Of a stretch of 64,000 nt of DNA, positions 1 through 64,000 are shown piece after piece. The DNA is taken from contig JAHJTF010000020.1 in NCBI GenBank assembly GCA_018830045.1, forward strand, positions 4,667 to 68,666, read 5' to 3'. The number at the start of each line of letters is the position of its first letter. Within the stretch, counting starts at the first letter, position 1. The translations under genes and the position numbers were made by a program. This stretch comes from Patescibacteria group bacterium (lineage in GTDB: Bacteria > Patescibacteriota > Microgenomatia > UBA1400 > PJMF01). The notes below the pieces were generated by a model, which saw only the letters and a list, made by a program, of their open reading frames with translations, was not told the origin of the DNA and did no database searches.

Positions 1-44
1 TTATTGCTAATCTATCTGAAATTGCCAAGCCCTTAACTCAGGCA

Positions 45-1316
45 ATGAGCCAAAGTAAAAGAGAGACAGAGATTTTTGAAGACCACGCCTACTGTGATCG
101 TTTTGTTTGGGCAGATGATGATCGACGTGTTTTGGTGACTCCGTTTCCGCTTGATCCTCAATTTTTCCAAGATGCTAATACCTTGCTTGATTTTAGACAT
201 GTCATCAATCTTTATCCACAGAAAATTAACGGCTCGATTTGTCATACAATTCTTAATGAAGATCGCCAGCTCCTGCAACAAATAATAAGTATTATTAAAG
301 ACAATCCTGGAATTAAAATTACTTCATATGCTGCTACCACAGAATTTTTAGAACTAGTGACTTACTTACAAAAACAAGGTCTATTAATTGTTACTCCGGA
401 AACTCCAACCAATGCTGATCAATGGGTGAGTAGTTTTGTGGATAGCAAAACAGGTTTTCGTCAAACCTGGGCACAGCTTAATGGTCAACTCCCACCTATG
501 CCAGAAGGAGCTATCTGCCGCCAACAAGAAGAACTGCTAGGTTGGTCTAAACATCTCTACCACCAACATCAGGGCATAGTTTTAAAAATTAATCGTGGCT
601 TAGCGGGTGAAGGAATAATTATTATTAATCAACCAAATTTGAATGATGATCAATTAGAAAAAATTATTAAAGAAAATAGTACTCAACTATATTGGTCTCA
701 AGACATGGTGGTGGTAGAAGAATATATTGCTCCTAATATTAGTGTTGCTGGTGGATTTCCTAGTATTGAGTTTCAAATTACTCAAGGGCAAACTAGCTAT
801 TTATATGTGTGTGGCATGAGAATCAATCCCCAAGGTGTTTTTATGGGTATGGAAATTGGTAAAGGCGCGATCGATGGTAGAATCGAAAAAACTTTGGTTA
901 AATACGGTCGAAAATTTGCCCGACATCTAGCCGAACTTGGATATCAGGGTTTCTTTGATATTGATTGGGTTTACAGCCAAGATCATGACTACTATCCTCT
1001 AGAGGCTAATTTACGCCGCACTGGGGGTACTCATGCTTACGAGCTTGCTACAAGGATTTTAGGAGATGACTTTGATGAAAAGTTTTATTTAATTTCCCAA
1101 AATAAAATCCAGGCACCTAAATTAAGTGGTTTAAGCTATCAGCAAGTAAAAAGTACGTTAAAGACGTTGTTATTTCCAATCAACAACAAGCAAGAAGGTG
1201 CCATTATCACCATGATGAACTATCTCACCAAAGGATGGTTTGGATATGTAATAATCGCCAACAAGAAACAGAGGGCTGAGGCAATAGAAAAAAACCTACT
1301 GGCAAACTTGCAGTAG
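45..1316 (+). CDS. Hypothetical protein with a possible ATP-grasp-like C-terminal half (GIVLKINRGLAGEG..., ...EANLRRTGGT)
   Basis: Long ORF in the six-frame track. Weak motif resemblance to the ATP-grasp fold only. Confidence 0.35.
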   Translation: MSQSKRETEIFEDHAYCDRFVWADDDRRVLVTPFPLDPQFFQDANTLLDFRHVINLYPQKINGSICHTILNEDRQLLQQIISIIKDNPGIKITSYAATTEFLELVTYLQKQGLLIVTPETPTNADQWVSSFVDSKTGFRQTWAQLNGQLPPMPEGAICRQQEELLGWSKHLYHQHQGIVLKINRGLAGEGIIIINQPNLNDDQLEKIIKENSTQLYWSQDMVVVEEYIAPNISVAGGFPSIEFQITQGQTSYLYVCGMRINPQGVFMGMEIGKGAIDGRIEKTLVKYGRKFARHLAELGYQGFFDIDWVYSQDHDYYPLEANLRRTGGTHAYELATRILGDDFDEKFYLISQNKIQAPKLSGLSYQQVKSTLKTLLFPINNKQEGAIITMMNYLTKGWFGYVIIANKKQRAEAIEKNLLANLQ

Positions 1317-1374
1317 ATTCTTTGAGTTACTCTATTGTGCCAGCAAATTTAGCTTTTCAACGAGATAACTTTAG

Positions 1375-1448
1375 TAGCAGGGGTGGGATTCGAACCCACG
1401 ACCTTCGGTTTATGAATCCGGTGCTCTAGCCAGCTGAGCTACCCTGCC
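1375..1448 (-). tRNA. tRNA with anticodon CAT (Met or Ile2/lysidine type); no encoded CCA
   Basis: The reverse complement reads GGCAGGGTAGCTCAGCTGGCTAGAGCA-CCGGA-TTCATAA-ACCGA-AGGTC-GTGGGTTCGAATCCCAC-CCCTGCT-A. The D-arm and T-arm (GTTCGAATC) are canonical, the acceptor stem is 7 bp with a G1-U72 wobble, and the anticodon loop is T-T-CAT-A-A. Confidence 0.6.
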
Positions 1449-1482
1449 GGGAGGCAGATATGCCTGCCTTGAAAGGCTATTA

Positions 1483-1516
1483 TAAACCAAAAGCGACCCC
1501 GATTGGAGTCGCTTTC
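1483..1516 (-). terminator. Rho-independent terminator downstream of groEL
   Basis: Inverted repeat aaagcgacccc/ggagtcgcttt. On the minus-strand transcript it is followed by a T-rich run (plus-strand aaaccaaaa). Confidence 0.5.
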
Positions 1517-1549
1517 TTAATTTACTTTCTAAAGCCCTTTTTCTTATCC

Positions 1550-3500
<1,951 letters not shown>

Positions 3501-3634
3501 AGAACTCCTTTGATTGTTAATAATATTTTTATTACTAATTGACCATTGGTCAACTGTGCTAGCAATCGTAACCATAGATTGCTAATTTGTCAATTGCGAA
3601 AATTGCGAAAATTGGGTTGCGAAAATTGTGGTAA

Positions 3635-4276
3635 TTATTGCGTTTTTTCTGATATGGGCTCAACGACTTCTTCTGGTTTGTCTTCTTGTTTAAACACTGT
3701 CTCGGCTTTACCACTTTTATCCAAAACCCGAACTTGCGAGAGTAAAAACCCCTCGCAATTGAGTCCTTTGTCTTGAAAATATTTATTCAGGTCTTCTTTA
3801 GCCAACCCTTCAATTTGATTACGGTCCTTTTTAATTTGATCTAAACTTAAGCTGCTAAAAACACTTGAAATCCGGCTACGAGAATAGGGTCGTACCACCT
3901 TAGAAACTAGATTTTCTCCCAGGTTTTCCCAAAGTTCGGGGGCATTATCGCGGTCAATCCTAAATAACACTGAGCCTTCAATTTGAATATCTTTGCCATC
4001 GCTGGTAGAAGTTCTAATTGGCTCATCGCCCAAAGCTTCTTTATTAACCGAAATATCAAAGCCCTTACTGATCGAGTACTCCAAAATTTGCGAATTAAAT
4101 AACTTAGCTACCTGCCAAAAAGGAATCTTGAGATGTAAGCCCGGACCCCACACCCGAGGTAAAACACCCCGGCCACGATCATATACGCAAGCCACATGTC
4201 CAGGCGGCACTGAAATAAAGAAGCCACCCACGACTTCATCAACCAAAAATGAAACAACAAGTTTATCAAAGTCCAT
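3635..4276 (-). CDS. SPFH/band-7 (prohibitin/HflC-like) domain protein
   Basis: 213 aa. The composition and motifs resemble the SPFH family. The call is by family resemblance only. Confidence 0.5.
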   Translation of the reverse strand: MDFDKLVVSFLVDEVVGGFFISVPPGHVACVYDRGRGVLPRVWGPGLHLKIPFWQVAKLFNSQILEYSISKGFDISVNKEALGDEPIRTSTSDGKDIQIEGSVLFRIDRDNAPELWENLGENLVSKVVRPYSRSRISSVFSSLSLDQIKKDRNQIEGLAKEDLNKYFQDKGLNCEGFLLSQVRVLDKSGKAETVFKQEDKPEEVVEPISEKTQ

Positions 4277-4361
4277 ATTTAAGTATTGTACAAGTATTTA
4301 TTAGTTTCTGCCAACTTAGAGAATTGAAAGCAGAGAGTTGAGAGTTGGGAGTTGAGAGTAT

Positions 4362-4721
4362 TTAACCCGCAAGACGCTGGCCTCCAGTCATCAATCCATT
4401 CAGAGTATTTACTAACTCTCTTAACTCGGTCACGCAAGTAATGGTTTCTTGGAGTGCATCCTGATCTAATGACACTTCATCTAAGACATTAAACATATCG
4501 TGAGTTAGGCTATCCATAAACCTATGAAGAAATTTTTGGTTATCTTTTACCCACGCTCGTTGTTGATTTTTTGGCAATAAAGTCACATTCTGGAGTGAAT
4601 CTGTGATTTGTTTAATTTCTCGAGTCATTAAAAACAAATCAAACTTAAAGACCTCGTTATCATCTTCATAGCTATCAGAGAAAGAAAGATTAAAATTAAA
4701 ATCAGGAATTGTATCTGTCAT
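4362..4721 (-). CDS. Hypothetical protein
   Basis: 119-aa ORF, divergent from the tsaC-tsaE gene. No recognisable motifs. Confidence 0.3.
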   Translation of the reverse strand: MTDTIPDFNFNLSFSDSYEDDNEVFKFDLFLMTREIKQITDSLQNVTLLPKNQQRAWVKDNQKFLHRFMDSLTHDMFNVLDEVSLDQDALQETITCVTELRELVNTLNGLMTGGQRLAG

Positions 4722-4786
4722 ATCGTGAGTGGACTAATTATACAGCCCTGAGCAATTTTGCACAGCCAGGATATAATACTCTCCAA

Positions 4787-5878
4787 ATGAAAACTCTAGA
4801 TAAAATGAAAATTTTAGATATTGTCAAAACTCCAGAGAAAGAAGTAATTAATACTACAGTTAAGGTATTGGGTGCTGGTGGTCTAGTGATCTTTCCTACA
4901 GAAACTGTTTATGGCGCCGGGGTAGATGCGACTAATCAAACAGCGGTGGATAAGCTTCTAGCTTATAAATCCCGGCGTGAGGGCAAACCACTCTCAATCG
5001 CCGTACCAGATCAACAAACCGCGGCTAAATTTGTACAAATTAATGACCAGGCCAACAAACTCTTTCAACGCTTTCTTCCTGGCCCAGTCACTGTGGTTTC
5101 AAAAGGCTTAAATAAAGTCGCCAAAGGCGTAGAGTCTGAATTTGGTACTTTAGGGGTGAGAATTCCCGATCACGCCCTGGTGATCAAAATTTTAATCGCT
5201 TTTGGAAAACCAATTACTGCCACTTCTGCTAATGCCTCTGGCAAGAAACGCCCTTACTGCGTGGCCGACATTTTTGGCAGTCTTTCACACAAACAGCAAC
5301 GCCTGATTGATCTGGTACTGGATGCAGGCCAGTTGCCTCCCAACGAGCCCTCCGCAGTCATTGATACGACTTTCTCTACACCTACGACTCTGCGGGCGGG
5401 GAAAATTAAGACAGCTGGTAAAAAACCTCTCATTTCTCACTCTGAAGATGAAACTAAAAAAATTGCCGGTACCTTAATGCTTAAACACTGGGATCAGATC
5501 AAAGAATCAGGTTTAATCATCGGACTAAATGGTCCACTAGGAGCCGGAAAAACTATTTTTACTAAGGGCGTGGGTGATTTTTTGCGCATTGCAGACACCA
5601 TCACTTCTCCGACTTACTCTTATATTGCAGAGTATGATTATCAGCGCCATGGAGTGAAGGGTAAGCTCTATCACCTTGACCTATGGAAAATTGACACCAA
5701 AGAAGAACTGGAGAGATTAGAAATAGAAAAGTTAATTGCACCTCACAATGTTGTTGCGATCGAATGGTGGGAACAAAATCAGGAGTATTTTAAAAAAATA
5801 ATCAAGAAAAAAGCGGCTACTTTACTCACAATTTTACTTGAAGAAAAAAGCGATCAATCAAGAAAAATTATGATTTAA
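4787..5878 (+). CDS. Fused L-threonylcarbamoyladenylate synthase (TsaC/Sua5, YrdC domain) and TsaE (YjeE P-loop ATPase)
   Basis: The N-terminal half carries YrdC motifs (GGLVIFPTETVYGAGVDATN). The C-terminal half carries TsaE motifs (GLNGPLGAGKTIFTKGV, SPTYSYIAEY, LYHLDLWKI). The start was chosen at MKTLDKM and could lie up to 26 codons upstream. Confidence 0.6.
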   Translation: MKTLDKMKILDIVKTPEKEVINTTVKVLGAGGLVIFPTETVYGAGVDATNQTAVDKLLAYKSRREGKPLSIAVPDQQTAAKFVQINDQANKLFQRFLPGPVTVVSKGLNKVAKGVESEFGTLGVRIPDHALVIKILIAFGKPITATSANASGKKRPYCVADIFGSLSHKQQRLIDLVLDAGQLPPNEPSAVIDTTFSTPTTLRAGKIKTAGKKPLISHSEDETKKIAGTLMLKHWDQIKESGLIIGLNGPLGAGKTIFTKGVGDFLRIADTITSPTYSYIAEYDYQRHGVKGKLYHLDLWKIDTKEELERLEIEKLIAPHNVVAIEWWEQNQEYFKKIIKKKAATLLTILLEEKSDQSRKIMI

Positions 5879-6468
5879 AAATAATTCTTAACTAAAATAT
5901 GGGTGTTTTGGACAAAGTATGCTTTTACCTTCTTCCACTGGTTATCTATAATCTCCACTCTCTCTGATAACTCTTCTGCATCAGTAAAATATACTAAGGA
6001 CTTAAATATATGAGGCAAATAACTTTCATCCCGCCCATATTTTTTTTGATTTAACTTCAATAACTTTTCCAAATCATAGTCATCTAACTGACAGATGGTG
6101 TAAAGATCAAAAAAATCTCTCTTAAAACCCCTACTTAAAATAGCCTCTAGCTTCATAGCTCCAATATCTGCCACTGAGGCAATTGGTAAACCCTGAAACT
6201 TAATTGGTTTTTCTAGCAACGGATATTGATAATAAAACAAACTTAACTCAGTATTTTGAGAAATACCATAAATTGTCTGCCAAGAAGTAGAAGTAAGTTG
6301 AAAATCAGGAATTTTTTGCTCCAAGAGCTGAAGGTAGAGCTGAGCCTCAAACTCCTGAGGTGAATAAAGATCAAGATCAAAAGACCGCCGATGATTAAGA
6401 TGCAAAGCCAATGCCGTACCGCCAGCCAAATAAGTATTTGGAGGCAAAAGTGGCACTAATAAGCCCAT
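5875..6468 (-). CDS. AbiEii/AbiGii-family nucleotidyltransferase toxin (type IV TA)
   Basis: Contains GGTALALHLNHRRSFDLDLY, characteristic of the DUF1814/AbiEii family. The start was placed at the internal Met (MGLL...) to limit overlap with the upstream ORF. The six-frame ORF extends to 6546. Confidence 0.55.
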   Translation of the reverse strand: MGLLVPLLPPNTYLAGGTALALHLNHRRSFDLDLYSPQEFEAQLYLQLLEQKIPDFQLTSTSWQTIYGISQNTELSLFYYQYPLLEKPIKFQGLPIASVADIGAMKLEAILSRGFKRDFFDLYTICQLDDYDLEKLLKLNQKKYGRDESYLPHIFKSLVYFTDAEELSERVEIIDNQWKKVKAYFVQNTHILVKNYF

Positions 6469-6764
6469 GAGCTCTTGGGTGTGCGCTGAGATTTGAGCTG
6501 TAAACATCTCACTTCCTTTCTGGAAATATGAAAATATCCAGTCCAAAAATTGACATCTTTTTCCTTTAGTTGTGCGGAAGTTTTAACTACTTCAATAATA
6601 TCTTGCTGTTGATACACTTCTAGCATCCACCGCCAAGCATCTAAAGTAGCATTCTTTAAAAAACTACTAATAATATATTTTTTATCCCGCCCCGCATCTA
6701 GATTTTTAACTTCAGAACTTGGGAGAAGAGGTTGAAATTTTTGAGGCACTGATAGCACCAGCAT
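6456..6764 (-). CDS. Putative cognate antitoxin (AbiEi-like?) or hypothetical protein
   Basis: 102-aa ORF immediately upstream of, and overlapping, the AbiEii gene. It is shorter than typical AbiEi proteins. The call is by position only. Confidence 0.3.
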   Translation of the reverse strand: MLVLSVPQKFQPLLPSSEVKNLDAGRDKKYIISSFLKNATLDAWRWMLEVYQQQDIIEVVKTSAQLKEKDVNFWTGYFHISRKEVRCLQLKSQRTPKSSWAY

Positions 6765-6873
6765 ATTATACTAAAAACACCATACATTGGTTGGTACAGA
6801 TTAAAAATGGCCAAACCCTAACCCTAATAGTTATTGAATGGGCGAGGGTGAAAGGCGGAGAAATTTTCCATAA

Positions 6874-7749
6874 TTATTTAAGATTAGCTTGATAAATGTC
6901 GAATGTTTCTTGATTAATTCTACCGTTGTCTAGCATTTTTTGGATAGTAGTTTGAATGTTTGGATATTCATGAGGTAGTTGCTGAATGATTCTAAATAGA
7001 TTGGTTCTTTTTTGGTGAAAATCCACATGGACTTTTGGCTGATCATTGGCTGCAATAGGGATAAAACCAGTCAAACTAAACCCCGGAATTTGAGTAGACT
7101 CAGCAACTAGATAAGCATTCCCCTGGAGAACATGAAAAGTATCTGACTGCAAAACGGTATAGGAAGTAAATTCTTCCATAGTACCAAAGGAGATTTTAGC
7201 GCCAGTTAAACGATGGTGTTGACTGATTAAGCTAGCCATGTCTCTAGGAGAGAGATGCTGGTCTTCTCGGTGAAGATCAGGGTTTAGGTAAAGAATTAAA
7301 GGGATGTTTCCAGTGGCATCTAGGACAGCTTGGATTTTTTTCTGAGGTGGTTGTGATCCACCAAAACAAGGAACCAATACTAAAGCTTGAGCACCTGATT
7401 CCTCAGCAAACTTAGCTAACTCAATAGTATTTTTGAGAGTATCAGAGGAAATTCCGACTAAGAGGTTAAGTTCTGCTGGGGCTGTTTCAGTTGCAGTTTG
7501 AATGACTTGTTTTTTTTGGTCTTGTGACAAGAATAAAAAACCACCGGCGTTACCAAGAAGAAAGACTGATCTGATACCGTTTTGAAATTGAAAGCCAAGA
7601 TTAATAGTTAATTGTTGGGTGTCGATTCCAAAAGACTCTGGTTCACCAATGAGAGGAGTAACCATTGGAGTGATTGGACCGTTGGGAATGTAACCAATGG
7701 TTTCTTTTTTTCTTCCTACTTCTACTACGGGCTGTTCTTTGAATGTCAT
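6874..7749 (-). CDS. Dihydrodipicolinate synthase / N-acetylneuraminate lyase family (class I aldolase) protein, divergent
   Basis: The N-terminal GPITPMVTPL, LLGNAGGF and LVLVPCF resemble the DapA-family fold. The start was chosen at MTFKEQ because the upstream extension of the ORF overlaps an IS fragment. Confidence 0.45.
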   Translation of the reverse strand: MTFKEQPVVEVGRKKETIGYIPNGPITPMVTPLIGEPESFGIDTQQLTINLGFQFQNGIRSVFLLGNAGGFLFLSQDQKKQVIQTATETAPAELNLLVGISSDTLKNTIELAKFAEESGAQALVLVPCFGGSQPPQKKIQAVLDATGNIPLILYLNPDLHREDQHLSPRDMASLISQHHRLTGAKISFGTMEEFTSYTVLQSDTFHVLQGNAYLVAESTQIPGFSLTGFIPIAANDQPKVHVDFHQKRTNLFRIIQQLPHEYPNIQTTIQKMLDNGRINQETFDIYQANLK

Positions 7750-7782
7750 ATCTTTCGGAGTGGGAATGAATTTGATTGCATA

Positions 7783-8507
7783 CCTAAAATGTACATTGGT
7801 AAACAATCTAGATCAAGAAGCGGTCAGTGTCATCGAAGAATAGCAATCGAGCTTAGTCTTGGCAAAAAGCGAGTTAGAAGATGCATGCAGTTGTTTGGCA
7901 TTAAGCCATACAAAAGAAAATCTAGATGGAGAAAAAGACGAGACGAAAGAAAAGCTCCAGCACCGTTTGCAAATCAGATTAAGAACCAATGTCCAATACA
8001 GCCAAATATAACTTGGATTGGCGATTTCACGTACTTGCCATTCAAGGGTAAATCCTCTACTTAGCCACCTTCATGGATTTATTTACCAGAGAGATTGTTG
8101 GTTGGCAGATTTCCAGCAAACACGACAAAAACTTAGTGATAAAAGCCTTTTTAGATGGTGTAATGAACAGAGATTTACAGAAACCAACTTACATTCACAC
8201 CGATCAAGGCTCTGAATACACCAGCCAAGATTACACCAAACTAGTACAGGATTTTGGTGTGACTATTTTGATGAGCACCAAATCTTCGCCTTGGGAAAAT
8301 GGATTTCAAGAATCGTTTTACAACAACTTCAAAACTGACTTGGGATTAGAATTTGACCGCTTCGAAAACGAGGATCATTTCCTAGGAGAAATTCACTACA
8401 CACTTCACAATTATAATCACAACAGAATCCACTCAGCACTCAAAATGCCGCCTGCAAAATTCCACGCCAACTATTTAGAAACTGTGTGCAAAAAAAGGGG
8501 TGCTTGA
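7783..8507 (+). pseudogene. Decayed IS3-family transposase (orfB fragments, frameshifted and N-terminally truncated; no orfA)
   Basis: Two ORFs in different frames (7612..8064 C-terminal part and 8073..8507) together align to the intact orfB at 10021..10818 (…NITWIGDFTYLPFKGK… / …HTDQGSEYTS…SPWENGFQESF…RIHSALKMPP…). The rve integrase core signature is present. Confidence 0.6.
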
Positions 8508-8520
8508 CATATTTTATTGA

Positions 8521-9123
8521 TTATCCGACTGTAAACATCATATCTATCACATTCATGCCACCCTTATCCTTGAAGTTGCCTAATTGCTTGAAGCCATTTT
8601 TCTCATAATATTTTATCGCTCTCTGATTATCAGCAAAAACTCCACCCCACAGTATTATTCGTCGTCGTCCAAATTGACGAGCAACGCTAACTACGTGAGG
8701 AAAAAGCGTACTTCCCACACCATGATTCTGGTAGTGGTCTGAGAGGCAAGGGCCAATTCTACAATCAGTTGATGAGGCTGATTTGATACCGTAGCTAGAA
8801 AAACGATCGATATCGTTCTGCGGAATATCGAAATCGAACTCGAAGAGAGCGATGATATTGTTTATTGTTCCAGAATGAACAACAAAACGCAACTTATCAT
8901 AACGATTGATTGAGCCACACATCTCTTTTGCTGACGAAACATCGTAGCCACCAAGGCTGTAAAACTCTCTTGTTGCAAAAGATAAGTTACCTAGAAAAAT
9001 GGCGAGACTAGAACAATCGCTAGCAGTAAGCGGACGGAACACAACCTTCTCTCCTGAAGATAGAAGTGATTCAAAAGTTAGAAGTTTGGGATCGGCAAAT
9101 ACCTGAGAAAGAGTAAGAGGCAT
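8521..9123 (-). CDS. GNAT-family N-acetyltransferase
   Basis: 200 aa with the acetyl-CoA-binding motif region (QNHGVGSTLF…NQRAIKYYEKNGF). Confidence 0.7.
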   Translation of the reverse strand: MPLTLSQVFADPKLLTFESLLSSGEKVVFRPLTASDCSSLAIFLGNLSFATREFYSLGGYDVSSAKEMCGSINRYDKLRFVVHSGTINNIIALFEFDFDIPQNDIDRFSSYGIKSASSTDCRIGPCLSDHYQNHGVGSTLFPHVVSVARQFGRRRIILWGGVFADNQRAIKYYEKNGFKQLGNFKDKGGMNVIDMMFTVG

Positions 9124-9150
9124 AATTTAATAATAACTCAATATATCATT

Positions 9151-9175
9151 TAACGTTGCGTGTATCTGATGTTGC
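9151..9175. repeat. Solo left arm of the structured IR-element family (TTAACGTTGCGTGTATCTGATGTTG)
   Basis: Matches the left terminus of the elements at 9226 and 12346. No matching right arm follows. Confidence 0.5.
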
Positions 9176-9225
9176 CGCGAGATATAATGATTGTACATCC
9201 TTAAAGAGTGAAGGATAATTTCGCC

Positions 9226-9340
9226 TAACGTTGCCTGTATATCTGATGTTGGGTACGGGGATAATTTTAGCATGGACGTGCTAGTCTCCGTACCCAATAT
9301 GGGTCGAGCGACAGCCGGAGCGAGCCAGATATACAGTAGT
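9226..9340. repeat. Structured inverted-repeat element (copy B), MITE-like or attC-like
   Basis: The outer IR ctgtatatctg (9235-9245) is the exact reverse complement of cagatatacag (9327-9337). An inner stem gggtacgggg/ccgtaccc is also present. The left terminus GCCTAAC fits the attC inverse-core consensus RYYYAAC. Confidence 0.55.
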
Positions 9341-9372
9341 TGTACGAGGGTGAGCGAGAAAAATAAAATGGA

Positions 9373-9660
9373 TTACTCGGATTTTTCGAGCGAAAGCGTA
9401 GCGTCCCCTTGAGTTGATTCATCCATTACAGGGATTGGTTCAGCAAGCCGTTCTACTAATATGCCAAGAAGTTGTTTTTGCAAATCGGGAGATTGCGCGG
9501 TACCGTGGATAAGCCACGAGACAAAATCATGGGCTTCGAGAGGATCCTGCCTAAGATAGGCAACACCAGAGTCGTAATCTCCATCAAAAAGAACCTTCTT
9601 GGCGGCCTCAATTGTGGCTGGGTTGGGTTGTGCTGTTTCAGTCGGTTTCGGTATGTCCAT
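9373..9660 (-). CDS. Hypothetical protein
   Basis: 95-aa ORF between the IR elements and the intact IS3 copy. No recognisable motifs. Confidence 0.3.
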   Translation of the reverse strand: MDIPKPTETAQPNPATIEAAKKVLFDGDYDSGVAYLRQDPLEAHDFVSWLIHGTAQSPDLQKQLLGILVERLAEPIPVMDESTQGDATLSLEKSE

Positions 9661-9725
9661 AGAGTTATTGTAATTGACCCGCCCCCTTTAAACTAAGACA
9701 AGTTTCTAAGTTAAAATAACGACAC

Positions 9726-9992
9726 TTGAAAAGGGGTGGGATTATGTTTTCAAAAATCCCGAAAGAGAAAAAGGAAGAGATCTTAGCCAAAGTTAAGGCT
9801 GGAGAAAAAGTGGCGACTCTGGCCTCCCAGTATGGGATCAGTGACAGAACTATCTACTTTTGGCTTCGCTTAGATACCAAGGAAGAGGTAATATCTATCC
9901 TCAAGTACAACAAACTCAAGAGGGAGTGCGAAGAGCTAAAACGCTTAGTCGGAGAACTCACTCTTAACATGAGTTTGGGGAAAAAAAGTTGA
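9726..9992 (+). CDS. IS3-family transposase OrfA (HTH)
   Basis: 88 aa (…ATLASQYGISDRTIYFWLR…) with a coiled-coil tail. It lies immediately upstream of orfB. Confidence 0.65.
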   Translation: MKRGGIMFSKIPKEKKEEILAKVKAGEKVATLASQYGISDRTIYFWLRLDTKEEVISILKYNKLKRECEELKRLVGELTLNMSLGKKS

Positions 9993-10020
9993 GCTAGTCA
10001 AACATGCTAAGATCAAAACT

Positions 10021-10818
10021 GTGGTGGCTACTGCTGTTGGAATCTCTCGCAAGGACATCTATCGCCAGCCTAAGCTGCCAGAGAAAGATAGAGTCTTAGT
10101 TGAGGCTATCAAGGAGGCCTTTACTCTCCACCCTGCATATGGCCAATACAAGATAGCACTCCATCTGAAGGTGAACCATAAACGAGCTGAACGAGTGATG
10201 AAAGAGAATGGTCTCAAAGCTCCCAGGAGGAAAACCAAGTACTTCTGTACCGTCTCAACCTATCACCACACCTATACCAACCTCATCAAAGAGATCCTAG
10301 AAAGTGAGTTTGTTCCACACCTGATTTGGGTTTGCGATGTCTCGTATTTCAAATTCAAAGGAGAGATGTGGTACCTAGCAAGCATTGAGGACTTGGCCAC
10401 CAGGCAGATCCTCTCCTCCCAAATCGGCAAACACCATGATGCTAATCTAATCATCTCAACCATCAAACAAGCTATCCAATTGACTGATTATCTTCCCAAA
10501 TACTTCCATACCGATCAAGGCAAGGAGTTTATGGCCAAAGTGGTGACTGATTATCTGGAGTTGCAGGGAGTGAAAGTCTCCGTCTCGGCCAAAGCCTCTC
10601 CTTGGCAGAACGGCTACAAGGAAAGTTTCTTTGGACACTTCAAAGATGAGTTTGGCGAGATTAACCGATTTGATTCTGTGGGACTACTAATAGAGGAGAT
10701 CTATTCCCAAATCCACTACTACAATTTTGATCGTATCCACCGCTCGCTCAAAATGTCACCGGTACAATTTGCCACCCTTCATTTCCCAGAATATTGTCTT
10801 CACAAACGGGGGGCTTGA
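10021..10818 (+). CDS. IS3-family transposase OrfB (integrase core domain)
   Basis: 265 aa (…HLIWVCDVSYFKFKG…HTDQGKEF…SPWQNGYKESF…RIHRSLKMSP…), the rve DDE signature. The frame may extend upstream to allow a programmed frameshift fusion with orfA. Confidence 0.8.
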   Translation: MVATAVGISRKDIYRQPKLPEKDRVLVEAIKEAFTLHPAYGQYKIALHLKVNHKRAERVMKENGLKAPRRKTKYFCTVSTYHHTYTNLIKEILESEFVPHLIWVCDVSYFKFKGEMWYLASIEDLATRQILSSQIGKHHDANLIISTIKQAIQLTDYLPKYFHTDQGKEFMAKVVTDYLELQGVKVSVSAKASPWQNGYKESFFGHFKDEFGEINRFDSVGLLIEEIYSQIHYYNFDRIHRSLKMSPVQFATLHFPEYCLHKRGA

Positions 10819-10929
10819 CAGTTCATTGCCAAATATGTGACTTAGCCATACAGAATTAGCCATACATCTTGATATTTCTTCTTTGCCAGATATACTACGG
10901 ATATTAAAATATTTTAGAAAATATTATCA

Positions 10930-12180
10930 ATGGCTGTTTCTGTAGAGCTCAAACGAGCATGGCGTGAATTTAGGAAAGAACACACAGCTCCTATTTACTC
11001 AAGAGAGGCGCAGTTAGCTATGGGAGATTGGGCCGGAGGATTGGCTCAAGGATTATTAAGTACTGAAGTCTTAGGATTTATTGGGAATAAAATAACTCAA
11101 TCGAATAAAAAATTATATAAGCGAATAGTCGAAAAACAAGGACAAGTGCGAATTGATGTTCAACGAGATGGTAACTTTCGAGTGAATCCACAAGCAATCA
11201 CAGATACAAGTCTTCCCAGATATCTTTTAAGAAAACCAGATGTAATCCCGTCGGTGATAAATGATCTAATCGTTTCACCTGAAGTCATAAAAGACACATT
11301 GGTTAAACAAGCAACAAGGATAACTTTTGGAGAAAAAACAGCACCTTCTGAAGTTACTTCAGATCAAATTGGAATGCTTGCGCAAGCCGTCTTGGGATTA
11401 GCTATTGAAGCCAAAATTAATCTAAGAGATTTGCAAACAGCAACGAGTAGTAACCCAGGAAAAAAACAAAGTTTAACAGAAAGCGTATTTAAAATTCCAT
11501 TTGATGAATTTTTTATTCCAGAAAAAGTAGTGAGCGGATGTCTTTTTGATGAAGAGAAAGGTGTTTATACCGACACTCGAGGAAGAGAACATCATTTAAC
11601 TATCAACAGCCAAGGAGAAACTTTTGTTTTAGTGAAAGGTGTAGGCGGGAGATATTATTTTAAAACAATTAATGGTCAAGATACCACCGTATTAAGAGAA
11701 ACAGCTTTAGGATTAGAACAAAAACTAATATCGAAAAGAGAATTTATTCATTTATCAAATATTAGAGAAAGAAGAGCACCAGAATCAAGATTAAATTCTT
11801 TAATGACAAATATGGGTGATTTTGTGTTTAACGTTTTTCAAACTGTAGCTAATGGAAGAAATAGAATAAATGTCATCAGAAGATTGACTCAGTTCCTTAC
11901 AGGTTCTAGAGAAATACGGATAACGCCTGATCATCGAGGACTATTTATGCATAAAGGACGAATAATAAAAACATTTACATATCCCCATATTGGACAATTA
12001 AATTGGTTGGAAGGTAATCAATATACTAATGAAAGTGAGACCCCCGTTGATGTATCAGGCATTGAATTAACAGTCACAGAAAATATTCTTACTCGTTTAA
12101 GAGATTTAATCTGGGAAATGCTTAACAAAAATGCTTCATCTGTAAAAGTGGGTGAAACATCACTATCCGCCGCAGATTAA
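10930..12180 (+). CDS. Hypothetical protein (orphan cargo gene in the island)
   Basis: 416-aa ORF with no recognisable motifs. It is followed 170 bp downstream by IR-element copy C and a terminator. Confidence 0.4.
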   Translation: MAVSVELKRAWREFRKEHTAPIYSREAQLAMGDWAGGLAQGLLSTEVLGFIGNKITQSNKKLYKRIVEKQGQVRIDVQRDGNFRVNPQAITDTSLPRYLLRKPDVIPSVINDLIVSPEVIKDTLVKQATRITFGEKTAPSEVTSDQIGMLAQAVLGLAIEAKINLRDLQTATSSNPGKKQSLTESVFKIPFDEFFIPEKVVSGCLFDEEKGVYTDTRGREHHLTINSQGETFVLVKGVGGRYYFKTINGQDTTVLRETALGLEQKLISKREFIHLSNIRERRAPESRLNSLMTNMGDFVFNVFQTVANGRNRINVIRRLTQFLTGSREIRITPDHRGLFMHKGRIIKTFTYPHIGQLNWLEGNQYTNESETPVDVSGIELTVTENILTRLRDLIWEMLNKNASSVKVGETSLSAAD

Positions 12181-12345
12181 TTCAATTTATACAAAGTAAT
12201 TTTCCGGAAAGTATCGTGCCTTATTCAGCCGATTATGTACCTCCATGATTTGTAAAACATCTCGAATTGTGTGATACACAGAAAAGAAGATTAAAGAGAA
12301 AAAGACAAACCGTATAGTTTTTGACATAATAGTTTTTTATTATTT

Positions 12346-12446
12346 CATCTAACGTTTGCGTATATCTGATGTTTTGCGAAGCGTAGCGGAGCAAAATATG
12401 GGTGGAGGCTCTGCAAGAGCCGTAACCAGATATACGCTGTTAGCTT
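12346..12446. repeat. Structured inverted-repeat element (copy C), MITE-like or attC-like
   Basis: The outer IR gcgtatatctg (12358-12368) pairs with cagatatacgc (12427-12437). Extended imperfect arms ctaacgtttgcg…/…cgctgttagc carry unpaired bases. Internal hairpins are ttttgc…gcaaaa and ggctct-gca-agagcc. The termini ATCTAAC…GTTAGCT fit the attC R''/R' consensus RYYYAAC…GTTRRRY. Confidence 0.55.
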
Positions 12447-12466
12447 GATGTAATTCTTTTCTTTTT

Positions 12467-12490
12467 CCCGACAGCAGTCGGGGTTGTTTT
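12467..12490 (+). terminator. Rho-independent terminator
   Basis: cccgac-agca-gtcggg stem followed by gttgtttt, downstream of the 10930..12180 gene and IR copy C. Confidence 0.45.
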
Positions 12491-12579
12491 AAAAATTTTC
12501 AAATTTCTTTTTCCGTTTTGGGCGAAGGGCAGAGGGGAATTAAAGGGGTGAATGCCCGAGCCCAAAACACCTTTGTCGT

Positions 12580-12834
12580 CTATTTTTTGATTTTGTTGAA
12601 CAATGCGGCAAACAACCAAACGGCAAGAATAGTCACGATGTTCCAGATAACTAAACCTGAAATAAAGTAACCGAAGTTAAGAAAATCTGACTTAAAAGAT
12701 ACATCGGTATGCAGGGAAAATCTCATAAATAGTTCTCTGCTTGGCGGGTAGATTGCTACGCCAGCAAAACAGATTGTATAAACAATGCTTACCCAAGCTG
12801 AAGCGACTTTTATCAAATGTTTTAAATTTATCAT
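12580..12834 (-). CDS. Small membrane protein (2 TM), hypothetical
   Basis: 84-aa hydrophobic ORF immediately downstream of the P-type ATPase on the same strand. Confidence 0.35.
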   Translation of the reverse strand: MINLKHLIKVASAWVSIVYTICFAGVAIYPPSRELFMRFSLHTDVSFKSDFLNFGYFISGLVIWNIVTILAVWLFAALFNKIKK

Positions 12835-12873
12835 ATTTTTTAAATTAATTAATTTAATTAAATTCGACCTTTA

Positions 12874-15054
12874 TTATTTTAGTGCTTTGTTTTTTAAAAG
12901 TACAGCATTGACGGCCACAATAATAGTACTTAAAGACATAAACACTGCCGCCAGTGCCGGTTGAAGCAGTATGCCTTTAAAAGCAAGCGCGCCGGCCGCG
13001 AGAGGCAAGGCGAAAATATTATATCCGGTTGCCCAAAAAAGATTTTGGATCATTTTTGAATAGGTCAGCTGGGACAACTTAATAATTTTAACAATATCCC
13101 GGGGATCATTTCTGACGAGAATGATCCCCGCTGACTCAATGGCAACATTGGTACCTGCGCCAATCGCGATGCCAAGGTCAGCCTGCGCCAAGGCCGGAGC
13201 GTCGTTAATGCCGTCACCGACCATCGCGACCCTTAAGCCCCGACCCTGCAATACCTTCACCTTTTCAGATTTTTCGTGAGGAAGTACCCTGGCAAAATAT
13301 TCATCGATGCCAAGCTCTTGGCTGACCCATTTTGCTACATCTTCGGAATCACCAGTAATCATCGTAGTTCGAATTCCGATATCCTTAAGTGCTTGTATTG
13401 CTTCACGGGACTCCTCCCTAATAATGTCGGCGAGAGCCAATGCTCCCAAAAGCACTTGATCTTTGACAATAAAAACGATTGTCTGTCCTTTTTTGCCGGC
13501 ACCCTGAACCTGTTTAGTAAGTTCAACGGGAATATTGATTCCTATACTTTCAAGAAGCGATGGGCCGCCCACCATAACCTCTTTTTCTTCAATAAACGCT
13601 TTTACTCCTTTGCCTTTCAATGCTTCAAACTTTTTTGGCTCCTTTAGAGAAAGTCCTTGTTCCTTAGCTTTCGCAACAATCGCTTTTGCAATTGGATGCT
13701 CCGACAGGGCATCGAGAGAAGCGGCTAATTCCAAAATTTCATCTTCAGTATGATTGCCGACACTCCACACCTCCACGACTCCGAATTCTCCCTTTGTAAG
13801 CGTTCCTGTTTTATCAAACAGCACCGTATCAATAGTACGAGCAGCTTCCAAAGCGATTCTCTGTTTTACAAGAAAACCATTCTGTGCCGCTTTTGTTGTA
13901 GAGATTGAAGCAACAAGAGGCACCGCAAGCCCCAACGCATGCGGGCAGGCGATTACAAGCACCGCTACAAGCCTTGCCACAGCAAAACTAATTTCCGCGC
14001 CAGTCGCAAGCCAAGCGATCAGAGTGATAATGCCACTTGTAACGGCGACGATAGTTAAATATAGGGCGGCTTTGTCTGAAAGAATTTGTAATCGTGATTT
14101 TGATGCTTGCGCTTCGGCAACTAATCGCATAACTCCAGCGAGAAAGGTTTTTTCGCCAATATTTGCAATGTTAATTTTAAGCGCTCCATCACCGTTTATG
14201 GTACCTGCAATGACAGAATCCCCGTCTTTTTTAGAAACCGGCTTTGATTCTCCGGTAACCATAGACTCGTTCACATTTGATTCGCCGTCTATTATTTTGC
14301 CGTCCGCCGGGATTTTGGCTCCGGGTCGTACGAGCACCACATCATTCTCACGAAGTTCAGAAAGAGGAATAGTTTCCGTTTTCCCATTGCGAATAATTTC
14401 GGCAGTATCGGGGAGCAATTTAGATAATTCTTTTAGCGCGCCTTGCGCGCCACTTACCGCGCGCATTTCAAGCCAGTGGCCGAGAAGCATAATGGTTATA
14501 AGTGTCGTAAGTTCCCAAAATAAGACTTCTTCACCGGCAAAAAACGCATAGATGCTCCAGAAATAAGCCGCTGAAATGGCAATACTTATAAGCGTCATCA
14601 TCCCGGGCAAGCGTGCTTGAATTTCTCGCCAAGCGCCAACGAGAAAAACCCAGCCGCCATAAAAAAATACAATTGAACCAAATATCAAGGGCATGTATGT
14701 TGATCCAGAAAATTCCGGCGGCGACCATTTAAAAATCTTTTCAATAACATCAGCGTACAATACCACGGGAATCGTGAGCATCAGACTTATCCAAAATTTT
14801 CTAAAAAACATTGCGGTGCTGTGGCCCGCGTGCCTGCCCGCCGTAGCTTTAGCGAAGGCTGGCCTACTTGCGGAATGATCATCATGAGGTGATTTTTTTG
14901 GGTCGCGCATAGAATGATCCATTTTCATTTCCATCCCCATCTCTTTTTTTATGAGAATGAGATTCATACCACATTCCGGACATATTCCAGGTTTATCCCA
15001 CTGTACCTCCGGATGCATAGGACAGGTGTAAAAATTTTTAATATTATTTGTCAT
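12874..15054 (-). CDS. Heavy-metal (copper) translocating P1B-type ATPase, CopB-like (CPH motif) with His-rich N-terminus
   Basis: Carries DKTGTLT, GDGINDAPAL and the transmembrane CPH motif (ACPHALGLAVP). The N-terminus has a Cys motif (CPMHPEV…CPECGM) and a His-rich stretch (DHSMRDPKKSPHDDHSASRP…HAGHS). Confidence 0.85.
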   Translation of the reverse strand: MTNNIKNFYTCPMHPEVQWDKPGICPECGMNLILIKKEMGMEMKMDHSMRDPKKSPHDDHSASRPAFAKATAGRHAGHSTAMFFRKFWISLMLTIPVVLYADVIEKIFKWSPPEFSGSTYMPLIFGSIVFFYGGWVFLVGAWREIQARLPGMMTLISIAISAAYFWSIYAFFAGEEVLFWELTTLITIMLLGHWLEMRAVSGAQGALKELSKLLPDTAEIIRNGKTETIPLSELRENDVVLVRPGAKIPADGKIIDGESNVNESMVTGESKPVSKKDGDSVIAGTINGDGALKINIANIGEKTFLAGVMRLVAEAQASKSRLQILSDKAALYLTIVAVTSGIITLIAWLATGAEISFAVARLVAVLVIACPHALGLAVPLVASISTTKAAQNGFLVKQRIALEAARTIDTVLFDKTGTLTKGEFGVVEVWSVGNHTEDEILELAASLDALSEHPIAKAIVAKAKEQGLSLKEPKKFEALKGKGVKAFIEEKEVMVGGPSLLESIGINIPVELTKQVQGAGKKGQTIVFIVKDQVLLGALALADIIREESREAIQALKDIGIRTTMITGDSEDVAKWVSQELGIDEYFARVLPHEKSEKVKVLQGRGLRVAMVGDGINDAPALAQADLGIAIGAGTNVAIESAGIILVRNDPRDIVKIIKLSQLTYSKMIQNLFWATGYNIFALPLAAGALAFKGILLQPALAAVFMSLSTIIVAVNAVLLKNKALK

Positions 15055-15400
15055 AATTTTATAGTTTAATTGTTGTTATTGCGTCTGTTTTTCCCTTATA
15101 AATAAATCGTTTTCGTAGCCCCGCATCGGGTGCGGGGTAAACTTCGCGGAGAAAACTCCTTATATTCCCCTTTATAAAAAAGAAAAACAAAATCGTATTC
15201 TTTTTAAGAGCTGGGGCGATAGCCCCAAAAGGAAAACATGTATTTCAGCTAACTCCTTTTTATACGAATATTCTTCGTTATAAAAACCAATTATTGTATT
15301 TTTTACGAAGTCTTGTTAAACTTGCACCCAAGTTATTGATCTCAAATTACAAATTATAGATATTATATTTTTACTCTTCACATTTTACCACAAACTCATC

Positions 15401-16219
15401 ATGAACATTCACAGCCAACTCACTTTAACCGAACAAGAATTACTGTTAAGAAATTATAGTTCTAAAACTATCTCCAGCTATTTATCTGCACTCAAAAAAT
15501 ACTTAGTCTTTAAACAAGCGCGACTTTATAAATTAGATCTGCAAAATATCAAAAAATTTCTTCTTCAAGCTCAAAAAAACCACCTTTCACCTCAAACTCG
15601 TAATTTGTATCTCAGTGTAATTAAATTTTATTATTATCAAGTCATCAAAAATACGCAAAAAATTGAGCTTAGATTTGCTAAAAAAGCCAGTAGTTTACCG
15701 GTGGTTCTTTCTAGAAATGAAGTTAAACAACTCCTGCAAAATACCCTTAACGTCAAGCATCGCTTAATGCTGGCGCTTAGTTATGGAGCTGGGTTGCGGG
15801 TGAGTGAAGCAATGAGCCTGCGGGTGAGAGATCTTGATCTTGATCAACTCACCATTCATCTCAAACAAGCCAAGGGCAGCAAAGATAGAATTACAGTTTT
15901 CCCTCAAAAATTATCTACTAAAATTCAAAACCTCATTGCTGGCAAAAATCATCATAATTTTGTTTTTGAGAGTGAACGCGGAGGTAAGCTCACCACGCGC
16001 ACCGCCCAACAAGTTTTTCAGCGCGCACGTCAAAAAGCCGGTATTAAAAAAAATGCCACCTTTCATAGCCTGCGTCACAGTTTTGCTACTCACTTATTAG
16101 AAAATGGTGTTGATGTGCGCTATGTCCAAGAACTGCTTGGCCATCAAAATATTCGCACCACCCAACGCTATACCCAAGTGACTAATCCGCAATTAAAAAA
16201 CATTATTAGTCCTCTATGA
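15401..16219 (+). CDS. Tyrosine site-specific recombinase (XerC/XerD-like)
   Basis: The C-terminus HSLRHSFATHLLENGVDVRYVQELLGHQNIRTTQRYTQV carries the R-H-R-Y catalytic signature. At 272 aa it is too short for an integron integrase. Confidence 0.8.
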   Translation: MNIHSQLTLTEQELLLRNYSSKTISSYLSALKKYLVFKQARLYKLDLQNIKKFLLQAQKNHLSPQTRNLYLSVIKFYYYQVIKNTQKIELRFAKKASSLPVVLSRNEVKQLLQNTLNVKHRLMLALSYGAGLRVSEAMSLRVRDLDLDQLTIHLKQAKGSKDRITVFPQKLSTKIQNLIAGKNHHNFVFESERGGKLTTRTAQQVFQRARQKAGIKKNATFHSLRHSFATHLLENGVDVRYVQELLGHQNIRTTQRYTQVTNPQLKNIISPL

Positions 16220-17412
16220 AACCTCAAGCCACCATCGCTCGCTCTCATTTATCCCCCCTTATTCTCGCTATCGACACCTCTTGCGACGACACCTCGGCGG
16301 CAGTAACTAGTGGCATCACTGTATTGTCAAATATTATTGCCTCCCAATCCCAACTCCATACTCCTTATGGCGGGGTTTTCCCCACCGTAGCCAAGCAAGC
16401 TCATCAAGAAAACATTGATCAAACTATCAAATTAGCCCTTAAACGCGCTGGGGCAGCATCATTTGGCGCTGGGACAGCATCATCTGGTGCTAGGATTGCA
16501 TCATTTGGCGCTGAGGTGGGGTGGGAGCAGATCCAAGCTATCGCAGTCACCCAAGGCCCAGGATTAGCACCAGCTCTAGAAGTAGGAATTGCCAAAGCCA
16601 AACAACTCGCTCTTAAACATAACTTACCACTCATCGCTGTCAACCATATTGAAGCCCATGCGCTTTCTCCACTCGCAAAGGCCAAACAACGAACATCCAA
16701 ACCCATCACTCCCAGCCACCACTTCCCAGCCCTTGCCATCGTCGTTTCTGGCGGTCATACCGAGTTTATAAAAGTTTCTCAGATTGGTGAATATCAACGC
16801 CTCGGCGCTACTATTGATGATGCTGCCGGTGAGGTTTTAGATAAGGTTGGCCGTATGTTAAATTTAGGTTATCCTGCTGGTCCAATCATAGAAAAATTTG
16901 CCCAAAATGGGGACAGGAAAAAACACTTAATTCCGTTACCCATGACAGACCGAGAAGATTTTAATATGAGCTTTAGTGGACTCAAGACTTGGGCCCGAAA
17001 TAAACTAGAAGAACTTGAGACCCAAAACTCACTTGATAGGCAAGGTGTTTATGACTTTACTGCATCATTTCAATACGGGGTGTTTAGGCATATTTGCTAT
17101 AAATTGAACAAACTGCTAAAAAAGCATCAAGTTGTCGAAGTCTGGCTGGGTGGCGGAGTCGCAGCTAACATCCAACTTAGACGAATGATACGCGAAACAC
17201 TCACGACCCATAGTCATAACTTTCTTTTGCCCAAAATTCAACTCTTAACCCCCTACACTAAACGCCTCTGCATGGACAACGCGGCTATGATTGGAATTAC
17301 TGCTAGTTTTCAATTTCAACAGCAAAAATTTGTCAAAAACATCAATGACTTAGAACGCAAACCCCATTGGGAAGTATCCAGTTGGAAAATTGGCAAATGC
17401 CTTGAAAACTAG
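16216..17412 (+). CDS. tsaD: tRNA N6-adenosine threonylcarbamoyltransferase TsaD (Kae1/Gcp family) with a low-complexity insertion
   Basis: Motifs ILAIDTSCDDTSAAV, HIEAHALS and VVSGGHTEF. The start overlaps the recombinase stop by 4 bp. Confidence 0.85.
   Translation: MKPQATIARSHLSPLILAIDTSCDDTSAAVTSGITVLSNIIASQSQLHTPYGGVFPTVAKQAHQENIDQTIKLALKRAGAASFGAGTASSGARIASFGAEVGWEQIQAIAVTQGPGLAPALEVGIAKAKQLALKHNLPLIAVNHIEAHALSPLAKAKQRTSKPITPSHHFPALAIVVSGGHTEFIKVSQIGEYQRLGATIDDAAGEVLDKVGRMLNLGYPAGPIIEKFAQNGDRKKHLIPLPMTDREDFNMSFSGLKTWARNKLEELETQNSLDRQGVYDFTASFQYGVFRHICYKLNKLLKKHQVVEVWLGGGVAANIQLRRMIRETLTTHSHNFLLPKIQLLTPYTKRLCMDNAAMIGITASFQFQQQKFVKNINDLERKPHWEVSSWKIGKCLEN
16451..16522 (+). repeat. In-frame 3x ~24-bp tandem repeat inside tsaD
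   Basis: gggcagcatcatttggcgctg / ggacagcatcatctggtgctag / gattgcatcatttggcgctgag, encoding AGAASFGAGTASSGARIASFGAE. Confidence 0.6.
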
Positions 17413-17416
17413 GCAC

Positions 17417-17911
17417 CTAGTCTTCTTTAATTTTCCCCGCCACCCACCAATACAAGGCCCCTAAAACTAATATAGATAATGCAACTAGCCACACAATTAT
17501 TCTGGAAACTAACAGCATTCGACTCCCTAGTCCCGATACTAAAGCCCAGGTTAAAATTACCGCTAGCAACCAGGCTAAAACTGCTGAAAATCTTAAGGCT
17601 GGTACAGTTAACTGTCTCTTTTTGAGTAGATGATCGGTCTGCCAAGAAGCAAACCAAACCAAACCAAACCCCATGACAATATAAATCCAGTGAGATAATA
17701 CCTCATGGCCAAAAAAAACGCGATTAAAAAAATCTGGCACCAGAATTAAGGTCACGCCTAAGACCCAATGAAGCACATTGTCAATTTTTATAACTTCCCA
17801 TGTCCGTTCCTGAACTTGGGAGAAAGTTATCCTCTCGAGAATTTTTTCATTACTAAATCGGGCAGGCTTGTCAAATCGGGCAGGCTCCGCTTTCACACCT
17901 GAGGTGTTCAT
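17417..17911 (-). CDS. Hypothetical membrane protein
   Basis: Hydrophobic ORF. The start is uncertain because the 5' end overlaps the RNR 3' end. Confidence 0.3.
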   Translation of the reverse strand: MNTSGVKAEPARFDKPARFSNEKILERITFSQVQERTWEVIKIDNVLHWVLGVTLILVPDFFNRVFFGHEVLSHWIYIVMGFGLVWFASWQTDHLLKKRQLTVPALRFSAVLAWLLAVILTWALVSGLGSRMLLVSRIIVWLVALSILVLGALYWWVAGKIKED

Positions 17912-20072
17912 AGTCAATATCCTCCATAATGGTCTCATCCTTTTCAATCTCATCTAAAACCCTCATAAACTCACTGATAGTGACTGGCTCCTCTGGTTGG
18001 TACTCATAAGCAGTCACACTTTGTTGAGGCATCACACTGCAAACTTTAACTTGACTTTGATACTTTTTAACCATCTCTGAATATTTTTTAAAACTGACTT
18101 TATCAGGATCATACTTGAGGGTATATGAAACTTGATTGCCTGTATCTGGCTCTAGGGGCAGGCCTGCCTGATCAACTCCTTGTAGCCAATATTTTTCTAA
18201 CAACATCAGCCATCTATATTGTTCCTCTGGAGTAGCTTCGCTAGCAGTAATGAGCTTATCTCCCATGCCGATTCGGCAAATGAGAGGTTGAGTAGGAAAG
18301 CCGACTGCTGTCGAGCCTTGATAGCTCCTGAGTTCTTTGACTGGATAGCCCTTTTTTTTGTATTTTTTGACTTGAGGATCATCACTACGATACTGCACCC
18401 ACCGGATGTACTCACGCATACTAGGCAGATGAGCTCCTTCGCTTAAAGCAAAAAGTTTAGATACTGTACCAGAGGGTTTAATGGTGGTGTTGGTATGAGG
18501 TACATTAACTTTTAATTTTTTGGCGTAACTCACTGCTTCCTCTACGACTGCCCGCTTAAACCGAGCAATGGTCTGCCAAAAATCTTGAGATTTTTCTTCA
18601 TCAACTAGATCTCTAAAACTATAACCAAATTGATTCCAGGCAAACTCATGAATACCGGTCATGCCCACCCCAATTCGATTGGTTCGCTTGACTTCTCTGG
18701 CGTACAAAGCATCCATGGTATTAACCCGAATTAAAGCGCGAGTGGCGGCTCTGAAAGCCTCTTCTGCATCATCGACCGTCGGAGCAAAATAAGGCACTAC
18801 ATCGCCAATCACACAATAGCCACCCAACAAATTTAAAGAGATTTCTCCACAGGGATTGGGAATCTGTGTATAAACTTTAGCACTTGCGTTTCTAGCCGCA
18901 TGAGCCAAAAACTTTTTAGTCCGATCCATAGGCTGATATTTATCACTCCCCGCATATTCACCATCTGCATAATCTTCCAAACCATCGTCGTTTTGAACTA
19001 GCTTGTGTTGATTAATAAATCCCGGTTCACCAGTACCATCTTCATAATGAGCTTTAATCATTGCCTCCAGTACTTTTTGGGCATGTTTAGTCCGCTGACG
19101 CCAGAATTTTTCATCAACTGTCACCGAGTTATTAGCACTCCACAGAAAACCACCCTTTTTGATAGTGATAAACTCAAATATTTCTGGGTCTGTCCAACGC
19201 TTGGTGGCAATCCGCGCACTACGTCTCGCCCCACCCACCAAAACACACTCAGCTAAGTAGTGATCAGCAAATAGGGCTTGCTTCCAGGGAGACATCCCCG
19301 CACCCTTGATTGAAGCTACTTTACCAATAGCTTGCATAAGTGGTTTTGGGCCAGACGAAGGACGATTCTGCATCCCTCTAATTGGCTGTCCTTTTTCTCT
19401 CACTTTAGAAAAGTCTAAAATTAACAAATCATCGCGATATTTTTTCTCATAAGCCATGATCTCGATCGTCTCCACCGCCTGAGCCCAGCCCTCTCGACTG
19501 TCTGGGACTTCGAACCAATGAACATGGCCATTGCTTTCACCATACTTGTGTTTAGCATCACGTACGTTCTCGTCGTCGCCCCAGACAAAATCTGGATGTT
19601 GGTCGCTAATCACACAGCGGACGTTGGGCATATGATCCCAATCCACTACGCACATGTCGTCATCGTAGGCCCGGCCGACTCCTGAACCATTCATTAATAA
19701 ATAAAATAATATGAAAGAAGAAGCGGCGGTACTGCAGTTAGTAAACACCTCCAAATTCCGACCAGCTTGAGTATCATCGCCATGTTGAAGATGTCGTCCT
19801 GACATCAAAAGCGAACCATTGCTGATGTGTTTGCGTAAAATTTGATATTCTGCTTTTTGATGTTTCAGATCATCCTTAATTAAAGAGGTGTTGCCGACAG
19901 ATACTCGTTCTGCCACCTCACTCCATTTTTCCCACCGCTCCCGACCAGTTTTGGGATTGGCCAGTTTCCGGAGGTAAGTTCTTCTAGCAACGGCTTTACC
20001 TAATCCCTGATCTAAGCGTCGATCCTCGAACTTCATTTGTTTTTTTGGTAGTATTTGGTTTTTTTGTAACAT
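17871..20072 (-). CDS. Ribonucleotide reductase, probable class II (adenosylcobalamin-dependent, NrdJ-like)
   Basis: 733 aa with the active-site motif IPNPCGEISL. The start ATG directly abuts the nrdR stop (TAA-ATG). Confidence 0.65.
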   Translation of the reverse strand: MLQKNQILPKKQMKFEDRRLDQGLGKAVARRTYLRKLANPKTGRERWEKWSEVAERVSVGNTSLIKDDLKHQKAEYQILRKHISNGSLLMSGRHLQHGDDTQAGRNLEVFTNCSTAASSFILFYLLMNGSGVGRAYDDDMCVVDWDHMPNVRCVISDQHPDFVWGDDENVRDAKHKYGESNGHVHWFEVPDSREGWAQAVETIEIMAYEKKYRDDLLILDFSKVREKGQPIRGMQNRPSSGPKPLMQAIGKVASIKGAGMSPWKQALFADHYLAECVLVGGARRSARIATKRWTDPEIFEFITIKKGGFLWSANNSVTVDEKFWRQRTKHAQKVLEAMIKAHYEDGTGEPGFINQHKLVQNDDGLEDYADGEYAGSDKYQPMDRTKKFLAHAARNASAKVYTQIPNPCGEISLNLLGGYCVIGDVVPYFAPTVDDAEEAFRAATRALIRVNTMDALYAREVKRTNRIGVGMTGIHEFAWNQFGYSFRDLVDEEKSQDFWQTIARFKRAVVEEAVSYAKKLKVNVPHTNTTIKPSGTVSKLFALSEGAHLPSMREYIRWVQYRSDDPQVKKYKKKGYPVKELRSYQGSTAVGFPTQPLICRIGMGDKLITASEATPEEQYRWLMLLEKYWLQGVDQAGLPLEPDTGNQVSYTLKYDPDKVSFKKYSEMVKKYQSQVKVCSVMPQQSVTAYEYQPEEPVTISEFMRVLDEIEKDETIMEDIDYEHLRCESGACPI

Positions 20073-20519
20073 TTAATTTAGTTTTTCTATTTCGGAAGCG
20101 AAGTCCTCCAAACTCTCAAAATCTCGATAAACACTCGCAAATAATAAATACGACAATGGATCTAGCTTTTTCAACCGGTTGATCACCAAGTTGCCAATCT
20201 CCCAGCTTTTGACTTCATTGGTCCTTTTACGACGCAATGCGGCCTCAATTTCATCAATTAAAGCTTCAATGTCAGCCATTGAAACCGGACGTTTCCAGGT
20301 AGCTTTAACAATACCCCTTTTAAGCTTTTCTCGACTAAAATCTTCTTTAGATCCATCTTTTTTCATTACCTTAAGATCAATCCCCTCAACTCGTTCATAA
20401 GTAGTGAACCGCTTATCACATTGTTCACATTCTCTGCGCCTGCGAATCGAAGTCTGATCTTCTGCTTCGCGGGAGTCAACCACGCTGGTATCGGCGTAGT
20501 GACAGTATGGACACCTCAT
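20073..20519 (-). CDS. nrdR: Transcriptional repressor NrdR
   Basis: Start at MRCPYCH; zinc ribbon CPYC…CEQC followed by an ATP-cone region. The six-frame ORF has a 12-codon upstream extension. Confidence 0.85.
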   Translation of the reverse strand: MRCPYCHYADTSVVDSREAEDQTSIRRRRECEQCDKRFTTYERVEGIDLKVMKKDGSKEDFSREKLKRGIVKATWKRPVSMADIEALIDEIEAALRRKRTNEVKSWEIGNLVINRLKKLDPLSYLLFASVYRDFESLEDFASEIEKLN

Positions 20520-20703
20520 GTACAACTCCTTGTGGTTTTTAAATGCCCAAAGCACAAGATCTTGTGCTTTGTCGCAAGCAGGATTATCAGAGTCTCACAC
20601 TTCAAACCCCCCTGTCAATATCTCAAAATATCTCAAAGGTGACTAATTACGTTTGCAATAAAAATGCCAAAATAATCCAAAGCTGAACACATAAATGAAG
20701 CAA

Positions 20704-21246
20704 TTAATGAGAAAGTGATTGGCCCAAACGAAGTTTAATAGATTCACATTCACTAATTAGACGATCTACAACCGCTTTTTGGGCTGTGTCAAAATTATCC
20801 GCGATGATTTTAGCTTCCCACAAATAAGCAGTTAAGTGCTTTAACATCTTTAATCTGATTTCATTAGTAGTTTGAGCATCTAATGTTTCCTGAGTGGCAT
20901 TAAGTAAATATTTCTGAGATTTAGTAAAAGCAGTTAGAGCCAAGTCAATCTTATTTTTATCTATCAGTTGACGAGCATAATCTAGGCGTCGCCAGCCGTA
21001 TTCAGCTTGAAGCCAGAGTCTTTCTGGGAAAGGGGTAGTCTCCAGTTGAAGTTTATCAACCGTCATTAAAACCGGATAAAGGATATGGTCTGGCAAAATG
21101 GTGTTGTTTAAGTAAAACTGCCGATGACTAGCCTGAAATCCCGAGGAAGGATATGCCGCCGGCATTGAGGTATTAATTGAGATCATTACCATCAATACTC
21201 CTACAATAAGAGCGAAAATAGATAACCAAATTTGTGGTTTTTTCAT
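20704..21246 (-). CDS. Hypothetical secreted/membrane-anchored protein
   Basis: 180 aa with an N-terminal signal/TM segment (MKKPQIWLSIFALIVGVLMVMI). Confidence 0.3.
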   Translation of the reverse strand: MKKPQIWLSIFALIVGVLMVMISINTSMPAAYPSSGFQASHRQFYLNNTILPDHILYPVLMTVDKLQLETTPFPERLWLQAEYGWRRLDYARQLIDKNKIDLALTAFTKSQKYLLNATQETLDAQTTNEIRLKMLKHLTAYLWEAKIIADNFDTAQKAVVDRLISECESIKLRLGQSLSH

Positions 21247-21309
21247 AGAGCAATGATGAGGGGTGTAGTATAGCTACTTAGTTTCTGGCTGTCACTGTTA
21301 AAAATACTG

Positions 21310-22014
21310 CTAAAAATAGAGCAAAAGTGCCATGCCCCAGATAACATGAGACGTCACTAATAAATATGCATTTTGTTTTTGTGCGAATAGCAGACTTTGT
21401 CCAATGGCAAATAAAGTCAATAAACTCAGTATGGGAAATACACTCACGAGATCAAATCTTATAAACACGTTGGGAATATGAAATAACATGAAAATTAAAG
21501 TCACTAAAATCACCTGTTTAATGAGTGACCAATAAATAAATCTGTCTTGCACCACCGTCATCACAAAACTAAAGAAGAAGACAGTTTCAAAGAAGGCAGT
21601 AAATAAACCCCAGAGCATTTCCCACCAAAACTGATCAGCAAAAAAAATTAAAACTGGCTCAACTGTTCCACCGGTTTGCAGTAACCTAATAAAAACTGTT
21701 AAAAAACCAAACATACCGCCTATGACTAGCCCCTTCAGCATTCCTGACTGAAGATTTTTAAGCATAAAGCTATCAATAATGGGTCTAAAACCTGTCACAT
21801 TGATATAAACCCAGACTGGCAAGCCAAAAAAAATGGCTTTACCAATAATCTCATCAAACCAAACTGGGAAATTAAATAGACTCCGGTAAAGGAACCACAA
21901 AATCAATGTAAAAATAATTACTGGAAAAAATACTTGATGAGTTAAATAACGACCGCGACTAGCTTGAGTAGTTGTTGAACTTTTAAATTTAGTGCTTGGC
22001 TTTTTTAAGGGCAT
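21310..22014 (-). CDS. Integral membrane protein, possibly CPBP (CAAX protease)-family
   Basis: Polytopic hydrophobic ORF with a weak FxxxH/HxxxN-like motif (MLFHIPNV). Confidence 0.3.
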   Translation of the reverse strand: MPLKKPSTKFKSSTTTQASRGRYLTHQVFFPVIIFTLILWFLYRSLFNFPVWFDEIIGKAIFFGLPVWVYINVTGFRPIIDSFMLKNLQSGMLKGLVIGGMFGFLTVFIRLLQTGGTVEPVLIFFADQFWWEMLWGLFTAFFETVFFFSFVMTVVQDRFIYWSLIKQVILVTLIFMLFHIPNVFIRFDLVSVFPILSLLTLFAIGQSLLFAQKQNAYLLVTSHVIWGMALLLYF

Positions 22015-22627
22015 CTAAAACCAGCTTTGAGGTTTCTTTTTTAGTACTAGAATAAGTATCTATGACTAGATCGTATAAGTCTGGATGCCAAAAATCAATT
22101 GGCTCCTTGGCTGATAGAATGCCGGGTTCAATAACCCATTGCTGCCATTCTTTTTCATAAAGCCGGCTCCATGTTTTTAAGTTGGTCAAATATCTTTCAT
22201 GTAGGTGAACCTTAGCTTCTTTGACTGAAATTTGATCGCGGTTAACAATGCGGTCGATCCTTATCGCATCTTCACTACAAATCATCAAAATCTTTAAAAC
22301 ACCCTTAAGTTGCTGTGCCATAAATCCAGACAGCCAGGATTCTAAAATCCAAAATTGCTCGTTTTCGAGTTTTTCTCTCATCCCATAGTCAACTTGACGA
22401 TCAAAATCATTTTCATAATGTGAGGCGTCGTGATGAGTGTTTTTAGAACCATCAAATAAGCCCTTTTGGGCTGCATAGGCTCGCATGAACTCGCCCCCAG
22501 AAAAACCATGCCAACCGTCAAGTTTCAACTCTTCCTTGAGCATATTTAATAAAGTGGTGGAGCCACTGCCTGGCAAACCAGAAATAGTGACGTTGGTGTA
22601 GTTATATTTAAAAATTTGTGGGGTCAT
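21989..22627 (-). CDS. P-loop nucleoside/nucleotide kinase-like protein (cytidylate-kinase-like family)
   Basis: Walker A motif ISGLPGSGSTT near the N-terminus; 212 aa. Confidence 0.4.
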   Translation of the reverse strand: MTPQIFKYNYTNVTISGLPGSGSTTLLNMLKEELKLDGWHGFSGGEFMRAYAAQKGLFDGSKNTHHDASHYENDFDRQVDYGMREKLENEQFWILESWLSGFMAQQLKGVLKILMICSEDAIRIDRIVNRDQISVKEAKVHLHERYLTNLKTWSRLYEKEWQQWVIEPGILSAKEPIDFWHPDLYDLVIDTYSSTKKETSKLVLDALKKAKH

Positions 22628-22730
22628 ATAACTCCTCTTATGTATTTAAATGTAGCCACTCAGGCGCAATAATATAGTATACCCTAAGTTGCAGATAATG
22701 GGTCTGATGAGAGATAATGGGGGTTCAACT

Positions 22731-25106
22731 ATGTTAAATTTAAACTGGCAGAAAGCTTTTTTGCATAAGTTGTCTAAAAAACAGCTATCCAAAAAAAAAC
22801 AACACTCGCAAAAATCTCCAGCGAAAAAATCTACTGCTCAGATTACCCGCATTGTTAAAACTTTGTTGTACCCAGTTACTCACCCTATTTTGCGCTATGT
22901 AACTGCAGTGGTATTTTCTCTGCTAATTATTGGGACTGGACTGCTTCTCCAACAACTTCCCTCTCCGCGGCGTCTGACTGCTAAAGATAATTTTGCTGTT
23001 AGTACCTTAATTTATGACCGTTACGGTAAATTATTATATGAAATTTATGCAGATGAGAATCGTGTTCCAATTAAACTAGAAGAACTTCCGCCCCATGTCT
23101 TACAAGCCACGGTTTCCATAGAAGATAAAAATTTTTATAAACATTGGGGGTTTGATGTAAGCGGAATTATCCGAGCCATACGCAATAATCTCCTGAGTAC
23201 GGACGTTGAGGGCGGATCAACCATTACTCAGCAATTAGTTAAAAATGCTTTTTTAACCAAAGAAAAAACTCTGCAACGAAAATTTAAAGAACTAGTTTTG
23301 GCCGTCCTAACAGAGATCATGTACTCCAAAAAAGAAATTCTAGAAATGTATTTAAACTACATTTCTTATGGCGGTACGGCAGTCGGGGTGGAAGCAGCAG
23401 CACATAAATACTTTGATAAAAATGCCAAAGATTTAAATCTTGCTGAAGCATCTTTATTGGCTGGATTACCCCAAGCCCCTAGTCGCTATTCACCTTTTGC
23501 TTCTGATCCTCAAATCTCACGAGATCGACAGGCAGAAGTGCTACGCAGAATGATTGAAGATGGCTACATTTCACAGCTGCAAGCACAAGAAGCTCAAGGA
23601 ACAATTCTAACCTTCGCACTGTCTGAAACTAATATTCAAGCACCTCACTTTGTATTTTATGTCCGAGATTTATTGTATGAAAAATACGGAGAAGAAATGG
23701 TCGAAAAAGGCGGACTAAGAGTTCATACCACCCTAGATTTAGACCTACAAAAGGCAGTCCAGGCATCAGTATCTGCAGAAGTTAAACAGCTAGCTCGCCA
23801 TCGAGTCAGCAATGGTGCCGCTCTAGTGACTAAACCTAATACTGGTGAAATTCTCGCCATGGTTGGAAGCACCGACTACTTTAATAGTGAAATTGATGGC
23901 CAGGTTAACATTGCATTGCGATCTCGCCAGCCAGGCTCTTCAATCAAACCTCTCATGTATGCCACTGCTTTTGAAGAGAAAAAACTAAATCCCGGGAGCA
24001 TTTTAATAGACATCCCCACGTGCTTTGATGTACCCGGTCAACCGCAATACTGTCCTAAAAATTATGATGGCACTTTCAAGGGTCCAGTTACTATCCGTCG
24101 CTCACTAGGCAACTCACTTAACATTCCAGCGGTAAAGGCAATTAGTACCATTGGCGTTGAAACTTTTATGGATCAAGCTACAAAGATGGGGATCACAACT
24201 TGGAAAGATCCGGCTAATTACGGCCTATCTCTAACTTTAGGGGGTGGTGAAGTGAGGATGATTGACATGGCCCAGGCATTTGGAGTTCTAGCCAATCAAG
24301 GAGTTAAAGTCCCACTCACTCCAATCCTAAAAATCGAAGATTATACTGGTGAAGTCTTAGCAGAAATCAATATTGAGGATCGCTTGGGAGACCTTAGCAC
24401 CCTGATGGAGTTTGACCAAGAATCAGCTGGTGATCTTAGGCGCGTCATGAACCGCGCCCCAGCCTATCTAGTTAGCCACATCATGCAAGATAACAATGCT
24501 CGCGTAGAAGCTTTTGGCCCTAGCTCAAAACTAGTTATTCCCGGAAAAATTGTCAGTGCCAAAACCGGCACCACTAATGACCTAAAAGACAACTGGACAA
24601 TTGGTTTTACACCACAGTACTTGGTTGTGAGTTGGGTAGGTAATAATGACAATACCCCCATGAACCCATACTTAGTTTCTGGAGTAACAGGAGCAGCCCC
24701 AATTTGGAATGACATCATGAATTTTATCTTACAAGGTCAAGAATCAGTTTGGCCACAAAAACCTAGTGACGTAGCTCAGGCCATGGTCTGCGCCAATGGA
24801 ATGCCGGCGCAATATGCAAATGAGGAATGTCGATTATTAAATCAAGAAATGTACTGGGAAGCTAGTTATCCCTCTAACTCTAGAGTAATTGAAAAAGAGG
24901 TTTGGATTAAACCAGAAACAGGCCTACCACCTGTTTACGGCGAACAAGCCGAGGGCTTAGTTCTAGAAAGACGCACTCTTTATCAAGACCCAGTGACCGA
25001 ACTTTACTGCGCCGACTGCCGCCGCAACTTAGATGAAACGGGTAAAATCCAATACGAACGACACGTAGTAAATGAACAAACCACTGCCCGCATCCATAAT
25101 GACTAA
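22731..25106 (+). CDS. Penicillin-binding protein 1A (bifunctional transglycosylase/transpeptidase), paralog 1
   Basis: GT51 motifs (EDKNFYKHWGFD, GGSTITQQL) and transpeptidase motifs (SSIKP, SLN, KTGTT). Start chosen at MLNLNW after a GGGGG RBS; the ORF extends to 22689. Confidence 0.85.
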   Translation: MLNLNWQKAFLHKLSKKQLSKKKQHSQKSPAKKSTAQITRIVKTLLYPVTHPILRYVTAVVFSLLIIGTGLLLQQLPSPRRLTAKDNFAVSTLIYDRYGKLLYEIYADENRVPIKLEELPPHVLQATVSIEDKNFYKHWGFDVSGIIRAIRNNLLSTDVEGGSTITQQLVKNAFLTKEKTLQRKFKELVLAVLTEIMYSKKEILEMYLNYISYGGTAVGVEAAAHKYFDKNAKDLNLAEASLLAGLPQAPSRYSPFASDPQISRDRQAEVLRRMIEDGYISQLQAQEAQGTILTFALSETNIQAPHFVFYVRDLLYEKYGEEMVEKGGLRVHTTLDLDLQKAVQASVSAEVKQLARHRVSNGAALVTKPNTGEILAMVGSTDYFNSEIDGQVNIALRSRQPGSSIKPLMYATAFEEKKLNPGSILIDIPTCFDVPGQPQYCPKNYDGTFKGPVTIRRSLGNSLNIPAVKAISTIGVETFMDQATKMGITTWKDPANYGLSLTLGGGEVRMIDMAQAFGVLANQGVKVPLTPILKIEDYTGEVLAEINIEDRLGDLSTLMEFDQESAGDLRRVMNRAPAYLVSHIMQDNNARVEAFGPSSKLVIPGKIVSAKTGTTNDLKDNWTIGFTPQYLVVSWVGNNDNTPMNPYLVSGVTGAAPIWNDIMNFILQGQESVWPQKPSDVAQAMVCANGMPAQYANEECRLLNQEMYWEASYPSNSRVIEKEVWIKPETGLPPVYGEQAEGLVLERRTLYQDPVTELYCADCRRNLDETGKIQYERHVVNEQTTARIHND

Positions 25107-26283
25107 GCGGATATTTTTAATCGCTGTAGGTTTATTAAGCTTTTTTCTGGCCTTAATTTTCTCTCTGTGGTATTTTGCCGAAGTTCCATTAACTTCCCCC
25201 CTTAGTTCACTAACTGCATTTAATTTTATTAATCAAATTACTTCTAAGAACAATAATAAGATTGTTTATGGATTCATCCCGTACTGGAATTTAGACGAGG
25301 TTAGGATTCAACCAGAATTAACCCACTTGGCTTACTTTGGGCTAACGATTGGCGCTGATGGACAAATCGTAACTAAAGAAAATAGCGGCCCAGAACCAGG
25401 CTATAAACATCTGCAAAGCGATAAGTTTTTGGAAATTTCAAGTCTGATGGAACAACAAAATAAAAAAGTAGAAATCGTGCTAACTCAGTTTAATAACGAC
25501 ACCATCGTCTCTTTATTAAACCAAGAAAAAAGCATTCAAAACCTGCTTACTTCACTTGATTCTATTTTATTGGCCTATCCAGTGAGTGGAATCAATTTAG
25601 ATATTGAATATACCGGTCTAGTGACTGACCAATTGCGCCAAAAATTTGTGCAGTTGGTGGTGGCAATTAGTCAACACTTAACCCAAAAATACGATCAAGT
25701 GACATTTTCAGTTGATATGTATGCTTCAGCCGCCACCAAACCTCAAATCTGGGATGTGGCTAAGATTGAGCCATATGTTGATCACATTATTGTCATGGCC
25801 TATGATTTTCATCAACGCTCTTCACCCCAAGCTGGACCAGTCGCACCTCTTTTTGGTGGACGAGAGTATTGGGACAGTGATGTTAATCAACATTTAGCAG
25901 ATTTTGTTAAACTAGTCCCAAAAGAGAAAATCCTCTTGGGAGTGCCATTTTATGGCTACGAGTGGCAGACTACCTCGCGTGATCCTCAGGCTCATACTTT
26001 TCCCCAAACGGGTAGTACAGCCAGCATAAAAAGAGTTAAAGAAATCATCGCCGTCACACAAGAACTTAAGGTAGAGCAATCCTGGAATGACCAAGCCCTC
26101 TCTCCCTATTTATCTTATCTTGAAGATGACAAAATTTTTGTGATTTACTATGAAAACTCTCGCTCTTTATCTTACAAACTAGACTATGTTAATCAATTAA
26201 ATTTGAGAGGAATTTCTATTTGGGCATTGGGTTATGAAGATAGCTCTCGCGAGTTGTGGGATGTGATCAGTAATAAATTATAG
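25099..26283 (+). CDS. Glycoside hydrolase family 18 (chitinase/YaaH-like) protein, membrane-anchored
   Basis: Motifs GINLDIEY (catalytic DxE), VMAYDFH and GVPFYGYEW, with an N-terminal TM. The start overlaps the PBP1A stop (ATGACTAA). Confidence 0.7.
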   Translation: MTKRIFLIAVGLLSFFLALIFSLWYFAEVPLTSPLSSLTAFNFINQITSKNNNKIVYGFIPYWNLDEVRIQPELTHLAYFGLTIGADGQIVTKENSGPEPGYKHLQSDKFLEISSLMEQQNKKVEIVLTQFNNDTIVSLLNQEKSIQNLLTSLDSILLAYPVSGINLDIEYTGLVTDQLRQKFVQLVVAISQHLTQKYDQVTFSVDMYASAATKPQIWDVAKIEPYVDHIIVMAYDFHQRSSPQAGPVAPLFGGREYWDSDVNQHLADFVKLVPKEKILLGVPFYGYEWQTTSRDPQAHTFPQTGSTASIKRVKEIIAVTQELKVEQSWNDQALSPYLSYLEDDKIFVIYYENSRSLSYKLDYVNQLNLRGISIWALGYEDSSRELWDVISNKL

Positions 26284-26350
26284 GCTTTTTTTCATCAACT
26301 TTTTACTGAGATAGGTTGTCTGATTAAAGAGCTGATGATATGATCGCCCC

Positions 26351-28642
26351 ATGAGTAAGATAAATCCTATAGCTTACGGAAATAGATTAAAGCTTATTCT
26401 AAAAAAACTAGGACCAATATATCTATTATTCCAATTTAGCCCCTTCGTAAGACCTAAAATAACATCTCCGCAGAAAAAAACATTGGGTAGTTCAGCTCTC
26501 CAGGGTTGGTCCATGATTGACCTCATGGAATTATTAAAATTGCCTCCAGTTAAATTTAAGAAAATTCAATTAACTCCCACACGAAAGACTGCTTTAATTG
26601 GTACGCTAATCATATTTCTGCTTGGTGGTGGATATAGTTTTTATTTATTAATTATTAAAGATTTGCCTAACATTAGTCAGCTTAATGGACGTAACCAAAT
26701 TGTTTCGACTAAAATCTTGTCGCGAGACGGACAAGTATTGTTTAGGATTTACGAAAATGAAAATCGCACTTTAGTCAAACTCAGTGATATTCCGCAACAC
26801 ATGATTAATGCCACCATCGCCATAGAAGATAAAGATTTTTATTATCATCATGGTTTTTCTATTAAAGGCATTATGCGCGCTCTAGTTGCCAACAGCCAAG
26901 ACCTGACTATTCAACAAGGCGGTTCAACTATCACTCAGCAATTGGTAAAAAATCGCTTACTTAGTCCAGAGCGAACAATTCAACGAAAAATCCGCGAGTT
27001 AGTCTTGTCTGTATTGATAGAACTTAAGTTTAGTAAAGAAGAAATTTTAGAGATGTACTTCAATCAAGTTCCCTATGGTGGTTCCACTTATGGCGTAGAA
27101 GAGGCAGCTCAGCGTTACTTTGGTAAAACTATTAGCCAATTAAATTTAGCAGAAAGCTCTATGCTAGCTGGTTTACCCGTGGCGCCATCTATTTATTCTC
27201 CTTTTGGCGCAGCGCCAGAACTGGCTAAGCACCGCCAGTTAGAGGTATTGCGCCACATGGTAGAAGATGACTATATTGATCAAGCTCAAGCTGATGATGC
27301 TTTCAAGTTGTCACTCAATTTTAAACACGATGTGATTGACATTAAAGCACCTCATTTTGTGTTTTATGTTAAAAAACTTCTCTCGGAACAATATGGCGAA
27401 GCTGTAGTTAATCAAGGTGGGTTGGAGGTCACTACTACCCTAGATTTAGAGTTGCAAAAAGTAGCCCAAAAAATTGTGACGGATGAGGTCACTAAACTCA
27501 CTAGACTGCAGGTGAATAATGGTGCGGCGTTAGTTACCAAACCACAAAGTGGCGAAATTTTGGCTATGATCGGCAGTAAAGATTACTTTGATTTTGAGCA
27601 TGATGGGCAGGTTAATGTCACTCTGCGACCGCGCCAACCTGGCTCCTCTATTAAGCCCTTAACTTACTCAATTGCCTTAGAGCAAGGTAAAAATCCCAGC
27701 ACTATTATTGACGATAGCCCCATTACCTACCATAGCTTAGGGAGTCCTCCTTACAGCCCACAAAACTATGATGGAAAATTTCATGGCAAAATCACGCTAC
27801 GAGAAGCTCTGGCTTCTTCTTATAACGTCCCAGCAGTGAAAACGTTAGCTGAAATTGGAGTTAGCAATATGCTAGATAAAGCCGAAACTATGGGCATAGA
27901 TACTTGGCAAGATCGACAAAGATTTGGCTTATCGCTCACTCTAGGAGGCGGAGAGGTCACCATGACAGATATGGCTGAGCTCTATAGTACTTTTGCCAAT
28001 GCTGGCACCACGGTAGAACTTAATCCCATTTTAGAAATTAAAAACTCTCAAGGCGAAATTTTATATCGCAATACCTGTGTGTTGGAAAATAGAGGGTGTC
28101 AACAAAACAAAACACTTAGTTCTAAGGTAGCATATCAAATTTCCGACATCCTCTCAGACAATCGCGCTCGCTTGGCTGCTTTTGGTCCGCACAGCGTTTT
28201 GTATATTCCTAATCAACAAGTGGCAGTTAAAACCGGTACTACCAATAGTCTCAGAGATAACTGGACTGTTGGTTATACGACTGATCGTTTAGTTGCTGTC
28301 TGGGTCGGCAATAATAATAATCAACCCATGAGCTATGTGGCCTCAGGCATTACTGGAGCCTCTCCAATTTGGAATCAAATCATGCGATTGCTTTTAGATG
28401 AAAAAACCCCCCATGTCTTTCCTCTCCCAGAAGGATTTATTAAAGTTAAAATTTGTGCCATCACTGGTACTCTTCCCTGCACGAGCTGTCCCAATATTAC
28501 TGAAGAGTTATTTATTCCGGGCAGTGAACCTCAAACACATTGTTCGCCTGAGTGGTTTGAGAAAAAAGAAGAACAACTGCAAAAAATGGAACAACTTCAG
28601 AAAAATCGCGATCAAATTTTAAACGGAGCTAGTGCTAATTGA
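26351..28642 (+). CDS. Penicillin-binding protein 1A, paralog 2
   Basis: Same motif set as paralog 1 (EDKDFYYHHGFS, GGSTITQQL, SSIKP, SYN, KTGTT). Confidence 0.85.
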   Translation: MSKINPIAYGNRLKLILKKLGPIYLLFQFSPFVRPKITSPQKKTLGSSALQGWSMIDLMELLKLPPVKFKKIQLTPTRKTALIGTLIIFLLGGGYSFYLLIIKDLPNISQLNGRNQIVSTKILSRDGQVLFRIYENENRTLVKLSDIPQHMINATIAIEDKDFYYHHGFSIKGIMRALVANSQDLTIQQGGSTITQQLVKNRLLSPERTIQRKIRELVLSVLIELKFSKEEILEMYFNQVPYGGSTYGVEEAAQRYFGKTISQLNLAESSMLAGLPVAPSIYSPFGAAPELAKHRQLEVLRHMVEDDYIDQAQADDAFKLSLNFKHDVIDIKAPHFVFYVKKLLSEQYGEAVVNQGGLEVTTTLDLELQKVAQKIVTDEVTKLTRLQVNNGAALVTKPQSGEILAMIGSKDYFDFEHDGQVNVTLRPRQPGSSIKPLTYSIALEQGKNPSTIIDDSPITYHSLGSPPYSPQNYDGKFHGKITLREALASSYNVPAVKTLAEIGVSNMLDKAETMGIDTWQDRQRFGLSLTLGGGEVTMTDMAELYSTFANAGTTVELNPILEIKNSQGEILYRNTCVLENRGCQQNKTLSSKVAYQISDILSDNRARLAAFGPHSVLYIPNQQVAVKTGTTNSLRDNWTVGYTTDRLVAVWVGNNNNQPMSYVASGITGASPIWNQIMRLLLDEKTPHVFPLPEGFIKVKICAITGTLPCTSCPNITEELFIPGSEPQTHCSPEWFEKKEEQLQKMEQLQKNRDQILNGASAN

Positions 28643-28660
28643 ACTTCACAAAACCCTAAA

Positions 28661-29365
28661 TTATTTATTTTTTATAGCCACTGCCTTAGCTTCAATTATG
28701 TCGACCACTTGCTTAATATGAAGATCGCTGGTATCAATTACAGTTGCATCTGGCACAATCTGCAGAGGATCAATGGCTCTTTCCATATCGCGCTTATCCC
28801 GCACCAGCATCTCGTCATAAACCTGTTGATAACTGGCATCATGACCCTTAGACTGCTCCTGAAGATGACGCCGTTTAGCTCTGACAGTCTCTGAGGCAGT
28901 CAAAAATATCTTGAGATCAGCGTCTGGCAAGACTTTAAAGGTGATATCCCTACCCTCCATCACTACATCATGACTAGCTGCTATTGCCTGCTGTTTGCTA
29001 ACTAATACTTTTCTTAACTGAGGATATTGAGCCACAATGGCTGAATTTTTACTCACCTCATCAGTCCTAATCTGCCAGGAGATGTCTTCGCTATCTAGTA
29101 AAACAGTGATTAAACGCCCATCTTGTTGCGACTCTGAGGGATTAAGTAACTCAATTTTTGCTTTTTCTACAATAGCTGCCACTTTGTCCTCATCATTTAG
29201 ATCAATGTTATTGCGTAGGGTCAATAAGGCAGCGGTGCGGTACATAGCTCCAGTATCGATATATAAAAAGCCCAGTCTCAGAGCGACCAATCTAGCGACC
29301 GTACTGCAACCAGCAGCAACGGGACCATCAATAGCGATTTGAAAAAATTTGGGCATTTTTATCAA
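28661..29365 (-). CDS. cmk: Cytidylate kinase
   Basis: IAIDGPVAAGCSTVARLVALRLGFLYIDTGAMYR. Confidence 0.8.
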   Translation of the reverse strand: MIKMPKFFQIAIDGPVAAGCSTVARLVALRLGFLYIDTGAMYRTAALLTLRNNIDLNDEDKVAAIVEKAKIELLNPSESQQDGRLITVLLDSEDISWQIRTDEVSKNSAIVAQYPQLRKVLVSKQQAIAASHDVVMEGRDITFKVLPDADLKIFLTASETVRAKRRHLQEQSKGHDASYQQVYDEMLVRDKRDMERAIDPLQIVPDATVIDTSDLHIKQVVDIIEAKAVAIKNK

Positions 29366-30081
29366 GCCTTTCTTTGAGTTGCTTCTAACATCTTAACTCG
29401 TTTTGAAATTTCATCCATCACTTGCTCAATACTTAAGTGAGTTGTATCTAACTGCCAAGCATCTAGAGTGGGGCGCAGGGGGTCAATCTCACGAGTCATT
29501 TCACGAGTATCTCTAGACACTATGTCTGCTTGAACTTGCTTTTTAGTGACTTTTTCACCTACCTGCTTGAGTTGTTTTTGTTTACGCTTAACTCGTTCTG
29601 CTTGATCGGCAATCATGAAAATTTTTAAATCAGCGTCCGGCAAAACCTTACTTCCAATATCTCTGCCTTCCATAACAATTCTTTTACCATCACACATATC
29701 TTGTTGGAGTTTAACTAAAATTTTTCTTACTTCTTTGTGAATGCCGATAATAGAAGCGCCTTCGCCGATCTCTAGCTCACGGATTTTCCAGGAAACATCT
29801 TCATTATTGAGATACACAGACACAGGGCGACCATCTTTTTTTTTGCCAGCTGGACGAGCTAGACGAATATCTATTTTAGCCGCCAATGTAGCCACAGCTG
29901 GACCATTATGCCAATCAATCTTATTTCTTTGAGCTGCCAAAGCCATGGCTCGGTACATGGCCCCAGTGTCGATGTAAGTCATCTTAAGCTGATCTGCCAA
30001 CTGTTTGGCGATGGTGCTTTTGCCCGAAGCAACCGGCCCATCAATAGCAATCTGAAAAGATAAATTAGGTCTTTTTGGCAT
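29362..30081 (-). CDS. cmk: Cytidylate kinase, second tandem paralog
   Basis: IAIDGPVASGKSTIAKQLADQLKMTYIDTGAMYRAMALAA. The stop overlaps the downstream cmk start. Confidence 0.8.
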   Translation of the reverse strand: MPKRPNLSFQIAIDGPVASGKSTIAKQLADQLKMTYIDTGAMYRAMALAAQRNKIDWHNGPAVATLAAKIDIRLARPAGKKKDGRPVSVYLNNEDVSWKIRELEIGEGASIIGIHKEVRKILVKLQQDMCDGKRIVMEGRDIGSKVLPDADLKIFMIADQAERVKRKQKQLKQVGEKVTKKQVQADIVSRDTREMTREIDPLRPTLDAWQLDTTHLSIEQVMDEISKRVKMLEATQRKA

Positions 30082-30128
30082 ACATCGAACCAGGGCAGGC
30101 TTTCCTGTACTTTGAAAACAGGAGAAAA

Positions 30129-30368
30129 TTACTTCTTTTTTTTGCGAGTAGCACTTTTTTTGTGCTTGGGTTTAGACTTAGCTTGAGACTTCTTTGTCTC
30201 TACTATCCATTCTTCTCTATCTGAAGTTAACAACCCACCCAGTCCGACAACGATTAAAATTAACGGCCAAAAATTCCAGAATTCTCGGGGAAGCATGCCT
30301 ATATTAGAGGCTAAAAAAATAAACCCCATGATGACTAATGTGGCTGGCCAAAAAACGTTTTTGGGCAT
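30129..30368 (-). CDS. Small membrane protein with Lys-rich tail
   Basis: 79 aa with two hydrophobic segments and a C-terminal KPKHKKSATRKKKK tail. Confidence 0.35.
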   Translation of the reverse strand: MPKNVFWPATLVIMGFIFLASNIGMLPREFWNFWPLILIVVGLGGLLTSDREEWIVETKKSQAKSKPKHKKSATRKKKK

Positions 30369-30622
30369 AAAAACTCCTTTTATTAACTAAATTAGCATGT
30401 AAATTAAACCTTTACACGCACACTTATATTAAAGAGGAAAAGGAGCCAGGGTGCAAGGACCCGTTTAGCAGGACCCTTAGCTCCATTACATTTTTAGATG
30501 AGTCAAAACGCCCTGTTGCAGTTTATGATGCATATATTACCCGAAGATATTTGCTATATGTGTGTATATATGATTATCTATTTATAGTGCAAACAACAAT
30601 AAGTTGATAGTTAGGAAAATTT

Positions 30623-33280
30623 ATGACAGAGAATAATGACACCATGAGTTTAAAAGACATGGGATTTACTGCAAGCGGAAAACTATCAGAAGGCCAAGGT
30701 CTTATTGGAGTAAGACAATTAGCAAAATCAATAGAAAAAGGAGATTTGGGTAGACTTGATGAAAGCGAGTATCGGGGTGGAGCTGGATTTGTCGATAATA
30801 TGTTGCGCATGACAAAGGCATTAATTGGTCGAGATACAGTTAGCCAGGAGGTGCGCGAATTCATTGGCTGGATCAGAAAAGATGGCGCTGAAGATTATAA
30901 GGCAAGGACCGAGGCCTTTTTGGAGTTGAATGGTCAGGAGCAAATTGAACGTATGGCTGGTGGAGATGAAAACATTAAAGGAGCTCTAGAAACTCTTTTT
31001 GCAACTCATCAGCGTGGACAAAGTGGAGATTTGGCTAATTTTAAAGATCTATTAGGAGATGTATGGCAAAAAGTTGAAGAGTGGAGACAAGGTCAATACG
31101 AAACAGATAGAGAGATGATTGATGAATATATGAAAGGTGCAGAAACTGCCAAAACTGAAACATTTCATTCTCTATGGGAAATGTGGGATCTGCAGGAGAA
31201 GAAAGATTTGGCTAATCGAACAGGCAATTATATTAGGAGCAGCGATCACAATAGAGTAATCAGCCCTGCTGGAGAGCATGGATCAAGGAGAAAGGCGTTA
31301 GAGGGCGGGAAAATACGCAGGGCTTGGGCATTAGTGAAAGGATTGCCTAGAGAATTAGGTGAACGAGGTAATGCCTTGGCAAGGGTTGAGGGTGTATCCG
31401 AAGCACGTAATTTAGCAATCCAAGGTGGGTTAAGTGAACTAAAACACGATGCGCTGAATCGAACACAAGATGGGAGTCTTGAGAGAGCTGAGATGTATGT
31501 ACGCGGAGTTATTACTAGAGATGAGCTCGGAACAGAGCCTCGTCACTGGAGCAGAACTTTAGATGATTTGACTACCAGGGAAGAAGAGCGTGTTAGTAGT
31601 GGTGGTAAAAAAAATACGCGTTATCTCAGGCGTATTGCAAAAATGCGAGCAGGCGGCGAAGTTAGGGGAGCAAACAATGGTGGAAAAATAGCATATTACG
31701 AAACGTTGTATACAAATATGGAGGCTAGCGCACATGCCACATACGATAGTAAAAAAGCAGAGTGGAGTAAGTACGCACTAAAGCCAGAAGGCGGATTTGC
31801 CGCTGGTTTAATGCCCGCACCACTCACTGAAGCGGCGATGAAACTATCCGCCTTGGGAATAGATGGGACATTAAAAATAGTAAAAGGTGTAGATGGCACT
31901 ATTGGATTGGCAATCGAATCGATGGATGGAGTAATGGCTGATTGGTCTCTTGGACGAATTGCTGAAGCTTGCGTGGGAAGAGAACTTGCTGGAGAAACAC
32001 ACCAAAACTCTAGAACCAGAGAAACAGCTCGAGCCTTGCGAGGTGCCGAAGCAGTTTGGCAAAGATCAGCCATGCTCGCTGGACGCACTGCAGACACTCT
32101 CGAATTTTCTCGTACCTCACCCGCCATATTGCACGTTCCTGGTGCTTTGATGATAGAAGGCGCAGACCTAGTATTAGGCGGAGTAAGTGTGGGAGAGAAA
32201 TCTGGACAAATCATGGAGTCACTAACCGCTAGAAATGAAAGATTATTAAGCGCACAAGCCTTAATGGTCCAAGAACGAAGCAACGTGAGGGGCAACGAGT
32301 ATCAAGACGCAAGAGACATGGTGGATCAAGAGATAAATGAAATTTTTGCAGACTTACCCGAACAGTTTGAAAATTGGGAAGCAATGAATGAGTGGAAAAA
32401 TAAAAAAGCTTTGGCTTTTGCTAAATTTGGCGGTTTAGCCATTCGACAGCGAATGTTGGATGCTATTGGGAAAATTACTGATCCAGACCAAATGCAGAGT
32501 GAGTGGGGGAAAATCTTGAATGCAGGGAGTGCGAGACGTACAAAATTAGAAGTGCTTGGTTTAGAAAGCCATGATGGCAGAAGAATCAACCGCACTGAAA
32601 GACAAGTCCCACTCTTAGATCAAATTATCATTGCGAAGAAGCGCATGGCTGAAGGAGATGAGGGGTTAGCATCACAAGAAATAGGTACTTCCACAGGCTA
32701 TGATAGCGTTCTCGAACATGCTACTTTAACGGAATTAACCCAAGCCCAAAAGAGGTGGTTGGAAATCCAAAAAAAGCGTATGGACAGAAGAAGTAAGTTA
32801 GATTCCATGTGGGAAAGCTTGCCGAAGGCGGCAGGCGCTACTGCTGGAGCATTTGCAGGCATGTTTGCCTTCCAGTTTTTAGGGAACCATTTTCATGAAG
32901 TTGTAGCTAAGCTGGGTATAGATTTGGGAGATGCCAACGAACAATTGCGGTATGCTCAAGAAGCCTTAAAAGCTGCTGGCGATCCTGCTAATTTTATTAG
33001 CCCAGAATTTGCGCCAACTCATCAGAGTTGGGCAGAAGCTGCAGGACAAGGTCAGGTTGGAGCTATACAAAACCAAGCAGTGGAGCTAGGCAAACAAATA
33101 TTGAAAGGCAAAGTGAGTGAAGTTATTTCACATGGGATGTCTATATTTTCTGGTTTAATTACACTGGCATCAACTGGTTTTGCAGGCATGAGACTAATGG
33201 GCGGGGCGGCTACACCATTTATTGGCGGCGGGGTTGCCAGAATGACTGGATTTGTCGAAGAACAACCAAAGATACAATAA
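30623..33280 (+). CDS. Large charged helical protein with C-terminal glycine-zipper hydrophobic segments (candidate membrane-active toxin/effector); no known family recognised
   Basis: 885 aa. It has no N-terminal signal peptide and is rich in E/R/K/A/G. The extreme C-terminus carries GxxxGxxxG-type segments (AAGATAGAFAGMFAFQFLG; GMSIFSGLITLASTGFAGMRLMGGAATPFIGGGVARMTGF). Its GC content is visibly higher than that of neighbouring genes. Confidence 0.5.
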   Translation: MTENNDTMSLKDMGFTASGKLSEGQGLIGVRQLAKSIEKGDLGRLDESEYRGGAGFVDNMLRMTKALIGRDTVSQEVREFIGWIRKDGAEDYKARTEAFLELNGQEQIERMAGGDENIKGALETLFATHQRGQSGDLANFKDLLGDVWQKVEEWRQGQYETDREMIDEYMKGAETAKTETFHSLWEMWDLQEKKDLANRTGNYIRSSDHNRVISPAGEHGSRRKALEGGKIRRAWALVKGLPRELGERGNALARVEGVSEARNLAIQGGLSELKHDALNRTQDGSLERAEMYVRGVITRDELGTEPRHWSRTLDDLTTREEERVSSGGKKNTRYLRRIAKMRAGGEVRGANNGGKIAYYETLYTNMEASAHATYDSKKAEWSKYALKPEGGFAAGLMPAPLTEAAMKLSALGIDGTLKIVKGVDGTIGLAIESMDGVMADWSLGRIAEACVGRELAGETHQNSRTRETARALRGAEAVWQRSAMLAGRTADTLEFSRTSPAILHVPGALMIEGADLVLGGVSVGEKSGQIMESLTARNERLLSAQALMVQERSNVRGNEYQDARDMVDQEINEIFADLPEQFENWEAMNEWKNKKALAFAKFGGLAIRQRMLDAIGKITDPDQMQSEWGKILNAGSARRTKLEVLGLESHDGRRINRTERQVPLLDQIIIAKKRMAEGDEGLASQEIGTSTGYDSVLEHATLTELTQAQKRWLEIQKKRMDRRSKLDSMWESLPKAAGATAGAFAGMFAFQFLGNHFHEVVAKLGIDLGDANEQLRYAQEALKAAGDPANFISPEFAPTHQSWAEAAGQGQVGAIQNQAVELGKQILKGKVSEVISHGMSIFSGLITLASTGFAGMRLMGGAATPFIGGGVARMTGFVEEQPKIQ

Positions 33281-33290
33281 AAGGAGAACT

Positions 33291-33659
33291 ATGACCAATA
33301 AATCAGATTTTTTAGATGCCTTACGATTACTCGTAGGACGCGCTGAGCTAGAAGATAGTGAAAGGGAACGAATGTTAGCTTTATTAACAGAAGGCCAGTT
33401 TGGTACGATAGAGCTTGATGAGTTAAACAAAATTGCAAGCATTGTTGAATCAGAAAAAGCCAATCTTGAAAGAGAGATTCTAGAGTCAAGTGACCCAGAT
33501 TTGATTAACGAAATGAGCGATACTGTAGAGGCACTTGAGCAAATAGAATATGACTCCGCCACCAAAACTTTTGAAGAATTAAGCGCTAGCGATAATTTAA
33601 ATAGTGCAAAAAATATATCTGGTCAATCACTGCTTGATAAATTTGCTGGCATCCAGTAA
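33291..33659 (+). CDS. Small highly acidic protein (candidate immunity/chaperone partner)
   Basis: Start at MTNKSDFLDAL, preceded by an AAGGAG RBS 10 bp after the large ORF's stop. 123 aa with a very high D/E content. Confidence 0.45.
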   Translation: MTNKSDFLDALRLLVGRAELEDSERERMLALLTEGQFGTIELDELNKIASIVESEKANLEREILESSDPDLINEMSDTVEALEQIEYDSATKTFEELSASDNLNSAKNISGQSLLDKFAGIQ

Positions 33660-33670
33660 AACGCATCTTA

Positions 33671-34123
33671 CTACCACCGCCCCTTCATTTCCCGCGCCGT
33701 GTCCCGCGCCTGAGCTTTTTTCTTTAAATCTTGTCTTTTATCGTGCTGTTTCTTGCCACGCGCCACAGCAAATTCCAACTTAATATTTCTATCTTTTAGC
33801 ACAAACGCCAACGGAATCAACGCCCGACCTTTTTGCGTGCTCAGTTCTTCTATTTCTGCCAATTCTTTTTTATGCAGTAATAATTTGCGCGTTCTTTTAG
33901 GATCATAATCGTGGTTATCGGCAAATTTATAGGGAGTAATTTGAGCATTTAATAAATAGGCTTCACCACTTAATAACTTGACATAACTCCCAAAAAAACT
34001 CCCACTGCCAGCTCGCAAGCTCTTCACTTCTGCTCCAATCAAGACAATCCCAGCTTCAAACTTTTTGAAGATTTCATACTCATAAGTAGCGCGGCGGTTT
34101 TTTAACAATAATTTACCCGACAT
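33671..34123 (-). CDS. smpB: SsrA-binding protein SmpB
   Basis: 150 aa (…KSLRAGSGSF…LLLHKKELAEIE…IPLAFVLKDRNIKLEFAVARGKKQHDKR…). Confidence 0.85.
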   Translation of the reverse strand: MSGKLLLKNRRATYEYEIFKKFEAGIVLIGAEVKSLRAGSGSFFGSYVKLLSGEAYLLNAQITPYKFADNHDYDPKRTRKLLLHKKELAEIEELSTQKGRALIPLAFVLKDRNIKLEFAVARGKKQHDKRQDLKKKAQARDTAREMKGRW

Positions 34124-34177
34124 GTTCTTATTGTATCAGGCCCTCCCAGTATAAGTGGCAAGACAAATATAGAAAAA

Positions 34178-36322
34178 CTAGATACTCATGGCATACACAA
34201 TCGAACCACTCACCGCAAAAACTTTTTTCAGTTCCTCACTCACAAACAGGGTGGTTGTTGAAGCTAACGAATCACTTTTAATCTCTTTTAAAAATTCACC
34301 TTTTTTTGTCAGTATCACTAGTCTTTTTCCAGCTGGCTCCAAAAGATATAAATTCTCTAGATCTTCGCTGGTTGTAATTTGCAGATTTTGTGAAAAAGGC
34401 TCAGCCAACCCAACAATCTTGAACTCTTGCTCCCGGCCAGAAGCTAGTTTATGCAGTCCGCCTTCACGAGTGGTCACCCAAACATCACCATCAATAGCCC
34501 AGGAAGAAGCTTGATGATAATCAAAACTAACCGCCCCACTCATCCAGCCAATAGGATCAGAATAACCTTTTTCTTGTTTAGCATAACGATAGATATTTCT
34601 CTTTTCAGGATTAAGCACATAGATATAAGTAGCAAAACTTTCTAGCAAAATCGCAGTCTTATTAGAATCTCCCTCGGCAATAATTGCAGACAGAACACTA
34701 TTCTCATTCCCTAAATCCTTTTGAAAAATTCCTTGACCCAAAACAGTGAGAGTTTGATCAGTTATTTTTAAATCTATTAAGCGTTTCGCTATAGACAGAT
34801 CAATTGCACTAACCTGCTTTTTCTCTAGATCTAAAACAATGGCTTGTTTTCTATCAGCATCTAATAACACCACCTGTTTGCTAGTTGCATCGACACTACT
34901 TGCCACAAACTCGCCGTCAACTAATCTTAAATCATAAAAAATTTCCAGTTGGCCAAACTCTTCTTGCCCTGAAATCTGATCAAACAACTCGCGGGCGGTT
35001 GTAAGCTGATCACTCACGAGTGTCTTGGCTTGTTTTTGATCTTTAAAATCTTGTTCTAGCTGTATAAGTTGGATAATTGCTTGACTCACAGTTTCTCTAG
35101 CTAAAATTGGATCTGTAGTAACCTGATTTTTGGCTAAGACTATTTGCGCAGTAATCGGAGTTAAAACGGCATTGGCGGCTTTGACTTGTTTCCTGATTTT
35201 CAAAGTCATAAAGCCAATCAAACTCACCATAACAATAATTCCTGCCACAATTGGTAAAACTACTCTGATGAGATGACGTGGGGATTGAGGTTTGAGATAA
35301 ATATCTTTAGCAATTAGTCTTCGCACTAACACTACCGTTGCTTGGGCAGTCTTAATCATTAAATTTTTAAGTCTAGATAATATTTGCACCAATTTAATTA
35401 AAAACTGCTGCCAGTGGATACTTTTCACCAAAAAAGCTATTTTCCCAGACAAACTATTGATTTTTTGCCATACTTTACAAAATACAATCAGCGCCGGATA
35501 AGGGGGCTTTATTTGACCAAGTTTAGATAAATCTTGCTCTGATAGCGATAGGGGTGCAGTATTTTGAGTGTGAAGAATAGATCCATCGGCATTACGATTC
35601 TTACCCGCCCCTCTTAAACGTAGGGCTGGAGGAATATCTAGGAGTTGTTCCTCTTTAACGCCTACCTCTACCTCCTTTATTTCCTCTACCTCCTTTATTT
35701 TCTCTACCTCCTCCACCACCCCTATCTCATCGGGTACTATCTCAATATCTTCTTTAAACTCTCGCCCGCCTGTGACAAAAGCAATACTAGATAAAGAAGA
35801 GTCGTCTAAACCATGCAAGCCCGGAATAATTGAGGTCACCACGCTGTCAGTATCAAAACCACTGATAAATTTTTGCTCGATTTCATTTAAAAAATCGCTC
35901 GCTTGAGCTGTAGCTAAAACTACTATGTCCCCGGCTTTGCGCTTCCCTTCAATAATTTTTAGATCGTCAAGAGAGCTTAATAATATACCTGTTCTATTAC
36001 TACGTTTTAAAAATACACTCCCACCCGACACACCCAAAATAATTCGGTTTGCTTTGAAAACCCCGCAGACTAACGTGAGGGTGACATCAAACTGCTCTAT
36101 CTCTTTAATCAACCCAGCCATGAATTTGTGGAGCTCCTGTGAAGACCTGGCTTGAGCTTGTGAAATTTGTTCAGTTAAATCTCGGCCGACGTTGCCAGCA
36201 TGATCACCAGAAATAGAAAAAGCGCACACTAACTGACCAGAAGAATGATAGCTTGAAGCCACCTGAGACCAACCACTAAATTGTGGTAAGCCTACGACGG
36301 GAGTAACGTCGACTTTATACAT
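34178..36322 (-). CDS. Large hypothetical membrane protein (N-terminal globular domain, EV/KE repeat linker, single TM, C-terminal beta-rich domain)
   Basis: 714 aa with a VEEVEKIKEVEEIKEVEV repeat and a TM segment (VVLPIVAGIIVMVSLIGFMTL). Confidence 0.4.
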   Translation of the reverse strand: MYKVDVTPVVGLPQFSGWSQVASSYHSSGQLVCAFSISGDHAGNVGRDLTEQISQAQARSSQELHKFMAGLIKEIEQFDVTLTLVCGVFKANRIILGVSGGSVFLKRSNRTGILLSSLDDLKIIEGKRKAGDIVVLATAQASDFLNEIEQKFISGFDTDSVVTSIIPGLHGLDDSSLSSIAFVTGGREFKEDIEIVPDEIGVVEEVEKIKEVEEIKEVEVGVKEEQLLDIPPALRLRGAGKNRNADGSILHTQNTAPLSLSEQDLSKLGQIKPPYPALIVFCKVWQKINSLSGKIAFLVKSIHWQQFLIKLVQILSRLKNLMIKTAQATVVLVRRLIAKDIYLKPQSPRHLIRVVLPIVAGIIVMVSLIGFMTLKIRKQVKAANAVLTPITAQIVLAKNQVTTDPILARETVSQAIIQLIQLEQDFKDQKQAKTLVSDQLTTARELFDQISGQEEFGQLEIFYDLRLVDGEFVASSVDATSKQVVLLDADRKQAIVLDLEKKQVSAIDLSIAKRLIDLKITDQTLTVLGQGIFQKDLGNENSVLSAIIAEGDSNKTAILLESFATYIYVLNPEKRNIYRYAKQEKGYSDPIGWMSGAVSFDYHQASSWAIDGDVWVTTREGGLHKLASGREQEFKIVGLAEPFSQNLQITTSEDLENLYLLEPAGKRLVILTKKGEFLKEIKSDSLASTTTLFVSEELKKVFAVSGSIVYAMSI

Positions 36323-36345
36323 TGACCTTATTTTATCATACTAGA

Positions 36346-36564
36346 TCAAAGACTAACGACAAAAAATAACAAGACTAAAATAGCCAAACCAAAGTGAACA
36401 AAACCAATTATTCTCAGATGTTTAGAAAATGAAGTCACTAGAGATTTTTGCATAGAATAGATTTGTTTAATCACCACCGCTGAAAACACTAGATATAGTA
36501 CTCCGGCTACGACAAAGAGCAGTTTGAGAAAGCTAAAAAATAGTTCAGTTAAATCTGCTGGCAT
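36346..36564 (-). CDS. Small membrane protein
   Basis: 72-aa ORF with two hydrophobic helices. Confidence 0.3.
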   Translation of the reverse strand: MPADLTELFFSFLKLLFVVAGVLYLVFSAVVIKQIYSMQKSLVTSFSKHLRIIGFVHFGLAILVLLFFVVSL

Positions 36565-37256
36565 TATTTAACTCTTCCTTCTAGTTTTTCACGTTCTTCT
36601 TCTACTAACATTTCATTCAAAAATTGAGTGACTTTAGTTGGGTATGGGACATCTTCAAACTCAAACTCTGTCCGTTCAGCCGCAGTTTGAATTTGGACTG
36701 TGCCAAAATCAAATAAAGATTGGATCACTCCACTATTCACAGCCGTAATATCTTCGATTTTATCTAGTTTGGCCGCAGAAAAATTGCGATAAATCAAAGA
36801 CAAAAAATCAATATCAATAATCCGCTCGTCTGTGACGATGTAAACGTTGTAAAACCAAGTCAAAAATGACTCAAGAGCATAGCCTGCGGTAATTAAATAC
36901 CAAAAGAGTTTAATAGCGGTTTGAAAATTCCATGCCAGTGCTCCATAAAAATCAACATATGAAAAAAACATGGGCATGATCAGCAGTGCAATGGAGATTA
37001 AAACTTTTCCTACCTGCGTGATGGGGTGCTTTCTTAGCAGTAGCAATACGCACTCATCATCAAGTTGTGAGTCAAAAGAATACACCATTAAGGGCTTGGG
37101 AGCATAAGAATCAAAAGGATTTCTAGAGGATTCCTCACGCCGCATGACTTCTGAGTAGTGATCAACTGCCTCTAGTGGTGAAAGTCTTTTTTTAACAAAA
37201 TCTCTAACTTTATCTTTGTAGACTTTATCTTTGGAAGCGTCAAATATATCAGGCAT
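36564..37256 (-). CDS. Bacterial PH-domain (bPH_2, YdbS/YdbT-like) membrane protein
   Basis: TM hairpin followed by IVTDERIIDIDF…AAKLDKIEDI…, which resembles bPH_2. Confidence 0.4.
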   Translation of the reverse strand: MPDIFDASKDKVYKDKVRDFVKKRLSPLEAVDHYSEVMRREESSRNPFDSYAPKPLMVYSFDSQLDDECVLLLLRKHPITQVGKVLISIALLIMPMFFSYVDFYGALAWNFQTAIKLFWYLITAGYALESFLTWFYNVYIVTDERIIDIDFLSLIYRNFSAAKLDKIEDITAVNSGVIQSLFDFGTVQIQTAAERTEFEFEDVPYPTKVTQFLNEMLVEEEREKLEGRVK

Positions 37257-37276
37257 GTATTAACTATTATACCAAA

Positions 37277-39052
37277 CTAATCCTGCTCTAAAACGGCCAG
37301 AAAGGCTTCTTGGTTTAGCTCCACACTTCCCACCTGTTTCATGCGTTTTTTACCCTTAGCTTGTTTTTTAAGTAACTTCATCCTGCGAGTTCTGTCCCCA
37401 CCATAAAGTTTAGCTGTCACATCTTTACGATAGGCTTTAATAGTTTCTCTGGCGATAACTTTCCCACCGATCGCAGCTTGAATTGGAATTTCAAATAATT
37501 GACGCGGGATAACTTCTTTCAGCTTGGCAACTAGTTTCCGACCACGTTGCTCTGCTTGAGCACGGACTGTCACAAACCCCAACGCTTCCACTGATTCACG
37601 ACTAATTAAGACATCAACCTTGACCGCATCGATTGTTTGATAACTTGTCACCTCATACTCCAATGAAGCATAACCCGACGTTAATGATTTGAGTTTATCG
37701 TGAAGATCAATAATCACTTCAGCTAAAGGAATTTCAAACTCCAATCTAGTTCTGACTCCCATGGGATGACTATTGGTGAGCCGACCGCGTTTATCTTTCA
37801 CAAATTGAATAATGGCACTTAGATATTGATCTGGAGCGTAAATTATCGCTGTTGTCACTGGCTCGGCAATTTTTTTGATTAAACTCTGGTCAGGCATCTC
37901 AGAAGGCGAATGAATTTTCATCACCCGGCCATTGGTTTGAGTAATTTCATAAATTACTGAAGGAGCAGTGGCGATTAAATCTAGATCAAACTCTCGCTCT
38001 AAGCGTTCTCTAATAATCTCACCGTGCAAAATACCCAAAAAACCCACACGCAGACCATTGCCCAAAGCCTGTGAGTGAGTTCCCTGATACTGCAAGGATG
38101 AGTCATGTAGTGCCAACTTATCCATACTGTCTTTCAAAGCAGTAAAATCATCAGCATCAACCGGATATAGCTCCATGTATACCATTGGGGTTGGTTCTTG
38201 ATATCCAGGCAAAGGTTGAACATCTTTCTTATGATCAGCTTCAACGACCGTATCGCCAACTCTGACTTTTTTGATATCTTTTAAGCCTGTAGCTAAGTAA
38301 CCGACTTCTCCGGCCATGAGTTGCTGGCGAGGTCGCATCTGGGGTGAAAAAATTCCGATTTCAATCGGGGTGAAGTTGGCTGTAGTAGATAATAACTGCA
38401 ATTTTTGTTTGGCTAAAACTCCATCAACCACTCGCACATAAGCCACTACCCCCTTGTGAAAATCATACTTAGAGGTCATTACCAAAGCCCGCAAAGAATC
38501 ACTTGGATTACCTGTGGGGGGAGGAATTCTATCAATAATAGCCTGGAGCAGTTGATCTACGTTTTGACTAGTTTTAGCAGAAACAGTTAAAATTTCCTCT
38601 TCTGTAAAACCCAAGCTTTCCATCACCTCTAGTTTGACTGTTTCTAAATCAATATTGGGGAGATCAATCTTATTTAAAACTGGAATGATGGTCAGACCCA
38701 GACGTTTAGCTTTTTCAAAGTTGGATAAAGTTTGGGCTTGAACACCCTGAGAGGCATCAATGAGTAGTACCGCTCCTTCACCAGCCGCCAGAGACCGACT
38801 GACTTCGTAACCAAAATCGACATGCCCAGGAGTATCAATTAAATTAAGCGTATAGCCATGATAATCCATGCGCACTAGGGCTAATTTAATAGTAATTCCA
38901 CGCTCTTGCTCGATTGGGTTACTATCTAGCATACGTTCTGTGAGATCCCGCGCAGATACAGTATTAGTTATGAGTAAAAGCGCATCGGTTAAAGTAGTTT
39001 TACCGTGATCAATATGAGCAATGATAGAAAAGTTGCGGATTTTTACTGCCAC
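37277..39052 (-). CDS. lepA: Elongation factor 4 (LepA)
   Basis: NFSIIAHIDHGKTTLTD, DTPGHVDF and the LepA-specific C-terminal domain. Confidence 0.95.
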   Translation of the reverse strand: MAVKIRNFSIIAHIDHGKTTLTDALLLITNTVSARDLTERMLDSNPIEQERGITIKLALVRMDYHGYTLNLIDTPGHVDFGYEVSRSLAAGEGAVLLIDASQGVQAQTLSNFEKAKRLGLTIIPVLNKIDLPNIDLETVKLEVMESLGFTEEEILTVSAKTSQNVDQLLQAIIDRIPPPTGNPSDSLRALVMTSKYDFHKGVVAYVRVVDGVLAKQKLQLLSTTANFTPIEIGIFSPQMRPRQQLMAGEVGYLATGLKDIKKVRVGDTVVEADHKKDVQPLPGYQEPTPMVYMELYPVDADDFTALKDSMDKLALHDSSLQYQGTHSQALGNGLRVGFLGILHGEIIRERLEREFDLDLIATAPSVIYEITQTNGRVMKIHSPSEMPDQSLIKKIAEPVTTAIIYAPDQYLSAIIQFVKDKRGRLTNSHPMGVRTRLEFEIPLAEVIIDLHDKLKSLTSGYASLEYEVTSYQTIDAVKVDVLISRESVEALGFVTVRAQAEQRGRKLVAKLKEVIPRQLFEIPIQAAIGGKVIARETIKAYRKDVTAKLYGGDRTRRMKLLKKQAKGKKRMKQVGSVELNQEAFLAVLEQD

Positions 39053-39057
39053 AGAGC

Positions 39058-39291
39058 TTATTTTAACAGCTTAGTCAGCTGTGATTTCAACCGAGCCGCT
39101 TTATTGGCATGAAAAATATTTCTTTTGACTGCGCGGTCAATAGCTGTTTGGGCTGTATTTAAATTGTCTTGAGTTGATTCAAGACGCATTTTTTTCATCG
39201 CCGTCACCGCCGTCGATTTAACTTGCCGATTGTAATTGGCTTTACGCAAACTTGCTCGAAGAGCCTTTTTCGCATGTGGTAATAATGGCAT
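39058..39291 (-). CDS. rpsT: 30S ribosomal protein S20
   Basis: 77-aa basic protein (HAKKALRASLRKANYNRQVKS…). Confidence 0.85.
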   Translation of the reverse strand: MPLLPHAKKALRASLRKANYNRQVKSTAVTAMKKMRLESTQDNLNTAQTAIDRAVKRNIFHANKAARLKSQLTKLLK

Positions 39292-39374
39292 AGGGTGTGA
39301 TTGTATCTCAAGAAAGGCTGGTTTTCAACATTTAGTCCTGCAGCTATAGCCAACCCCCTCTATAATAATAGCCA

Positions 39375-41060
39375 ATGATTGCTCAAATAAAAGATTTTTT
39401 TTCTAACTTTACTGGCAATGGTAATTGGCTAGAAAAACAGCAAAATTCGATTTTATCTGCTGCAGCTGTGATTACAGTAGCCAATGTACTCTCATCTCTT
39501 TCTGGTCTAGTTAGAGAAAGATTATTAATCTCTGAATTTTTCTCTACCCCTAGCTCCCAGCAGGCTTATGAAGCTTTTCAAATAGCTTTCCAAATCCCCG
39601 ATATGATGTTCCAACTCATTATTTTAGGTGCGGTCTCAGCGGCATTTATTCCTGTCTTTACTCAATTAAAGCGCGACCACAATGAAGCCACAGCTCTACA
39701 AATGAGCTCTACCACCATGACAATTTTGTTATTGGTTTTCATGCTTGCTTCGGTGGTGGTGGCTTATTTCGCTCATCCTCTAACTGCCTGGAGAACGGGC
39801 CATGAGTTTACCGACACCCAAATCACTATTGCCGCTACTTTGACTCAAATTATGCTCATCGCTCAATTGTTTTTTGCTGTTTCTAATTTTCTGACCGGTA
39901 TGCTCCAGGCTTATCAAAGATTTATTATTCCCGCCATCGCCCCAGTTTTATACAACTTGGGTATCTTAATTGGAGTGTTTCTCTTTTCATCTCAACTGGG
40001 TATCTACTCTGCCGGAGTCGGAGTAATTATTGGGGCCTTTATTCACATGGCAATACAGTTGCCTTTCGCGCTCAAGCTCGGATTTAGGTTTAAACCCTCC
40101 TTATCATTGTCTTTCCCCGGAGTAAAACAATTTTTCTCATTAATGCCAGCACGACTATTAACTATCAGCATGACTGAGCTGCAAAATTTAAGCTTGGGCT
40201 TTTTTGCTACTTCATTAGGCAATCTTAGTTTTGTGGTGATCCGCTTGGCGTTGCGACTGATGACTATTCCAATTCGCTTGTTTGGTGTCCCCATTAGCCA
40301 AGCTTCCTTGCCATTTCTCTCAGCCCAATCCGGGAGTAAAACCTTGGTCAGCTTTACTACTCTAGTGACTAAATCGCTCCACCAAATTGCTTTCTTTGCC
40401 TATCCAGCCTCGGTTTTACTTCTAATTCTCCGCATCCCCTTTGTGAGGTTGATCTTTGGTACTCGCAATTTCCCTTGGGAAACCACTATTATCACCGGAA
40501 AAGTAGTCGCTATCATCTCTATCTCCATTGGCGCTCAAGCCATGGCACAGTTATTGATCAGAGCTTTTCATGCACTTAAAGATACTCGCACCCCATTTTT
40601 TATTACCCTGGCCACCACTACTTTTTATCTACTCTGCAGTTGGTACTTTGTCTTTCACACCCTCTGGGGGGTTATGGGGATTGCAGTTAGCATTGCTTCC
40701 ACGGCTTTTCTTGAGTTAATTTTATGCGTACTACTGCTAAACCATAAATTGCCTGAATTTGCTAAATCAGCCTTATGGATACCGCAAATCAAGATGTTAA
40801 CCGCTAGTTTTTTCATGGCAGTCTTCCTCTATTTACCGTTTAAAATTCTTGATGAGCTAGTTTTTAATACCACCAAAACCGTAGAGTTAATTGGCCTGAC
40901 GGTGACTACGGGCACGATTGGTCTTTTAGTTTATATGTACTTTTCTGCTCTCTTTGAAATAAAAGAGTTGAAGCTTTTTGCTCATTTGATCACTAAATTT
41001 GGTCCCTGGAAAAAATCGCTTGAGAAAACAAAAGAAGTCATTGTGGAAACCAGCGTTTAA
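39375..41060 (+). CDS. murJ: Lipid II flippase MurJ (MviN family)
   Basis: 561-aa polytopic membrane protein with an overall MurJ-like topology and N-terminal region. Called by family resemblance. Confidence 0.55.
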   Translation: MIAQIKDFFSNFTGNGNWLEKQQNSILSAAAVITVANVLSSLSGLVRERLLISEFFSTPSSQQAYEAFQIAFQIPDMMFQLIILGAVSAAFIPVFTQLKRDHNEATALQMSSTTMTILLLVFMLASVVVAYFAHPLTAWRTGHEFTDTQITIAATLTQIMLIAQLFFAVSNFLTGMLQAYQRFIIPAIAPVLYNLGILIGVFLFSSQLGIYSAGVGVIIGAFIHMAIQLPFALKLGFRFKPSLSLSFPGVKQFFSLMPARLLTISMTELQNLSLGFFATSLGNLSFVVIRLALRLMTIPIRLFGVPISQASLPFLSAQSGSKTLVSFTTLVTKSLHQIAFFAYPASVLLLILRIPFVRLIFGTRNFPWETTIITGKVVAIISISIGAQAMAQLLIRAFHALKDTRTPFFITLATTTFYLLCSWYFVFHTLWGVMGIAVSIASTAFLELILCVLLLNHKLPEFAKSALWIPQIKMLTASFFMAVFLYLPFKILDELVFNTTKTVELIGLTVTTGTIGLLVYMYFSALFEIKELKLFAHLITKFGPWKKSLEKTKEVIVETSV

Positions 41061-41146
41061 GGCGACGAAATCTAAGTGGGAACCAGCGTTTAAGGCGACA
41101 AAATCTAAGTGGGAACCAGCGTTTAAGGCGACAAAATCTAACACAA
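41045..41146 (+). repeat. 3x ~34-bp direct tandem repeat spanning the murJ stop codon
   Basis: ggaaaccagcgtttaaggcgacgaaatctaagtg / ggaaccagcgtttaaggcgacaaaatctaagtg / ggaaccagcgtttaaggcgacaaaatctaacac. Confidence 0.7.
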
Positions 41147-41179
41147 TGAAAGCTAGCCAGTTCTGCTAAAATAGATCTG

Positions 41180-41758
41180 ATGTCATTCCTGCCCTTTTTT
41201 AAAAATCAGCATCACGCTGAGATTAATATCAATCTTATTCCTAAAGACCCGTTTTTTGAGACTATCATAGGCAAGACCTTGCGTTGGGCGCTATCTGTGG
41301 GTCGTTACATTGTAATTTTCACAGAGTTAATGGTTATTTTAAGCTTTGTATCCAGATTTACCCTGGACAGACAATTAACTAATCTCAATGATGGGATTCA
41401 CCAAAAAGAGATGGTGATTAAATCTTACGGTGATTTAGAAGAAAAAGTCCGTTTAGTTCAAACCAAAACAGATCAATACCAACAAATAGAACAGCAGGCT
41501 AACATCAGTGATATTTTCCCTGCTCTAACTAAAATTACTCCCAAGAGTATCGAGCTCAGTGAACTCACCATTAAACCCACTAAAATTGCCATGTCAGGGA
41601 GAGCCTTATCGCAACAATCATTAAATATTTTGATTAATAATTTTCAACTCTCTAGTAATTTTTTTAATGTCTCTATTGATCGCATCGAGGCTGGTGATGC
41701 TCAAAAACCAGGCTTTAGTTTTTTAATTAGTGCGCAGACCAAAGAACTAAAACAATAA
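41180..41758 (+). CDS. pilN: Type IV pilus assembly protein PilN-like
   Basis: N-terminal ININLIP motif followed by a single TM and a periplasmic domain; 192 aa. Confidence 0.5.
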   Translation: MSFLPFFKNQHHAEININLIPKDPFFETIIGKTLRWALSVGRYIVIFTELMVILSFVSRFTLDRQLTNLNDGIHQKEMVIKSYGDLEEKVRLVQTKTDQYQQIEQQANISDIFPALTKITPKSIELSELTIKPTKIAMSGRALSQQSLNILINNFQLSSNFFNVSIDRIEAGDAQKPGFSFLISAQTKELKQ

Positions 41759-41788
41759 CTAGATACATGAAATAATTAAACTTAACTT

Positions 41789-42496
41789 ATGCAAACAAAA
41801 AAACAGCGTGATTTAATCGAAGCCTTGCAGAAATTCTATCAACGCCCGGTGGCTAAGGTTTCACTGGAATTATTTTTTTCAATCGCTGCCGTTTTATTTT
41901 TTGCTATCTTTGCTATTAAACCCACCCTATTAACTATGTCTGATTTATTAAAAGAAATCGAAGACAAGAAAAAACTCGACCAACAATTTTCACAAAAAAT
42001 TGCTGCCCTGTCTAGCATACAACCCACTTACCTCCAGTTGCAAAACCGGCTAGTTATCATAGACGAGGCTATTCCTGGTACGCCTCAGTTGGTTTATTCA
42101 TTAAAAATTATTGAAAAAATTGCCAGTGAGATTGGTTTAGTCATCAATAGTATTAATGTAGCTGAAATTCCGGACGAGATTAAAACAAGTTCTGACACAA
42201 TTCCGGACGAGATTAAAACAAATTCTGCTGAAATTCCGGGCGAAGTTAAAACCAATGTTGGCAAAACTCCACTCACTACTTTGGAAAGAATCGATGTGCC
42301 AGTCGCCCTAAGCGTACAGGGAGATTACCCAATTATTCGACAGTTTATTGAAAATCTGAAAAATTATCGACGTAGCTTTGTGATCGATACCGTCGTGTTT
42401 ACCTCTAAAGAAATACGGGGAAACAGAAAACTCGAAGCCAGGATTACTATTAGTATGCCTTATTTTGGATTTAATAACTCAAACAAAAAACTATGA
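41789..42496 (+). CDS. pilO: Type IV pilus assembly protein PilO-like (with internal repeat)
   Basis: Single N-terminal TM and a coiled-coil region, with position after pilN. Contains an EIPDEIKT(S/N)S repeat. Confidence 0.45.
   Translation: MQTKKQRDLIEALQKFYQRPVAKVSLELFFSIAAVLFFAIFAIKPTLLTMSDLLKEIEDKKKLDQQFSQKIAALSSIQPTYLQLQNRLVIIDEAIPGTPQLVYSLKIIEKIASEIGLVINSINVAEIPDEIKTSSDTIPDEIKTNSAEIPGEVKTNVGKTPLTTLERIDVPVALSVQGDYPIIRQFIENLKNYRRSFVIDTVVFTSKEIRGNRKLEARITISMPYFGFNNSNKKL
42164..42256 (+). repeat. 3x 30-bp in-frame tandem repeat in pilO-like gene
   Basis: gaaattccggacgagattaaaacaagttct… repeated, encoding EIPDEIKTSSDTIPDEIKTNSAEIPGEVKTN. Confidence 0.6.
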
Positions 42497-42948
42497 ATAT
42501 CTTCAAACAAAAACTAGAAGGTTTTAGGCATCATCAGCAAATAATGACCATTTTAGTCTTTACTTTAGTAGCGGTGATTCTCTGGGTGGCAGCCAGTCTG
42601 TTTAGCTCTCAACGGCGCCTGGGGATAAGCCCAGAACAACTCAAGCTATCAAAACCCCTGACTCCAGTAATAAATACAGATGTTTTGCTTAATTTAGAGC
42701 AAAAACAATCTTTTTCAAATGAAGAATTACGTAAATTCCCCATCTATATGCTTATCAAAGACCAACAGCAAATTGAGCACATTGTGGAAATAGGAACCAA
42801 GCTTGAACCTCTACCTTCCCCTAATCAAAATTCAAAATCTTTACCTAGCCCATCGCCCGCAGTTACCCCTGATCCATCGCCCGCAGCTACCCCTGATCCA
42901 TCACCCGTGGCTACCCCGAGTGCTGAAACTAATGTTCCTATAGAATAA
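42493..42948 (+). CDS. Hypothetical membrane-anchored protein with Pro/Thr-rich C-terminal repeats (PilP-like position)
   Basis: 151 aa with an N-terminal TM and a PSPSPAVTPDPSPAATPDPSPVATPS tail. Confidence 0.35.
   Translation: MNIFKQKLEGFRHHQQIMTILVFTLVAVILWVAASLFSSQRRLGISPEQLKLSKPLTPVINTDVLLNLEQKQSFSNEELRKFPIYMLIKDQQQIEHIVEIGTKLEPLPSPNQNSKSLPSPSPAVTPDPSPAATPDPSPVATPSAETNVPIE
42846..42925 (+). repeat. ~27-bp in-frame tandem repeat (about 2.5 copies)
   Basis: ccatcgcccgcagttacccctgat / ccatcgcccgcagctacccctgat / ccatcacccgtggctaccccg. Confidence 0.55.
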
Positions 42949-43027
42949 AATTGATATTCGGTTCTTCTTCGCATTGCCAACTTTCTTAGATTTCTCTAGA
43001 GTAGAGATATAGTGCAAAACTAGCTGT

Positions 43028-44641
43028 GTGTTTTTTATGCCTGAAAAAAATCCCAATAAAAAATCCTTCATGCAGAAGCGGATTCCTACTCTAGTGGGTC
43101 TAGTTGTTCTAATCATTGCCTTAATAGCAGGGACTGTTTTATTTGGCCAAGGGACAGGTGTTTTCGCTCCTAGAGCCACACCCCAAACTACACCTAAAAA
43201 AATTCGCATCTCTAATGTAACTGACTCAGGTTTTACAGTTTCATTTTTAACTGATGAAAAAACAGTCGGTCATATTAAATATGGGACTGATCCTAAAAAA
43301 ATCGACTCGCAAGCTAGTGATGATCGAGACCAACTCTCCGGAGCAGTCAACAAATATAATACTCATCATATTTCTGTGAGAGGCCTAGAGCCAAATACAG
43401 CCTTTTACTACACCTTAGGAACTGGGTCGGGCGGATTTGATAATAATGGCCAACCATTTTCTACTAAAACAACTCAACGAACGGGTGTGCCTTCTGCGGC
43501 TAAAACGATTTATGGGAGTGTGGTCAGTCCAGAAGGTAGTCCAGCTGATGGCGCCATTGTTTATGTCAAAGCTCAAAGCGTGGGTGAAATGTCTTCTTTA
43601 GTCAAAAGCTCAGGGAGTTGGGCAATTCCGCTTTCTAATGCTCGCTTGGCTGATGGTTCAGCCTATGCTCAAATTCAAGATTCAGATATTTTGACCATCT
43701 TTATCCAAGGTTTAACTATCTCCTTAGCATCAGAAGTAAATGTTGCCGTAACCGATGCTCAGCCTGTAGCTAATATTACTTTAGGTCAATCGCAAAACCT
43801 AGCCTCAACACCTGCTCAATTAGCTCAAGCGCCTGCTCAAGAGGAAAATCCTCCTGATACCATGCCAACAACAAATGAGATTACCACCATAGCACCAGAA
43901 AACGCCCCGGCCTCAACCACAAGTGGTGGATTATCAGACTTGGTCAAAAATGATGCTTCAGCATCGGCAACCAGTTCGGCAACAGCAACCAGCTCGGCAA
44001 CAGCAACCAGCTCGGCAACAGCAACCAGTTCGGCAACAGCAACCAGTTCGGCAACAATCTCAACAATACTTGACTTAACTCAAAGTACAACTGCCACAAT
44101 GTCAGTGACTGTTAATACTGCTCAACCTAAAATTATCGGTAAAGCCGCCCCCAATGTCACCATTAGCATCCAAGTTCATTCTGACACCAACATTGATCAA
44201 TATATTGTGGCTGATAGTGAGGGTAATTTTGAATTAGACATCTCTAAACTGGAACAAAAATTAGAGCCAGGCGAACACACTGTGACCTATAGCTGGCAAG
44301 ACCCAAGCACTGGTAAAACCGTCACTAAAACTCAAACTTTCTATGTCTTGGATACCAGCAATCAATTAGCTCTAGCTGACACTAATGTGAGTAAAAACCA
44401 ATACCCATACAGCTCTTCCAACCCCTACCCTCTAGATGCTTCTAAGTCAGCAGAAGCTACCAAATCTGGAACCGCCACTGATTCAGGACAAGTTGCTATG
44501 CCCTCCACTAAAAGTGCAGTACCGCTATCTGGTTCTGTGGGTACTACCTATGCTCTCATTTTGGGTGGACTATTCTTTATTTTAGCCGGTGCATGGAGTT
44601 GGTGGATTGCGAGTAACCTAGAAGAAGAGATGACTGTATAA
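43028..44641 (+). CDS. Surface-anchored protein with FN3-like N-terminal domain, Ser/Ala/Thr repeat linker and C-terminal TM anchor
   Basis: N-terminal TM; RISNVTDSGFTVSF…YGTDP…RGLEPNTAFYY (FN3-like); (SSATAT)x5 repeat; C-terminal hydrophobic anchor. Confidence 0.45.
   Translation: MFFMPEKNPNKKSFMQKRIPTLVGLVVLIIALIAGTVLFGQGTGVFAPRATPQTTPKKIRISNVTDSGFTVSFLTDEKTVGHIKYGTDPKKIDSQASDDRDQLSGAVNKYNTHHISVRGLEPNTAFYYTLGTGSGGFDNNGQPFSTKTTQRTGVPSAAKTIYGSVVSPEGSPADGAIVYVKAQSVGEMSSLVKSSGSWAIPLSNARLADGSAYAQIQDSDILTIFIQGLTISLASEVNVAVTDAQPVANITLGQSQNLASTPAQLAQAPAQEENPPDTMPTTNEITTIAPENAPASTTSGGLSDLVKNDASASATSSATATSSATATSSATATSSATATSSATISTILDLTQSTTATMSVTVNTAQPKIIGKAAPNVTISIQVHSDTNIDQYIVADSEGNFELDISKLEQKLEPGEHTVTYSWQDPSTGKTVTKTQTFYVLDTSNQLALADTNVSKNQYPYSSSNPYPLDASKSAEATKSGTATDSGQVAMPSTKSAVPLSGSVGTTYALILGGLFFILAGAWSWWIASNLEEEMTV
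43966..44056 (+). repeat. 5x 18-bp in-frame tandem repeat (gcaaccagYtcggcaaca)
   Basis: Direct tandem copies encoding SSATAT. Confidence 0.7.
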
Positions 44642-44653
44642 TAGGCTCCTTGT

Positions 44654-45262
44654 ATGGAGATTCATCCTTATTATTATTCGTTGGAAAAACGTCTTTTTGA
44701 TGTAGTTCTAGCTATTTTTGTATTAATAATTTTATTCCCTATTCTATTAATGATTACCCTTTTAATCATGATCGGGATGGGATGGCCAGTGTTTTACCTG
44801 CAAAAAAGAGTAGGGAAAGATAAAAAAATTTTTGAGATGATTAAATTTCGCACCATGTATGTTGGTGCGCAAAAAAATCAATGGCGGTATCGCCAACACA
44901 ATCAGGCCCCAGAGCCAATGTATAAAAATTGGGACGACCCACGTTTTGTGAGCATAGGTAGATGGTTAGCAAAAACTGGCTTGGATGAACTTCCTCAACT
45001 CATTAACATTTTAAAAGGAGAGATGAGTTTTATAGGGCCAAGACCCCTACCAATACAAGAAGTTGGAAAACTAGATAAAACCTGGAATTTCAGGTATCTA
45101 GTCAGACAAGGAGTGTTTTCAGAATGGAGTACGTCTTTAAAAAAATACCTAACTCTCGAAGATTGGAAAAAACTAGAAGAAAAAACCCTCAGAAGAGGTG
45201 GGTTGGGGTATGAGGTTAAAACAATTGTCGCTACCTTTAAAACTTTATTACTAAAAATATAA
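44654..45262 (+). CDS. Polyprenyl-phosphate sugar phosphotransferase (bacterial sugar transferase, WbaP/EpsL C-terminal domain type)
   Basis: MIKFRTMY…DELPQLINILKGEMSFIGPRP, the signature of the bacterial sugar transferase family. Confidence 0.7.
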   Translation: MEIHPYYYSLEKRLFDVVLAIFVLIILFPILLMITLLIMIGMGWPVFYLQKRVGKDKKIFEMIKFRTMYVGAQKNQWRYRQHNQAPEPMYKNWDDPRFVSIGRWLAKTGLDELPQLINILKGEMSFIGPRPLPIQEVGKLDKTWNFRYLVRQGVFSEWSTSLKKYLTLEDWKKLEEKTLRRGGLGYEVKTIVATFKTLLLKI

Positions 45263-45265
45263 TCC

Positions 45266-47998
45266 TCATTGGAACAAATGCTCCCAGTCCTCTCTTGGAA
45301 GAATTTGTTCCATTATTCGAGTAACTACTTCGGCTTTTTCCAAAAGATCATTTTCTAATAAGTTCTGAACTACTGATTGCAAATAAACAATCAATTCCAT
45401 CCTGGGTTCATAGGCAATAGCTGGTATTTGATTAGTAAGCAGGGAGTATTTAAAAGCCCGATCGTAATTCTGTTCACTTATTAGTTTTTTAATTAAAGTC
45501 ACAAAAACTTGAGTGCGCTCCTCTGTTTTCCAACCAATTTTTTCCCATGACCAATCAAAAGTAGCATCAATATAAACAGTTAAATTAACTGTAGATATCT
45601 TATTTTGATCAATTACCTCAAACCACTGCGGTTCTTCATTTAAAATCCAGGGAACTAGTTCTTGCGCCAGCTGATAACTCTGGATGGTCTTTGGCATCTC
45701 AGTTATCGCCAAATGGTTGCCTACCTCAACTAAGTACTGAGCTGTTTTCAGCTGGGGGTTGAAGTGAAGCGAAAACTCACTCTTATCAGACAAAAACTGC
45801 CAGACTTTGAAAATAGCTTCCAGATTCTCAAAAGCTTGACTATACTCATTTCGTTCTAAATTAATTTGAACTTGAGCTAAGGCCGTTTGGGAGAGAGTTT
45901 CCCAAATATCTCTACTCCGCCAATCGGTTAACTCAGCCAACCACTTTGCGTAGTGGGGAAATTTTAATAATTCGTCCTTTGATTTTACTGCGACCAAGGC
46001 ATTTAGGAAAGCTTGTGAATACACTTCGCGATATTGACCAAAGTATTCGCCGGGAATCTCCGCAAGAGAAACAAAAAAAACTATTTCCTGATCGGGAGAT
46101 AGATGATGCTGTAAAAATATGGGTGGATGCTTGTGTAAAATCCACTCATCTTCAAATCGAGCCCGGGCATACCACTTGGCTGTTTCTGCCGGTTGATTAG
46201 CCTGATAAAACAAATCGGCTAGCTTTAGCATTTGCTGTGTTAATTCAATTTTCTTGTTATAGCTAATCTTATAAAATCCTGATTTTTCTATCTGTCGCCA
46301 AACTGCCAAGGTTTTATTAATTTGCACAACAGCCTGCTCTAACTCTGCTTTCTCTAGGTAATAGCTAACTACATCTTGAGTCGCTCTATTCCCCGGTTGT
46401 AACTCTAACCAGTTTTCTCTTAAACGCTGCTGAATATTTTGGTCACTAATGGAACTAATATATGATTGGTAGATATCTGGATGATATTGATAGATTTGAA
46501 AAAATTTTTCTTTTTGCTGGTCTAATATAGTAGGTGACATTTCATATATTTTACGATGCCAATGAAAATAAGGAAAAATATTAAAAGCTTGGCCAACTTT
46601 ACCATTAGCTATGAATGACTCAATAATCAAATAAATTACTGCCAAACTGATTAGCAGCAGTAATGCTCCGTAATAAGTAGCTTTGAACAAAAGCTCTATA
46701 ATTTTATCATTTCTTTTTAAAATCAATGGAAAAAAATTTTCTGACCTAATAACAAGAGCAGCTAAAATCATAGTTAATGCCAATAAACCAGTAAAACTCC
46801 AATCAAAGTCAAAAATAACATTTAAATAAATGCCTATTAAACTAAGGGCGATTGCTTTTTGCCAAGTCAGCTTTTTTTTATCTGATTTGAAAGCTAAATG
46901 AATGACTTTAATTAATAAAACTCCCATTAATAAAAGAAATCCACTTCCACCGACCACTCCTAACTCAGCAAACATTTGTAAATAAGCATTATGTGCATAG
47001 CTAGTTGCTTCTAGTGGCATAATTTGATATTTTTTAGATGTTATTCCAAACGTTCCAGGGCCTGCTCCCAGCAACGGAAACTCTTTCGCAACCATGAAAG
47101 CCTGATGCCAGTACCAGAGCCGCACTTCTGTCCCCAAAGATTTACATAGTTGTTTCTTAAACAGTGGCGTCGGACAAAAAAAGTTATCTTTAATAATCGG
47201 GGTAATTGAAAAAAATATTTGGGTAGCGAAAGTCAACAAAAAAAGACTTACTAAAATTAGTAAAACTTTTTTAATTAAAGAATCTAACGGTTTTTTGTGT
47301 TGGAAAAAAATTAATATTAAAAAAATTAATTGCAGAAATCCAATTGAAACTGCTGTCCGACCAAAACTTAATAATAACGATAAACTGAAGATAACTGTCA
47401 AGGCCAATCGTCCATAATTATGCGAAGAATTAGAATTTTTATCTAAAGCCCACCACCAACTCAAAGGAATTACTAGTAATAAAAGTGCTGCTAGGTGATT
47501 ATGACCATAGGTAGCATGCAATAAATTCATTCCCGGTAACATCTCGGCCCAACTAGGAATTAAGAAAAAGCCAACACTAATAATTGTTGCCACTATGCCC
47601 AACAGTAGCAAGGTGCTAATTATCAGTTGAGGGAAAATTAATTTTTCATGCAAAACCACAAACCAAAACACCACAAATACCATCAGCCAACTGCTAGTGG
47701 CATCAAAAGTTAGGGGCCAGCTAATAGTTGAAATAGCTGCTAAGCCAAAAAACACCAAAAAACAAAACCAACTGACTGCAACTAGACGATAATGATGTAA
47801 TTTGGACCACTGTATTCTTCGACTGTAAAGCAATAAGAACAAACTCATCACACCCGATACCAAGTAACTCAAGTATGATTGACTCAATAATAATAAAAAT
47901 AATAAAGAACACAACCAACCAAGTATAAAAATTAAATATCGATTATCTTGTCTCACATATATATGATAACATTTATCAAGATGCTGATTTTCCAACAA
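45266..47998 (-). CDS. O-antigen ligase/polymerase-family (Wzy_C-like) polytopic membrane protein with a long C-terminal soluble helical domain
   Basis: 910 aa; the N-terminal ~450 aa are multi-TM with a Wzy_C-like loop. Called by family resemblance. Confidence 0.4.
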   Translation of the reverse strand: MLENQHLDKCYHIYVRQDNRYLIFILGWLCSLLFLLLLSQSYLSYLVSGVMSLFLLLYSRRIQWSKLHHYRLVAVSWFCFLVFFGLAAISTISWPLTFDATSSWLMVFVVFWFVVLHEKLIFPQLIISTLLLLGIVATIISVGFFLIPSWAEMLPGMNLLHATYGHNHLAALLLLVIPLSWWWALDKNSNSSHNYGRLALTVIFSLSLLLSFGRTAVSIGFLQLIFLILIFFQHKKPLDSLIKKVLLILVSLFLLTFATQIFFSITPIIKDNFFCPTPLFKKQLCKSLGTEVRLWYWHQAFMVAKEFPLLGAGPGTFGITSKKYQIMPLEATSYAHNAYLQMFAELGVVGGSGFLLLMGVLLIKVIHLAFKSDKKKLTWQKAIALSLIGIYLNVIFDFDWSFTGLLALTMILAALVIRSENFFPLILKRNDKIIELLFKATYYGALLLLISLAVIYLIIESFIANGKVGQAFNIFPYFHWHRKIYEMSPTILDQQKEKFFQIYQYHPDIYQSYISSISDQNIQQRLRENWLELQPGNRATQDVVSYYLEKAELEQAVVQINKTLAVWRQIEKSGFYKISYNKKIELTQQMLKLADLFYQANQPAETAKWYARARFEDEWILHKHPPIFLQHHLSPDQEIVFFVSLAEIPGEYFGQYREVYSQAFLNALVAVKSKDELLKFPHYAKWLAELTDWRSRDIWETLSQTALAQVQINLERNEYSQAFENLEAIFKVWQFLSDKSEFSLHFNPQLKTAQYLVEVGNHLAITEMPKTIQSYQLAQELVPWILNEEPQWFEVIDQNKISTVNLTVYIDATFDWSWEKIGWKTEERTQVFVTLIKKLISEQNYDRAFKYSLLTNQIPAIAYEPRMELIVYLQSVVQNLLENDLLEKAEVVTRIMEQILPREDWEHLFQ

Positions 47999-48212
47999 TT
48001 TAATAAATTTAAAGATAAAATTCAGGATACGTTTCTACAAATTTTATCAGTGTTTAGTTTAGCCGTGACTTATTTGTTGGGAGTGGGATTGACTCGCTTA
48101 ATATCAGTATTTGTTGATAAAAAATTTTTGCCCCCTGCTTCCACGAGCTCTCAGTGGCAGACAACAAAGTACTCAGATAAAGTTAATAATAGTTTATACT
48201 AAAACAATTTCT

Positions 48213-49970
48213 ATGATGAAAGTTCTGGGTATTTCTTGTTTTTATCATGACTCAGCCGCTTGTTTAACGTTGGATGGAAACATTATTGCTGCCGCTGCTG
48301 AAGAAAGGTTCAGTAGAAAAAAGCATGATAATGGTTTTCCAAAGTTAGCGATAGAATACTGTTTACAAACAGCTGGATTGGCAATTAATGAACTAGACGC
48401 CATTGCTTTTTATGAAAAGCCCATCTGGAAATTTGAAAGAATTTTGCACCAACACCTGGAACACTTTCCTAAAAGCTATCGGGCTTTTTTTGATACCACT
48501 GGCTCTTGGATCAACCAAAAATTAAACATTAAAAAAATTCTTCAAGAAACACTAAATTACTCTGGAGAAATTATTTTTTTACCCCATCATCTATCTCATG
48601 CGGCTAGTGCCTATTATTTATCGCCTTTTGATAAATCAGTCTTAGTCACTATTGACGGAGTAGGTGAATGGGCCACCACTACTATTGGTACAGCTAGTAA
48701 AGAGCAGCTCAAAATTGATCAAGAGATTCGTTTTCCTCACTCGCTAGGATTACTTTACAGCACCCTAACAGCTTACCTTGGATTTAAAGTCAATAACGAC
48801 GAATACAAAGTCATGGGATTAGCAGCTTATGGAAACCCAGATGAATACCAACCTGCTTTTGACAAATTAATCACTGTACATAAAGACGGTAGCTATGCTC
48901 TCGATATGTCTTACTTTGATTATGCTTGGGCTCAACGCATGCCGGCAAAAAAAATGGTGGCTTTGTTTGGTCACCCCATCAGAAAACCTGAAAGCAGAAT
49001 CTATCAGTACCATCAAAACATCGCAGCCACACTTCAAAACAAATTAGAAAAAGTGATTTTTAATTTACTCCAGGCAGCTCATAACAAATACCGCACTGAT
49101 AATCTCTGTCTATCGGGAGGTGTAGCTCTTAACTCTGTTATGAATGGTCGAATCCTGTCTCAAACATCATTTAAAAAAATCTTTATTCCTCCAGACCCGG
49201 GAGATGCCGGCGGAGCTATGGGGTCTGCTTTATATGTGACTTTAAACCCAGAGGTAATTCGAGGCTATGCAAACCGACATACAAAACACCTAAAAATCAA
49301 ACATAAAAAAATAGCTAAAAACTTCACTCCTTATTTAGGACCGGGTTATGCGTGGCATCAAATTGAATCAACTTTACAAAAAAATAAAAACCGTCTCAAA
49401 TACAAATATTTCTCTGATCAAGACAAATTATTAGATTTAATCTCTGACTTAATTATTAAGAAACATGTTATTGGTTGGTTCCAGGGTAGAATGGAGTGGG
49501 GTCCTAGAGCACTGGGAAATCGTAGTATCTTGGCTACTGCTACTGATCCTAAGATGAAAGATATTTTAAATGCTAAGGTTAAACATCGAGAAATGTTCCG
49601 TCCATTTGCTCCAGTGATATTAGAAGAATACGTTCCAAATTTTTTCAAGGCAGACCAGCCTTTGCCATCAATAAGTAAATATATGTTGATGGTTTATCCA
49701 TTTACAGAAAAAGGTAAAAAGGATATCTCGTCTGTAGTACATGTTGATAATACGGGCAGGTTGCAAAGCGTGAGTAGAAAAGATAACCCTCTTTATTATT
49801 CTCTAATTGAACGTTATTACCAAAAAACCGGCGTTCCAGTAATCATCAACACTTCTTTTAATATCCGCGGCGAACCAATTGTTTGCAGCCCTCAAGATGC
49901 GATCAATTGCTTTTTAGGAACTGACATTGATTATCTAGTAATCGACCAGTTTTTTGTCAGTAAAAAGTAA
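48213..49970 (+). CDS. Carbamoyltransferase (NodU/CmcH family)
   Basis: Start at MMKVLGISCFYHDSAACL…AAEERFSRKKHD…, the N-terminal signature of the NodU/CmcH family. The ORF extends to 48111. Confidence 0.65.
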   Translation: MMKVLGISCFYHDSAACLTLDGNIIAAAAEERFSRKKHDNGFPKLAIEYCLQTAGLAINELDAIAFYEKPIWKFERILHQHLEHFPKSYRAFFDTTGSWINQKLNIKKILQETLNYSGEIIFLPHHLSHAASAYYLSPFDKSVLVTIDGVGEWATTTIGTASKEQLKIDQEIRFPHSLGLLYSTLTAYLGFKVNNDEYKVMGLAAYGNPDEYQPAFDKLITVHKDGSYALDMSYFDYAWAQRMPAKKMVALFGHPIRKPESRIYQYHQNIAATLQNKLEKVIFNLLQAAHNKYRTDNLCLSGGVALNSVMNGRILSQTSFKKIFIPPDPGDAGGAMGSALYVTLNPEVIRGYANRHTKHLKIKHKKIAKNFTPYLGPGYAWHQIESTLQKNKNRLKYKYFSDQDKLLDLISDLIIKKHVIGWFQGRMEWGPRALGNRSILATATDPKMKDILNAKVKHREMFRPFAPVILEEYVPNFFKADQPLPSISKYMLMVYPFTEKGKKDISSVVHVDNTGRLQSVSRKDNPLYYSLIERYYQKTGVPVIINTSFNIRGEPIVCSPQDAINCFLGTDIDYLVIDQFFVSKK

Positions 49971-50131
49971 ATTAGAAAGTAAATATGCTAAAAGAACTTT
50001 TGGAGTACTTATGGAAAAATAAGGCTTGGTGGATCGCTCCACCAATTATCATTTTCACTATTTTTGGGGCTTTAATCATTTTTTCTAGTACCTCGCCAGT
50101 AAGTTCGTTTGTGTATATGATGTTTTAGTTA

Positions 50132-51115
50132 ATGAAACTAATTAAAAAAATTTTATTACCCGCTCTTATTTGTTTTTGTTCAATTATTTTAACGTACCGG
50201 GCGGCGTTTGCGATTGCAGAAAATTTCTTCTTTGACAAATTATTTTACAAAAAATCTGCAGTGTATGGTTATCAATCACATGATTCAAATCTGTTAAAGT
50301 ATCCAAATAACCAATTAATAGAAAAACGTATTACAGATTTACGACTTTTAACTAAAGCAGACTTAAATAAAGATCCACATGTGCTGGGAGTATCATCGGA
50401 AGATGATTATCGGATAGCAATTATCGGAGACTCATTTGTTTACGGCACTGGAGTGAAACAGGCTGAAAGGTTTCCTGAATTACTAGAAAAAAAACTCAAT
50501 AGCTATCGGAAAACTCAAGTTTTTGTTCTAGCTCAACCTGGCGATGGAATGCTGGAAAATTACGCGAAGTTTCTACTCGCCAAAGAAAATATTGATCCAG
50601 ATTTATTTATTATTGGTCTACTTCACAATGATTTATTAATTGATAATTCCAACAAATACCCTCGGCAACAAACCATCTATGAAAATTTAAAACAAGTTTG
50701 TCTTCAGCCAGAATTTAAATACTCATGGCCTAATTATCAGGCTTCTATCCAAGAGCTAATCGTCGACGGGTTTTATCCTTCATCTAAATCTGAGTACGCC
50801 AATATTTGCTATTTTGATAAAATTATAGTCGACATGACAAAGAATCCCGTACTTTTCTTTAGCTTCCACTCTAATCCCAGTAGCTATTTACCTGCTACTA
50901 ACGATGAGACTGAACAAAAATCAGACGCCATTGTGAAGCAATACAGCCAAATCATAAAAAATCACCAAGGAAAAATTGCTTACTTTGATGACCGCCTTCA
51001 ATATCAGCCAGTTTCTCACCTAGAAAATCATCCTTCAGTTAAAACCCACCAAGGTTACAGTGATTTACTAATGAAAGAAATTATTGAAAATCCACAATAT
51101 CATTTTTTACCATGA
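50132..51115 (+). CDS. Membrane-anchored SGNH/GDSL hydrolase-family protein, paralog 1
   Basis: N-terminal TM, shared FFDKLFYKKS box and a GDS block (IAIIGDSFVYGTGVKQA). Confidence 0.5.
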   Translation: MKLIKKILLPALICFCSIILTYRAAFAIAENFFFDKLFYKKSAVYGYQSHDSNLLKYPNNQLIEKRITDLRLLTKADLNKDPHVLGVSSEDDYRIAIIGDSFVYGTGVKQAERFPELLEKKLNSYRKTQVFVLAQPGDGMLENYAKFLLAKENIDPDLFIIGLLHNDLLIDNSNKYPRQQTIYENLKQVCLQPEFKYSWPNYQASIQELIVDGFYPSSKSEYANICYFDKIIVDMTKNPVLFFSFHSNPSSYLPATNDETEQKSDAIVKQYSQIIKNHQGKIAYFDDRLQYQPVSHLENHPSVKTHQGYSDLLMKEIIENPQYHFLP

Positions 51116-52107
51116 AAAAATTTCTGAAGTTTTTTTTGATTCTCACTACATTTTTGTTAAGCACCACAGCAACATACAAAATTGCTCACTTATTAAGCGA
51201 AAGGTGCTTTTTTGACAAACTGTATTACAAAAAATCACCAGAATATGGCTATTTTCTTCATAACACTAATCCTCTACTTAGTAAAAACAGTAAAATAATT
51301 GAGTCTAGAATTGCTGATCTTAAATTACTGACAGCAATAAACGAAAATAGTCACAATAATAGGATAAAAGGCATAACTAATAACGAGTCTTTTCAAATAG
51401 CAATCATCGGTGACTCATTTGTTTACGGCACTGGAGTGAAACAGGCTGATCGCTATGCTAATCGGCTAGAAAAATTACTTAATCAAATTAAACCAACAAA
51501 AATATATGTTCTTGCTCTTCCAGGAGATAACATTTTGGAACATTATACAAAATTTAAACTTGCCCAAGAAAATATCAAGCCTGATTTATATATTATCGGA
51601 ATTGCTAATAATGATTTATTAATTAATGATTTTATTTATCCTAATCAAGAATTTCTTTACCAAAAATCAAGAGAGGAATGCTTTCTGCCTGAATTTAAAT
51701 ATAATTGGCCAGATTATGCTATTACTATAGATCAGTTAATTTTAACTGCCTATTATCCAAGTTTTGATGATCAATATGCCAATATTTGCTATCTAAAAAA
51801 AATAATAAAAGAAATAGCAACAACAAACACCCTCTTTTTTAATTTTTATAAAATAGAAAATACTAATTCAACTCAAGACCTCAGTGAGGCTGAACAGAAA
51901 GATATTCAAATCATGAAAAAATACACCGAGATAATCCAACTGGCAGGAGGTCAAATTTTTCACCTCCATAACTCTCGGGTTTCAGGTGAGTATCAACCAG
52001 TCTCATTTTTGGAAGGACACCCATCAAAAGAAACGCATGAGTGGTTTGCAAAAGCCTTGTTTAATAGAATAATTATAAATAATAATTTAGGCTTTACCCA
52101 TGACTAA
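51112..52107 (+). CDS. Membrane-anchored SGNH/GDSL hydrolase-family protein, paralog 2
   Basis: Same architecture (FFDKLYYKKS; IAIIGDSFVYGTGVKQA). Its start overlaps the stop of paralog 1. Confidence 0.5.
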   Translation: MKKFLKFFLILTTFLLSTTATYKIAHLLSERCFFDKLYYKKSPEYGYFLHNTNPLLSKNSKIIESRIADLKLLTAINENSHNNRIKGITNNESFQIAIIGDSFVYGTGVKQADRYANRLEKLLNQIKPTKIYVLALPGDNILEHYTKFKLAQENIKPDLYIIGIANNDLLINDFIYPNQEFLYQKSREECFLPEFKYNWPDYAITIDQLILTAYYPSFDDQYANICYLKKIIKEIATTNTLFFNFYKIENTNSTQDLSEAEQKDIQIMKKYTEIIQLAGGQIFHLHNSRVSGEYQPVSFLEGHPSKETHEWFAKALFNRIIINNNLGFTHD

Positions 52108-53107
52108 ACTTTGGAAAATTGTCCTATTAATAAGTTTGGGGCTATTATCTGGATTACTGACCATAAAAATCAGTTATTTTTTAGCAGAAACTTATTTCTT
52201 TGACAAATTTTATTATTATAAAAGTATCGAGCATGGTTACTGGATTCCAGGACAAAAACTAACTTTAGAAAATTTTGGTGAAAGAGCTCTTGATCTGATT
52301 CAATTAGACAAAAACTTTCAAGCTACTAAAAACGGAGAGCGAATTTTAGAAATTAATGAGGATGAAGCATACACCATAGCTCTTATTGGAGATTCCTACG
52401 CTTGGGGGCAAGGAGTTAGATTTGAAGATACTATTTCTCAATTATTGGAAAAAAAGCTAAATCAATATAAAAAAACCACTGTGCTGTCATTGGGGTATTC
52501 TGGAGACTCAATTCTTGATTATTTTATAAGATATGATCAGCTGAGACAAACCTATCCGATAGATCTTTATATTTTTATGTTAGTTGAAAATGATTTATTA
52601 TTAGTTAAAGATTATGAAAAAAGGTATGAGCAGACATCGATATTCCATGATTGTCAAAGCCTCTTCCCTGAACAAAAACCTATCTACGACTTATCTAATA
52701 ATGATTATGAGCTAAGAATATTTAACGGTTCTGACATATTAGAAAAAGAATGGGCGGAAAGATTTGAGCAATCATGGTATTCAGAATTAAATTTATGCAT
52801 TTTAGACCAAAGTTTACAAGCCTTACCAACAGACAATGCCATTTTTTTTATCAGCTTATACCGTGATGAGGAAAATTCACAACCACAATGGAAAACTTAT
52901 AGAGAATACTTAAATAAAAACCAAAAAACAGTATTGCGCTCCGCCGATGCCAAAACGCTAGATGACTATAAACGTTTCTGGAAAAAACCCTCGAAATATT
53001 TTTCAGTTTCTCCAAAAGACTCCGGGCACCCTTCAAAAACTGCCCACCGCATGTTTGCTGATTTATTAGGTAGAGAAATTTTAACTAATCTTAAGTGGGG
53101 ATTTTGA
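52100..53107 (+). CDS. Membrane-anchored SGNH/GDSL hydrolase-family protein, paralog 3 (more divergent)
   Basis: FFDKFYYYKS; IALIGDSYAWGQGVRFE. Confidence 0.45.
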   Translation: MTKLWKIVLLISLGLLSGLLTIKISYFLAETYFFDKFYYYKSIEHGYWIPGQKLTLENFGERALDLIQLDKNFQATKNGERILEINEDEAYTIALIGDSYAWGQGVRFEDTISQLLEKKLNQYKKTTVLSLGYSGDSILDYFIRYDQLRQTYPIDLYIFMLVENDLLLVKDYEKRYEQTSIFHDCQSLFPEQKPIYDLSNNDYELRIFNGSDILEKEWAERFEQSWYSELNLCILDQSLQALPTDNAIFFISLYRDEENSQPQWKTYREYLNKNQKTVLRSADAKTLDDYKRFWKKPSKYFSVSPKDSGHPSKTAHRMFADLLGREILTNLKWGF

Positions 53108-54539
53108 CTTTTAATACTAAAAAGGAAGAATTATTGAGTAGCGTTTCTGCATTATCAAAGTAAAAATTTTTATATTCAGCTGAATCTTCTTTTTCTATAA
53201 TCATTAATCCGTTAGCTGGTAAAGTCTCAGCAGAGAGAAAGTCAACTGATTGTTCCTCAATATAGGTCAAGATACCAGTATAAAACCTTAGGGTAAAAAA
53301 CTGGTGTAGTGGTTCTGTTTTTCTAGCATAGTAATTGATTTCCAGTTCATCACCACATTTTTGATCAGTGCACAAATCAACCAGCTCATTAAAATTTCTA
53401 ATCCTCTCAGTTGGGAAAAAACTACCATATCTAAGTCTATTTGCTGTTTCAAGCAGATAATAAGTGTGTGTAATAGTTATCATAACTACGCCAATCACAA
53501 AAAGAATTAAAAACCAGTTATCTTTTTTTAAAAAGCGATTATGGATTAAAACTATTATTTTCTTTAAACCGACTATTAAATAGGCAACAACAAAAGGTAG
53601 AATAATTAATAAGTAGCGACGAGCAAACCATTCTAAAATAGCAGCAAAAGATTGATAAACCAAAGCAAAAAATATGATGATTGAAATAATAAATCCAACT
53701 GAAGACTTATCTTTCTTATTAGTTAAAGTAACTAAAAAACCAACTAAAGAAAATAATAAAACAGGAATCGAAAATAATTCTACTAATGCTCGCCACCAAT
53801 TAAGAATTGAATAATTAAAATTTAAGTAGGCATGAGAGAAATTTTCTAAGGAGCTATTTCTCATATTGGTTAAAAACAACAGAAAGTCATTTGATGAATA
53901 GTAATTTATTGCCAACCACAAAAAAGGCACGATAATTAAAACTAAAATCAATACTCGCTTTATTCTAGAAGATTGAGCTGACTTATATACATACCACATG
54001 ATTAGGGGAGTTAAATACCAAGCCTCATACCTAATTCCTTGAGCTACCATAAAACTACCCACACCCCAAATGTAACGAGGTGAATCTTTTAAAATTAAAA
54101 TCAATGCTAATAAGAGAAAAAATACAAATACCTGCTCTGTAAAAGGAAAAGTACTAATTAAAAACCGATAAGGGAAAAACAGATAAATTAAGCCTGCTAA
54201 AACAGCTTCCCGAGAGTTTAAATCAAGTAATTCGCGGCAGTAGAAATAAACCAATACTACTGTGCCAGAACTAAAAAGAAGATTAACCACTCTGGGAGTT
54301 AGAGTAAAATCATCTAGAACGTGCAAAGCACCCCCCAGTAACAACGGATAAAGCGGCAGCCACAGGCCAGTGTATAGCGTATTGAGCGAGCCACTGTCTT
54401 TAAATGCTTTGGCAGTCAAAGAATGTATATAAGGATCTGTTTCGGTATACATTGGAGTCTTAAGCTGGGGTATAGCGACAATGGCTGAAAAAAGAAAAAG
54501 TAATAACGGGGTAACTAAATGGATTCGTTTTAAAATCAT
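53091..54539 (-). CDS. Polytopic membrane glycosyltransferase, GT39/GT83 (ArnT/PMT)-like
   Basis: 482 aa with more than 10 TM segments and an N-terminal loop containing an acidic motif (TETDPY). Called by family resemblance. Confidence 0.35.
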   Translation of the reverse strand: MILKRIHLVTPLLLFLFSAIVAIPQLKTPMYTETDPYIHSLTAKAFKDSGSLNTLYTGLWLPLYPLLLGGALHVLDDFTLTPRVVNLLFSSGTVVLVYFYCRELLDLNSREAVLAGLIYLFFPYRFLISTFPFTEQVFVFFLLLALILILKDSPRYIWGVGSFMVAQGIRYEAWYLTPLIMWYVYKSAQSSRIKRVLILVLIIVPFLWLAINYYSSNDFLLFLTNMRNSSLENFSHAYLNFNYSILNWWRALVELFSIPVLLFSLVGFLVTLTNKKDKSSVGFIISIIIFFALVYQSFAAILEWFARRYLLIILPFVVAYLIVGLKKIIVLIHNRFLKKDNWFLILFVIGVVMITITHTYYLLETANRLRYGSFFPTERIRNFNELVDLCTDQKCGDELEINYYARKTEPLHQFFTLRFYTGILTYIEEQSVDFLSAETLPANGLMIIEKEDSAEYKNFYFDNAETLLNNSSFLVLKVKIPT

Positions 54540-54544
54540 AATAA

Positions 54545-55024
54545 TTATTTTAGGTCATCTAAAAAACTTTTTAATTTCTTGACAATGCTTTGAGACTGCC
54601 CCCAAGTTATTTTCCCTGATTGATAAGACTGAACCTGATAAAATAGTTCTTTTTTATCTAAACACAGATATATTTTATTTTTTTTGGCTAATTCTTGAGC
54701 AAAATATAGTTGATGATCGCTAACATGTTCACCATATTTTTTAAGCCTAGGAATAACAATTGGTTTTTTTCCTGCCAAGAAGATGCTTTGATAAATCGTA
54801 GCTGGCCCGGCATGAGAAATCACTATTCTTGCTTTTCTTAATAAAGAAACGAACTCATTAAAATTATAGTTGGATTTTTGTACAGCGCCTGCGACTAAAA
54901 TAGTAGCAGTGCCAGATTGAATAATTACTTTTTCTTTAATTTTTTTTTGTTTAATAAGAGCATTTATTAAAAGTAACAATCTATCAAACGGCAAATGATG
55001 AGTCCCAACTGTCACAAAAATCAT
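54545..55024 (-). CDS. Alg13-like glycosyltransferase subunit (GT28 C-terminal domain, PssE-like)
   Basis: MIFVTVGTHHLPFDRL… N-terminus typical of Alg13/PssE. It is paired with the Alg14-like gene upstream. Confidence 0.6.
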   Translation of the reverse strand: MIFVTVGTHHLPFDRLLLLINALIKQKKIKEKVIIQSGTATILVAGAVQKSNYNFNEFVSLLRKARIVISHAGPATIYQSIFLAGKKPIVIPRLKKYGEHVSDHQLYFAQELAKKNKIYLCLDKKELFYQVQSYQSGKITWGQSQSIVKKLKSFLDDLK

Positions 55025-55470
55025 AGCGTACTCCCCCAGTATTTCGCTTTAGGGAAAAATCTTTGTTGTTGAACATTTTGAATCAAGAACAAATCGGCCA
55101 GAAGATAAACTAATCGACCGCTAAGCGATGGTTTATCAATAAAGTCTAAAGGCTCAATAAAAACCAAAGTCATACCGAAAAGTTTCCCAACTATAAAAAA
55201 AGGAGGAGCAATTCCTGCTCCCGCACTGATTAACACTTGCGGTTTTTCTTTCAGCAGGATCTTAAACGCCAACCATAAGTTATAAAAAAAATTAAGAATA
55301 TTCCGACTTTCAGGATAGTAGGCTAAGTATAGATTTTCACCTTCAAGAAGACTAATTGTGTCAGATTTATCAAAGCTAACCCAAAAATGGACTCTGTTTT
55401 CCCAACAAGACTTCAGTTGTAAAAGTTGAAATAAGTGACCCCCCGCTGACGTTACTAGCCCAATCTTCAT
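55021..55470 (-). CDS. Alg14-like glycosyltransferase membrane subunit (PssD-like)
   Basis: MKIGLVTSAGGHLFQLLQL… and the pairing with the Alg13-like gene downstream. Confidence 0.6.
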   Translation of the reverse strand: MKIGLVTSAGGHLFQLLQLKSCWENRVHFWVSFDKSDTISLLEGENLYLAYYPESRNILNFFYNLWLAFKILLKEKPQVLISAGAGIAPPFFIVGKLFGMTLVFIEPLDFIDKPSLSGRLVYLLADLFLIQNVQQQRFFPKAKYWGSTL

Positions 55471-56636
55471 GATTTAGATTGTAGTTTAAAAATTTCCCTA
55501 AGCCCATACCAAGGTTTGCCTGTCAGACGAAACCAAAGATATTTTTTAAACTCCCTAGGAATAGATCTCTCTACATCGCAACCGCTGTTGCAACCCAAAC
55601 ATGAACTTCCAAGCATCTTTTGCTTAAATTTTATGTTTTTATGATCAAATAAAATTTCACTCACGGTTTGATCAGAGCGACAATTTCCTATTTTACGTTC
55701 TGAAAAACAATAATAAACATCACCAAAACTATCCAAAGCAAACTGATCATATTGGAAAGGACAAGCGGTTGTTCTGGGTCGACCATCGCGATACATATGG
55801 AGTAAATCCTTCCAATAATAAGCTCGGAAATCTTTCCATGATTTAGGCTGACTCATCTCTTCCATAAATGATTCCAACTGTTTTTGTTCTTTTTTTCTAA
55901 AACTAACTTCCTTCTTTGTATCCAGATTATTAATATAAGTATCATGGAAGCCCACAATTTGAAATGTGCCATTTATTTGATTATCTTCATACCACTTTTT
56001 CATTTTGTTAATCTCAGGTAAATTCTGCCTCAGCACCAACGAGCCACTTCCTACCCAAAACCCATATTGTTTTGATAGTTTTTTTAATTGAAACAGAGTG
56101 GCGGTGGTTTTTTCAAAGGCATTGGGAATACGTCTAATTTTTTCATGCATCTTACCCACACCATCCAGAGAGATACTCACGCTTAGCTCAACATCATGCT
56201 TATTACAGATTTTGGCAATTTCTATCACTCGTTTGACAATTAATTCAGTCATAAAACCATGAGAAACCATTGTTAGTTTGCGCAACTTTGGCATAGAGCG
56301 AATTATCAACTCAGCCATTTGAGGTAATTGTGGATGGAGAGATACTTCTCCGCCCGTCAAGCCACAGCGTTCAATGTTGACAAACACTGGATCTTTAAAA
56401 ATCTTTTTCCAGTCCTCATATTTGAGTTCATCCTTGGGCTTCATTTTCCAAATATTACACATCACGCATCGGGAATTACAGTGATAAGTCAGTCCTATTA
56501 AAACCGCTTTTGGTGACAGTGGCCTAAAATTATGAATTACATTATAGCGATACATTCCTTGAATAATTCTACCGATTTTATAAAGCTTGCGACGAACTTT
56601 TAGCTGCATAGATGAAAACTTCTGATTTGAAATCAT
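55467..56636 (-). CDS. Radical SAM enzyme with C-terminal SPASM-like Cys cluster
   Basis: CNSRCVMC (CxxxCxxC) near the N-terminus, plus C-terminal cysteines (…ACPF…YYCFS…GNCRS…CLGCNSGC). Confidence 0.65.
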   Translation of the reverse strand: MISNQKFSSMQLKVRRKLYKIGRIIQGMYRYNVIHNFRPLSPKAVLIGLTYHCNSRCVMCNIWKMKPKDELKYEDWKKIFKDPVFVNIERCGLTGGEVSLHPQLPQMAELIIRSMPKLRKLTMVSHGFMTELIVKRVIEIAKICNKHDVELSVSISLDGVGKMHEKIRRIPNAFEKTTATLFQLKKLSKQYGFWVGSGSLVLRQNLPEINKMKKWYEDNQINGTFQIVGFHDTYINNLDTKKEVSFRKKEQKQLESFMEEMSQPKSWKDFRAYYWKDLLHMYRDGRPRTTACPFQYDQFALDSFGDVYYCFSERKIGNCRSDQTVSEILFDHKNIKFKQKMLGSSCLGCNSGCDVERSIPREFKKYLWFRLTGKPWYGLREIFKLQSKS

Positions 56637-56642
56637 ATTATC

Positions 56643-57743
56643 CTAATCTAGCAATACGCGTAACGTTTTATCAATTAAAGATTGGTTATGATACTTTAAG
56701 ACAGTTCGTCTTGCTTGCTGACCAACAGCTTGTCTTTTTTTATGATCTTGTAATAACAAGATAATTCTTTTTCCCATCGCCATGGCAGTCTGCTCGATAT
56801 AACTGTTTTTTCCATGTTCCAAGTACTCTTCCGCTCCCGGATAAGAGAGGGTTATCGGGACGACTTGTTGCGTCATGGCCTCCAGCAGTACTAAGGGATG
56901 CCCCTCAAAATCAGAGGTAAGGGTAAAAAGTTTTGCCCTGGATAACTCAGTAATTATTTTTTTAGTGGGAGGCTTGATGATTATATTATCTTTTAGACTG
57001 TGCTTCTTAATATAGTGACGAAGTTTCTTTTCTTCAGGACCTTCTCCAATTAAACAGAGCTTTATTTTAGGCAAAGTTAATTTGATTTGTTTGACTATTT
57101 CGAGAAGTTTAATCAACCTTTTTTGAGGGGCAAAACGGCCACAATAAATAAGATCATACTTTTTAGACTGTCGATATAACCGAGTGTCTTTTATCCAATT
57201 TTGGATAACCACTACCTTATTAGGATCTGTCTTGTAGTTTTTAACTAAGTCTTGTTTAGCATATTCAGTCTGAACGATGATTGTATCAACTAGCCGATAG
57301 CACCAACTAATAATTATGTTGGAGTGAGTTCTGATAGAATAAGGCAATTGATTTTCAAATGAGAGCACGTTGTCTTGGCTAACAACAACTTTAATTTTTT
57401 TCCAAAAAAATAAGTACTTCATCAGCACACAGTAGGCGGTCGCATGATGCAAAAATGGCACTAAAATTTTGGGGTTATATTCCAGGATCAAATAAATTAA
57501 AAAAATAATATAGCGAATTTTACGTTCTTTACTTGGAAAAACATTTTCAATATGCAACTGCCTAAAACCAGCTGGAAGATCTGATTCAAAACTAAAAGCC
57601 TCTGTCCGACGAACTACAATATGAGGAATAATATCATAGTAATTTTGATCGGCTTCTAAATGGTAAACTAAATCAATTATTTTGCGCTGAATACCACCCA
57701 ACCCTAAATGAAAAAAAAGGAAAAAAACATGTCTATCCTGCAT
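56643..57743 (-). CDS. Glycosyltransferase family 4 (GT-B) protein
   Basis: CGRFAPQKRL…LIGEGPE…FEGHPLVLLEAM (the E-x7-E region). Confidence 0.7.
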   Translation of the reverse strand: MQDRHVFFLFFHLGLGGIQRKIIDLVYHLEADQNYYDIIPHIVVRRTEAFSFESDLPAGFRQLHIENVFPSKERKIRYIIFLIYLILEYNPKILVPFLHHATAYCVLMKYLFFWKKIKVVVSQDNVLSFENQLPYSIRTHSNIIISWCYRLVDTIIVQTEYAKQDLVKNYKTDPNKVVVIQNWIKDTRLYRQSKKYDLIYCGRFAPQKRLIKLLEIVKQIKLTLPKIKLCLIGEGPEEKKLRHYIKKHSLKDNIIIKPPTKKIITELSRAKLFTLTSDFEGHPLVLLEAMTQQVVPITLSYPGAEEYLEHGKNSYIEQTAMAMGKRIILLLQDHKKRQAVGQQARRTVLKYHNQSLIDKTLRVLLD

Positions 57744-57756
57744 ACTTAAATTTTTT

Positions 57757-58602
57757 TTACTCTGTGTAATTGATCGTCGATGACATCACCGAACCATCCC
57801 TGACATAGGTTTGACCAGAATCAGCCCAAAACGCTTCGCCAATCATAAAAGTCTGATAATGATTATAGTAACAAAGCTTGTCAACACAGAGTACATCGGG
57901 TAGTTCAAAAGTCGCTGTAATGTCTTTTTTAATTGGATCCCAGCGCAACAGCACATCTCCCCGATCATTGACCACTACTTTTTCAGCAGGAGTAATTTTA
58001 ACTTCTTTTGTTTTGAGGATAATTTCTCCCTTGCTGTTAGTGACTACAAAATTTTTGATTGCTTCCGCATGCCAAGGATCATAATCGCGATAGTGGACTT
58101 TGATCTCTGCATTAGCTCGCCGATAATCGGCGAAACGCTGTTCAGGATTTTTGTAAACATTAACCACTATACCAGTGAATGAGGTGTCATTAAATTTAAG
58201 GTTAAGTTCTTCACCTACTAAAAGAGGATTGCCGTCATACACGTAAGTTCTAGTAGTGGTATTATAAACTGCATCTAGTTTGACTACCATCTCGACGTAT
58301 AACCGTCTCCCTCCGTCCCAAACATTTTTTTCAATCTCTTGAATTTCAACTACTTTCTTGCCTACTGAATTGTAGCCCACATCGCCTACCCGAAGTTTAT
58401 TTACCTCCCAATATTCTGGAGGAAAAGAGTTTACGTTCCAATCCTGCCGTTGAAAAGTTAAGTCTATATAGATAAAGACTCTCTGCCTACGAAAGTAAAA
58501 AAGCAAAAATCCTACAATTAAAATACCGAATAAAATTAGAACCAAATCAATCAGAGTAATTTTTTTTAGGAGAGATTTTTTTAAATTTTTAAGATTGAGC
58601 AT
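57757..58602 (-). CDS. Hypothetical membrane-anchored protein
   Basis: 281 aa with an N-terminal TM. No recognisable motifs. Confidence 0.3.
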   Translation of the reverse strand: MLNLKNLKKSLLKKITLIDLVLILFGILIVGFLLFYFRRQRVFIYIDLTFQRQDWNVNSFPPEYWEVNKLRVGDVGYNSVGKKVVEIQEIEKNVWDGGRRLYVEMVVKLDAVYNTTTRTYVYDGNPLLVGEELNLKFNDTSFTGIVVNVYKNPEQRFADYRRANAEIKVHYRDYDPWHAEAIKNFVVTNSKGEIILKTKEVKITPAEKVVVNDRGDVLLRWDPIKKDITATFELPDVLCVDKLCYYNHYQTFMIGEAFWADSGQTYVRDGSVMSSTINYTE

Positions 58603-60049
58603 AAGCTATTCCTAAGAGCAACCACACAATACCACTAATTGGAATTGTTAACCACCAAGGATAAAACTGACTAACTAATAAATAACCCAAACACCCTAAA
58701 ATCAGTCCTTTTATAAGAATATTTTTTCCACTCACCAGCCAGCTGTATCCTTGGACTATTATTCTATATATAAATCTAATAAACAATAACAAACCCCCAA
58801 TTCCCAAAGCCGCTCCTACTTGAGCAAACAAATTATGAGCAGGAGTTGAATCATATAAATAAAATTCTGGTTTCCATTGATCTAAAATCTTATATTGATA
58901 CACATTAAGACCTAGACCCAAAGGCCTGGTAGCCATAAAGTGAGCAGCCATTTGTAAATGTCGCAAGCGATAAATTGCCCCGCCATCCTCTCTAAAAACT
59001 TGAGTCAGACTCATCAATCTATCTAGAATCATGGGTGCCAAGAAAATAATTAATAAACCTAAAATTATCCAGCCATATTTTTTTAACCAAACTGGCAACT
59101 GTACTTTGTTTTTCTTAATAATCAGTTGGTAGCTCACCAGAATCAACATCGCCCCGATCACCCAAGCTGCTCTACTGGCCGTTAAAATTAAGGCTAAACT
59201 ACCCACAACAAAACAGCTCATCATAAAACCCCGATGAAACCAAACTTTTTTGAAACTAAAAATAAACCACGATGGTAAGAACATGATCAAAATTGAAGAA
59301 GTCAAATTTGCATCCCAAAATATTCCTCCTGGTCTATATAAACTAGGAGATTCGTCGGCAAAACGACCAGCATATCCAGTATATTTTTCTTCAATTGCCA
59401 AACCAATGGGGCCACCATTGATTTTCTGTGCTACCACTAAACTAGCTAAAAACAAACCATAAATAAAAATTATTTCTAGTGTTTTTTTAGCCAAAGATTT
59501 GTCTTTAACTAAAGCCATAGCCAGAAATCCCATGGCAAACAACTTGGTTAATTGTAGTAACCAAAACCAAGATACTTCTGGTAATGGTGAGAGCAAAGAT
59601 GAAACTACCCCTAATGTTATAATTAGTAGCAGTGGCAAATAGGGAAAGGCATGAGGAATCTTAAAAGGCTTGCTGCCAGTCTTGAATCTACTTCTTACTA
59701 ATAAATAAAGTAATAAGATTAGTAACGCATCAGCAAAGGCTACAAAAAAAATAAGCTCGGGTTGCTTTAAGCCAAGTGCCGAATAATTGTCTGGAGCGAT
59801 GTAGGGTTTAATAAAGTATTTAGACTGTCTTAACAGATAAATACCAATAAAACCTAGCCACACTGAGTTTATTAATTCTTTATTTAAAAAATATATCACA
59901 ACAACTAATAACACCATCGCCAACAAGTAGGGTCGCAAAGTACCGATGTTCATTGATAATAAAATAAAAACAACATATACCCAAGACTCAGGTTCTAAAA
60001 TTCTTAAAAAAGATAAAAAAGAATTAGTAATTTTATGAAACATATGCAA
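58589..60049 (-). CDS. O-antigen ligase/polymerase-family membrane protein
   Basis: Polytopic membrane protein with a Wzy_C-like LTASRAAWVIGAMLIL loop. Confidence 0.5.
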   Translation of the reverse strand: MHMFHKITNSFLSFLRILEPESWVYVVFILLSMNIGTLRPYLLAMVLLVVVIYFLNKELINSVWLGFIGIYLLRQSKYFIKPYIAPDNYSALGLKQPELIFFVAFADALLILLLYLLVRSRFKTGSKPFKIPHAFPYLPLLLIITLGVVSSLLSPLPEVSWFWLLQLTKLFAMGFLAMALVKDKSLAKKTLEIIFIYGLFLASLVVAQKINGGPIGLAIEEKYTGYAGRFADESPSLYRPGGIFWDANLTSSILIMFLPSWFIFSFKKVWFHRGFMMSCFVVGSLALILTASRAAWVIGAMLILVSYQLIIKKNKVQLPVWLKKYGWIILGLLIIFLAPMILDRLMSLTQVFREDGGAIYRLRHLQMAAHFMATRPLGLGLNVYQYKILDQWKPEFYLYDSTPAHNLFAQVGAALGIGGLLLFIRFIYRIIVQGYSWLVSGKNILIKGLILGCLGYLLVSQFYPWWLTIPISGIVWLLLGIAYAQS

Positions 60050-60787
60050 AAGAAAAGCTTTTATTTTTATGAAAGATGGCTCAACTCCTTAGGTTTATTC
60101 GATATTCTTAAAAAAATAATTGATGCAAAATGGATCAAACATTCACATTATAAATCTGATTTGTATAAATACTCAACTAGTCAATTTTTGATCCGACATT
60201 TCTTTGGCTACAATGGACACCAAGTTAATCACAATACAGGTAACTTGGGTTTCGGTTTCCTTCATTATGCTTTTATTATTGCCTCAAGGCCAGAGAGAAT
60301 TTTGTGTATTGGTTCTGAGCAAGGATTTATTCCTGCTATTTGCGCCCTAGCTTGCAAAGACAACAATAAGGGACATGTTGATTTTGTTGATGCGGGCAAA
60401 ACTAGCAAAAATAAAAATCATTGGGGTGGAACTGGATTCTGGAAAAAAAATAATCCCCAACTACACTTTTCAGTTCTAGAACTAGAAAATTGGATTACTC
60501 CTTATATCATGACTTCAAAGCAATTTGCAAAAAAATATCAATATAAATATGAGTATATTTTTATTGATGGAGACCATAGTTACCCCGGAGTAAAATTCGA
60601 TTATGAAACTTTCTGGCCCCGGTTGGCAACTGACGGAATGATGGGATTTCATGATATTAGTCTTAAGGGTCTTAATGGTCAAGATGAGTATGGCGTCTGG
60701 AAAATGTGGAAAGAATTAAATAAAAAACACAAACTATCCTTTGAGTATCTGGATAACAGTGTTGGATTCATCCAAAAAAACGAGTAA
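60035..60787 (+). CDS. Class I SAM-dependent methyltransferase (Methyltransf_24/CmcI-like)
   Basis: IFIDGDHSYPGVKFDYETFW. Confidence 0.45.
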   Translation: MKHMQKKSFYFYERWLNSLGLFDILKKIIDAKWIKHSHYKSDLYKYSTSQFLIRHFFGYNGHQVNHNTGNLGFGFLHYAFIIASRPERILCIGSEQGFIPAICALACKDNNKGHVDFVDAGKTSKNKNHWGGTGFWKKNNPQLHFSVLELENWITPYIMTSKQFAKKYQYKYEYIFIDGDHSYPGVKFDYETFWPRLATDGMMGFHDISLKGLNGQDEYGVWKMWKELNKKHKLSFEYLDNSVGFIQKNE

Positions 60788-60791
60788 GTAA

Positions 60792-62174
60792 CTAAACCCG
60801 TCGATAGTATCGATCTAAAACAAAGCGCAATAACCCACTTCTAACACCAAGCTTACCGGGAAACACTCCTCTTAATTTAAGTAAAAAAAATAACCAGTTT
60901 TTTTCTACTTTAATGATAAACTGTTTTTTAATCTTTTTTCTCAGTTTTTCAATATCTTTCCAGGTTTTACTTTGCAATTGGTAATAAAAGTACATTGGAG
61001 GGATACCCATAACTGGAGCAGTAAACTTTTCTAAATCTACATACGAAAGTAATGTAAAACCAGGAATTTTAACCCTGCTAGTATCTTGAGCTTGAGTAAT
61101 TAACCCAACTTGATCGGTATAAACAGCCTCAATTAACATACAGCCCGAAGGATGAATCTGTTTTTTTATAAGTTTTTTCCCTAGCAATAAATCAATAAAT
61201 AAGCTAGCTAAGTCTACATGATAAATTTCTTGATAGGTATCCAAAATCTTACCACCCGGAAGTCGGGCCGCTGCCTCCAATAAGATTGGGCCATTGGTGG
61301 TAAGTTTCATCTCGATGTGAAAACCGCAGTTGTCAAAACCCAAGGCTTTCATCACTTCAAAAGCTGCTTGCTTACACTTTTTTTTAACTATGGGGGAAAA
61401 TCTGGCTGGAATAAAAGTGGCGTTTTGTAATAAGTAAGGTCCCGAAGTAGCTTCGTACTCCGCAATGGTAGAAAAAATTATTTTTCCATTCTGAATCAAT
61501 CCATCACAACTAAAAACAGTTCCCTCAATATACTCCTCAAGTAAAAAATGTGATTTGGACGATTGATAGTACTTCATCCACTCATCAAAATTAGCATTTA
61601 GTTGTTTTCTGGCTAGAGTGTATTTTTCAATAAAATCATCTTTTAGTTGTTGTCTCGTCTTCCCTTCCACTTTCATCACTCCATAACTATGACCAGAGCG
61701 AACGGCTTTAATCACTACCGGTGATTTAAATTTTTTTAATGTCCACAGACCTTCACTGAGATTGTCAAAAAGAGCAAACTGAGGAGTTGGGATTCCATGC
61801 TGTTTGCAACAAAGCCTCATCAAAAACTTATTAGCAGAACTTCTCCTGGCTGCATCTGCACTTAAAAATATTTTACCAAGCGCCTCTGCCAAATCTGCGG
61901 TTTGAACGATATTCATTTCAAAAAAAGTTAAAACTGCATCAAACTCAATCTGGTGATTTTTCATATACTTAGCAACGTCACTAATCAGAACATCAGAATC
62001 ATAAGTATTAGTCATAATTACATTTGATGCCGGCACATAAGACTTTATCCACTCTGGATAATTAGCAAAAGTCGCCAAATAAATTGATAAACCTTTCTTA
62101 GCAGCCGCCTTGAAGGTATACTCCTTGTCAGGAGTGCCCCAGTTCACATAAAGAATATTGTGTGTTTTTGACAT
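60792..62174 (-). CDS. ATP-grasp domain protein (carboxylate-amine ligase type)
   Basis: VVIKAVRSGHSYGV…LLEEYIEGTVFSCDG…, ATP-grasp fold motifs. Confidence 0.5.
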   Translation of the reverse strand: MSKTHNILYVNWGTPDKEYTFKAAAKKGLSIYLATFANYPEWIKSYVPASNVIMTNTYDSDVLISDVAKYMKNHQIEFDAVLTFFEMNIVQTADLAEALGKIFLSADAARRSSANKFLMRLCCKQHGIPTPQFALFDNLSEGLWTLKKFKSPVVIKAVRSGHSYGVMKVEGKTRQQLKDDFIEKYTLARKQLNANFDEWMKYYQSSKSHFLLEEYIEGTVFSCDGLIQNGKIIFSTIAEYEATSGPYLLQNATFIPARFSPIVKKKCKQAAFEVMKALGFDNCGFHIEMKLTTNGPILLEAAARLPGGKILDTYQEIYHVDLASLFIDLLLGKKLIKKQIHPSGCMLIEAVYTDQVGLITQAQDTSRVKIPGFTLLSYVDLEKFTAPVMGIPPMYFYYQLQSKTWKDIEKLRKKIKKQFIIKVEKNWLFFLLKLRGVFPGKLGVRSGLLRFVLDRYYRRV

Positions 62175-62180
62175 TTTATA

Positions 62181-63353
62181 ATGCTAAATAAACTCATTAC
62201 CACTTTAAAAATCGGATGTCGCTTGTGGCAAATAAAAAGCAAGTATCTTCCCAATGGTCATAAAAGTCTTCATGGTTCTTTTTATGTTAACAATAATCTT
62301 ACTGCCTATCTGAGTTATGTTTTATTTGTATATTTTAACCCATTACATTATGGGAAGTGGATAGAAAAGTTTCCACTAAAAACAAGCTCGCTAGCTGATT
62401 TAGAAATCGAAGTCTTCAAATCATTAATAACAACCTTCGGAGGCAACCTAGCTCATTGGACTGGTTTTATCAATAGTGGCGCTTCAGCGGGTAATTTTTA
62501 TGCTTTATTATTATGTCGAAATTGGTTTTTATCTCATGGATACAAAAAAATCACTCTTTATCACACACAATTAACTCATCACTCAATTACCAGCTCAGCC
62601 AAAATTTTAGGTTTCAAGATTGAGCAAATTGGACTTTCTGATCAATGGATAATGGAAGTAAGCGAGCTGAAAAAAAAGCTCTCAACTTTAAACAAAAATG
62701 AAGCTATTTGTATATTTTTAACCTGGGGATACAAACAAACTGGCACTACTGACAACCTAATTGCTGTTCAAAAAACCCTTAATGAGCTAAGGATTAATAA
62801 TCAGGTTAGTATTTGCCTAGATGCAGCCTTTGATGGCTTGGTTGCTCCTTTTTCACCAAAGTCAACAAAACCCCTAACCCTACCCTCATTATTCGCAATG
62901 ACTCTAGATTTTCATAAATATCTAGGGGTTCCGGCTCCAGCGGGCGGTATTTTACTACAGAAAAAATTTCTTCCTAAAGATAAGTTTATTGCCCAAGGTT
63001 TAACTGAAACCAAATCACTTTTGCCAGCTATTGCAGTTTGGTCGTCTTTGGTAGGAGATAGCCAAGTAGCTAGACTAAAAAAACAAGTAATAAAAGCACA
63101 GTCTCTGAGAAAATATTTTATTGATCAACTCAAAACTTCTTCTAATACTAAATTTATTTATCATCAAAACAATATTAATTTATTATTTTCTTGTAATCAA
63201 AAACAGTTTAATGAACTTCAAGCTGTTTCTAATCACTATCCCCTGCGTTGTTTTAAACAAAAAAATTCTTATTGGGTAAAAATTATCTTTTTACCGCAAC
63301 TAGATCAAACTAAAATAAATAACTTAATTAAGTTATTTAATGAGGCATCATGA
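62181..63353 (+). CDS. Group II PLP-dependent decarboxylase-like protein (MfnA/tyrosine decarboxylase-like)
   Basis: LDFHKYLGVPAPAGGILLQKKF matches the S/D-x-HK-x-G-x-P-x-x-x-G PLP-lysine region of group II decarboxylases. Confidence 0.5.
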   Translation: MLNKLITTLKIGCRLWQIKSKYLPNGHKSLHGSFYVNNNLTAYLSYVLFVYFNPLHYGKWIEKFPLKTSSLADLEIEVFKSLITTFGGNLAHWTGFINSGASAGNFYALLLCRNWFLSHGYKKITLYHTQLTHHSITSSAKILGFKIEQIGLSDQWIMEVSELKKKLSTLNKNEAICIFLTWGYKQTGTTDNLIAVQKTLNELRINNQVSICLDAAFDGLVAPFSPKSTKPLTLPSLFAMTLDFHKYLGVPAPAGGILLQKKFLPKDKFIAQGLTETKSLLPAIAVWSSLVGDSQVARLKKQVIKAQSLRKYFIDQLKTSSNTKFIYHQNNINLLFSCNQKQFNELQAVSNHYPLRCFKQKNSYWVKIIFLPQLDQTKINNLIKLFNEAS

Positions 63354-64000
63354 ACTGGCGGCTAAAAATTTGTGATTATCATCAGCTGTTATTTCCTCAA
63401 CATCACAGCTATATACTATTTGAGGGAGATTCAATTTACCAACACTTAAGTGTAAAATACCAACCTCAAATTAATTTTTTAGGCATGTTTTCCAACGATA
63501 AGTTTATGGCTGGCTGTAACACTAAAACCAAACTTCCTTGGAACTCACCGTTTTTTTTAGTGGACTTTTATCTTAAGCAACCCAAAAAGTTTTTATTTTT
63601 AGGAGGGGGACCTTGTTGTGCTCCAACAGCTCTGTGGAAAAGAGACAACGACCGCTCCATATCAATTGATATTGTGGAGCAAGATCCATTAGTTCTAGAA
63701 CTTGCTGCTAAATTTTTTAATCTTCCTAAAGATCGCCGGATTAACATTCATCATACTCAAGCTCAGCAATTTCTTATTCAAAATAAAAAAAAGTATGATG
63801 CTATTTTTTTCGATTTGGGCTTTACTTATGAGCGCAGAAATGACAAAAAATATAGTTTTTGTGCTCAAAAATTCACTCTCAAGCAACTCAAGAAAGCCCT
63901 TACTCCTCAAGGAATAATCATCTACGTAGTAATTGCTCGTCGGCAATGTCATCAAAAACAATTTTTATGTGAGTTGTATCAACAGTTTAAAAAATTTTTT
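63350..64000 (+). CDS. Partial CDS (runs off window end): spermidine-synthase-like / class I methyltransferase-fold protein
   Basis: ATG at 63350 overlaps the upstream stop (ATGA). YDAIFFDLG is an aminopropyltransferase-like motif. No stop occurs before 64000. Confidence 0.3.
   Translation, partial: MNWRLKICDYHQLLFPQHHSYILFEGDSIYQHLSVKYQPQINFLGMFSNDKFMAGCNTKTKLPWNSPFFLVDFYLKQPKKFLFLGGGPCCAPTALWKRDNDRSISIDIVEQDPLVLELAAKFFNLPKDRRINIHHTQAQQFLIQNKKKYDAIFFDLGFTYERRNDKKYSFCAQKFTLKQLKKALTPQGIIIYVVIARRQCHQKQFLCELYQQFKKFF

Follow-up and report, generated by a model that had tools for sequence, protein, structure and literature searches.

An operon joining three tandem SGNH paralogs to a carbamoyltransferase and an FxYxxF microprotein suggests an undescribed route for surface sugar polymer decoration

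The window analysed here, a stretch of 64,000 nucleotides from a Patescibacteria group bacterium (GCA_018830045.1, JAHJTF010000020.1:4667-68666), includes a glycan biosynthesis locus in which three SGNH/GDSL-type paralogs, S1, S2 and S3, are encoded in tandem. The locus comprises the following features:

44654-45262, + strand: Bac_transf, initiating sugar-phosphate transferase (Pfam)
45266-47998, - strand: large divergent Wzy_C protein (Pfam)
47948..48202, + strand: small conserved ORF; a TTG start gives 84 aa, the ATG start at 47963 gives 79 aa (homologous ORFs in relatives)
48213..49970, + strand: O-carbamoyltransferase of the NodU/CmcH/TobZ type, 585 aa (Pfam Carbam_trans_N and Carbam_trans_C)
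49985..50128, + strand: DUF5989 microprotein, 47 aa, MLKELLEYLWKNKAWWIAPPIIIFTIFGALIIFSSTSPVSSFVYMMF (Pfam PF19451)
50132..51115, + strand: S1, SGNH paralog 1, 327 aa (ORF list)
51112..52107, + strand: S2, SGNH paralog 2, 331 aa (ORF list)
52100..53107, + strand: S3, SGNH paralog 3, the widespread 'type B', 335 aa (ORF list)
53091..54539, - strand: polytopic membrane protein, 482 aa, convergent to the array (weak DUF2079-like match)
54545..63353, no strand assigned: remaining glycan cassette (Pfam)

The Pfam matches confirm that the trio is situated inside a glycan biosynthesis locus with carbamoyltransferase, glycosyltransferase and ligase genes, as the original prediction had stated. A split Alg13/Alg14-like GT28 and two Wzy_C proteins are encoded in this locus. 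The downstream cassette codes for Alg13-like, Alg14-like, radical SAM/SPASM, GT4, DUF4330-like (281 aa) and Wzy_C (486 aa) proteins, as well as a methyltransferase, an ATP-grasp ligase and a PLP decarboxylase, and is syntenic in two of the relatives' loci (L001 and L030), for which 10-20 kb each were covered. The order Bac_transf, Wzy_C, small ORF and carbamoyltransferase is likewise repeated in L028, L030 and L033. The 482-aa protein matches DUF2079 under the cut-off (E 4.9e-4). Its homologues are encoded after the SGNH array in two loci, L009 and L011, and nearby in L013. No homologue is present in L030, and the conservation of this protein after the array extends to some relatives only.

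The stop and start codons of the three consecutive genes of about 330 aa overlap, as originally described, by 4 nt between S1 and S2 and 8 nt between S2 and S3. The proteins can be aligned end to end, with sixty-three columns invariant in all three, and share 45 % (S1-S2), 28 % (S1-S3) and 29-31 % (S2-S3) identity in pairwise alignments. Judged on these alignments they are paralogs, and a chance likeness can be set aside, because the family profile returns 292 cluster representatives (E<=1e-30 among 1.84 billion proteins), and nearly all of the best 150 of these are full-length matches, to proteins of approximately 270-420 aa. Each paralog carries an FFDK box (S1 FFDKLFYKKS, residues 33-42; S2 FFDKLYYKKS; S3 FFDKFYYYKS), and the common pattern FFDK(L/F)(F/Y)YKKS proposed earlier describes S1 and S2, but is departed from at one position in S3. 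The GDS(F/Y) block is present as reported, as GDSF in S1 and S2 and GDSY in S3.

The third copy is the more diverged in terms of pairwise identity, as had been claimed, but its subtype is the most frequent in the family. The consensus of fifty-nine family sequences resembles S3, and the S3-like type occurs beside a carbamoyltransferase in three single-copy loci (L014, L016 and L018). The best explanation is that S3 is the commonest type, present in several single-copy loci, with S1 and S2 representing lineage-specific additions. The orthologues of S1 and S3 are copy 2 (bootstrap 100) and copy 3 (bootstrap 99) of L030, respectively, and the S3 clade (bootstrap 90) also includes the third L001 copy and the only copy in L014. 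The comparison of copy number among relatives, which accompanied the original prediction as a suggested check, revealed variation from one to three SGNH genes, and one locus has a run of five SGNH-type genes. The glycan-locus setting of the family is steady over more than 20 loci. A distant single-copy member, P0015 (L004), is located beside a dcw cluster (ftsZ, ftsA, murG and ftsW), and the annotation of one homologue reads lysophospholipase L1-like esterase.

The N-termini of S1, S2 and S3 incorporate two to three Lys residues followed by a hydrophobic stretch (top 19-residue Kyte-Doolittle means of 2.12, 1.42 and 2.16, respectively), with the membrane helix of S1 spanning approximately residues 3-25. 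Residues 2-32 of the paralogs are modelled by AlphaFold as a single long helix, and the N-terminal transmembrane helix ascribed to each copy is thus upheld. This helix forms the entire membrane anchor, with no AT3 domain fused. Two Cys residues (Cys190/Cys226 in S1 and S2; Cys185/Cys233 in S3) are invariant in 59/59 family members and, by their conservation, would be compatible with a disulfide. Since a Lys-rich N-terminus, a hydrophobic helix and two invariant Cys occur together, the catalytic domains are probably found outside the cell, with the N-terminal helix serving as a signal anchor in the cytoplasmic membrane.

Matches of the trio to the SGNH/GDSL Pfam families are borderline, with bit scores against PF13472 (gathering cut-off 32.9) of 33.1 for S1, 34.7 for S2 and 32.1 for S3, and against PF00657 (cut-off 23.6) of 26.0 for S2 and 24.5 for S3, which is just under the first cut-off yet above the second. 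All three can be classed, from these scores, as a divergent subfamily. Alignment of the paralogs and mapping of their residues located a full set of catalytic-type residues in each copy: Ser101, Gly137, Asn166 and His300 with Glu298 in S1; Ser102, Gly138, Asn167 and His303 with Glu301 in S2; and Ser99, Gly135, Asn164 and His310 with Asp307 in S3. The block I Ser, the nucleophile, lies early in the catalytic domain, and is invariant along with the preceding Gly across fifty-nine family members. The oxyanion hole residues are the block II Gly, within P-G-D or S-G-D, and the block III Asn, within [HNE]-N-D, and blocks II and III of S1-S3 line up with those of the SGNH esterase 7c2c. Of the same fifty-nine members at least 90 % retain the block III Asn, and the Asp following it and the block V His are invariant. 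The acid precedes this His as E-N-H in S1, E-G-H in S2 and [E/D]-x-H in most of the family, with the canonical Asp-x-x-His spacing (D-S-G-H in S3) restricted to three of the fifty-nine sequences, S3 included; in S1 and S2 the Glu at position -2 is a candidate for the acid of the triad.

The fold is a three-layer alpha/beta/alpha arrangement with a five-stranded parallel sheet, and the AlphaFold models are of high confidence, that of S3 with a pLDDT of 95.0 and a pTM of 0.92. The top 50 PDB entries in the Foldseek search with S3 are described as GDSL/SGNH-type esterases, lipases or acetylesterases. The first-ranked entry was deposited as an alpha/beta hydrolase, and TesA/lysophospholipase L1 also occurs among the structural neighbours. 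PatB, Ape1 and OatA are further neighbours; the PDB neighbours are skewed to esterases, and no separation of transferases from esterases emerges from them. Neither loss of the triad in all copies nor a different fold was thus found, and the SGNH assignment of the original prediction stands. S1, S2 and S3 are best explained as catalytically competent SGNH enzymes, as predicted from these residues and models.

The 161 nt preceding S1, a gap at first sight, contain the overlooked gene for the DUF5989 protein. As this gene fills the space, the carbamoyltransferase constitutes the conserved head of the operon rather than a neighbour; its placement 'next to' the trio was accurate as to the locus but understated the relationship. 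Successive genes are separated by 10 nt (small ORF to carbamoyltransferase start), 14 nt (carbamoyltransferase stop to DUF5989 ORF) and 3 nt (DUF5989 stop to the S1 ATG), followed by the two overlaps, and the six genes between 47948 and 53107 are best explained, on this spacing, as a single operon. The carbamoyltransferase is matched by both Pfam domains (Carbam_trans_N, E 8.3e-87; Carbam_trans_C, E 3.4e-70), while its NCBIfam NodU match of 150.7 bits is far under the equivalog cut-off of 1000; it is presumed to be cytoplasmic, no membrane segment having been noted. The small ORF at the start of the operon encodes one membrane helix and a tail ending ...W-Q-...-L-Y, and homologues of 63-90 aa occur directly upstream of the carbamoyltransferase in nine loci (L009, L011, L013, L016, L017, L018, L028, L030 and L033). 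A homologue is annotated as a gene by the source in L028, L030, L033 and L034. No Pfam family, SxtJ included, is matched by the 84-aa ORF, and its alignment to the last helix of the SxtJ profile falls short of significance (E 0.058; probability 0.9 %).

The DUF5989 gene is the most informative neighbour of the trio. Its 47-aa product matches PF19451 with 50.7 bits (E 1.9e-13; cut-off 27), and consists of a Lys-rich N-terminus, a single membrane helix and a C-terminal tail without charges that ends F-V-Y-M-M-F. From the charge distribution alone, the N-terminus is predicted to be inside and the FxYxxF tail outside. The residues F42, Y44 and F47 are conserved without exception across phyla, and the extreme C-terminus takes the form F-[VI]-Y-x-x-F in CPR, Pseudomonadota, Rhizobiaceae and Planctomycetota. 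The motif occurs in 80/80 metagenomic homologues, including twelve with tails beyond the tail search pattern, which were retrieved with a separate N-terminal pattern. When the loci were scanned for the motif together with a membrane segment, only DUF5989 ORFs and one true MBOAT beside a GDSL gene were recovered, the latter, the sole MBOAT seen, in the unrelated locus L020. At E<=1, the 47-aa protein has two Pfam matches, DUF5989 and a weak one to Wzz; the DltX family is not among them. The FxYxxF sequence is known from DltX/DltD and PatA/PatB as an acyl-shuttle motif, with the acyl group travelling on its Tyr until it is handed to the Ser of an SGNH transferase (PMC12148441). A literature search yielded no experimental work on any DUF5989 or SxtK protein.

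Orthologues of DUF5989 are found in every CPR locus examined that contains the carbamoyltransferase, and in 12/12 CPR loci with a DUF5989 ORF the SGNH genes are directly adjacent (one to three per locus, five in one), usually at a distance of a few nucleotides. The same neighbourhood of carbamoyltransferase, DUF5989 and GDSL genes also occurs on Sinorhizobium (S.) meliloti pSymB and Ensifer pT173d (Rhizobiaceae), in a Pseudomonadota MAG and in diverse metagenomes. The carbamoyltransferase is present in 62/80 metagenomic DUF5989 loci, despite many short contigs, and a true SxtJ in 56/80, as well as in L023 and L027. Where at least 3 kb flank DUF5989 on each side, GDSL is the top neighbour family (13/71 ORFs in 21 distinct metagenomic loci) once carbamoyltransferase and SxtJ are excluded. 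Nearly all neighbouring SGNH proteins with a locatable GDS block possess an N-terminal membrane segment. In L023, which encodes carbamoyltransferase, SxtJ, DUF5989 and a convergent SGNH protein, the Pfam SxtJ model matches the gene that separates the carbamoyltransferase from DUF5989, and the SGNH protein aligns with the CPR profile at an hhalign probability of 98.5 %. NCBI annotation likewise places an 'SxtJ family membrane protein' beside a 'DUF5989 family protein'. Exceptions occur in both directions. Family members in L001, L002/L007, L004, L008, L010, L012, L015, L019 and L035 have no adjacent carbamoyltransferase or DUF5989; these include the otherwise syntenic triple array of L001, which has the same downstream cassette and a GT2 upstream, with neither partner within 10 kb, and the SGNH members of L002 and L012, which adjoin an AsnB-like gene. 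Furthermore, a Planctomyces plasmid carries the carbamoyltransferase/SxtJ/DUF5989 trio with no adjacent SGNH gene.

The arrangement resembles the Dlt system in several respects. Both DltX and DUF5989 are single-pass microproteins of about 50 aa with a C-terminal FxYxxF that is extracytoplasmic (predicted in the case of DUF5989), both are partnered by an SGNH-fold protein on an N-terminal membrane helix (DltD; S1-S3), the group is activated in the cytoplasm via an adenylate (by DltA or, here, putatively by the carbamoyltransferase), and the target is a cell-envelope polymer. Dlt differs in that it uses DltB (MBOAT) and a carrier protein, neither of which was found here, activates D-alanyl rather than the carbamoyl proposed for this locus, has one SGNH gene per shuttle against one to five, and belongs to Firmicutes as opposed to CPR and diverse Gram-negative bacteria; its DltX also falls in a Pfam family that DUF5989 does not match. 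The tail of Neisseria (N.) gonorrhoeae PatA, FIYANF, which feeds an extracytoplasmic SGNH transferase, compares with FVYMMF or FIYTLF in the present proteins. In the MBOAT-SGNH pairs (PatA/PatB, AlgI/AlgJ/AlgX and WssH/WssI), with acetyl-CoA as donor, the MBOAT itself bears the tail, whereas here the tail is on a free microprotein and the MBOAT is absent. AlgX and AlgJ have the acid two residues ahead of the His, the spacing of most of the S1-S3 family, but their triad order is permuted, in contrast to the canonical Ser...His here. The AT3-SGNH O-acetyltransferases (OafA/OafB and OatA) contain an AT3 domain, while here none is fused or adjacent and the anchor is a single helix. The esterases 1vjg, CE3 2vpt, 7e16 and TesA are soluble, of about 180-250 aa and only 10-19 % identical to the trio; they lack the membrane helix, the N-terminal extension of about 60 aa and the juxtamembrane segment E-x-[YF]-F-F-D-K-x-[FY]-Y-x-K-S-x3-G-Y, which is invariant in the trio family, and differ in acid spacing from its [E/D]-x-H.

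A parallel in gene set and order is the saxitoxin cluster, where sxtI-sxtJ-sxtK-sxtL code for a carbamoyltransferase, small membrane proteins and a GDSL/SGNH protein; no function has been assigned to sxtJ and sxtK, and a decarbamoylase role has been proposed for sxtL, the GDSL gene beside sxtI-J-K (PMC2679770, PMC2885083). SxtK, encoded by 165 nt, is a putative DUF5989 protein by its size and place in the cluster. SxtL has about 426 aa, against 327-335 aa for S1-S3. The two systems differ in that the sxt product is a small alkaloid as opposed to a surface glycan, and in that the window has no recognisable SxtJ, just the 84-aa upstream ORF.

The operon and its FxYxxF microprotein suggest an undescribed route for the decoration of a surface sugar polymer. 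In the main reading, to which we assign a probability of roughly 0.4, S1-S3 serve as the extracytoplasmic transferases in a Dlt/Pat-like relay by which the surface glycan is O-carbamoylated. The carbamoyltransferase would convert carbamoyl phosphate to carbamoyl-AMP, and the carbamoyl (acyl) group would arrive on the invariant Tyr of the outward C-terminal FxYxxF tail of DUF5989. The SGNH Ser (S101, S102 or S99) would accept it as a covalent intermediate, analogous to transfer from DltX to DltD or from the PatA tail to PatB, and the enzyme would transfer it to a glycan hydroxyl, the glycan of the Wzy-type locus being lipid-linked or already polymerised at that point. S1 and S2 may provide extra acceptor specificities, or one of them may be a matching esterase, as Ape1 is to PatB; one operon may hold SGNH proteins of opposite role, as this transferase and esterase illustrate. 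The 'combinatorial acyl decoration' of a surface polymer suggested in the original prediction may hold, although none of the results separates transferase from esterase. No MBOAT or AT3 was found among the scanned ORFs of the window, among the Pfam matches of L001 and L002, or in those neighbour families of the metagenomic loci that have at least two members, and no path is consequently evident by which a group activated in the cytoplasm would reach a Tyr predicted to be outside. The relay is weakened by this lack of a membrane conduit and by the relatives without the module, and the usually slow turnover of carbamoyl-serine enzymes counts against it. More tentatively, DUF5989/SxtK proteins may be DltX-like acyl shuttles in which a carbamoyltransferase replaces the MBOAT, forming with anchored SGNH transferases a widespread, undescribed extracytoplasmic O-carbamoylation pathway. 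If so, this pathway spans CPR, Proteobacteria, Planctomycetes and Cyanobacteria, the positions decorated are decided by tandem SGNH paralogs such as S1-S3, and functions follow for SxtJ, SxtK and SxtL, which have counted as unknown or guessed ever since the first accounts of the saxitoxin clusters.

The complete catalytic-type residues of S1-S3 would also suit extracytoplasmic esterases that trim O-carbamoyl (or O-acetyl) from an exported glycan, the group having been installed in the cytoplasm by the carbamoyltransferase. No acyl conduit is required in this case, and the role matches that of Ape1 beside PatA/PatB and the proposed SxtL decarbamoylase, which is by those papers' own account a proposal only (PMC2679770, PMC2885083). 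However, the invariant FxYxxF tail, predicted to be extracytoplasmic, is left without a role, the need for up to five hydrolases in the operon that installs the group is not obvious, and the structural resemblance to esterases reflects a PDB neighbourhood skewed towards them; we consider this explanation rather unlikely. Somewhat less probable again is that the SGNH proteins are generic glycan O-acyl esterases or transferases with another donor, adjacent to the carbamoyltransferase and DUF5989 through a common glycan locus. The glycan loci L001, L002, L012, L010, L015 and L035, where both partners are missing within 10 kb, and the Planctomyces trio argue for such independence, but the partner genes may sit elsewhere in those genomes, beyond the 10-20 kb covered per locus. 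The direct adjacency in all twelve CPR loci, and the repetition of the association in unrelated phyla with different surrounding genes, argue against it.

Two further explanations are very improbable. An episymbiotic, lipid-auxotrophic CPR cell could employ S1-S3 as membrane-anchored lipases or phospholipases that harvest or remodel host lipids. The reliance of CPR bacteria on host lipids, the Pfam family name 'GDSL-like lipase/acylhydrolase', the annotation of the one homologue and the TesA/lysophospholipase L1 neighbours are in line with this, but the consistent glycan-locus setting and the tight linkage to the carbamoyltransferase and DUF5989 are not, and the same module occurs in free-living Rhizobiaceae. 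Alternatively, peptidoglycan rather than the locus glycan may be the substrate to which O-acetyl is added or from which it is removed, as the position of P0015 beside the division and wall cluster and the structural neighbours PatB, Ape1 and OatA would allow. No PatA- or OatA-type partner was found among the scanned window ORFs, however, and the window copies, like most of their relatives, are located inside Wzy/GT glycan loci, away from wall-synthesis genes.

The array consists of three overlapping, co-directional ORFs, whose coordinates in the ORF list are identical to those of the original prediction, with overlaps of 4 nt and 8 nt:

50132-51115, +, S1, 327 aa
51112-52107, +, S2, 331 aa
52100-53107, +, S3, 335 aa

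The three proteins align over their full length, with amino acid identities of 45 % (S1/S2), 28 % (S1/S3) and about 30 % (S2/S3), and S2 is 100 % identical to a protein annotated in NCBI as 'SGNH/GDSL hydrolase family protein [Patescibacteria group bacterium]'. Pfam GDSL models match all three near the gathering score, while NCBIfam assigns them to no curated family, the only match of note being a weak one to the Leptospira LA_2486 GDSL family (29.5 bits; cut-off 300), and only marginal SGNH matches (E 0.014) were found by sequence search of the PDB. Each N-terminus is Lys-rich and followed by a hydrophobic helix which, together with two invariant cysteines, suggests type II anchoring and a catalytic domain exposed on the outer side of the membrane. 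A cleavable signal peptide was considered and rejected, with an A-F-A site present in S1 and absent from S2 and S3; cleaved or not, the catalytic domain would be located outside.

AlphaFold2 modelling with a 59-sequence alignment as input gave models of S2 (pLDDT 93.3, pTM 0.91) and S3 (pLDDT 95.0, pTM 0.92), both with a 30-residue N-terminal helix, a structured extension of ~60 residues and a five-stranded alpha/beta core. Structural neighbours (scores in brackets) include the GDSL-like lipase 1vjg (14.5), CgnD (14.2), the CE3 esterase 2vpt (13.0), PatB (11.8), Ape1 (11.3), DltD (10.2-10.3) and the C-terminal domain of OatA (10.0), and Foldseek with the S3 model returned the same picture. Among the 59 members, F34, K41, G46, Y47, R66, G100, S102, G106, G108, L119, D168, C190, C226 and H303 (S2 numbering) are invariant, and E30, F33, D35, Y39, S42, D101, N167 and P304 nearly so. 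The nucleophile Ser, block II Gly, block III Asn and the His are kept in S1, S2 and S3, so that neither a loss of catalytic residues nor a different fold speaks against the hydrolase assignment originally made. S1–S3 are thus members of the SGNH superfamily, in a divergent subfamily centred on the Patescibacteria (CPR), and are ordinary in that respect. In the alignment, the family deviates from textbook SGNH proteins in two respects. The acid near the His appears as [E/D]-x-H in most of the family, S1 and S2 included, with D-x-x-H restricted to S3 and two other members of the 59-sequence set, and the juxtamembrane segment E-x-[YF]-F-F-D-K-x-[FY]-Y-x-K-S-x3-G-Y equals the active site in conservation.

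The gene for a 47-aa protein, MLKELLEYLWKNKAWWIAPPIIIFTIFGALIIFSSTSPVSSFVYMMF, was overlooked in the original prediction; it lies in the 161 nt that separate the carbamoyltransferase stop (49970) from the S1 start (50132). The protein matches Pfam DUF5989 (PF19451; E 1.9e-13, 50.7 bits, cut-off 27). In it a Lys-rich N-terminus is followed by a single membrane helix and a tail of 13 uncharged residues, with a predicted orientation of N-terminus inside and C-terminus outside. Upstream of the carbamoyltransferase lies a further conserved small ORF, the match of which to the saxitoxin cluster protein SxtJ is not significant:

47948-48202, +, 84-aa ORF with one membrane helix, its stop 10 nt before the carbamoyltransferase start at 48213
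48213-49970, +, carbamoyltransferase
49985-50128, +, DUF5989 microprotein, 47 aa

Together with S1–S3 these form a six-gene operon (47948-53107), with gaps of 10, 14 and 3 nt preceding the two overlaps. Scans performed no better than shuffled sequence for promoters (28 vs 27.2) or terminators (5 vs 4.0). A terminator candidate at 50026-50045, a perfect 8-bp hairpin with a T-run which scores on both strands, was rejected; it lies inside the DUF5989 ORF and exists because the codons for a conserved Trp-Trp (TGGTGG) and Pro-Pro (CCACCA) are reverse complements.

A homologue search with the 47-aa protein identified at least eight close CPR relatives, and wider relatives were gathered by tblastn against plasmid sequences and by pattern scanning of metagenomes. 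All DUF5989 ORFs read, in the CPR loci, a Pseudomonadota MAG (L023), Sinorhizobium meliloti pSymB and a Planctomyces plasmid, end in F-[VI]-Y-x-x-F at the extreme C-terminus, and F42, Y44 and F47 are among only seven invariant columns in the cross-phylum alignment. Of 341 homologous stretches confirmed in the metagenome scan, 80 were retained, and the FxYxxF end occurs in 80/80, a count that is partly circular as the tail itself served as one of two search patterns; only the twelve tails beyond the pattern (FIYALF, FIYTIF, FVYTIF, FVYALF), which still conform, are independent. FxYxxF at an extracytoplasmic C-terminus has been described as an 'acyl shuttle' motif (PMC12148441). In the Dlt system the MBOAT protein DltB places D-Ala on the Tyr of the DltX microprotein, from which it is transferred to the Ser of the membrane-anchored SGNH protein DltD and on to lipoteichoic acid, while in PatAB the shuttle tail is fused to the MBOAT protein (FIYANF in N. 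gonorrhoeae PatA) (PMC12148441). When the loci collected by then were scanned for a C-terminal [FYW]xYxx[FYWLM] with a membrane segment, the only matches were DUF5989 ORFs and one 483-aa protein ending FLYFRF in L020, a locus of a Desulfococcaceae genome. The latter is an MBOAT by Pfam, encoded ~1.3 kb downstream of a 572-aa GDSL protein (L020 9146-13599), and serves as a positive control met by chance.

The association of these genes extends well beyond the window. SGNH family genes directly adjoin the DUF5989 ORF in 12/12 CPR loci (the window, L009, L011, L013, L014, L016, L017, L018, L028, L030, L033 and L034), with a carbamoyltransferase in all, and in a thirteenth, that of the protein P0036, the gene order is identical, with a gap of 180 nt and no called gene where DUF5989 is expected. 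L023 encodes a carbamoyltransferase, SxtJ (PF19588, E 1.4e-11), DUF5989 and a convergent SGNH protein, which matches the CPR family profile (hhalign probability 98.5 %, E 2.6e-15) across anchor, extension and blocks I-III. On S. meliloti 1021 pSymB (L026, 482210-486410) a 442-aa GDSL protein, the match of which to the CPR profile is not significant, is found with a 143-aa ORF, DUF5989 (E 1.1e-24) and a carbamoyltransferase. Similarly, Ensifer canadensis pT173d (L037; J3R84_RS37570-37585) carries co-directional genes annotated as 'GDSL-type esterase/lipase', hypothetical, 'DUF5989 family protein' and 'carbamoyltransferase', followed by a GT4 gene. The 143-aa rhizobial ORF has no Pfam SxtJ match yet can be aligned with SxtJ proteins. 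Both rhizobial clusters adjoin a two-component system, and both hosts are cultivable and genetically tractable. Among the 22 metagenome loci (21 distinct) with at least 3 kb on either side of DUF5989, ten have an SGNH protein matching the CPR profile within 3.5 kb. Carbamoyltransferase and SxtJ excluded, Lipase_GDSL_2 is the commonest Pfam family among 71 metagenome neighbour ORFs (13), followed by GT4 (6), and nearly all the neighbour SGNH proteins with a locatable GDS block carry a strongly hydrophobic stretch near the N-terminus, typically 60-110 residues ahead of that block. An AsnB-like amidotransferase (GATase_7 + Asn_synthase), another adenylate-forming enzyme in the position of the carbamoyltransferase, lies directly beside the SGNH genes in loci without a carbamoyltransferase (L002 8193-9998; L012 2185-4056), and such a gene also occurs near SGNH genes in L033 and the P0036 locus.

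Saxitoxin clusters share the gene order of the module, sxtI-J-K-L, where sxtI functions in carbamoylation, sxtJ (405 nt) and sxtK (165 nt) are listed as of unknown function, and sxtL encodes a GDSL lipase for which decarbamoylation was proposed without test (PMC2679770, PMC2885083). Position, size and the co-annotation of SxtJ with DUF5989 suggest that SxtK is the DUF5989 counterpart. The literature search yielded no paper mentioning DUF5989 and none connecting SxtK with DltX, and a search on carbamoyltransferase, SGNH and polysaccharide returned nothing relevant. A working scheme similar to that of Dlt and PatAB, an acyl shuttle, is proposed here, but the module belongs to neither system: both have an MBOAT, which the window module lacks, and DUF5989 is not in the DltX Pfam family. 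Conditional on the predicted biochemistry, the module would represent a novel variation on acyl-shuttle systems.

The best-supported reading is that S1–S3 form the extracytoplasmic catalytic arm of the carbamoyltransferase/microprotein module. More specifically, and tentatively (probability roughly 0.4), a carbamoyl group would be placed on the Tyr of the DUF5989 tail, pass to the SGNH Ser and from there to a hydroxyl of a surface glycan. Chemically, an aryl carbamate is able to carbamoylate a serine hydrolase. The shuttle would most often be partnered by S3-type enzymes, with S1 and S2 providing extra specificities, or one of them acting as the esterase counterpart, in the way Ape1 is paired with PatB. 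The main objections to this relay are the SGNH family members with no carbamoyltransferase/DUF5989 module within 10 kb (L001, L002, L012, L035 and others) and a carbamoyltransferase/SxtJ/DUF5989 trio with no SGNH gene (L027). Furthermore, no MBOAT, AT3 or other obvious conduit was found in the scanned window ORFs, nor in L001 or L002, which leaves the passage of a cytoplasm-activated group to the outside Tyr unexplained; SxtJ, the 84-aa ORF, or carbamoylation before membrane insertion of the short protein are speculative candidates.

The same unpaired loci bear on the possibility that S1–S3 have no functional link to the carbamoyltransferase, which is unlikely when set beside the unbroken adjacency in the 12 CPR loci. 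That they are esterases trimming carbamoyl or acetyl groups is the likeliest of the rival readings, though less probable than the relay; decarbamoylation is the proposal for sxtL, but the shuttle-type tail would be left with no role, and the structural neighbours comprise esterases and transferases alike. Should the SGNH proteins prove to be esterases, the finding of a conserved four-part module and of an overlooked microprotein gene would be unaffected. A role as lipases is highly improbable, and one as peptidoglycan enzymes, with PatB, Ape1 and OatA among the structural neighbours, is just as improbable; the genes reside in a glycan locus and keep company with a carbamoyltransferase.

If the carbamoyl relay is true, the acyl-Tyr shuttle mechanism recently established for Dlt and PatAB would gain a new chemistry, carbamoyl, and a new class of upstream enzyme with no MBOAT. 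The relay would also provide a reason why carbamoyltransferases of many phyla accompany a GDSL protein and a pair of tiny membrane proteins, a testable function for SxtJ, SxtK and SxtL, and a variable surface-glycan decoration module in CPR with one to five SGNH copies. CPR surfaces mediate host attachment and these bacteria are not amenable to genetics; the homologous clusters on S. meliloti pSymB and in Ensifer offer a tractable test model.

The SGNH family profile retrieved 292 clusters at E<=1e-30 from 1.84 billion representatives, and among the best 150 of these nearly all are full-length matches to proteins of ~270-420 aa. Every named source of family members is patescibacterial. Several of the contigs of L008, L009, L010, L018 and L019 were deposited as 'uncultured Pseudomonadales', 'Gammaproteobacteria' or 'Candidatus Methanoperedens', labels which look like binning or taxonomy errors, since gene content and synteny fit Shapirobacteria-like CPR loci. 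Loci of relatives were sought with nine type-A sequences. Copy number, which the original prediction proposed to compare among related genomes, differs from locus to locus, with one to three family copies and five SGNH-type genes in L034.

SGNH copy number in the window and compared loci
1 copy: L014, L016 (contig end right after), L018, L028, L033
2 copies: L017, L012, L036
3 copies: window, L001, L009, L011, L030
3 copies + 2 distant GDSL genes in a row: L034

The five genes of L034 (4856-10076) are consecutive after the carbamoyltransferase and DUF5989, the ORF for the latter missing from the source annotation. In a neighbour-joining tree with bootstrap, S1 pairs with copy 2 of L030 (100), S2 with copy 2 of L001 (96) and S3 with copy 3 of L030 (99), the last two forming a clade with copy 3 of L001 and the single copy of L014 (90), a pattern that shows positional orthology between arrays. 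Each of the three copies in L009 has its own orthologue in L011, while the pairs in L002 and L012 are, within each locus, recent duplicates of each other. Thus the arrays are built up through repeated duplication and turnover, with surviving copies maintained as distinct types. The claim that the third copy is the more diverged holds for pairwise identity (28-30 % vs 45 %) but not within the family, where S3 is the commonest type and no outlier. A second kind of membrane-anchored GDSL protein (332-384 aa) is encoded convergent to the array in several relatives:

L001 11921-13075, -, where the window has a DUF2079-like gene
L009 13296-14432, -
L017 12431-13570, -
L013 5288-6286, -

A distant single-copy member, P0015 (L004 10001-10939), adjoins a dcw cluster (ftsZ, ftsA, murG, ftsW, murD) and lies outside any glycan locus.

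The G+C content is 0.31-0.36 over the glycan locus (46000-64000) compared to 0.38-0.44 in the first 46 kb; low values are typical of variable surface-polysaccharide regions, and exchange between lineages may have occurred. Further genes in and beside the locus include:

45266-47998, -, Wzy_C-domain protein, 910 aa
54545-56636, -, split Alg13-like and Alg14-like GT28, then a radical SAM/SPASM gene
58589-60049, -, Wzy_C-domain protein, 486 aa
60035-63353, methyltransferase, ATP-grasp ligase and PLP-dependent decarboxylase, the cassette end, kept in L001 too

The 910-aa Wzy_C gene is divergent from the small-ORF/carbamoyltransferase operon, an arrangement kept in L013, L028, L030, L033 and the P0036 locus. 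Its listed TTG start and that of the 84-aa ORF produce an overlap of ~50 nt; as the L030 counterpart is 863 aa with no overlap, the Wzy_C start in the window is probably further in. PilN- and PilO-like genes (41180-42496) lie just upstream and, given these neighbours, one of the two Wzy_C proteins could, instead of polymerising glycan, act as an O-oligosaccharyltransferase that modifies pilin or some other surface protein. The Alg13/Alg14/radical SAM cassette is conserved in L001 and L030, with the radical SAM protein 65 % identical in L001, and the methyltransferase, ATP-grasp and decarboxylase set hints at an amino-acid-derived glycan substituent. Outside the glycan locus the window encodes housekeeping proteins (GroEL, LepA, TsaD, MurJ, a class A PBP and a P-type ATPase). 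A single ORF at 4709-5878 (+) fuses Sua5/YrdC and TsaE domains of t6A synthesis, with TsaD encoded separately at 16216-17412.

Follow-up and report, generated by a model that had tools for sequence, protein, structure and literature searches.

The nearest solved relative, by profile, of the radical SAM enzyme analyzed in this study is SkfB (PDB 6EFN; 62.7 bits), a twitch radical SAM enzyme and the thioether synthase of the sporulation killing factor. It recognises peptides through an N-terminal domain, and a precursor peptide gene accompanies it in a bacteriocin operon. The twitch dehydrogenases and epimerases of aminoglycoside biosynthesis (BtrN, SpeY) show a moderate likeness in structure and sequence. 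HygY and NeoN are further twitch-type enzymes of aminoglycoside pathways, in which a cysteine serves as hydrogen donor. To our knowledge, sugar-acting radical SAM enzymes have been described almost solely from antibiotic pathways, and we know of no radical step in bacterial surface-polysaccharide assembly as it is usually described. Another solved relative is BlsE (PDB 7VOB; 40.2 bits by profile), which acts on cytosylglucuronate in blasticidin S biosynthesis. It carries a CxxxCxMC motif, and only one [4Fe-4S] cluster has been described for it (PMC3715490). Its substrate is a nucleoside antibiotic intermediate in Streptomyces, without any polysaccharide locus.

Radical SAM genes have been annotated in surface-glycan loci as well. 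A 36-kb plasmid of Brachyspira hyodysenteriae carries them among surface-glycan genes and links them to colonisation and virulence (PMC4267127). The HS:19 clusters of Campylobacter jejuni also contain radical SAM genes (PMC8743553). Both reports concern annotation and not enzymology. In these loci, the radical SAM genes lie scattered among genes for group-1 glycosyltransferases and sugar nucleotides, much like the setting described below. The Brachyspira plasmid genes were considered as homologues and set aside, as a tblastn search against a plasmid collection (E 1e-8) gave no match to a Brachyspira plasmid.

Here we analyze a stretch of 64,000 nucleotides from a Patescibacteria group bacterium (hereafter the window). 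It encodes a radical SAM enzyme that we consider, with a probability of roughly 0.6, to be a cytoplasmic protein with one auxiliary twitch-type Fe-S cluster and a dedicated tailoring enzyme of a surface-glycan assembly line.

The gene is located on the minus strand (55467..56636), starts with an ATG preceded by AGGA 4 nt upstream, and encodes 389 aa. The Pfam Radical_SAM domain (PF04055) is found over aa 49-205 (E 3.6e-11; 43.9 bits, cut-off 29.5). The sequence C53-N-S-R-C57-V-M59-C60 (codons 56457..56480, minus strand) represents the [4Fe-4S] motif in the unusual CxxxCxMC form. All 36 aligned homologues keep C57 and C60, 35 of them also C53, and 127 of 134 unbiased representatives of the clade have a methionine before the third cysteine. 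The SAM-binding motif G95-G96-E97 (56346..56354, minus strand) is invariant in all 36 homologues and, in a larger set, in 84 of 84. The protein thus combines the CxxxCxxC motif of the radical SAM superfamily with the GGE motif and the partial (beta/alpha)6 barrel, and its AF2 model is confident (pLDDT 93.2). A word-indexed search returned 168 homologues at E<=1e-3, and 1,195 representatives of 50%-identity clusters are found at E<=1e-30; the gene is therefore real. At E<=1e-10, relatives number roughly 8,000. The initial annotation of a radical SAM protein at this position is accurate down to the exact ORF and strand. Judged by its motifs, the ORF encodes a radical SAM protein with a SAM-cleaving cluster motif, which is predicted to cleave SAM reductively into a 5'-deoxyadenosyl radical as is usual for the superfamily.

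The N-terminus forms a cationic amphipathic helix in the AF2 model (aa 4-32; codons 56541..56627, minus strand), with a hydrophobic moment of 0.74, the maximum of the protein, and a net charge of +9 over aa 1-40. A cationic N-terminus is present in 36 of 36 family members (median +5.5), and both termini are cationic and aromatic-rich throughout these members. This composition is compatible with work at a membrane surface, but the basic termini could merely mirror a Lys-rich proteome.

Full SPASM domains contain seven to eight conserved cysteines and two auxiliary [4Fe-4S] clusters, while twitch domains contain three to four conserved cysteines C-terminal to the barrel and one auxiliary cluster (PMC9477430). 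The auxiliary region of the window enzyme reads C292-x12-G305-x4-C310 ... C346-x2-C349-x3-C353 (55578..55763, minus strand). All five cysteines are invariant among the 36 family homologues; the wider clade keeps C292, C310, C346, and C349, while C353 varies. The Pfam SPASM profile (PF13186) scores marginally under its cut-off (21.4 bits against 21.5, aa 292-350). The initial annotation had described a SPASM-type enzyme with a C-terminal auxiliary cysteine cluster. This cluster is present, but the SPASM label does not hold in the full sense, as there are five cysteines in the family and four in the clade rather than seven to eight. The four clade-wide cysteines C-terminal to the barrel agree with the twitch definition, and the structural matches include the twitch enzymes SkfB, MoaA, and BtrN. 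The NCBIfam model N_Twi_rSAM gives only 31.7 bits against a cut-off of 170, which places the enzyme outside that particular subfamily. The auxiliary domain is thus predicted to be a truncated, twitch-like SPASM domain and, given four to five conserved cysteines, to hold one extra Fe-S cluster.

We searched NCBIfam with the window enzyme and ten representatives of distant subfamilies and found no curated family near its cut-off. The generic best match is TIGR03961 (PTO1314), with 45-86 bits against 306. The initial annotation had named assignment to a housekeeping radical SAM family as the outcome that would speak against it; neither a housekeeping nor a peptide-maturase family in NCBIfam claims the enzyme. 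With the model of the SkfB family (TIGR04403), whose cut-off is 300 bits, it scores 31.3. In the BlsE family (TIGR04466), it reaches 25.6 bits against 400 and is thus a non-member, so that the CxxxCxMC motif common to BlsE and the clade represents resemblance and not membership. The four to five auxiliary cysteines kept in the family also differ from the single [4Fe-4S] cluster described for BlsE.

Among the solved relatives, peptide-modifying SkfB outscores BlsE, which counts against a sugar substrate. The enzyme might be a peptide or protein maturase like SkfB or an anSME, which would form a thioether, carry out an oxidation of the formylglycine type or epimerise a residue in a ribosomal envelope product, for instance a protein that is later glycosylated by Wzy_C/PglL-like or PMT_2-like enzymes. 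We regard this as unlikely. RiPP maturases of the SkfB, AlbA, and PqqE type are defined by an RRE/PqqD-like domain or partner together with a precursor gene, and the window enzyme falls outside this definition. It has no Pfam match to an RRE or PqqD domain, nothing but a helix of about 40 aa lies ahead of the core, and its alignment with SkfB starts past the RRE of the latter. The AlbA model, like that of SkfB, remains far under its cut-off (46.7 bits against 850), and a PqqD gene is not conserved. The anSME family (TIGR03942) is not among the best 25 NCBIfam matches, and the locus contains no sulfatase gene. Around the radical SAM gene and within its operon, we found no free small ORF of precursor size outside the coding sequence and no room for a peptide gene, in agreement with the earlier remark that no obvious precursor-peptide ORF lies nearby. 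Where relatives are fused to other domains (see below), the partners in the proteins examined are pyruvyl- or glycosyltransferases and never peptide-processing domains. The genetic context also differs, with glycan assembly instead of a bacteriocin operon.

The radical SAM gene belongs to an operon of seven genes on the minus strand, whose junctions range from -14 to +13 nt. The first gene (58589..60049) encodes a polytopic Wzy_C-domain protein of the O-antigen polymerase/ligase type (Pfam Wzy_C, 1.5e-14), followed by a DUF4330-like protein that is anchored in the membrane at its N-terminus (57757..58602; 27.6 bits, at the cut-off) and a GT4 glycosyltransferase (56643..57743; Glycos_transf_1, 1.6e-31), 6 nt upstream of the radical SAM start codon. 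Downstream follow an Alg14-like, PssD-family glycosyltransferase subunit (55021..55470; Pfam Alg14, 2.1e-11), whose ATG overlaps the radical SAM stop codon (ATGA), and an Alg13-like, PssE-type subunit (54545..55024; Glyco_tran_28_C, 1.8e-16). Both pass their Pfam cut-offs. Their closest NCBIfam families are PssD/PssE (Cps14F/G), of which PssD is over its cut-off (116 bits against 110) and PssE under it (87.7 against 120). The radical SAM gene is translationally coupled to the GT4 gene on one side and to the PssD/PssE-like pair on the other. Its position between glycosyltransferases, proposed before, is thus backed by Pfam on both sides.

The last operon gene (53091..54539) encodes a polytopic membrane protein of 482 aa with eight predicted TM segments and a weak DUF2079 match (19.7 bits, under the cut-off), possibly a GT-C-type glycosyltransferase. 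Similar positions in four related loci (L014, L088, L089, L090) hold PMT_2 or YfhO membrane proteins. An iterative HMM search seeded with the 482-aa protein returned only its own orthologues, and when TM counting was combined with Pfam, no more than about 6 of 20 close loci showed a GT-C-like neighbour. A strict partnership between the radical SAM enzyme and a GT-C protein is therefore unsupported. The same count argues against an enzyme that modifies a lipid, such as the polyprenyl chain or a glycolipid anchor, in the manner of GDGT-MAS or HpnH. Likeness to such lipid-acting enzymes in structure and sequence is weaker than to SkfB, BlsE, anSME, and MoaA, and the fusion partners of relatives are soluble sugar or pyruvyl transferases. 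We consider a lipid substrate improbable, even more so than a peptide.

The surrounding genes extend the glycan locus. Its proposed start is a Bac_transf initiating phosphoglycosyl transferase (44654..45262, plus strand; 2.3e-47), which is also found in loci L006, L007, L090, and L091. It is followed by a second, large Wzy_C-domain protein of 910 aa (45266..47998, minus strand; 1.5e-14), a carbamoyltransferase of the NodU/CmcH type (48111..49970, plus strand; Carbam_trans_N 9.7e-87, Carbam_trans_C 3.7e-70), and three SGNH/GDSL-like paralogues in tandem, each with an anchor at its N-terminus (50132..53107, plus strand; Lipase_GDSL_2, Lipase_GDSL). The carbamoyltransferase, which has a 60% identical orthologue in L004, is likely a glycan O-carbamoylation enzyme. 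On the other side of the operon, we found a class I methyltransferase (Methyltransf_24; 60035..60787, plus strand; 1.1e-15), an ATP-grasp ligase (60792-62174, minus strand; ATP-grasp_4, 4.1e-18), a PLP-dependent decarboxylase (62181-63353, plus strand; Pyridoxal_deC, 9.3e-10) with histidine decarboxylase as top NCBIfam match (104 bits, under the cut-off), and a spermidine/spermine-synthase-like gene (63350..64000, plus strand; Spermine_synth, 6e-8), which is truncated by the window end and complete in L001. No nucleotide-sugar gene in the window points to a specific sugar. Rfam and tRNA scans of the whole window gave a single tRNA-Met (1374-1448) and nothing else.

The ATP-grasp ligase and the decarboxylase (60792..63353) form a putative amine-substituent module. 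The radical SAM enzyme could therefore be the maker of a small-molecule substituent (an amine, amino-acid or 7-deazapurine-like unit) that is subsequently attached to the glycan, with the Methyltransf_24, decarboxylase, ATP-grasp, and spermidine-synthase-like genes as partners and no chemistry on the sugar ring. These last three genes adjoin the window operon, the Methyltransf_24 and decarboxylase genes recur 1-5 kb from the radical SAM gene in Patescibacteria, and QueC-like, PTPS, and GTP cyclohydrolase I genes accompany them in related loci. In those loci, however, a second and different radical SAM paralogue lies inside the module, while the orthologue of the window enzyme is found with GT4 and Wzy_C. 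The amine module is wholly absent from the Chloroflexota orthologue loci and from the fused relatives, and the window gene is translationally coupled to glycosyltransferases and not to amine genes. We judge this explanation about as unlikely as that of a peptide maturase.

Orthologues with 36-80% identity occur in Patescibacteria and Chloroflexota and share the Wzy_C / DUF4330-like / GT4 / radical SAM neighbourhood. The glycan neighbourhood is still seen at about 36-40% identity; among orthologues that are 36-66% identical, GT4 is adjacent and Wzy_C lies at most 3 kb away, the latter in at least 11 close loci. In L004 and L005, a GT4 orthologue (47-51% identical) is found directly upstream of the radical SAM gene. 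Recurrent neighbours in these orthologue loci are DUF4330-like, Methyltransf_24, WecG, and Bac_transf genes, with DUF4330-like homologues adjoining the radical SAM gene in L006, L007, L011, L016, L018, and L089 and Methyltransf_24 orthologues (41-50% identical) near it in L004-L008 and L011. Wzy_C, Wzz, NAD-epimerase/dehydratase, and flippase genes recur in the loci of the wider clade. Of 84 related loci, 70 have a GT4 gene at a distance of at most 7 kb, a raw count for a very common family. We should note that the genome scan picked its loci by sequence patterns, so that this sample is biased. The conserved partners are GT4 and Wzy_C, to which Patescibacteria add the DUF4330-like protein and the Methyltransf_24 gene. 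Co-occurrence with the Alg13/14-like pair, suggested as a check in the initial annotation, does not extend across genomes. The pair adjoins the radical SAM gene only in the window type and in L089 and is separated from it by 5-8 kb in L009, L017, and L088; it was therefore rejected as a conserved partner.

Several more distant clade members are fused to glycan enzymes. Fusions of a radical SAM domain with a polysaccharide pyruvyl transferase, about 750 aa in size, make up 26 of the top 150 clade representatives and are located in Wzx/Wzy loci. One of them (P0162) is 27% identical to the window enzyme over aa 12-388 (E 1e-49). Two GT2-radical SAM fusions (L040, L046) and a radical SAM-GT4 fusion of Ruminococcus flavefaciens (L083) were found as well. 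These fusion proteins fall into other subfamilies, whose putative active-site residues are not those of the window enzyme (e.g., R-T-x-I versus Q-x-x-G-F-H) and whose chemistry may differ as well. In the literature searched, covering few subscription journals, neither the pyruvyl-transferase fusions nor this radical SAM family are described. A GT4-radical SAM fusion with 37% identity (P0183) was examined as a ‘Rosetta stone’ and is a weak one, being a singleton on a 2.2-kb contig with relatives that have two separate genes; its GT4 part is not orthologous to the GT4 of the window.

EPS loci of cultured rumen and gut bacteria also hold relatives. In Pseudobutyrivibrio xylanivorans pNP95, a separate radical SAM gene directly precedes pyruvyl-transferase genes, and in Segatella copri the radical SAM gene is flanked by two glycosyltransferase genes. 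Cultured carriers include S. copri DSM 18205 (plasmid NZ_CP085934, 41730-42941), P. xylanivorans MA3014 (pNP95, 18358-19530), and R. flavefaciens SAb67, the last with the fused form.

That a housekeeping enzyme for cofactor, tRNA or rRNA modification lies in a glycan locus by chance is close to refuted. The remainder of the window is indeed occupied by housekeeping genes, and there are weak matches to the MoaA, NirJ/Ahb, and PqqE models. Each of these models is, however, about ten-fold under its cut-off, and the translational coupling to glycosyltransferases, the glycan synteny across phyla, and the fusion of relatives to glycan enzymes all argue against coincidence. The neighbourhood conserved to about 36-40% identity and the fusions of relatives to glycan-decorating transferases support the more cautious suggestion of the initial annotation that the enzyme may tailor the glycan. 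This link to the glycan is drawn from gene context, by guilt by association. From the same context, we infer a sugar as substrate, the site of action, and an outcome by oxidation, epimerisation or deoxygenation.

A glycan-tailoring enzyme of this kind would operate within a polyprenyl-phosphate-linked assembly line initiated by Bac_transf and containing the Wzy_C proteins. The CxxxCxMC cluster would cleave SAM reductively, and the resulting 5'-deoxyadenosyl radical would take a ring C-H hydrogen from a sugar, which is either the activated precursor used by the neighbouring transferase or, at the inner face of the membrane, a residue of the lipid-linked oligosaccharide. The sugar radical could then be oxidised via the auxiliary cluster to a keto-sugar, lose the neighbouring OH to give a deoxy-keto sugar, or become an epimer by taking up a hydrogen atom on its opposite face. 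The donor in the latter case might be the family-specific fifth cysteine (C353), by analogy with HygY and NeoN. Finally, the adjacent GT4, the PssD/E-like pair, and the membrane transferase would build on or transfer the modified sugar. A uronic acid as substrate would fit the likeness to BlsE, the glucuronosyltransferases among some PssDE/WelK relatives, and the amide ligase of the ATP-grasp type. Neither the window ORFs examined nor the annotated related loci contain a UDP-glucose dehydrogenase, and we regard this substrate as no more than conceivable.

More tentatively, and with the odds against it, the clade might perform its radical chemistry directly on glycan intermediates that are held in the membrane by polyprenyl phosphate; this would represent the first radical SAM step in Wzy-type assembly. 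If so, anaerobes would possess an oxygen- and NAD-independent route to epimerise, oxidise or deoxygenate a carrier-loaded sugar. Subfamilies would be wired, or even fused, to the transferase that handles the modified residue (GT4, GT2, pyruvyl transferase), and Patescibacteria, Chloroflexota, and bacteria of rumen and gut would be expected to carry undescribed sugars in their envelopes. Glycan intermediates as substrate would give enzymologists a new reaction to define, along with a naming rule for thousands of genes annotated as ‘radical SAM protein’; the existence of cultured carriers makes the question directly testable.

Compared with known systems, we consider the family a new, family-level variant among the twitch/SPASM radical SAM enzymes that act on sugars. 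Enzymes of the BtrN/SpeY type take soluble antibiotic intermediates, whereas the window family is found in Wzy_C/GT4 surface-glycan loci. If its members do act on carrier-linked intermediates, they would be functional analogues of DprE1/DprE2, which act on decaprenyl-phospho-ribose before GT-C transfer.

The open reading frame at 55467-56636 (minus strand), located exactly by the initial annotation, starts with ATG and encodes a radical SAM protein (rSAM) of 389 aa, with AGGA four bases 5' of the start codon. One database copy (P0001) is annotated nine codons shorter (380 aa), while the longer start is kept in the alignment with P0002, a homolog of 80% identity. Pfam detects a Radical_SAM domain (E-value 3.6e-11, 43.9 bits vs. 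a cut-off of 29.5) and scores SPASM at 21.4 bits, barely below the cut-off of 21.5. Across an alignment of 36 family members with 37-80% identity to rSAM, C57, C60, G95-G96-E97 and the C-terminal C292, C310, C346, C349, and C353 are invariant; C53 is found in 35 members. The C-terminal motif, C292-x12-G305-x4-C310 ... C346-x2-C349-x3-C353, begins as the canonical SPASM motif does and has a shortened second half. SPASM domains carry seven or eight Cys and two clusters, twitch domains three or four Cys and one cluster (PMC9477430). In an unbiased set of 137 representatives of the clade, which also comprises distant subfamilies, C292, C310, C346, and C349 are near-universal and C353 is restricted to the subfamily of rSAM and a few others. 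Twitch-like is thus the most fitting name for the auxiliary domain: it is predicted to bind one auxiliary cluster, and one family-specific Cys is left over. The earlier designation as radical SAM/SPASM-type thus holds for the CxxxCxxC motif and the C-terminal Cys set but not for the auxiliary domain itself. A Met precedes the third cluster Cys in 127 of 134 unbiased clade representatives; it is also invariant in 84 genome-scan loci, by construction, since the search pattern included it. In several subfamilies C292 and C310 are replaced by S, N or D (loci L025, L027, L028, L032, L033, L040, L043-L049 and others). These subfamilies, many of them from Uhrbacteria, Magasanikbacteria, and Parcubacteria, still lie inside glycan loci and have presumably lost the second cluster.

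The rSAM gene belongs to an operon of seven minus-strand genes (60049 to 53091), encoding a Wzy_C protein (486 aa), a DUF4330-like anchored protein, a GT4 glycosyltransferase (56643-57743), rSAM, an Alg14-like protein (55021-55470), an Alg13-like protein (54545-55024), and a membrane protein with eight TM segments that weakly matches DUF2079 (GT-C-like). Pfam confirms the flanking glycosyltransferases as initially described. NCBIfam groups the pair with the PssD/PssE (Cps14F/G) families, scoring 116 bits for the Alg14-like protein (PssD, cut-off 110) and 87.7 bits for the Alg13-like protein (PssE, cut-off 120), which has a Glyco_tran_28_C domain. The successive junctions measure -14, +13, +6, -4, -4, and +5 nt, with the rSAM stop and the next start overlapping as ATGA; rSAM is co-translated with glycosyltransferases.

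The surrounding glycan locus begins with a Bac_transf initiating transferase (44654-45262) and further encodes a second Wzy_C protein (910 aa), a carbamoyltransferase, Methyltransf_24, an ATP-grasp ligase, a PLP decarboxylase, and a spermidine-synthase-like protein whose gene is cut by the window end. The identical contig L001 reaches further and adds ABC transporter and GT2 genes. The locus also contains three tandem, overlapping SGNH/GDSL-like paralogs (50132-53107, plus strand; 327, 331, and 335 aa), all N-terminally anchored, suggesting that a glycan O-acyl esterase or transferase was duplicated more than once. Coinciding with the glycan locus, a stretch at ~46000-64000 has a G+C content of 0.31-0.36 vs. 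0.38-0.44 (about 0.40) in the remainder of the window, which encodes housekeeping functions (GroEL, TsaD, LepA, MurJ, class II RNR). Within the latter, a single open reading frame at 4709-5878 (plus strand) encodes two fused t6A-pathway proteins, with Sua5/YciO/YrdC (TsaC) and TsaE domains. The start codons of the divergent Wzy_C (minus) and Methyltransf_24 (plus) genes abut or overlap as called (60035-60049), so that no room for promoters remains between the two genes; the start calls could be wrong, or the promoters could be located within the genes themselves.

The adjacency of GT4 and rSAM is maintained in orthologs of 36-66% identity, and the upstream GT4 of the related loci L004 and L005 is 47-51% identical to that of the window. 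The Wzy_C/DUF4330-like/GT4/rSAM block recurs in L018 and L089 and is rearranged in L006, L007, L011, and L016. In Chloroflexota the gene order is Wzy_C-GT4-rSAM-PMT (L088) or PMT_2-rSAM (L090). Co-occurrence with the Alg13/14 pair, proposed as a check, proved limited: the window type and L089 are the only ones in which the pair directly follows rSAM, and in L009, L017, and L088 the two are separated by 5-8 kb. WecG and Bac_transf are frequent in ortholog loci, and about six of 20 close loci encode GT-C-like polytopic proteins (PMT_2, YfhO, DUF2079-like). We clustered all open reading frames within 7 kb of rSAM in 84 non-redundant loci retrieved by sequence patterns. The GT4 cluster is present in 70 of them, a raw count for a common family, and other recurrent neighbors are Wzy_C, Wzz, NAD-dependent epimerases/dehydratases, GHL15/FG-GAP proteins, B12-rSAMs, and Wzx-type flippases.

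Methyltransf_24 (41-50% identity) is again found in L004-L008 and L011. Its presence together with the decarboxylase in the locus suggests that rSAM might help to make an amine or deazapurine-like substituent. In Patescibacteria loci this pair is accompanied by QueC-like, PTPS, and GTP cyclohydrolase I genes and a distant rSAM paralog (L004 1-1644; L005 4062-4994; L006 1-3664; L007 2851-3924), a module beside glycan genes that resembles 7-deazapurine-type pathways. These additional genes are absent from the window. Against such a role, the rSAM within the module of related loci is a different, 22%-identical paralog, and the Chloroflexota orthologs lack the module.

The clade is bound genomically, and in part physically, to glycan-decorating transferases. 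Among the top 150 clade representatives, 26 exceed 650 aa, and all seven long representatives scanned with Pfam consist of an N-terminal rSAM and a polysaccharide pyruvyl transferase domain (PF04230). This fusion class is numerous (~750 aa) and includes P0162, P0175, P0184, P0194, P0232, and P0234, as well as P0333/P0347, which come from another search and were assigned by their precomputed domains. P0162 aligns with aa 12-388 of rSAM (27% identity, E-value 1e-49), a region that spans the N-terminal helix and all four auxiliary Cys conserved across the clade. Two such fusions (L091 3942-6335, L092 3678-5996) are encoded in Wzx/Wzy loci alongside GT4, WecG, Wzy_C, and Bac_transf. N-terminal GT2 fusions were found in MAGs of Falkowbacteria (L040) and Gammaproteobacteria (L046), and a C-terminal GT4 fusion in Ruminococcus flavefaciens SAb67 (L083). 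The fused relatives belong to other subfamilies than that of the window; an apparent GT4-rSAM fusion near the family (P0183) was discounted as a singleton on a short contig. In Pseudobutyrivibrio xylanivorans pNP95 (L093 8968-12427), a free-standing rSAM is followed by a pyruvyl transferase (split into two open reading frames) and an FrhB-like gene (‘coenzyme F420 hydrogenase/dehydrogenase beta subunit’-like), flanked by GT4 and O-antigen-ligase-family genes. This trio may link FrhB-like Fe-S flavoproteins, often located beside pyruvyl transferases, to a radical enzyme. A plasmid of Segatella copri DSM 18205 encodes a relative between two glycosyltransferase genes.

A word-indexed search returned 168 relatives, the named ones from Microgenomates, Shapirobacteria, other Patescibacteria, Anaerolineae, and one ‘Methanoperedens’ MAG. 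An exhaustive profile search yielded 32,225, 8,021, and 1,195 cluster representatives at E-values of ≤1e-3, ≤1e-10, and ≤1e-30, respectively. Among 589 relatives retrieved by sequence patterns in a genome scan, the full family signature (Q226-x-x-G-F-H231, W275-x-D277, and five auxiliary Cys) is carried by Patescibacteria, Chloroflexota, and a few MAGs labeled Gammaproteobacteria. More distant subfamilies (25-32% identity), some without auxiliary Cys, are spread across many phyla. The Patescibacteria-type locus (Wzy_C, DUF4330-like, GT4, rSAM) also occurs on contigs labeled Candidatus Methanoperedens (L007/L015, DATMWB010000014.1) and Pseudomonadales (L018, CAYMSV010000002.1), which could reflect mis-binning or lateral transfer.

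No curated NCBIfam model reaches its cut-off on rSAM, the best scores being 46.7 bits for AlbA (cut-off 850), 45.1 for PTO1314 (306), 41.4 for HxsC (268), 31.3 for SkfB (300), and 25.6 for BlsE (400). No curated model claims ten representatives from remoter subfamilies either, and RefSeq labels cultured relatives just ‘radical SAM protein.’ The HMM classification thus gave no assignment to a housekeeping family, and a housekeeping role is effectively excluded. No full text among those searched describes the family, the rSAM/pyruvyl transferase fusions, or a Wzy-type assembly pathway with a radical SAM step; most subscription journals fall outside this coverage, so that prior work may exist. 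Unexplained rSAM genes have been reported in glycan loci of Brachyspira hyodysenteriae, where they are virulence-associated (PMC4267127), and Campylobacter jejuni HS:19 (PMC8743553).

The AlphaFold2 model of rSAM is confident (mean pLDDT 93.2, pTM 0.90) and displays a long helix at the N-terminus (aa 4-32), six beta/alpha units, and a hairpin plus helices at the C-terminus. Its structural matches score 21.8 (SkfB), 21.5 (BlsE, 282 residues aligned), 19.6 (anSME, ChlB, and MoaA), 19.5 (SuiB), 19.2 (viperin), and 14.3 (BtrN), with SpeY also among them. Against PDB sequences, the family profile yields E-values of 2.4e-16 (SkfB), 1.8e-9 (BlsE), and 1.4e-7 (MoaA). The resemblance to SkfB and AlbA is the one point in favor of rSAM being a peptide or protein maturase. 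This reading is disfavored, as rSAM lacks an RRE and both a precursor gene and a peptide-type fusion partner are absent. In agreement with the initial annotation, neither the operon nor its flanks contain an open reading frame of 20-90 aa situated largely outside the coding regions. The sole notable small open reading frame in the locus (49985-50128, plus strand; 47 aa, one TM) directly follows the carbamoyltransferase gene, and L004 has a 47-aa DUF5989 gene at the matching position; it is likely a small membrane partner of the carbamoyltransferase and not a RiPP precursor.

Residues S156, D158, H164, R168, and R288 are conserved clade-wide and present in the SkfB and BlsE alignments, and are likely to serve SAM or a shared substrate moiety. 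Positions Q226, G229, F230, H231, W275, and D277 vary among subfamilies; they follow strands beta-4 and beta-6 and fall within the bridging helix, where a specificity pocket would be expected. Each of the 36 family members has two cationic termini (median +5.5 and +6), about six aromatics occur in the last 45 residues, and the N-terminal helix has the largest hydrophobic moment in rSAM. These features would fit work at a membrane surface, a weak indication in a Lys-rich proteome.

Judged from its genomic context, rSAM most likely acts on a sugar in glycan assembly; action on a lipid substrate is possible but less supported. The 5'-deoxyadenosyl radical would take a C-H hydrogen from a sugar, either a residue on a polyprenyl-diphosphate-linked intermediate or an activated donor, and the sugar radical would be resolved by the auxiliary cluster or a Cys. 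HygY and NeoN are twitch enzymes acting on sugars, and BlsE has dehydratase activity. Because of the analogy with characterized sugar-acting twitch enzymes (BtrN, SpeY, HygY, NeoN), oxidation to a keto-sugar, epimerization, or 1,2-diol dehydration would be expected, with BlsE-type decarboxylation (PMC3715490) as a further possibility. The clade shares with BlsE the motif CxxxCxMC, called atypical by the discoverers of that enzyme (PMC3715490). rSAM appears to represent the sugar-acting twitch/SPASM type of radical SAM enzyme, here recruited to surface-polysaccharide assembly.

Follow-up and report, generated by a model that had tools for sequence, protein, structure and literature searches.

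A four-gene cassette of Patescibacteria surface-glycan loci that may attach an amide-linked, N-methylated amine

Main finding

Four genes, coding for a Methyltransf_24 methyltransferase (MT24), an ATP-grasp ligase, a PLP protein of the group II decarboxylase fold and a protein of the spermidine-synthase fold (SpeE-like), stay together inside the surface-glycan loci of distant Patescibacteria (CPR), bacteria that are tiny and uncultured. We tentatively propose that they form an accessory decoration cassette of an ABC-transporter-dependent glycan locus. The best reading, short of proof, is that the cassette is membrane-associated and that it decorates a lipid-linked glycan with an amide-linked, N-methylated amine or aminoacyl group. 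Judged by their residues, two of the four proteins, the decarboxylase and the SpeE-like protein, cannot work as their family names suggest.

The cassette and its locus

The window, that is the whole stretch of DNA analysed, comprises 64,000 nt from a Patescibacteria group bacterium (assembly GCA_018830045.1, contig JAHJTF010000020.1, positions 4,667-68,666). An earlier note on this DNA had described four ORFs at its end, and Pfam searches recovered each of them at its position and in the superfamily named:

60035-60787, + strand: methyltransferase, 250 aa (Methyltransf_24, Pfam PF13578, E 1e-15)
60792-62174, - strand: ATP-grasp ligase, 460 aa (ATP-grasp_4, Pfam E 4e-18)
62181-63353, + strand: PLP decarboxylase-fold protein, 390 aa (Pyridoxal_deC, PF00282, E 9e-10, 38 bits against a cut-off of 27)
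63350-64000 (window end), + strand: spermidine-synthase-fold protein, partial, 217 codons (Spermine_synth, PF01564, E 3e-8)

The ATP-grasp and PLP genes start 6 bp apart and are neighbours in every arrangement seen, while the start of the Spermine_synth ORF overlaps the decarboxylase stop as ATGA. The motif DFHKYLGVPAPAGG, quoted in the earlier note, is present in the Pyridoxal_deC protein. Extension onto a longer contig identical to the window (L001), as had been suggested beforehand, completed the last gene (L001:11170-12009): it codes for 279 aa, 217 of them inside the window, and ends at the window-equivalent position 64189. On the same contig an ABC ATPase, an ABC-2 permease and a GT2 gene directly follow the cassette. 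The description of the four genes as a terminal module is therefore an artefact, because the window stops there and the glycan genes continue beyond. Positions 44654-60049, upstream of the cassette, belong to the same glycan locus of low GC content (a drop from about 0.40 to about 0.33 near 46 kb), and Pfam scans identified there:

44654-45262: Bac_transf
45266-47998: Wzy_C
48111-49970: carbamoyltransferase
50132-53107: three TM-anchored GDSL/SGNH genes
53091-54539: DUF2079-like
54545-55470: Alg13/Alg14-like
55467-56636: radical SAM/SPASM
56643-57743: GT4
57757-58602: DUF4330-like
58589-60049: second Wzy_C

Pfam scans of the locus turned up no UDP-sugar dehydrogenase or other enzyme that forms a uronic acid. 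A SAM decarboxylase gene was likewise not seen there, and the locus holds no dedicated exporter besides the polysaccharide-type ABC-2 system.

Conservation across Patescibacteria

The four-gene set was found in at least 7 distinct Patescibacteria lineages (window/L001, L007 (=L008/9/L034), L010, L012, L014, L016 (=L037) and L036), with protein identities of 27-79%. Among these carriers identity ranges from 79% down to 38% for the ATP-grasp protein and from 71% down to 28% for the decarboxylase. Gene order is divergent in the window, whereas L014, L016 and L036 have a co-directional MT24 > decarboxylase > ATP-grasp > SpeE-like order. Despite these rearrangements, the full set lies within ABC-transporter-type glycan loci in every lineage found. 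The genes are thus not unlinked in relatives, and domain searches kept all of them in the named superfamilies rather than moving them to unrelated ones. Because the same set recurs down to 27-38% identity with rearranged order, the association of the four genes is far beyond chance. An ABC-2 exporter, Wzy_C, GT4, DUF4330-like, carbamoyltransferase and Bac_transf genes lie near the cassette in all loci, and the radical SAM, GT4, DUF4330-like and Wzy_C genes accompany it in L007, L012, L013 and L016. This conserved synteny bears out the earlier proposal that the genes are functionally linked members of a surface-glycan locus. Since they stay together inside surface-sugar clusters, a small nitrogen-containing group is probably added to a cell-surface polymer.

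Several loci deviate from the full set. L013, L015 and L025 keep the ATP-grasp and MT24 genes and carry class I/II aminotransferase(s), SDR and radical-SAM enzymes instead of the decarboxylase, L013 with an additional Asn-synthase-type amidotransferase; aminotransferases in this place point to an amine as the shared product. L035 retains the other genes, but of the SpeE-like gene only a decayed remnant of 68 aa is left. The MT24-decarboxylase pair also occurs without any ATP-grasp gene, and the ligase is therefore not needed by this more widespread pair. ATP-grasp family members at 37% identity or less are also found in non-glycan contexts.

The methyltransferase and the ATP-grasp ligase

The MT24 family counts at least 192 homologues, and in 3/3 contexts sampled regardless of the decarboxylase, a Pyridoxal_deC gene lies directly after MT24 or one gene away. 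We predict that MT24 is the cassette's hub gene and encodes a class I SAM methyltransferase, putatively a cation-dependent sugar O-methyltransferase. The protein had no sequence match in the PDB; the best Foldseek matches of its AF2 model (pLDDT 90) were MeT1 (6g7d), the mycobacterial methylmannose polysaccharide 1-O-methyltransferase, and cation-dependent O-methyltransferases. The family alignment has H206-D207 in all sequences and D178-x-D-H181 in all or almost all, Asp/His positions compatible with a metal site. The TM score is however only about 0.6, with 10-15% identity, and MT24 has an extra 70-residue N-terminal region. The label CmcI-like had to be dropped, as the CmcI family gave no match whereas Methyltransf_24 did.

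The ATP-grasp protein had been called a carboxylate-amine ligase, which the domain match upholds, and its sequence and model assign it to the L-amino-acid-ligase (Lal) type. BL00235 and BacD were its best PDB sequence matches, and Foldseek aligned its AF2 model (pLDDT 91) with BacD/YwfE, BL00235 and RizA at TM 0.7-0.84. These Lal enzymes and DdaF, its best matches overall, share with it a four-domain architecture and an active-site motif of the E-x-x-A-R-x-x-G type; K156, E213, H286, E288, E300 and R304 are invariant. Identity in structural alignments is nevertheless 15-18%, and the score is 43 against an equivalog cut-off of 850. The Lal-type ligases known so far couple free amino acids and do not act on glycans. 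They come from antibiotic or dipeptide clusters, whereas the window protein belongs to a glycan locus and has a hydrophobic or amphipathic C-terminal tail. In the close relatives L007, L011 and P0009 the orthologue is longer, 762-765 aa, or at least 664 aa in L011, whose contig is cut; a TM helix of hydropathy 3.0 follows the ATP-grasp part and leads to an SGNH-like domain with a GDSH motif. Pfam did not recognise this fused C-terminal domain as SGNH, but it has a weak similarity (E 4e-6) to the SGNH proteins of the locus itself.

A decarboxylase fold lacking the loop tyrosine

The group II PLP fold proposed for the third gene stands, but it is not best described as MfnA-like, histidine and serine decarboxylases being closer: NCBIfam scores were 104 bits for HDC (cut-off 305, thus one third of it) and 68 for MfnA (cut-off 299), and the family profile matched HDC at 5e-26, SerDC at 2e-22 and MfnA at 5e-16 in the PDB. 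Gram-negative HDC and the plant serine/alanine decarboxylases, its nearest solved relatives, share with it the PLP lysine, the stacking histidine, the aspartate and a Ser/Thr-Arg/Lys motif, and K246, H133 and D214 are invariant in the family. The catalytic loop differs. The DxHK-to-W segment has 52 aa in HDC and in a paralogous clade without ATP-grasp, 3/4 members of which keep (D/N)YL while L040 has Phe at that place, but only 45-46 aa in the window protein, where it holds no Tyr at all, and in every ATP-grasp-linked orthologue. The ATP-grasp-linked clade has lost 6-7 catalytic-loop residues including the essential tyrosine; the correlation between deletion and ATP-grasp is one of clade versus clade, and thus a single evolutionary event.

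The loop tyrosine is essential in AtSerDC, where its mutation (Tyr341), like that of Tyr336 in CsAlaDC, leads to abortive decarboxylation with little or no amine (PMC11407765). It is also essential in aromatic amino acid decarboxylases (AAADs): without it C-alpha protonation suffers, and plant AAADs become aldehyde synthases (bioRxiv 10.1101/404970). The missing tyrosine leaves the straightforward amino-acid decarboxylation suggested earlier without support, and the PLP enzyme may therefore release no amine at all.

The spermidine-synthase-fold protein

Membership of the spermidine-synthase fold family was retained for the last gene, but the aminopropyltransferase activity attributed to it was not. 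All aminopropyltransferase equivalogs scored about 8-fold under their cut-offs (e.g. 40 vs 304 bits). Its family has an invariant GGGP in place of the GGGD of GGGDGG, and an invariant Gly in place of the spermidine synthase Gln; with this, the Asp and Gln by which spermidine synthases grip decarboxylated SAM at its aminopropyl group are gone, and aminopropyl transfer is unlikely. In spermidine synthase, D103I and Q79T create a putrescine N-methyltransferase (PMT), and through the analogous D-to-I change the enzyme loses its spermidine synthase activity and gains that of a methyltransferase (PMC3725402).

The best single-sequence PDB match was the C-domain of METTL13 (5wcj), and the family profile also matched spermidine synthases including their N-terminal domain (1.4e-12). 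PMT and METTL13-C, which methylate a primary amine with SAM, have the same fold without the Asp specific for decarboxylated SAM, and share the Post-II Asp and the ribose-binding Glu with the SpeE-like protein; the Asp and Glu essential in METTL13-C (PMC6109062) are kept. The Post-II Asp is present in every SpeE-like sequence displayed in two comparisons, but was not listed as invariant in an alignment that took in the approximately delimited L036 sequence. The relationship is not close (E 4e-5 to 3e-7), Pro rather than the Ile of PMT replaces Asp and Gly replaces Gln, and the gene is bacterial and tied to a glycan locus. These residues make it more probable that the SpeE-like protein N-methylates an amine with SAM, as PMT and METTL13-C do, than that it transfers aminopropyl groups.

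Proposed function and alternatives

In the proposed pathway, the Lal-type ATP-grasp enzyme would act at the cytoplasmic face of the membrane, where ATP would drive amide formation from a carboxylate and an amine, either already on the lipid-linked glycan or on its way to it. The amine partner would be made or trimmed by the PLP enzyme, whose starting material is probably a small polar amino acid (Ser or His, for example); without the lid-loop Tyr, this enzyme would either protonate by a non-canonical route or work on a bulky or tethered substrate. The SpeE-like protein would then N-methylate the resulting primary amine with SAM, not decarboxylated SAM, as an optional step, the MT24 enzyme would O-methylate a sugar hydroxyl, possibly as a chain cap, and the completed polymer would leave through the neighbouring ABC-2 exporter. 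The amidated or aminated surface glycan imagined in the earlier note is partly supported, by the linkage, the glycan locus, the exchange of the amine-forming enzyme beside a constant ligase and methyltransferase, the ligase-TM-SGNH fusion and the Campylobacter jejuni precedent discussed below; its polyamine route and simple decarboxylation are not.

The order of the two central steps might be reversed. If ligation went through a side-chain group, the alpha-amino-acid head would stay free; the lid-less PLP enzyme could afterwards take the alpha-carboxylate off the tethered residue, and the SpeE-like protein could N-methylate the terminal primary amine. BtrJ/BtrK are a precedent for such logic, an open active site would suit a bulky or tethered substrate, the loop deletion is confined to the clade co-occurring with ATP-grasp, and the two genes are adjacent in all arrangements seen. 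We consider this unlikely, although worth weighing: Lal-type ligases act on free amino acids, whose alpha-carboxylates they activate, BtrK is from another PLP fold family, the ligase goes without any decarboxylase in the aminotransferase-type loci, and the loop correlation is a single phylogenetic event. The PLP protein might also no longer form an amine, being a decarboxylating aldehyde synthase or catalysing another PLP reaction, with the amine for the ligase coming from elsewhere. The reported effects of losing the loop tyrosine, and an aldo-keto reductase adjoining the Phe-bearing paralogue in L040, speak for this. It is nonetheless quite improbable, as aldehyde synthases depend on O2, an unlikely requirement in most Patescibacteria, the PLP lysine, the stacking histidine and the aspartate are all kept, and the replacement by aminotransferases points to an amine.

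That the cassette makes a free small molecule, for instance an N-methylated aminoacyl-amine or pseudodipeptide serving as solute, signal or antimetabolite, and merely sits beside glycan genes, fits the free dipeptide-type products of the nearest characterised ligases (BacD, BL00235, RizA, DdaF) and the more distant family members outside glycan loci. The constant embedding in glycan loci through rearrangements, a ligase that continues into a TM helix and an extracytoplasmic domain akin to the SGNH proteins of the locus, and the polysaccharide-type ABC-2 system as the only exporter make this decidedly unlikely. We give very little credence to a true aminopropyltransferase supplying a polyamine-like amine for ligation to the glycan: Spermine_synth is above its gathering score, the profile matches spermidine synthases and the Post-II catalytic Asp is kept, but the Asp-to-Pro and Gln-to-Gly replacements, the low equivalog scores, the missing SAM decarboxylase gene and the L035 remnant all argue against it.

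Comparison with known systems

An ATP-grasp ligase paired with a PLP decarboxylase, as in the cassette, installs a decarboxylated amino-acid unit via an amide in butirosin (BtrJ/BtrK) and methanofuran (MfnA/MfnD) biosynthesis. The subfamilies and the acceptors differ (an acyl carrier protein; tyramine and glutamate), neither system is glycan-linked, and the cassette PLP protein scores well lower with MfnA than with HDC.

The capsule locus Cj1435-Cj1438 of C. jejuni HS:2 resembles the cassette in combining, within a polysaccharide locus, an ATP-grasp enzyme with a small amine from neighbouring PLP enzymes: the amidoligase domain Cj1438C amidates glucuronate on the growing glycan with amines that these provide (PMC11800379). 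The aminotransferase-type loci resemble it even more than the decarboxylase-type ones. Unlike Cj1438C, a TupA-like ATP-grasp protein fused to a GT2, the cassette ligase is of Lal type and stands alone or carries a TM helix and an SGNH-like domain; the group II decarboxylase fold of its PLP partner lacks the catalytic Tyr, neither a phosphatase nor a uronate source was seen at the locus, and the cassette has two predicted methyltransferases in addition.

Organization of the four-gene cassette

Four genes lie between 60035 and the end of the window, and all four Pfam assignments exceed their gathering cut-offs:

60035-60787, + strand: Methyltransf_24 (MT24) protein, 250 aa (Pfam 1e-15)
60792-62174, - strand: ATP-grasp_4 ligase, 460 aa (Pfam 4e-18)
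62181-63353, + strand: Pyridoxal_deC PLP enzyme, 390 aa (Pfam 9e-10)
63350 to past the window end, + strand: Spermine_synth (SpeE-like) protein, 279 aa once completed (Pfam 3e-8)

Both the genes and their linkage are well established. The ORFs and their broad families are those recognized in the earlier note, whose quoted motif DFHKYLGVPAPAGG was found in the window. The last gene was completed on L001, a longer contig identical to the window, which gave the full 279 aa; on this contig it is followed by an ABC ATPase, an ABC-2 permease and a GT2, so the module is not terminal as had been thought. The MT24 and ATP-grasp genes have their stop codons 4 bp apart, the starts of the ATP-grasp and PLP-enzyme genes, which lie on opposite strands, are separated by 6 bp (62174-62181), and the PLP-enzyme and SpeE-like ORFs share an ATGA overlap. 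Upstream, the Wzy_C and MT24 genes have back-to-back starts or overlap by at most 15 bp (60035-60049). Since the starts are 6 bp apart in one case and back-to-back or overlapping in the other, the putative promoters of these genes must lie inside adjacent coding sequence.

Linkage and modularity in relatives

Decarboxylase and ATP-grasp relatives were collected by look-up or scanning, and each fetched locus was scored by tblastn. Seven distinct lineages carry the full set of four genes (the window/L001, L007, L010, L012, L014, L016 from Candidatus Woesebacteria, and L036), with identities ranging from 79% to 38% for the ATP-grasp and from 71% to 28% for the decarboxylase. The genes are thus linked in related genomes, one of the points on which the earlier note had made its reading depend. 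Gene order varies, being divergent in some loci and co-directional (MT24, decarboxylase, ATP-grasp, SpeE-like) in others, and the neighbours are always ABC-2, Wzy_C, GT4 and DUF4330-like genes. Three further loci (L013, L015 and L025) keep the ATP-grasp and MT24 genes, with class I/II aminotransferase(s), SDR and radical-SAM enzymes in place of the decarboxylase. NCBIfam typing of these aminotransferases gave generic sub-threshold matches alone (MocR-like, GntC, MppQ) and did not support a CobD/Cj1436-type decarboxylase.

The MT24 family is far larger, with at least 192 homologues. In the relative locus L039 and in three contexts picked regardless of decarboxylase, all four being glycan loci without ATP-grasp, a Pyridoxal_deC gene comes immediately after MT24 or lies one gene away from it. 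As the two genes occur together without the ligase, MT24 and the PLP enzyme form a widespread pair, to which the ATP-grasp and SpeE-like genes are add-ons. ATP-grasp relatives of 37% identity or less (L017-L024, L026-L031) were excluded from the cassette because their contexts are unrelated. The decarboxylase family is small: a word-indexed search returned 8 homologues and an exhaustive profile search 38 cluster representatives at E<=1e-30, while scanning metagenomes with its profile yielded no more than 6 loci. NCBI's name for the window's decarboxylase assigns its organism to the Patescibacteria. No account of the cassette was found in the literature searched.

The ATP-grasp ligase

The ligase matched ATP-grasp_4 at 66 bits (cut-off 27). 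Its AF2 model (pLDDT 91) has the four-domain fold of L-amino-acid ligases (Lals), with BacD/YwfE, BL00235 and RizA retrieved by Foldseek at TM 0.71-0.84. Profile, sequence and structure searches thus place the enzyme among the L-amino-acid ligases, bearing out its initial assignment as an ATP-grasp ligase, and none of its nucleotide or Mg residues varies among 26 homologues. Equivalog scores were 43 for BacD (cut-off 850) and 40 for DdaF (cut-off 840), and the glycan-locus context argues for an acceptor other than the free amino acid of the Lal dipeptide reaction. A TupA-like ligase of the Cj1438C type was rejected, as no TupA-family match was present among the Pfam hits at E<=0.01 and the nearest structures in Foldseek are Lals and biotin carboxylases.

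The closest relatives (in L007, L011 and the protein P0009) are 762-765 aa long, the L011 copy ending at a contig edge at 664 aa. In these fused forms a single, strongly hydrophobic helix follows the ATP-grasp and leads into a C-terminal domain that carries a GDSH motif. Pfam makes no call on this domain, which shows weak similarity (E 4e-6) to TM-anchored SGNH proteins encoded in the same locus. The window protein is unfused and ends, in its AF2 model, in a low-confidence hydrophobic/amphipathic tail. From these fusions and this tail we infer that the ligase acts at the membrane together with the surface-polymer machinery.

The PLP enzyme

Pyridoxal_deC was assigned at 38.2 bits (gathering score 27), and K246 (PLP Lys), H133 (ring-stacking His) and D214 (pyridine-N Asp) are family-wide invariants that align with histidine decarboxylase (HDC) and serine decarboxylase (SerDC). 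The group II decarboxylase fold that had been proposed therefore stands, but the MfnA-like label was abandoned: against the PDB, the family profile matched Gram-negative HDC at 5e-26, plant SerDC at 2e-22 and MfnA more weakly, at 5e-16. The enzyme lies far under every equivalog cut-off, scoring 104.2 against 305 for HDC (PRK02769) and 67.6 against 299.4 for MfnA (TIGR03812).

The segment from the PLP-Lys motif to a conserved Trp is 45-46 aa long in every ATP-grasp-linked orthologue, compared to 52 aa in HDC and in paralogues without ATP-grasp (L039-L042). The Tyr of the (D/N)YL motif is kept in three of these four paralogues, L040 having a Phe there; the shortened segment has no conserved Tyr, and that of the window protein contains none at all. 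This Tyr of the mobile large loop protonates C-alpha and is essential in AtSerDC (PMC11407765), and its loss makes plant decarboxylases aldehyde synthases (bioRxiv 10.1101/404970). Since the loop Tyr is missing from the sequence, ordinary amine-forming decarboxylation cannot be assumed for the PLP enzyme, and the plain amino-acid decarboxylation put forward in the earlier note is disfavoured. The loop deletion coincides with association to the ATP-grasp, but the comparison is of one clade with another and hence represents just one event.

SHMT genes were found beside canonical paralogues in L040 (6038-14338, the Phe-bearing one) and L042 (7001-13988), and the L040 paralogue also has an aldo-keto reductase and a class IV aminotransferase as neighbours; differing accessory sets here surround one MT24 and decarboxylase pair. 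The SHMT neighbours hint, weakly, at serine as substrate of the family. Among the multi-domain distant relatives of the decarboxylase checked, no ATP-grasp fusion was detected. Their fusions are instead to methyltransferase, HAD phosphatase, TPR-repeat, TyrRS/TrpRS-like or U32 peptidase domains, with methyltransferase, HAD phosphatase or TyrRS/TrpRS-like domains carried by P0102, P0133, P0140, P0170 and P0194. The latter fusions suggest phosphorylated or activated amino acids as frequent substrates of the wider family; these relatives are too remote for their function to be transferred to the window enzyme.

The SpeE-like protein

The SpeE-like protein matched PF01564 at 34 bits (cut-off 22.9), and its family profile aligns with residues 15-156 of PfSpdS (1.4e-12), N-terminal domain included. 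In spermidine synthases (SpdS), the Asp of GGGDGG and an upstream Gln hold the aminopropyl amine of dcSAM and shut out SAM (PMC3725402). Here the motif reads GGGP, with an invariant Pro88 at the Asp position and an invariant Gly55 at that of the Gln, while the Post-II Asp is retained (D155 in FFDLG, aligned to D173 of hSpdS and D575 of MT13-C, the METTL13 C-domain). In Datura SpdS, the D103I mutation abolishes aminopropyl transfer and confers putrescine N-methyltransferase activity, which is boosted by Q79T (PMC3725402). METTL13-C, the best single-sequence PDB match, has a spermidine-synthase fold and trimethylates an alpha-amino group in a Glu- and Asp-dependent manner (PMC6109062), and both residues are kept in the SpeE-like protein. 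Based on the Pro and Gly replacements, the Datura mutants and the likeness to METTL13-C, the protein is read as a predicted SAM-dependent amine N-methyltransferase. The label of true spermidine synthase was rejected on account of GGGP, Gly55 and aminopropyltransferase equivalog scores of at most 40 bits (cut-offs from about 250 upwards). In the relative locus L035, only a 68-aa SpeE-like remnant persists (9296-9502), with GGGP still present, beside intact MT24, ligase and PLP-enzyme genes, indicating that the SpeE-like step is dispensable.

The Methyltransf_24 protein

A sequence search of the PDB gave no match for MT24. Its AF2 model (pLDDT 90) retrieved MeT1, the O-methyltransferase of mycobacterial methylmannose polysaccharide, as best Foldseek match, followed by cation-dependent (Mg) O-methyltransferases, at TM about 0.6. 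D178, H181 and H206/D207 are invariant and D180 nearly so, at the positions expected for the metal motif as judged from the alignment. Methyltransf_24 was the only Pfam family matched at E<=0.01, to the exclusion of CmcI (PF04989), and no CmcI structure appeared in the Foldseek top 50, so that the description CmcI-like was not retained. Aminocarboxypropyl transfer from SAM was also considered for MT24; nothing in the data favours it.

The surrounding glycan locus

GC content drops near 46 kb, from about 0.40 to about 0.33 (ranging over about 0.38-0.44 in 1-46000 and 0.31-0.36 in 46000-64000). The low-GC block contains, from Pfam scans, two Wzy_C genes, a carbamoyltransferase, three SGNH genes and Alg13/14-like, radical-SAM/SPASM, GT4 and DUF4330-like genes, among them:

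44654: Bac_transf gene, start of the low-GC block (Pfam)
45266-47998: long Wzy_C-domain protein, 910 aa, an unusual length
50132-53107: tandem array of three GDSL/SGNH paralogues (327, 331 and 335 aa), with an N-terminal membrane anchor on every product
55467-56636: radical-SAM/SPASM gene
58589-60049: second Wzy_C protein, 486 aa

Such low GC across the entire glycan locus is commonly seen in surface-polysaccharide islands that are variable or horizontally exchanged. The two Wzy_C proteins could be, in a monoderm-like CPR cell, polymerases or O-oligosaccharyltransferase-type ligases. The tandem SGNH proteins are distantly related to the domain fused to the L007 ATP-grasp (23-25% identity). The radical-SAM/SPASM gene has no close named family, its best NCBIfam matches being far under cut-off, and it keeps company with GT4, DUF4330-like and Wzy_C genes beside the cassette in L007, L012 and L013. 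Pfam scans revealed no obvious uronic-acid source in the locus, the main weakness of the model discussed below.

Immediately upstream lie a MurJ flippase gene and type IV pilus PilN/PilO-like genes (39375-42948), and a LepA gene is found at 37277-39052. On the other side, 5S and 23S rRNA genes follow the ABC ATPase, ABC-2 and GT2 genes (L001, 14512-19503, about 2.7-7.5 kb past the window end). A group I intron and LAGLIDADG homing-endonuclease ORFs interrupt the 23S gene, as they commonly do in CPR bacteria.

Discussion

Starting from the observed families, linkage, active-site deviations and fusions, we tentatively favour a five-step model, the best supported of the readings considered even though we would not wager on it at even odds. 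At the membrane's cytoplasmic face, the ATP-grasp would join a carboxylate and an amine as an amide, on or for a lipid-linked glycan; the PLP enzyme would supply or trim the amine and the SpdS-fold enzyme would N-methylate it; MT24 would O-methylate a sugar, and the ABC-2 system would export the product. Every substrate and the order of steps are what we infer.

Among the main rivals, ligation could come first and be followed by decarboxylation of the tethered residue. In an explicit version, the lid-less PLP enzyme would decarboxylate an amino acid that the Lal-type ATP-grasp had first attached to a lipid-linked glycan or carrier, and the SpdS-fold enzyme would N-methylate the exposed amine. 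The lid deletion in the ATP-grasp-linked clade is consistent with this order of steps but represents one evolutionary event; we hold this version to be improbable. If true, such an on-polymer route (ligate, decarboxylate, methylate) would lead to cationic aminoalkyl decorations of the Patescibacteria surface, and we know of no described counterpart in glycan biosynthesis. The PLP enzyme may also have ceased making an amine, as the absent Tyr would permit; its Lys, His and Asp are nonetheless invariant. That the cassette product is a free small molecule would agree with the dipeptide chemistry of Lals, and it is the glycan-locus setting and the membrane-helix fusions that point to a polymer instead. 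The polyamine-like route of the earlier note could appeal to the spermidine-synthase fold, but it is unlikely, because the dcSAM-binding Asp and Gln are replaced by Pro and Gly.

Patescibacteria (CPR) are abundant, mostly uncultured episymbionts, and their surface chemistry governs host attachment. The cassette provides a concrete hypothesis, testable by heterologous expression, of a glycan substituent that contains nitrogen and is probably cationic and N-methylated. Two natural experiments in enzyme evolution come with it: a bacterial spermidine-synthase fold apparently turned methyltransferase, and an HDC/SerDC-like clade that lost its catalytic lid loop where association with the ATP-grasp began. 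For annotation, spermidine synthase and decarboxylase labels on cassette genes should not be taken as evidence for polyamine metabolism in CPR.

The functionally closest known system is the glucuronamide pathway of C. jejuni HS:2 (PMC11800379). As in the cassette, a polysaccharide locus places an ATP-grasp gene next to genes for PLP enzymes, which in C. jejuni make the amine (PMC11800379). The C. jejuni pathway differs in using another ATP-grasp family (the TupA-like Cj1438C) and other PLP folds, and it is devoid of methyltransferases, whereas the cassette has them.
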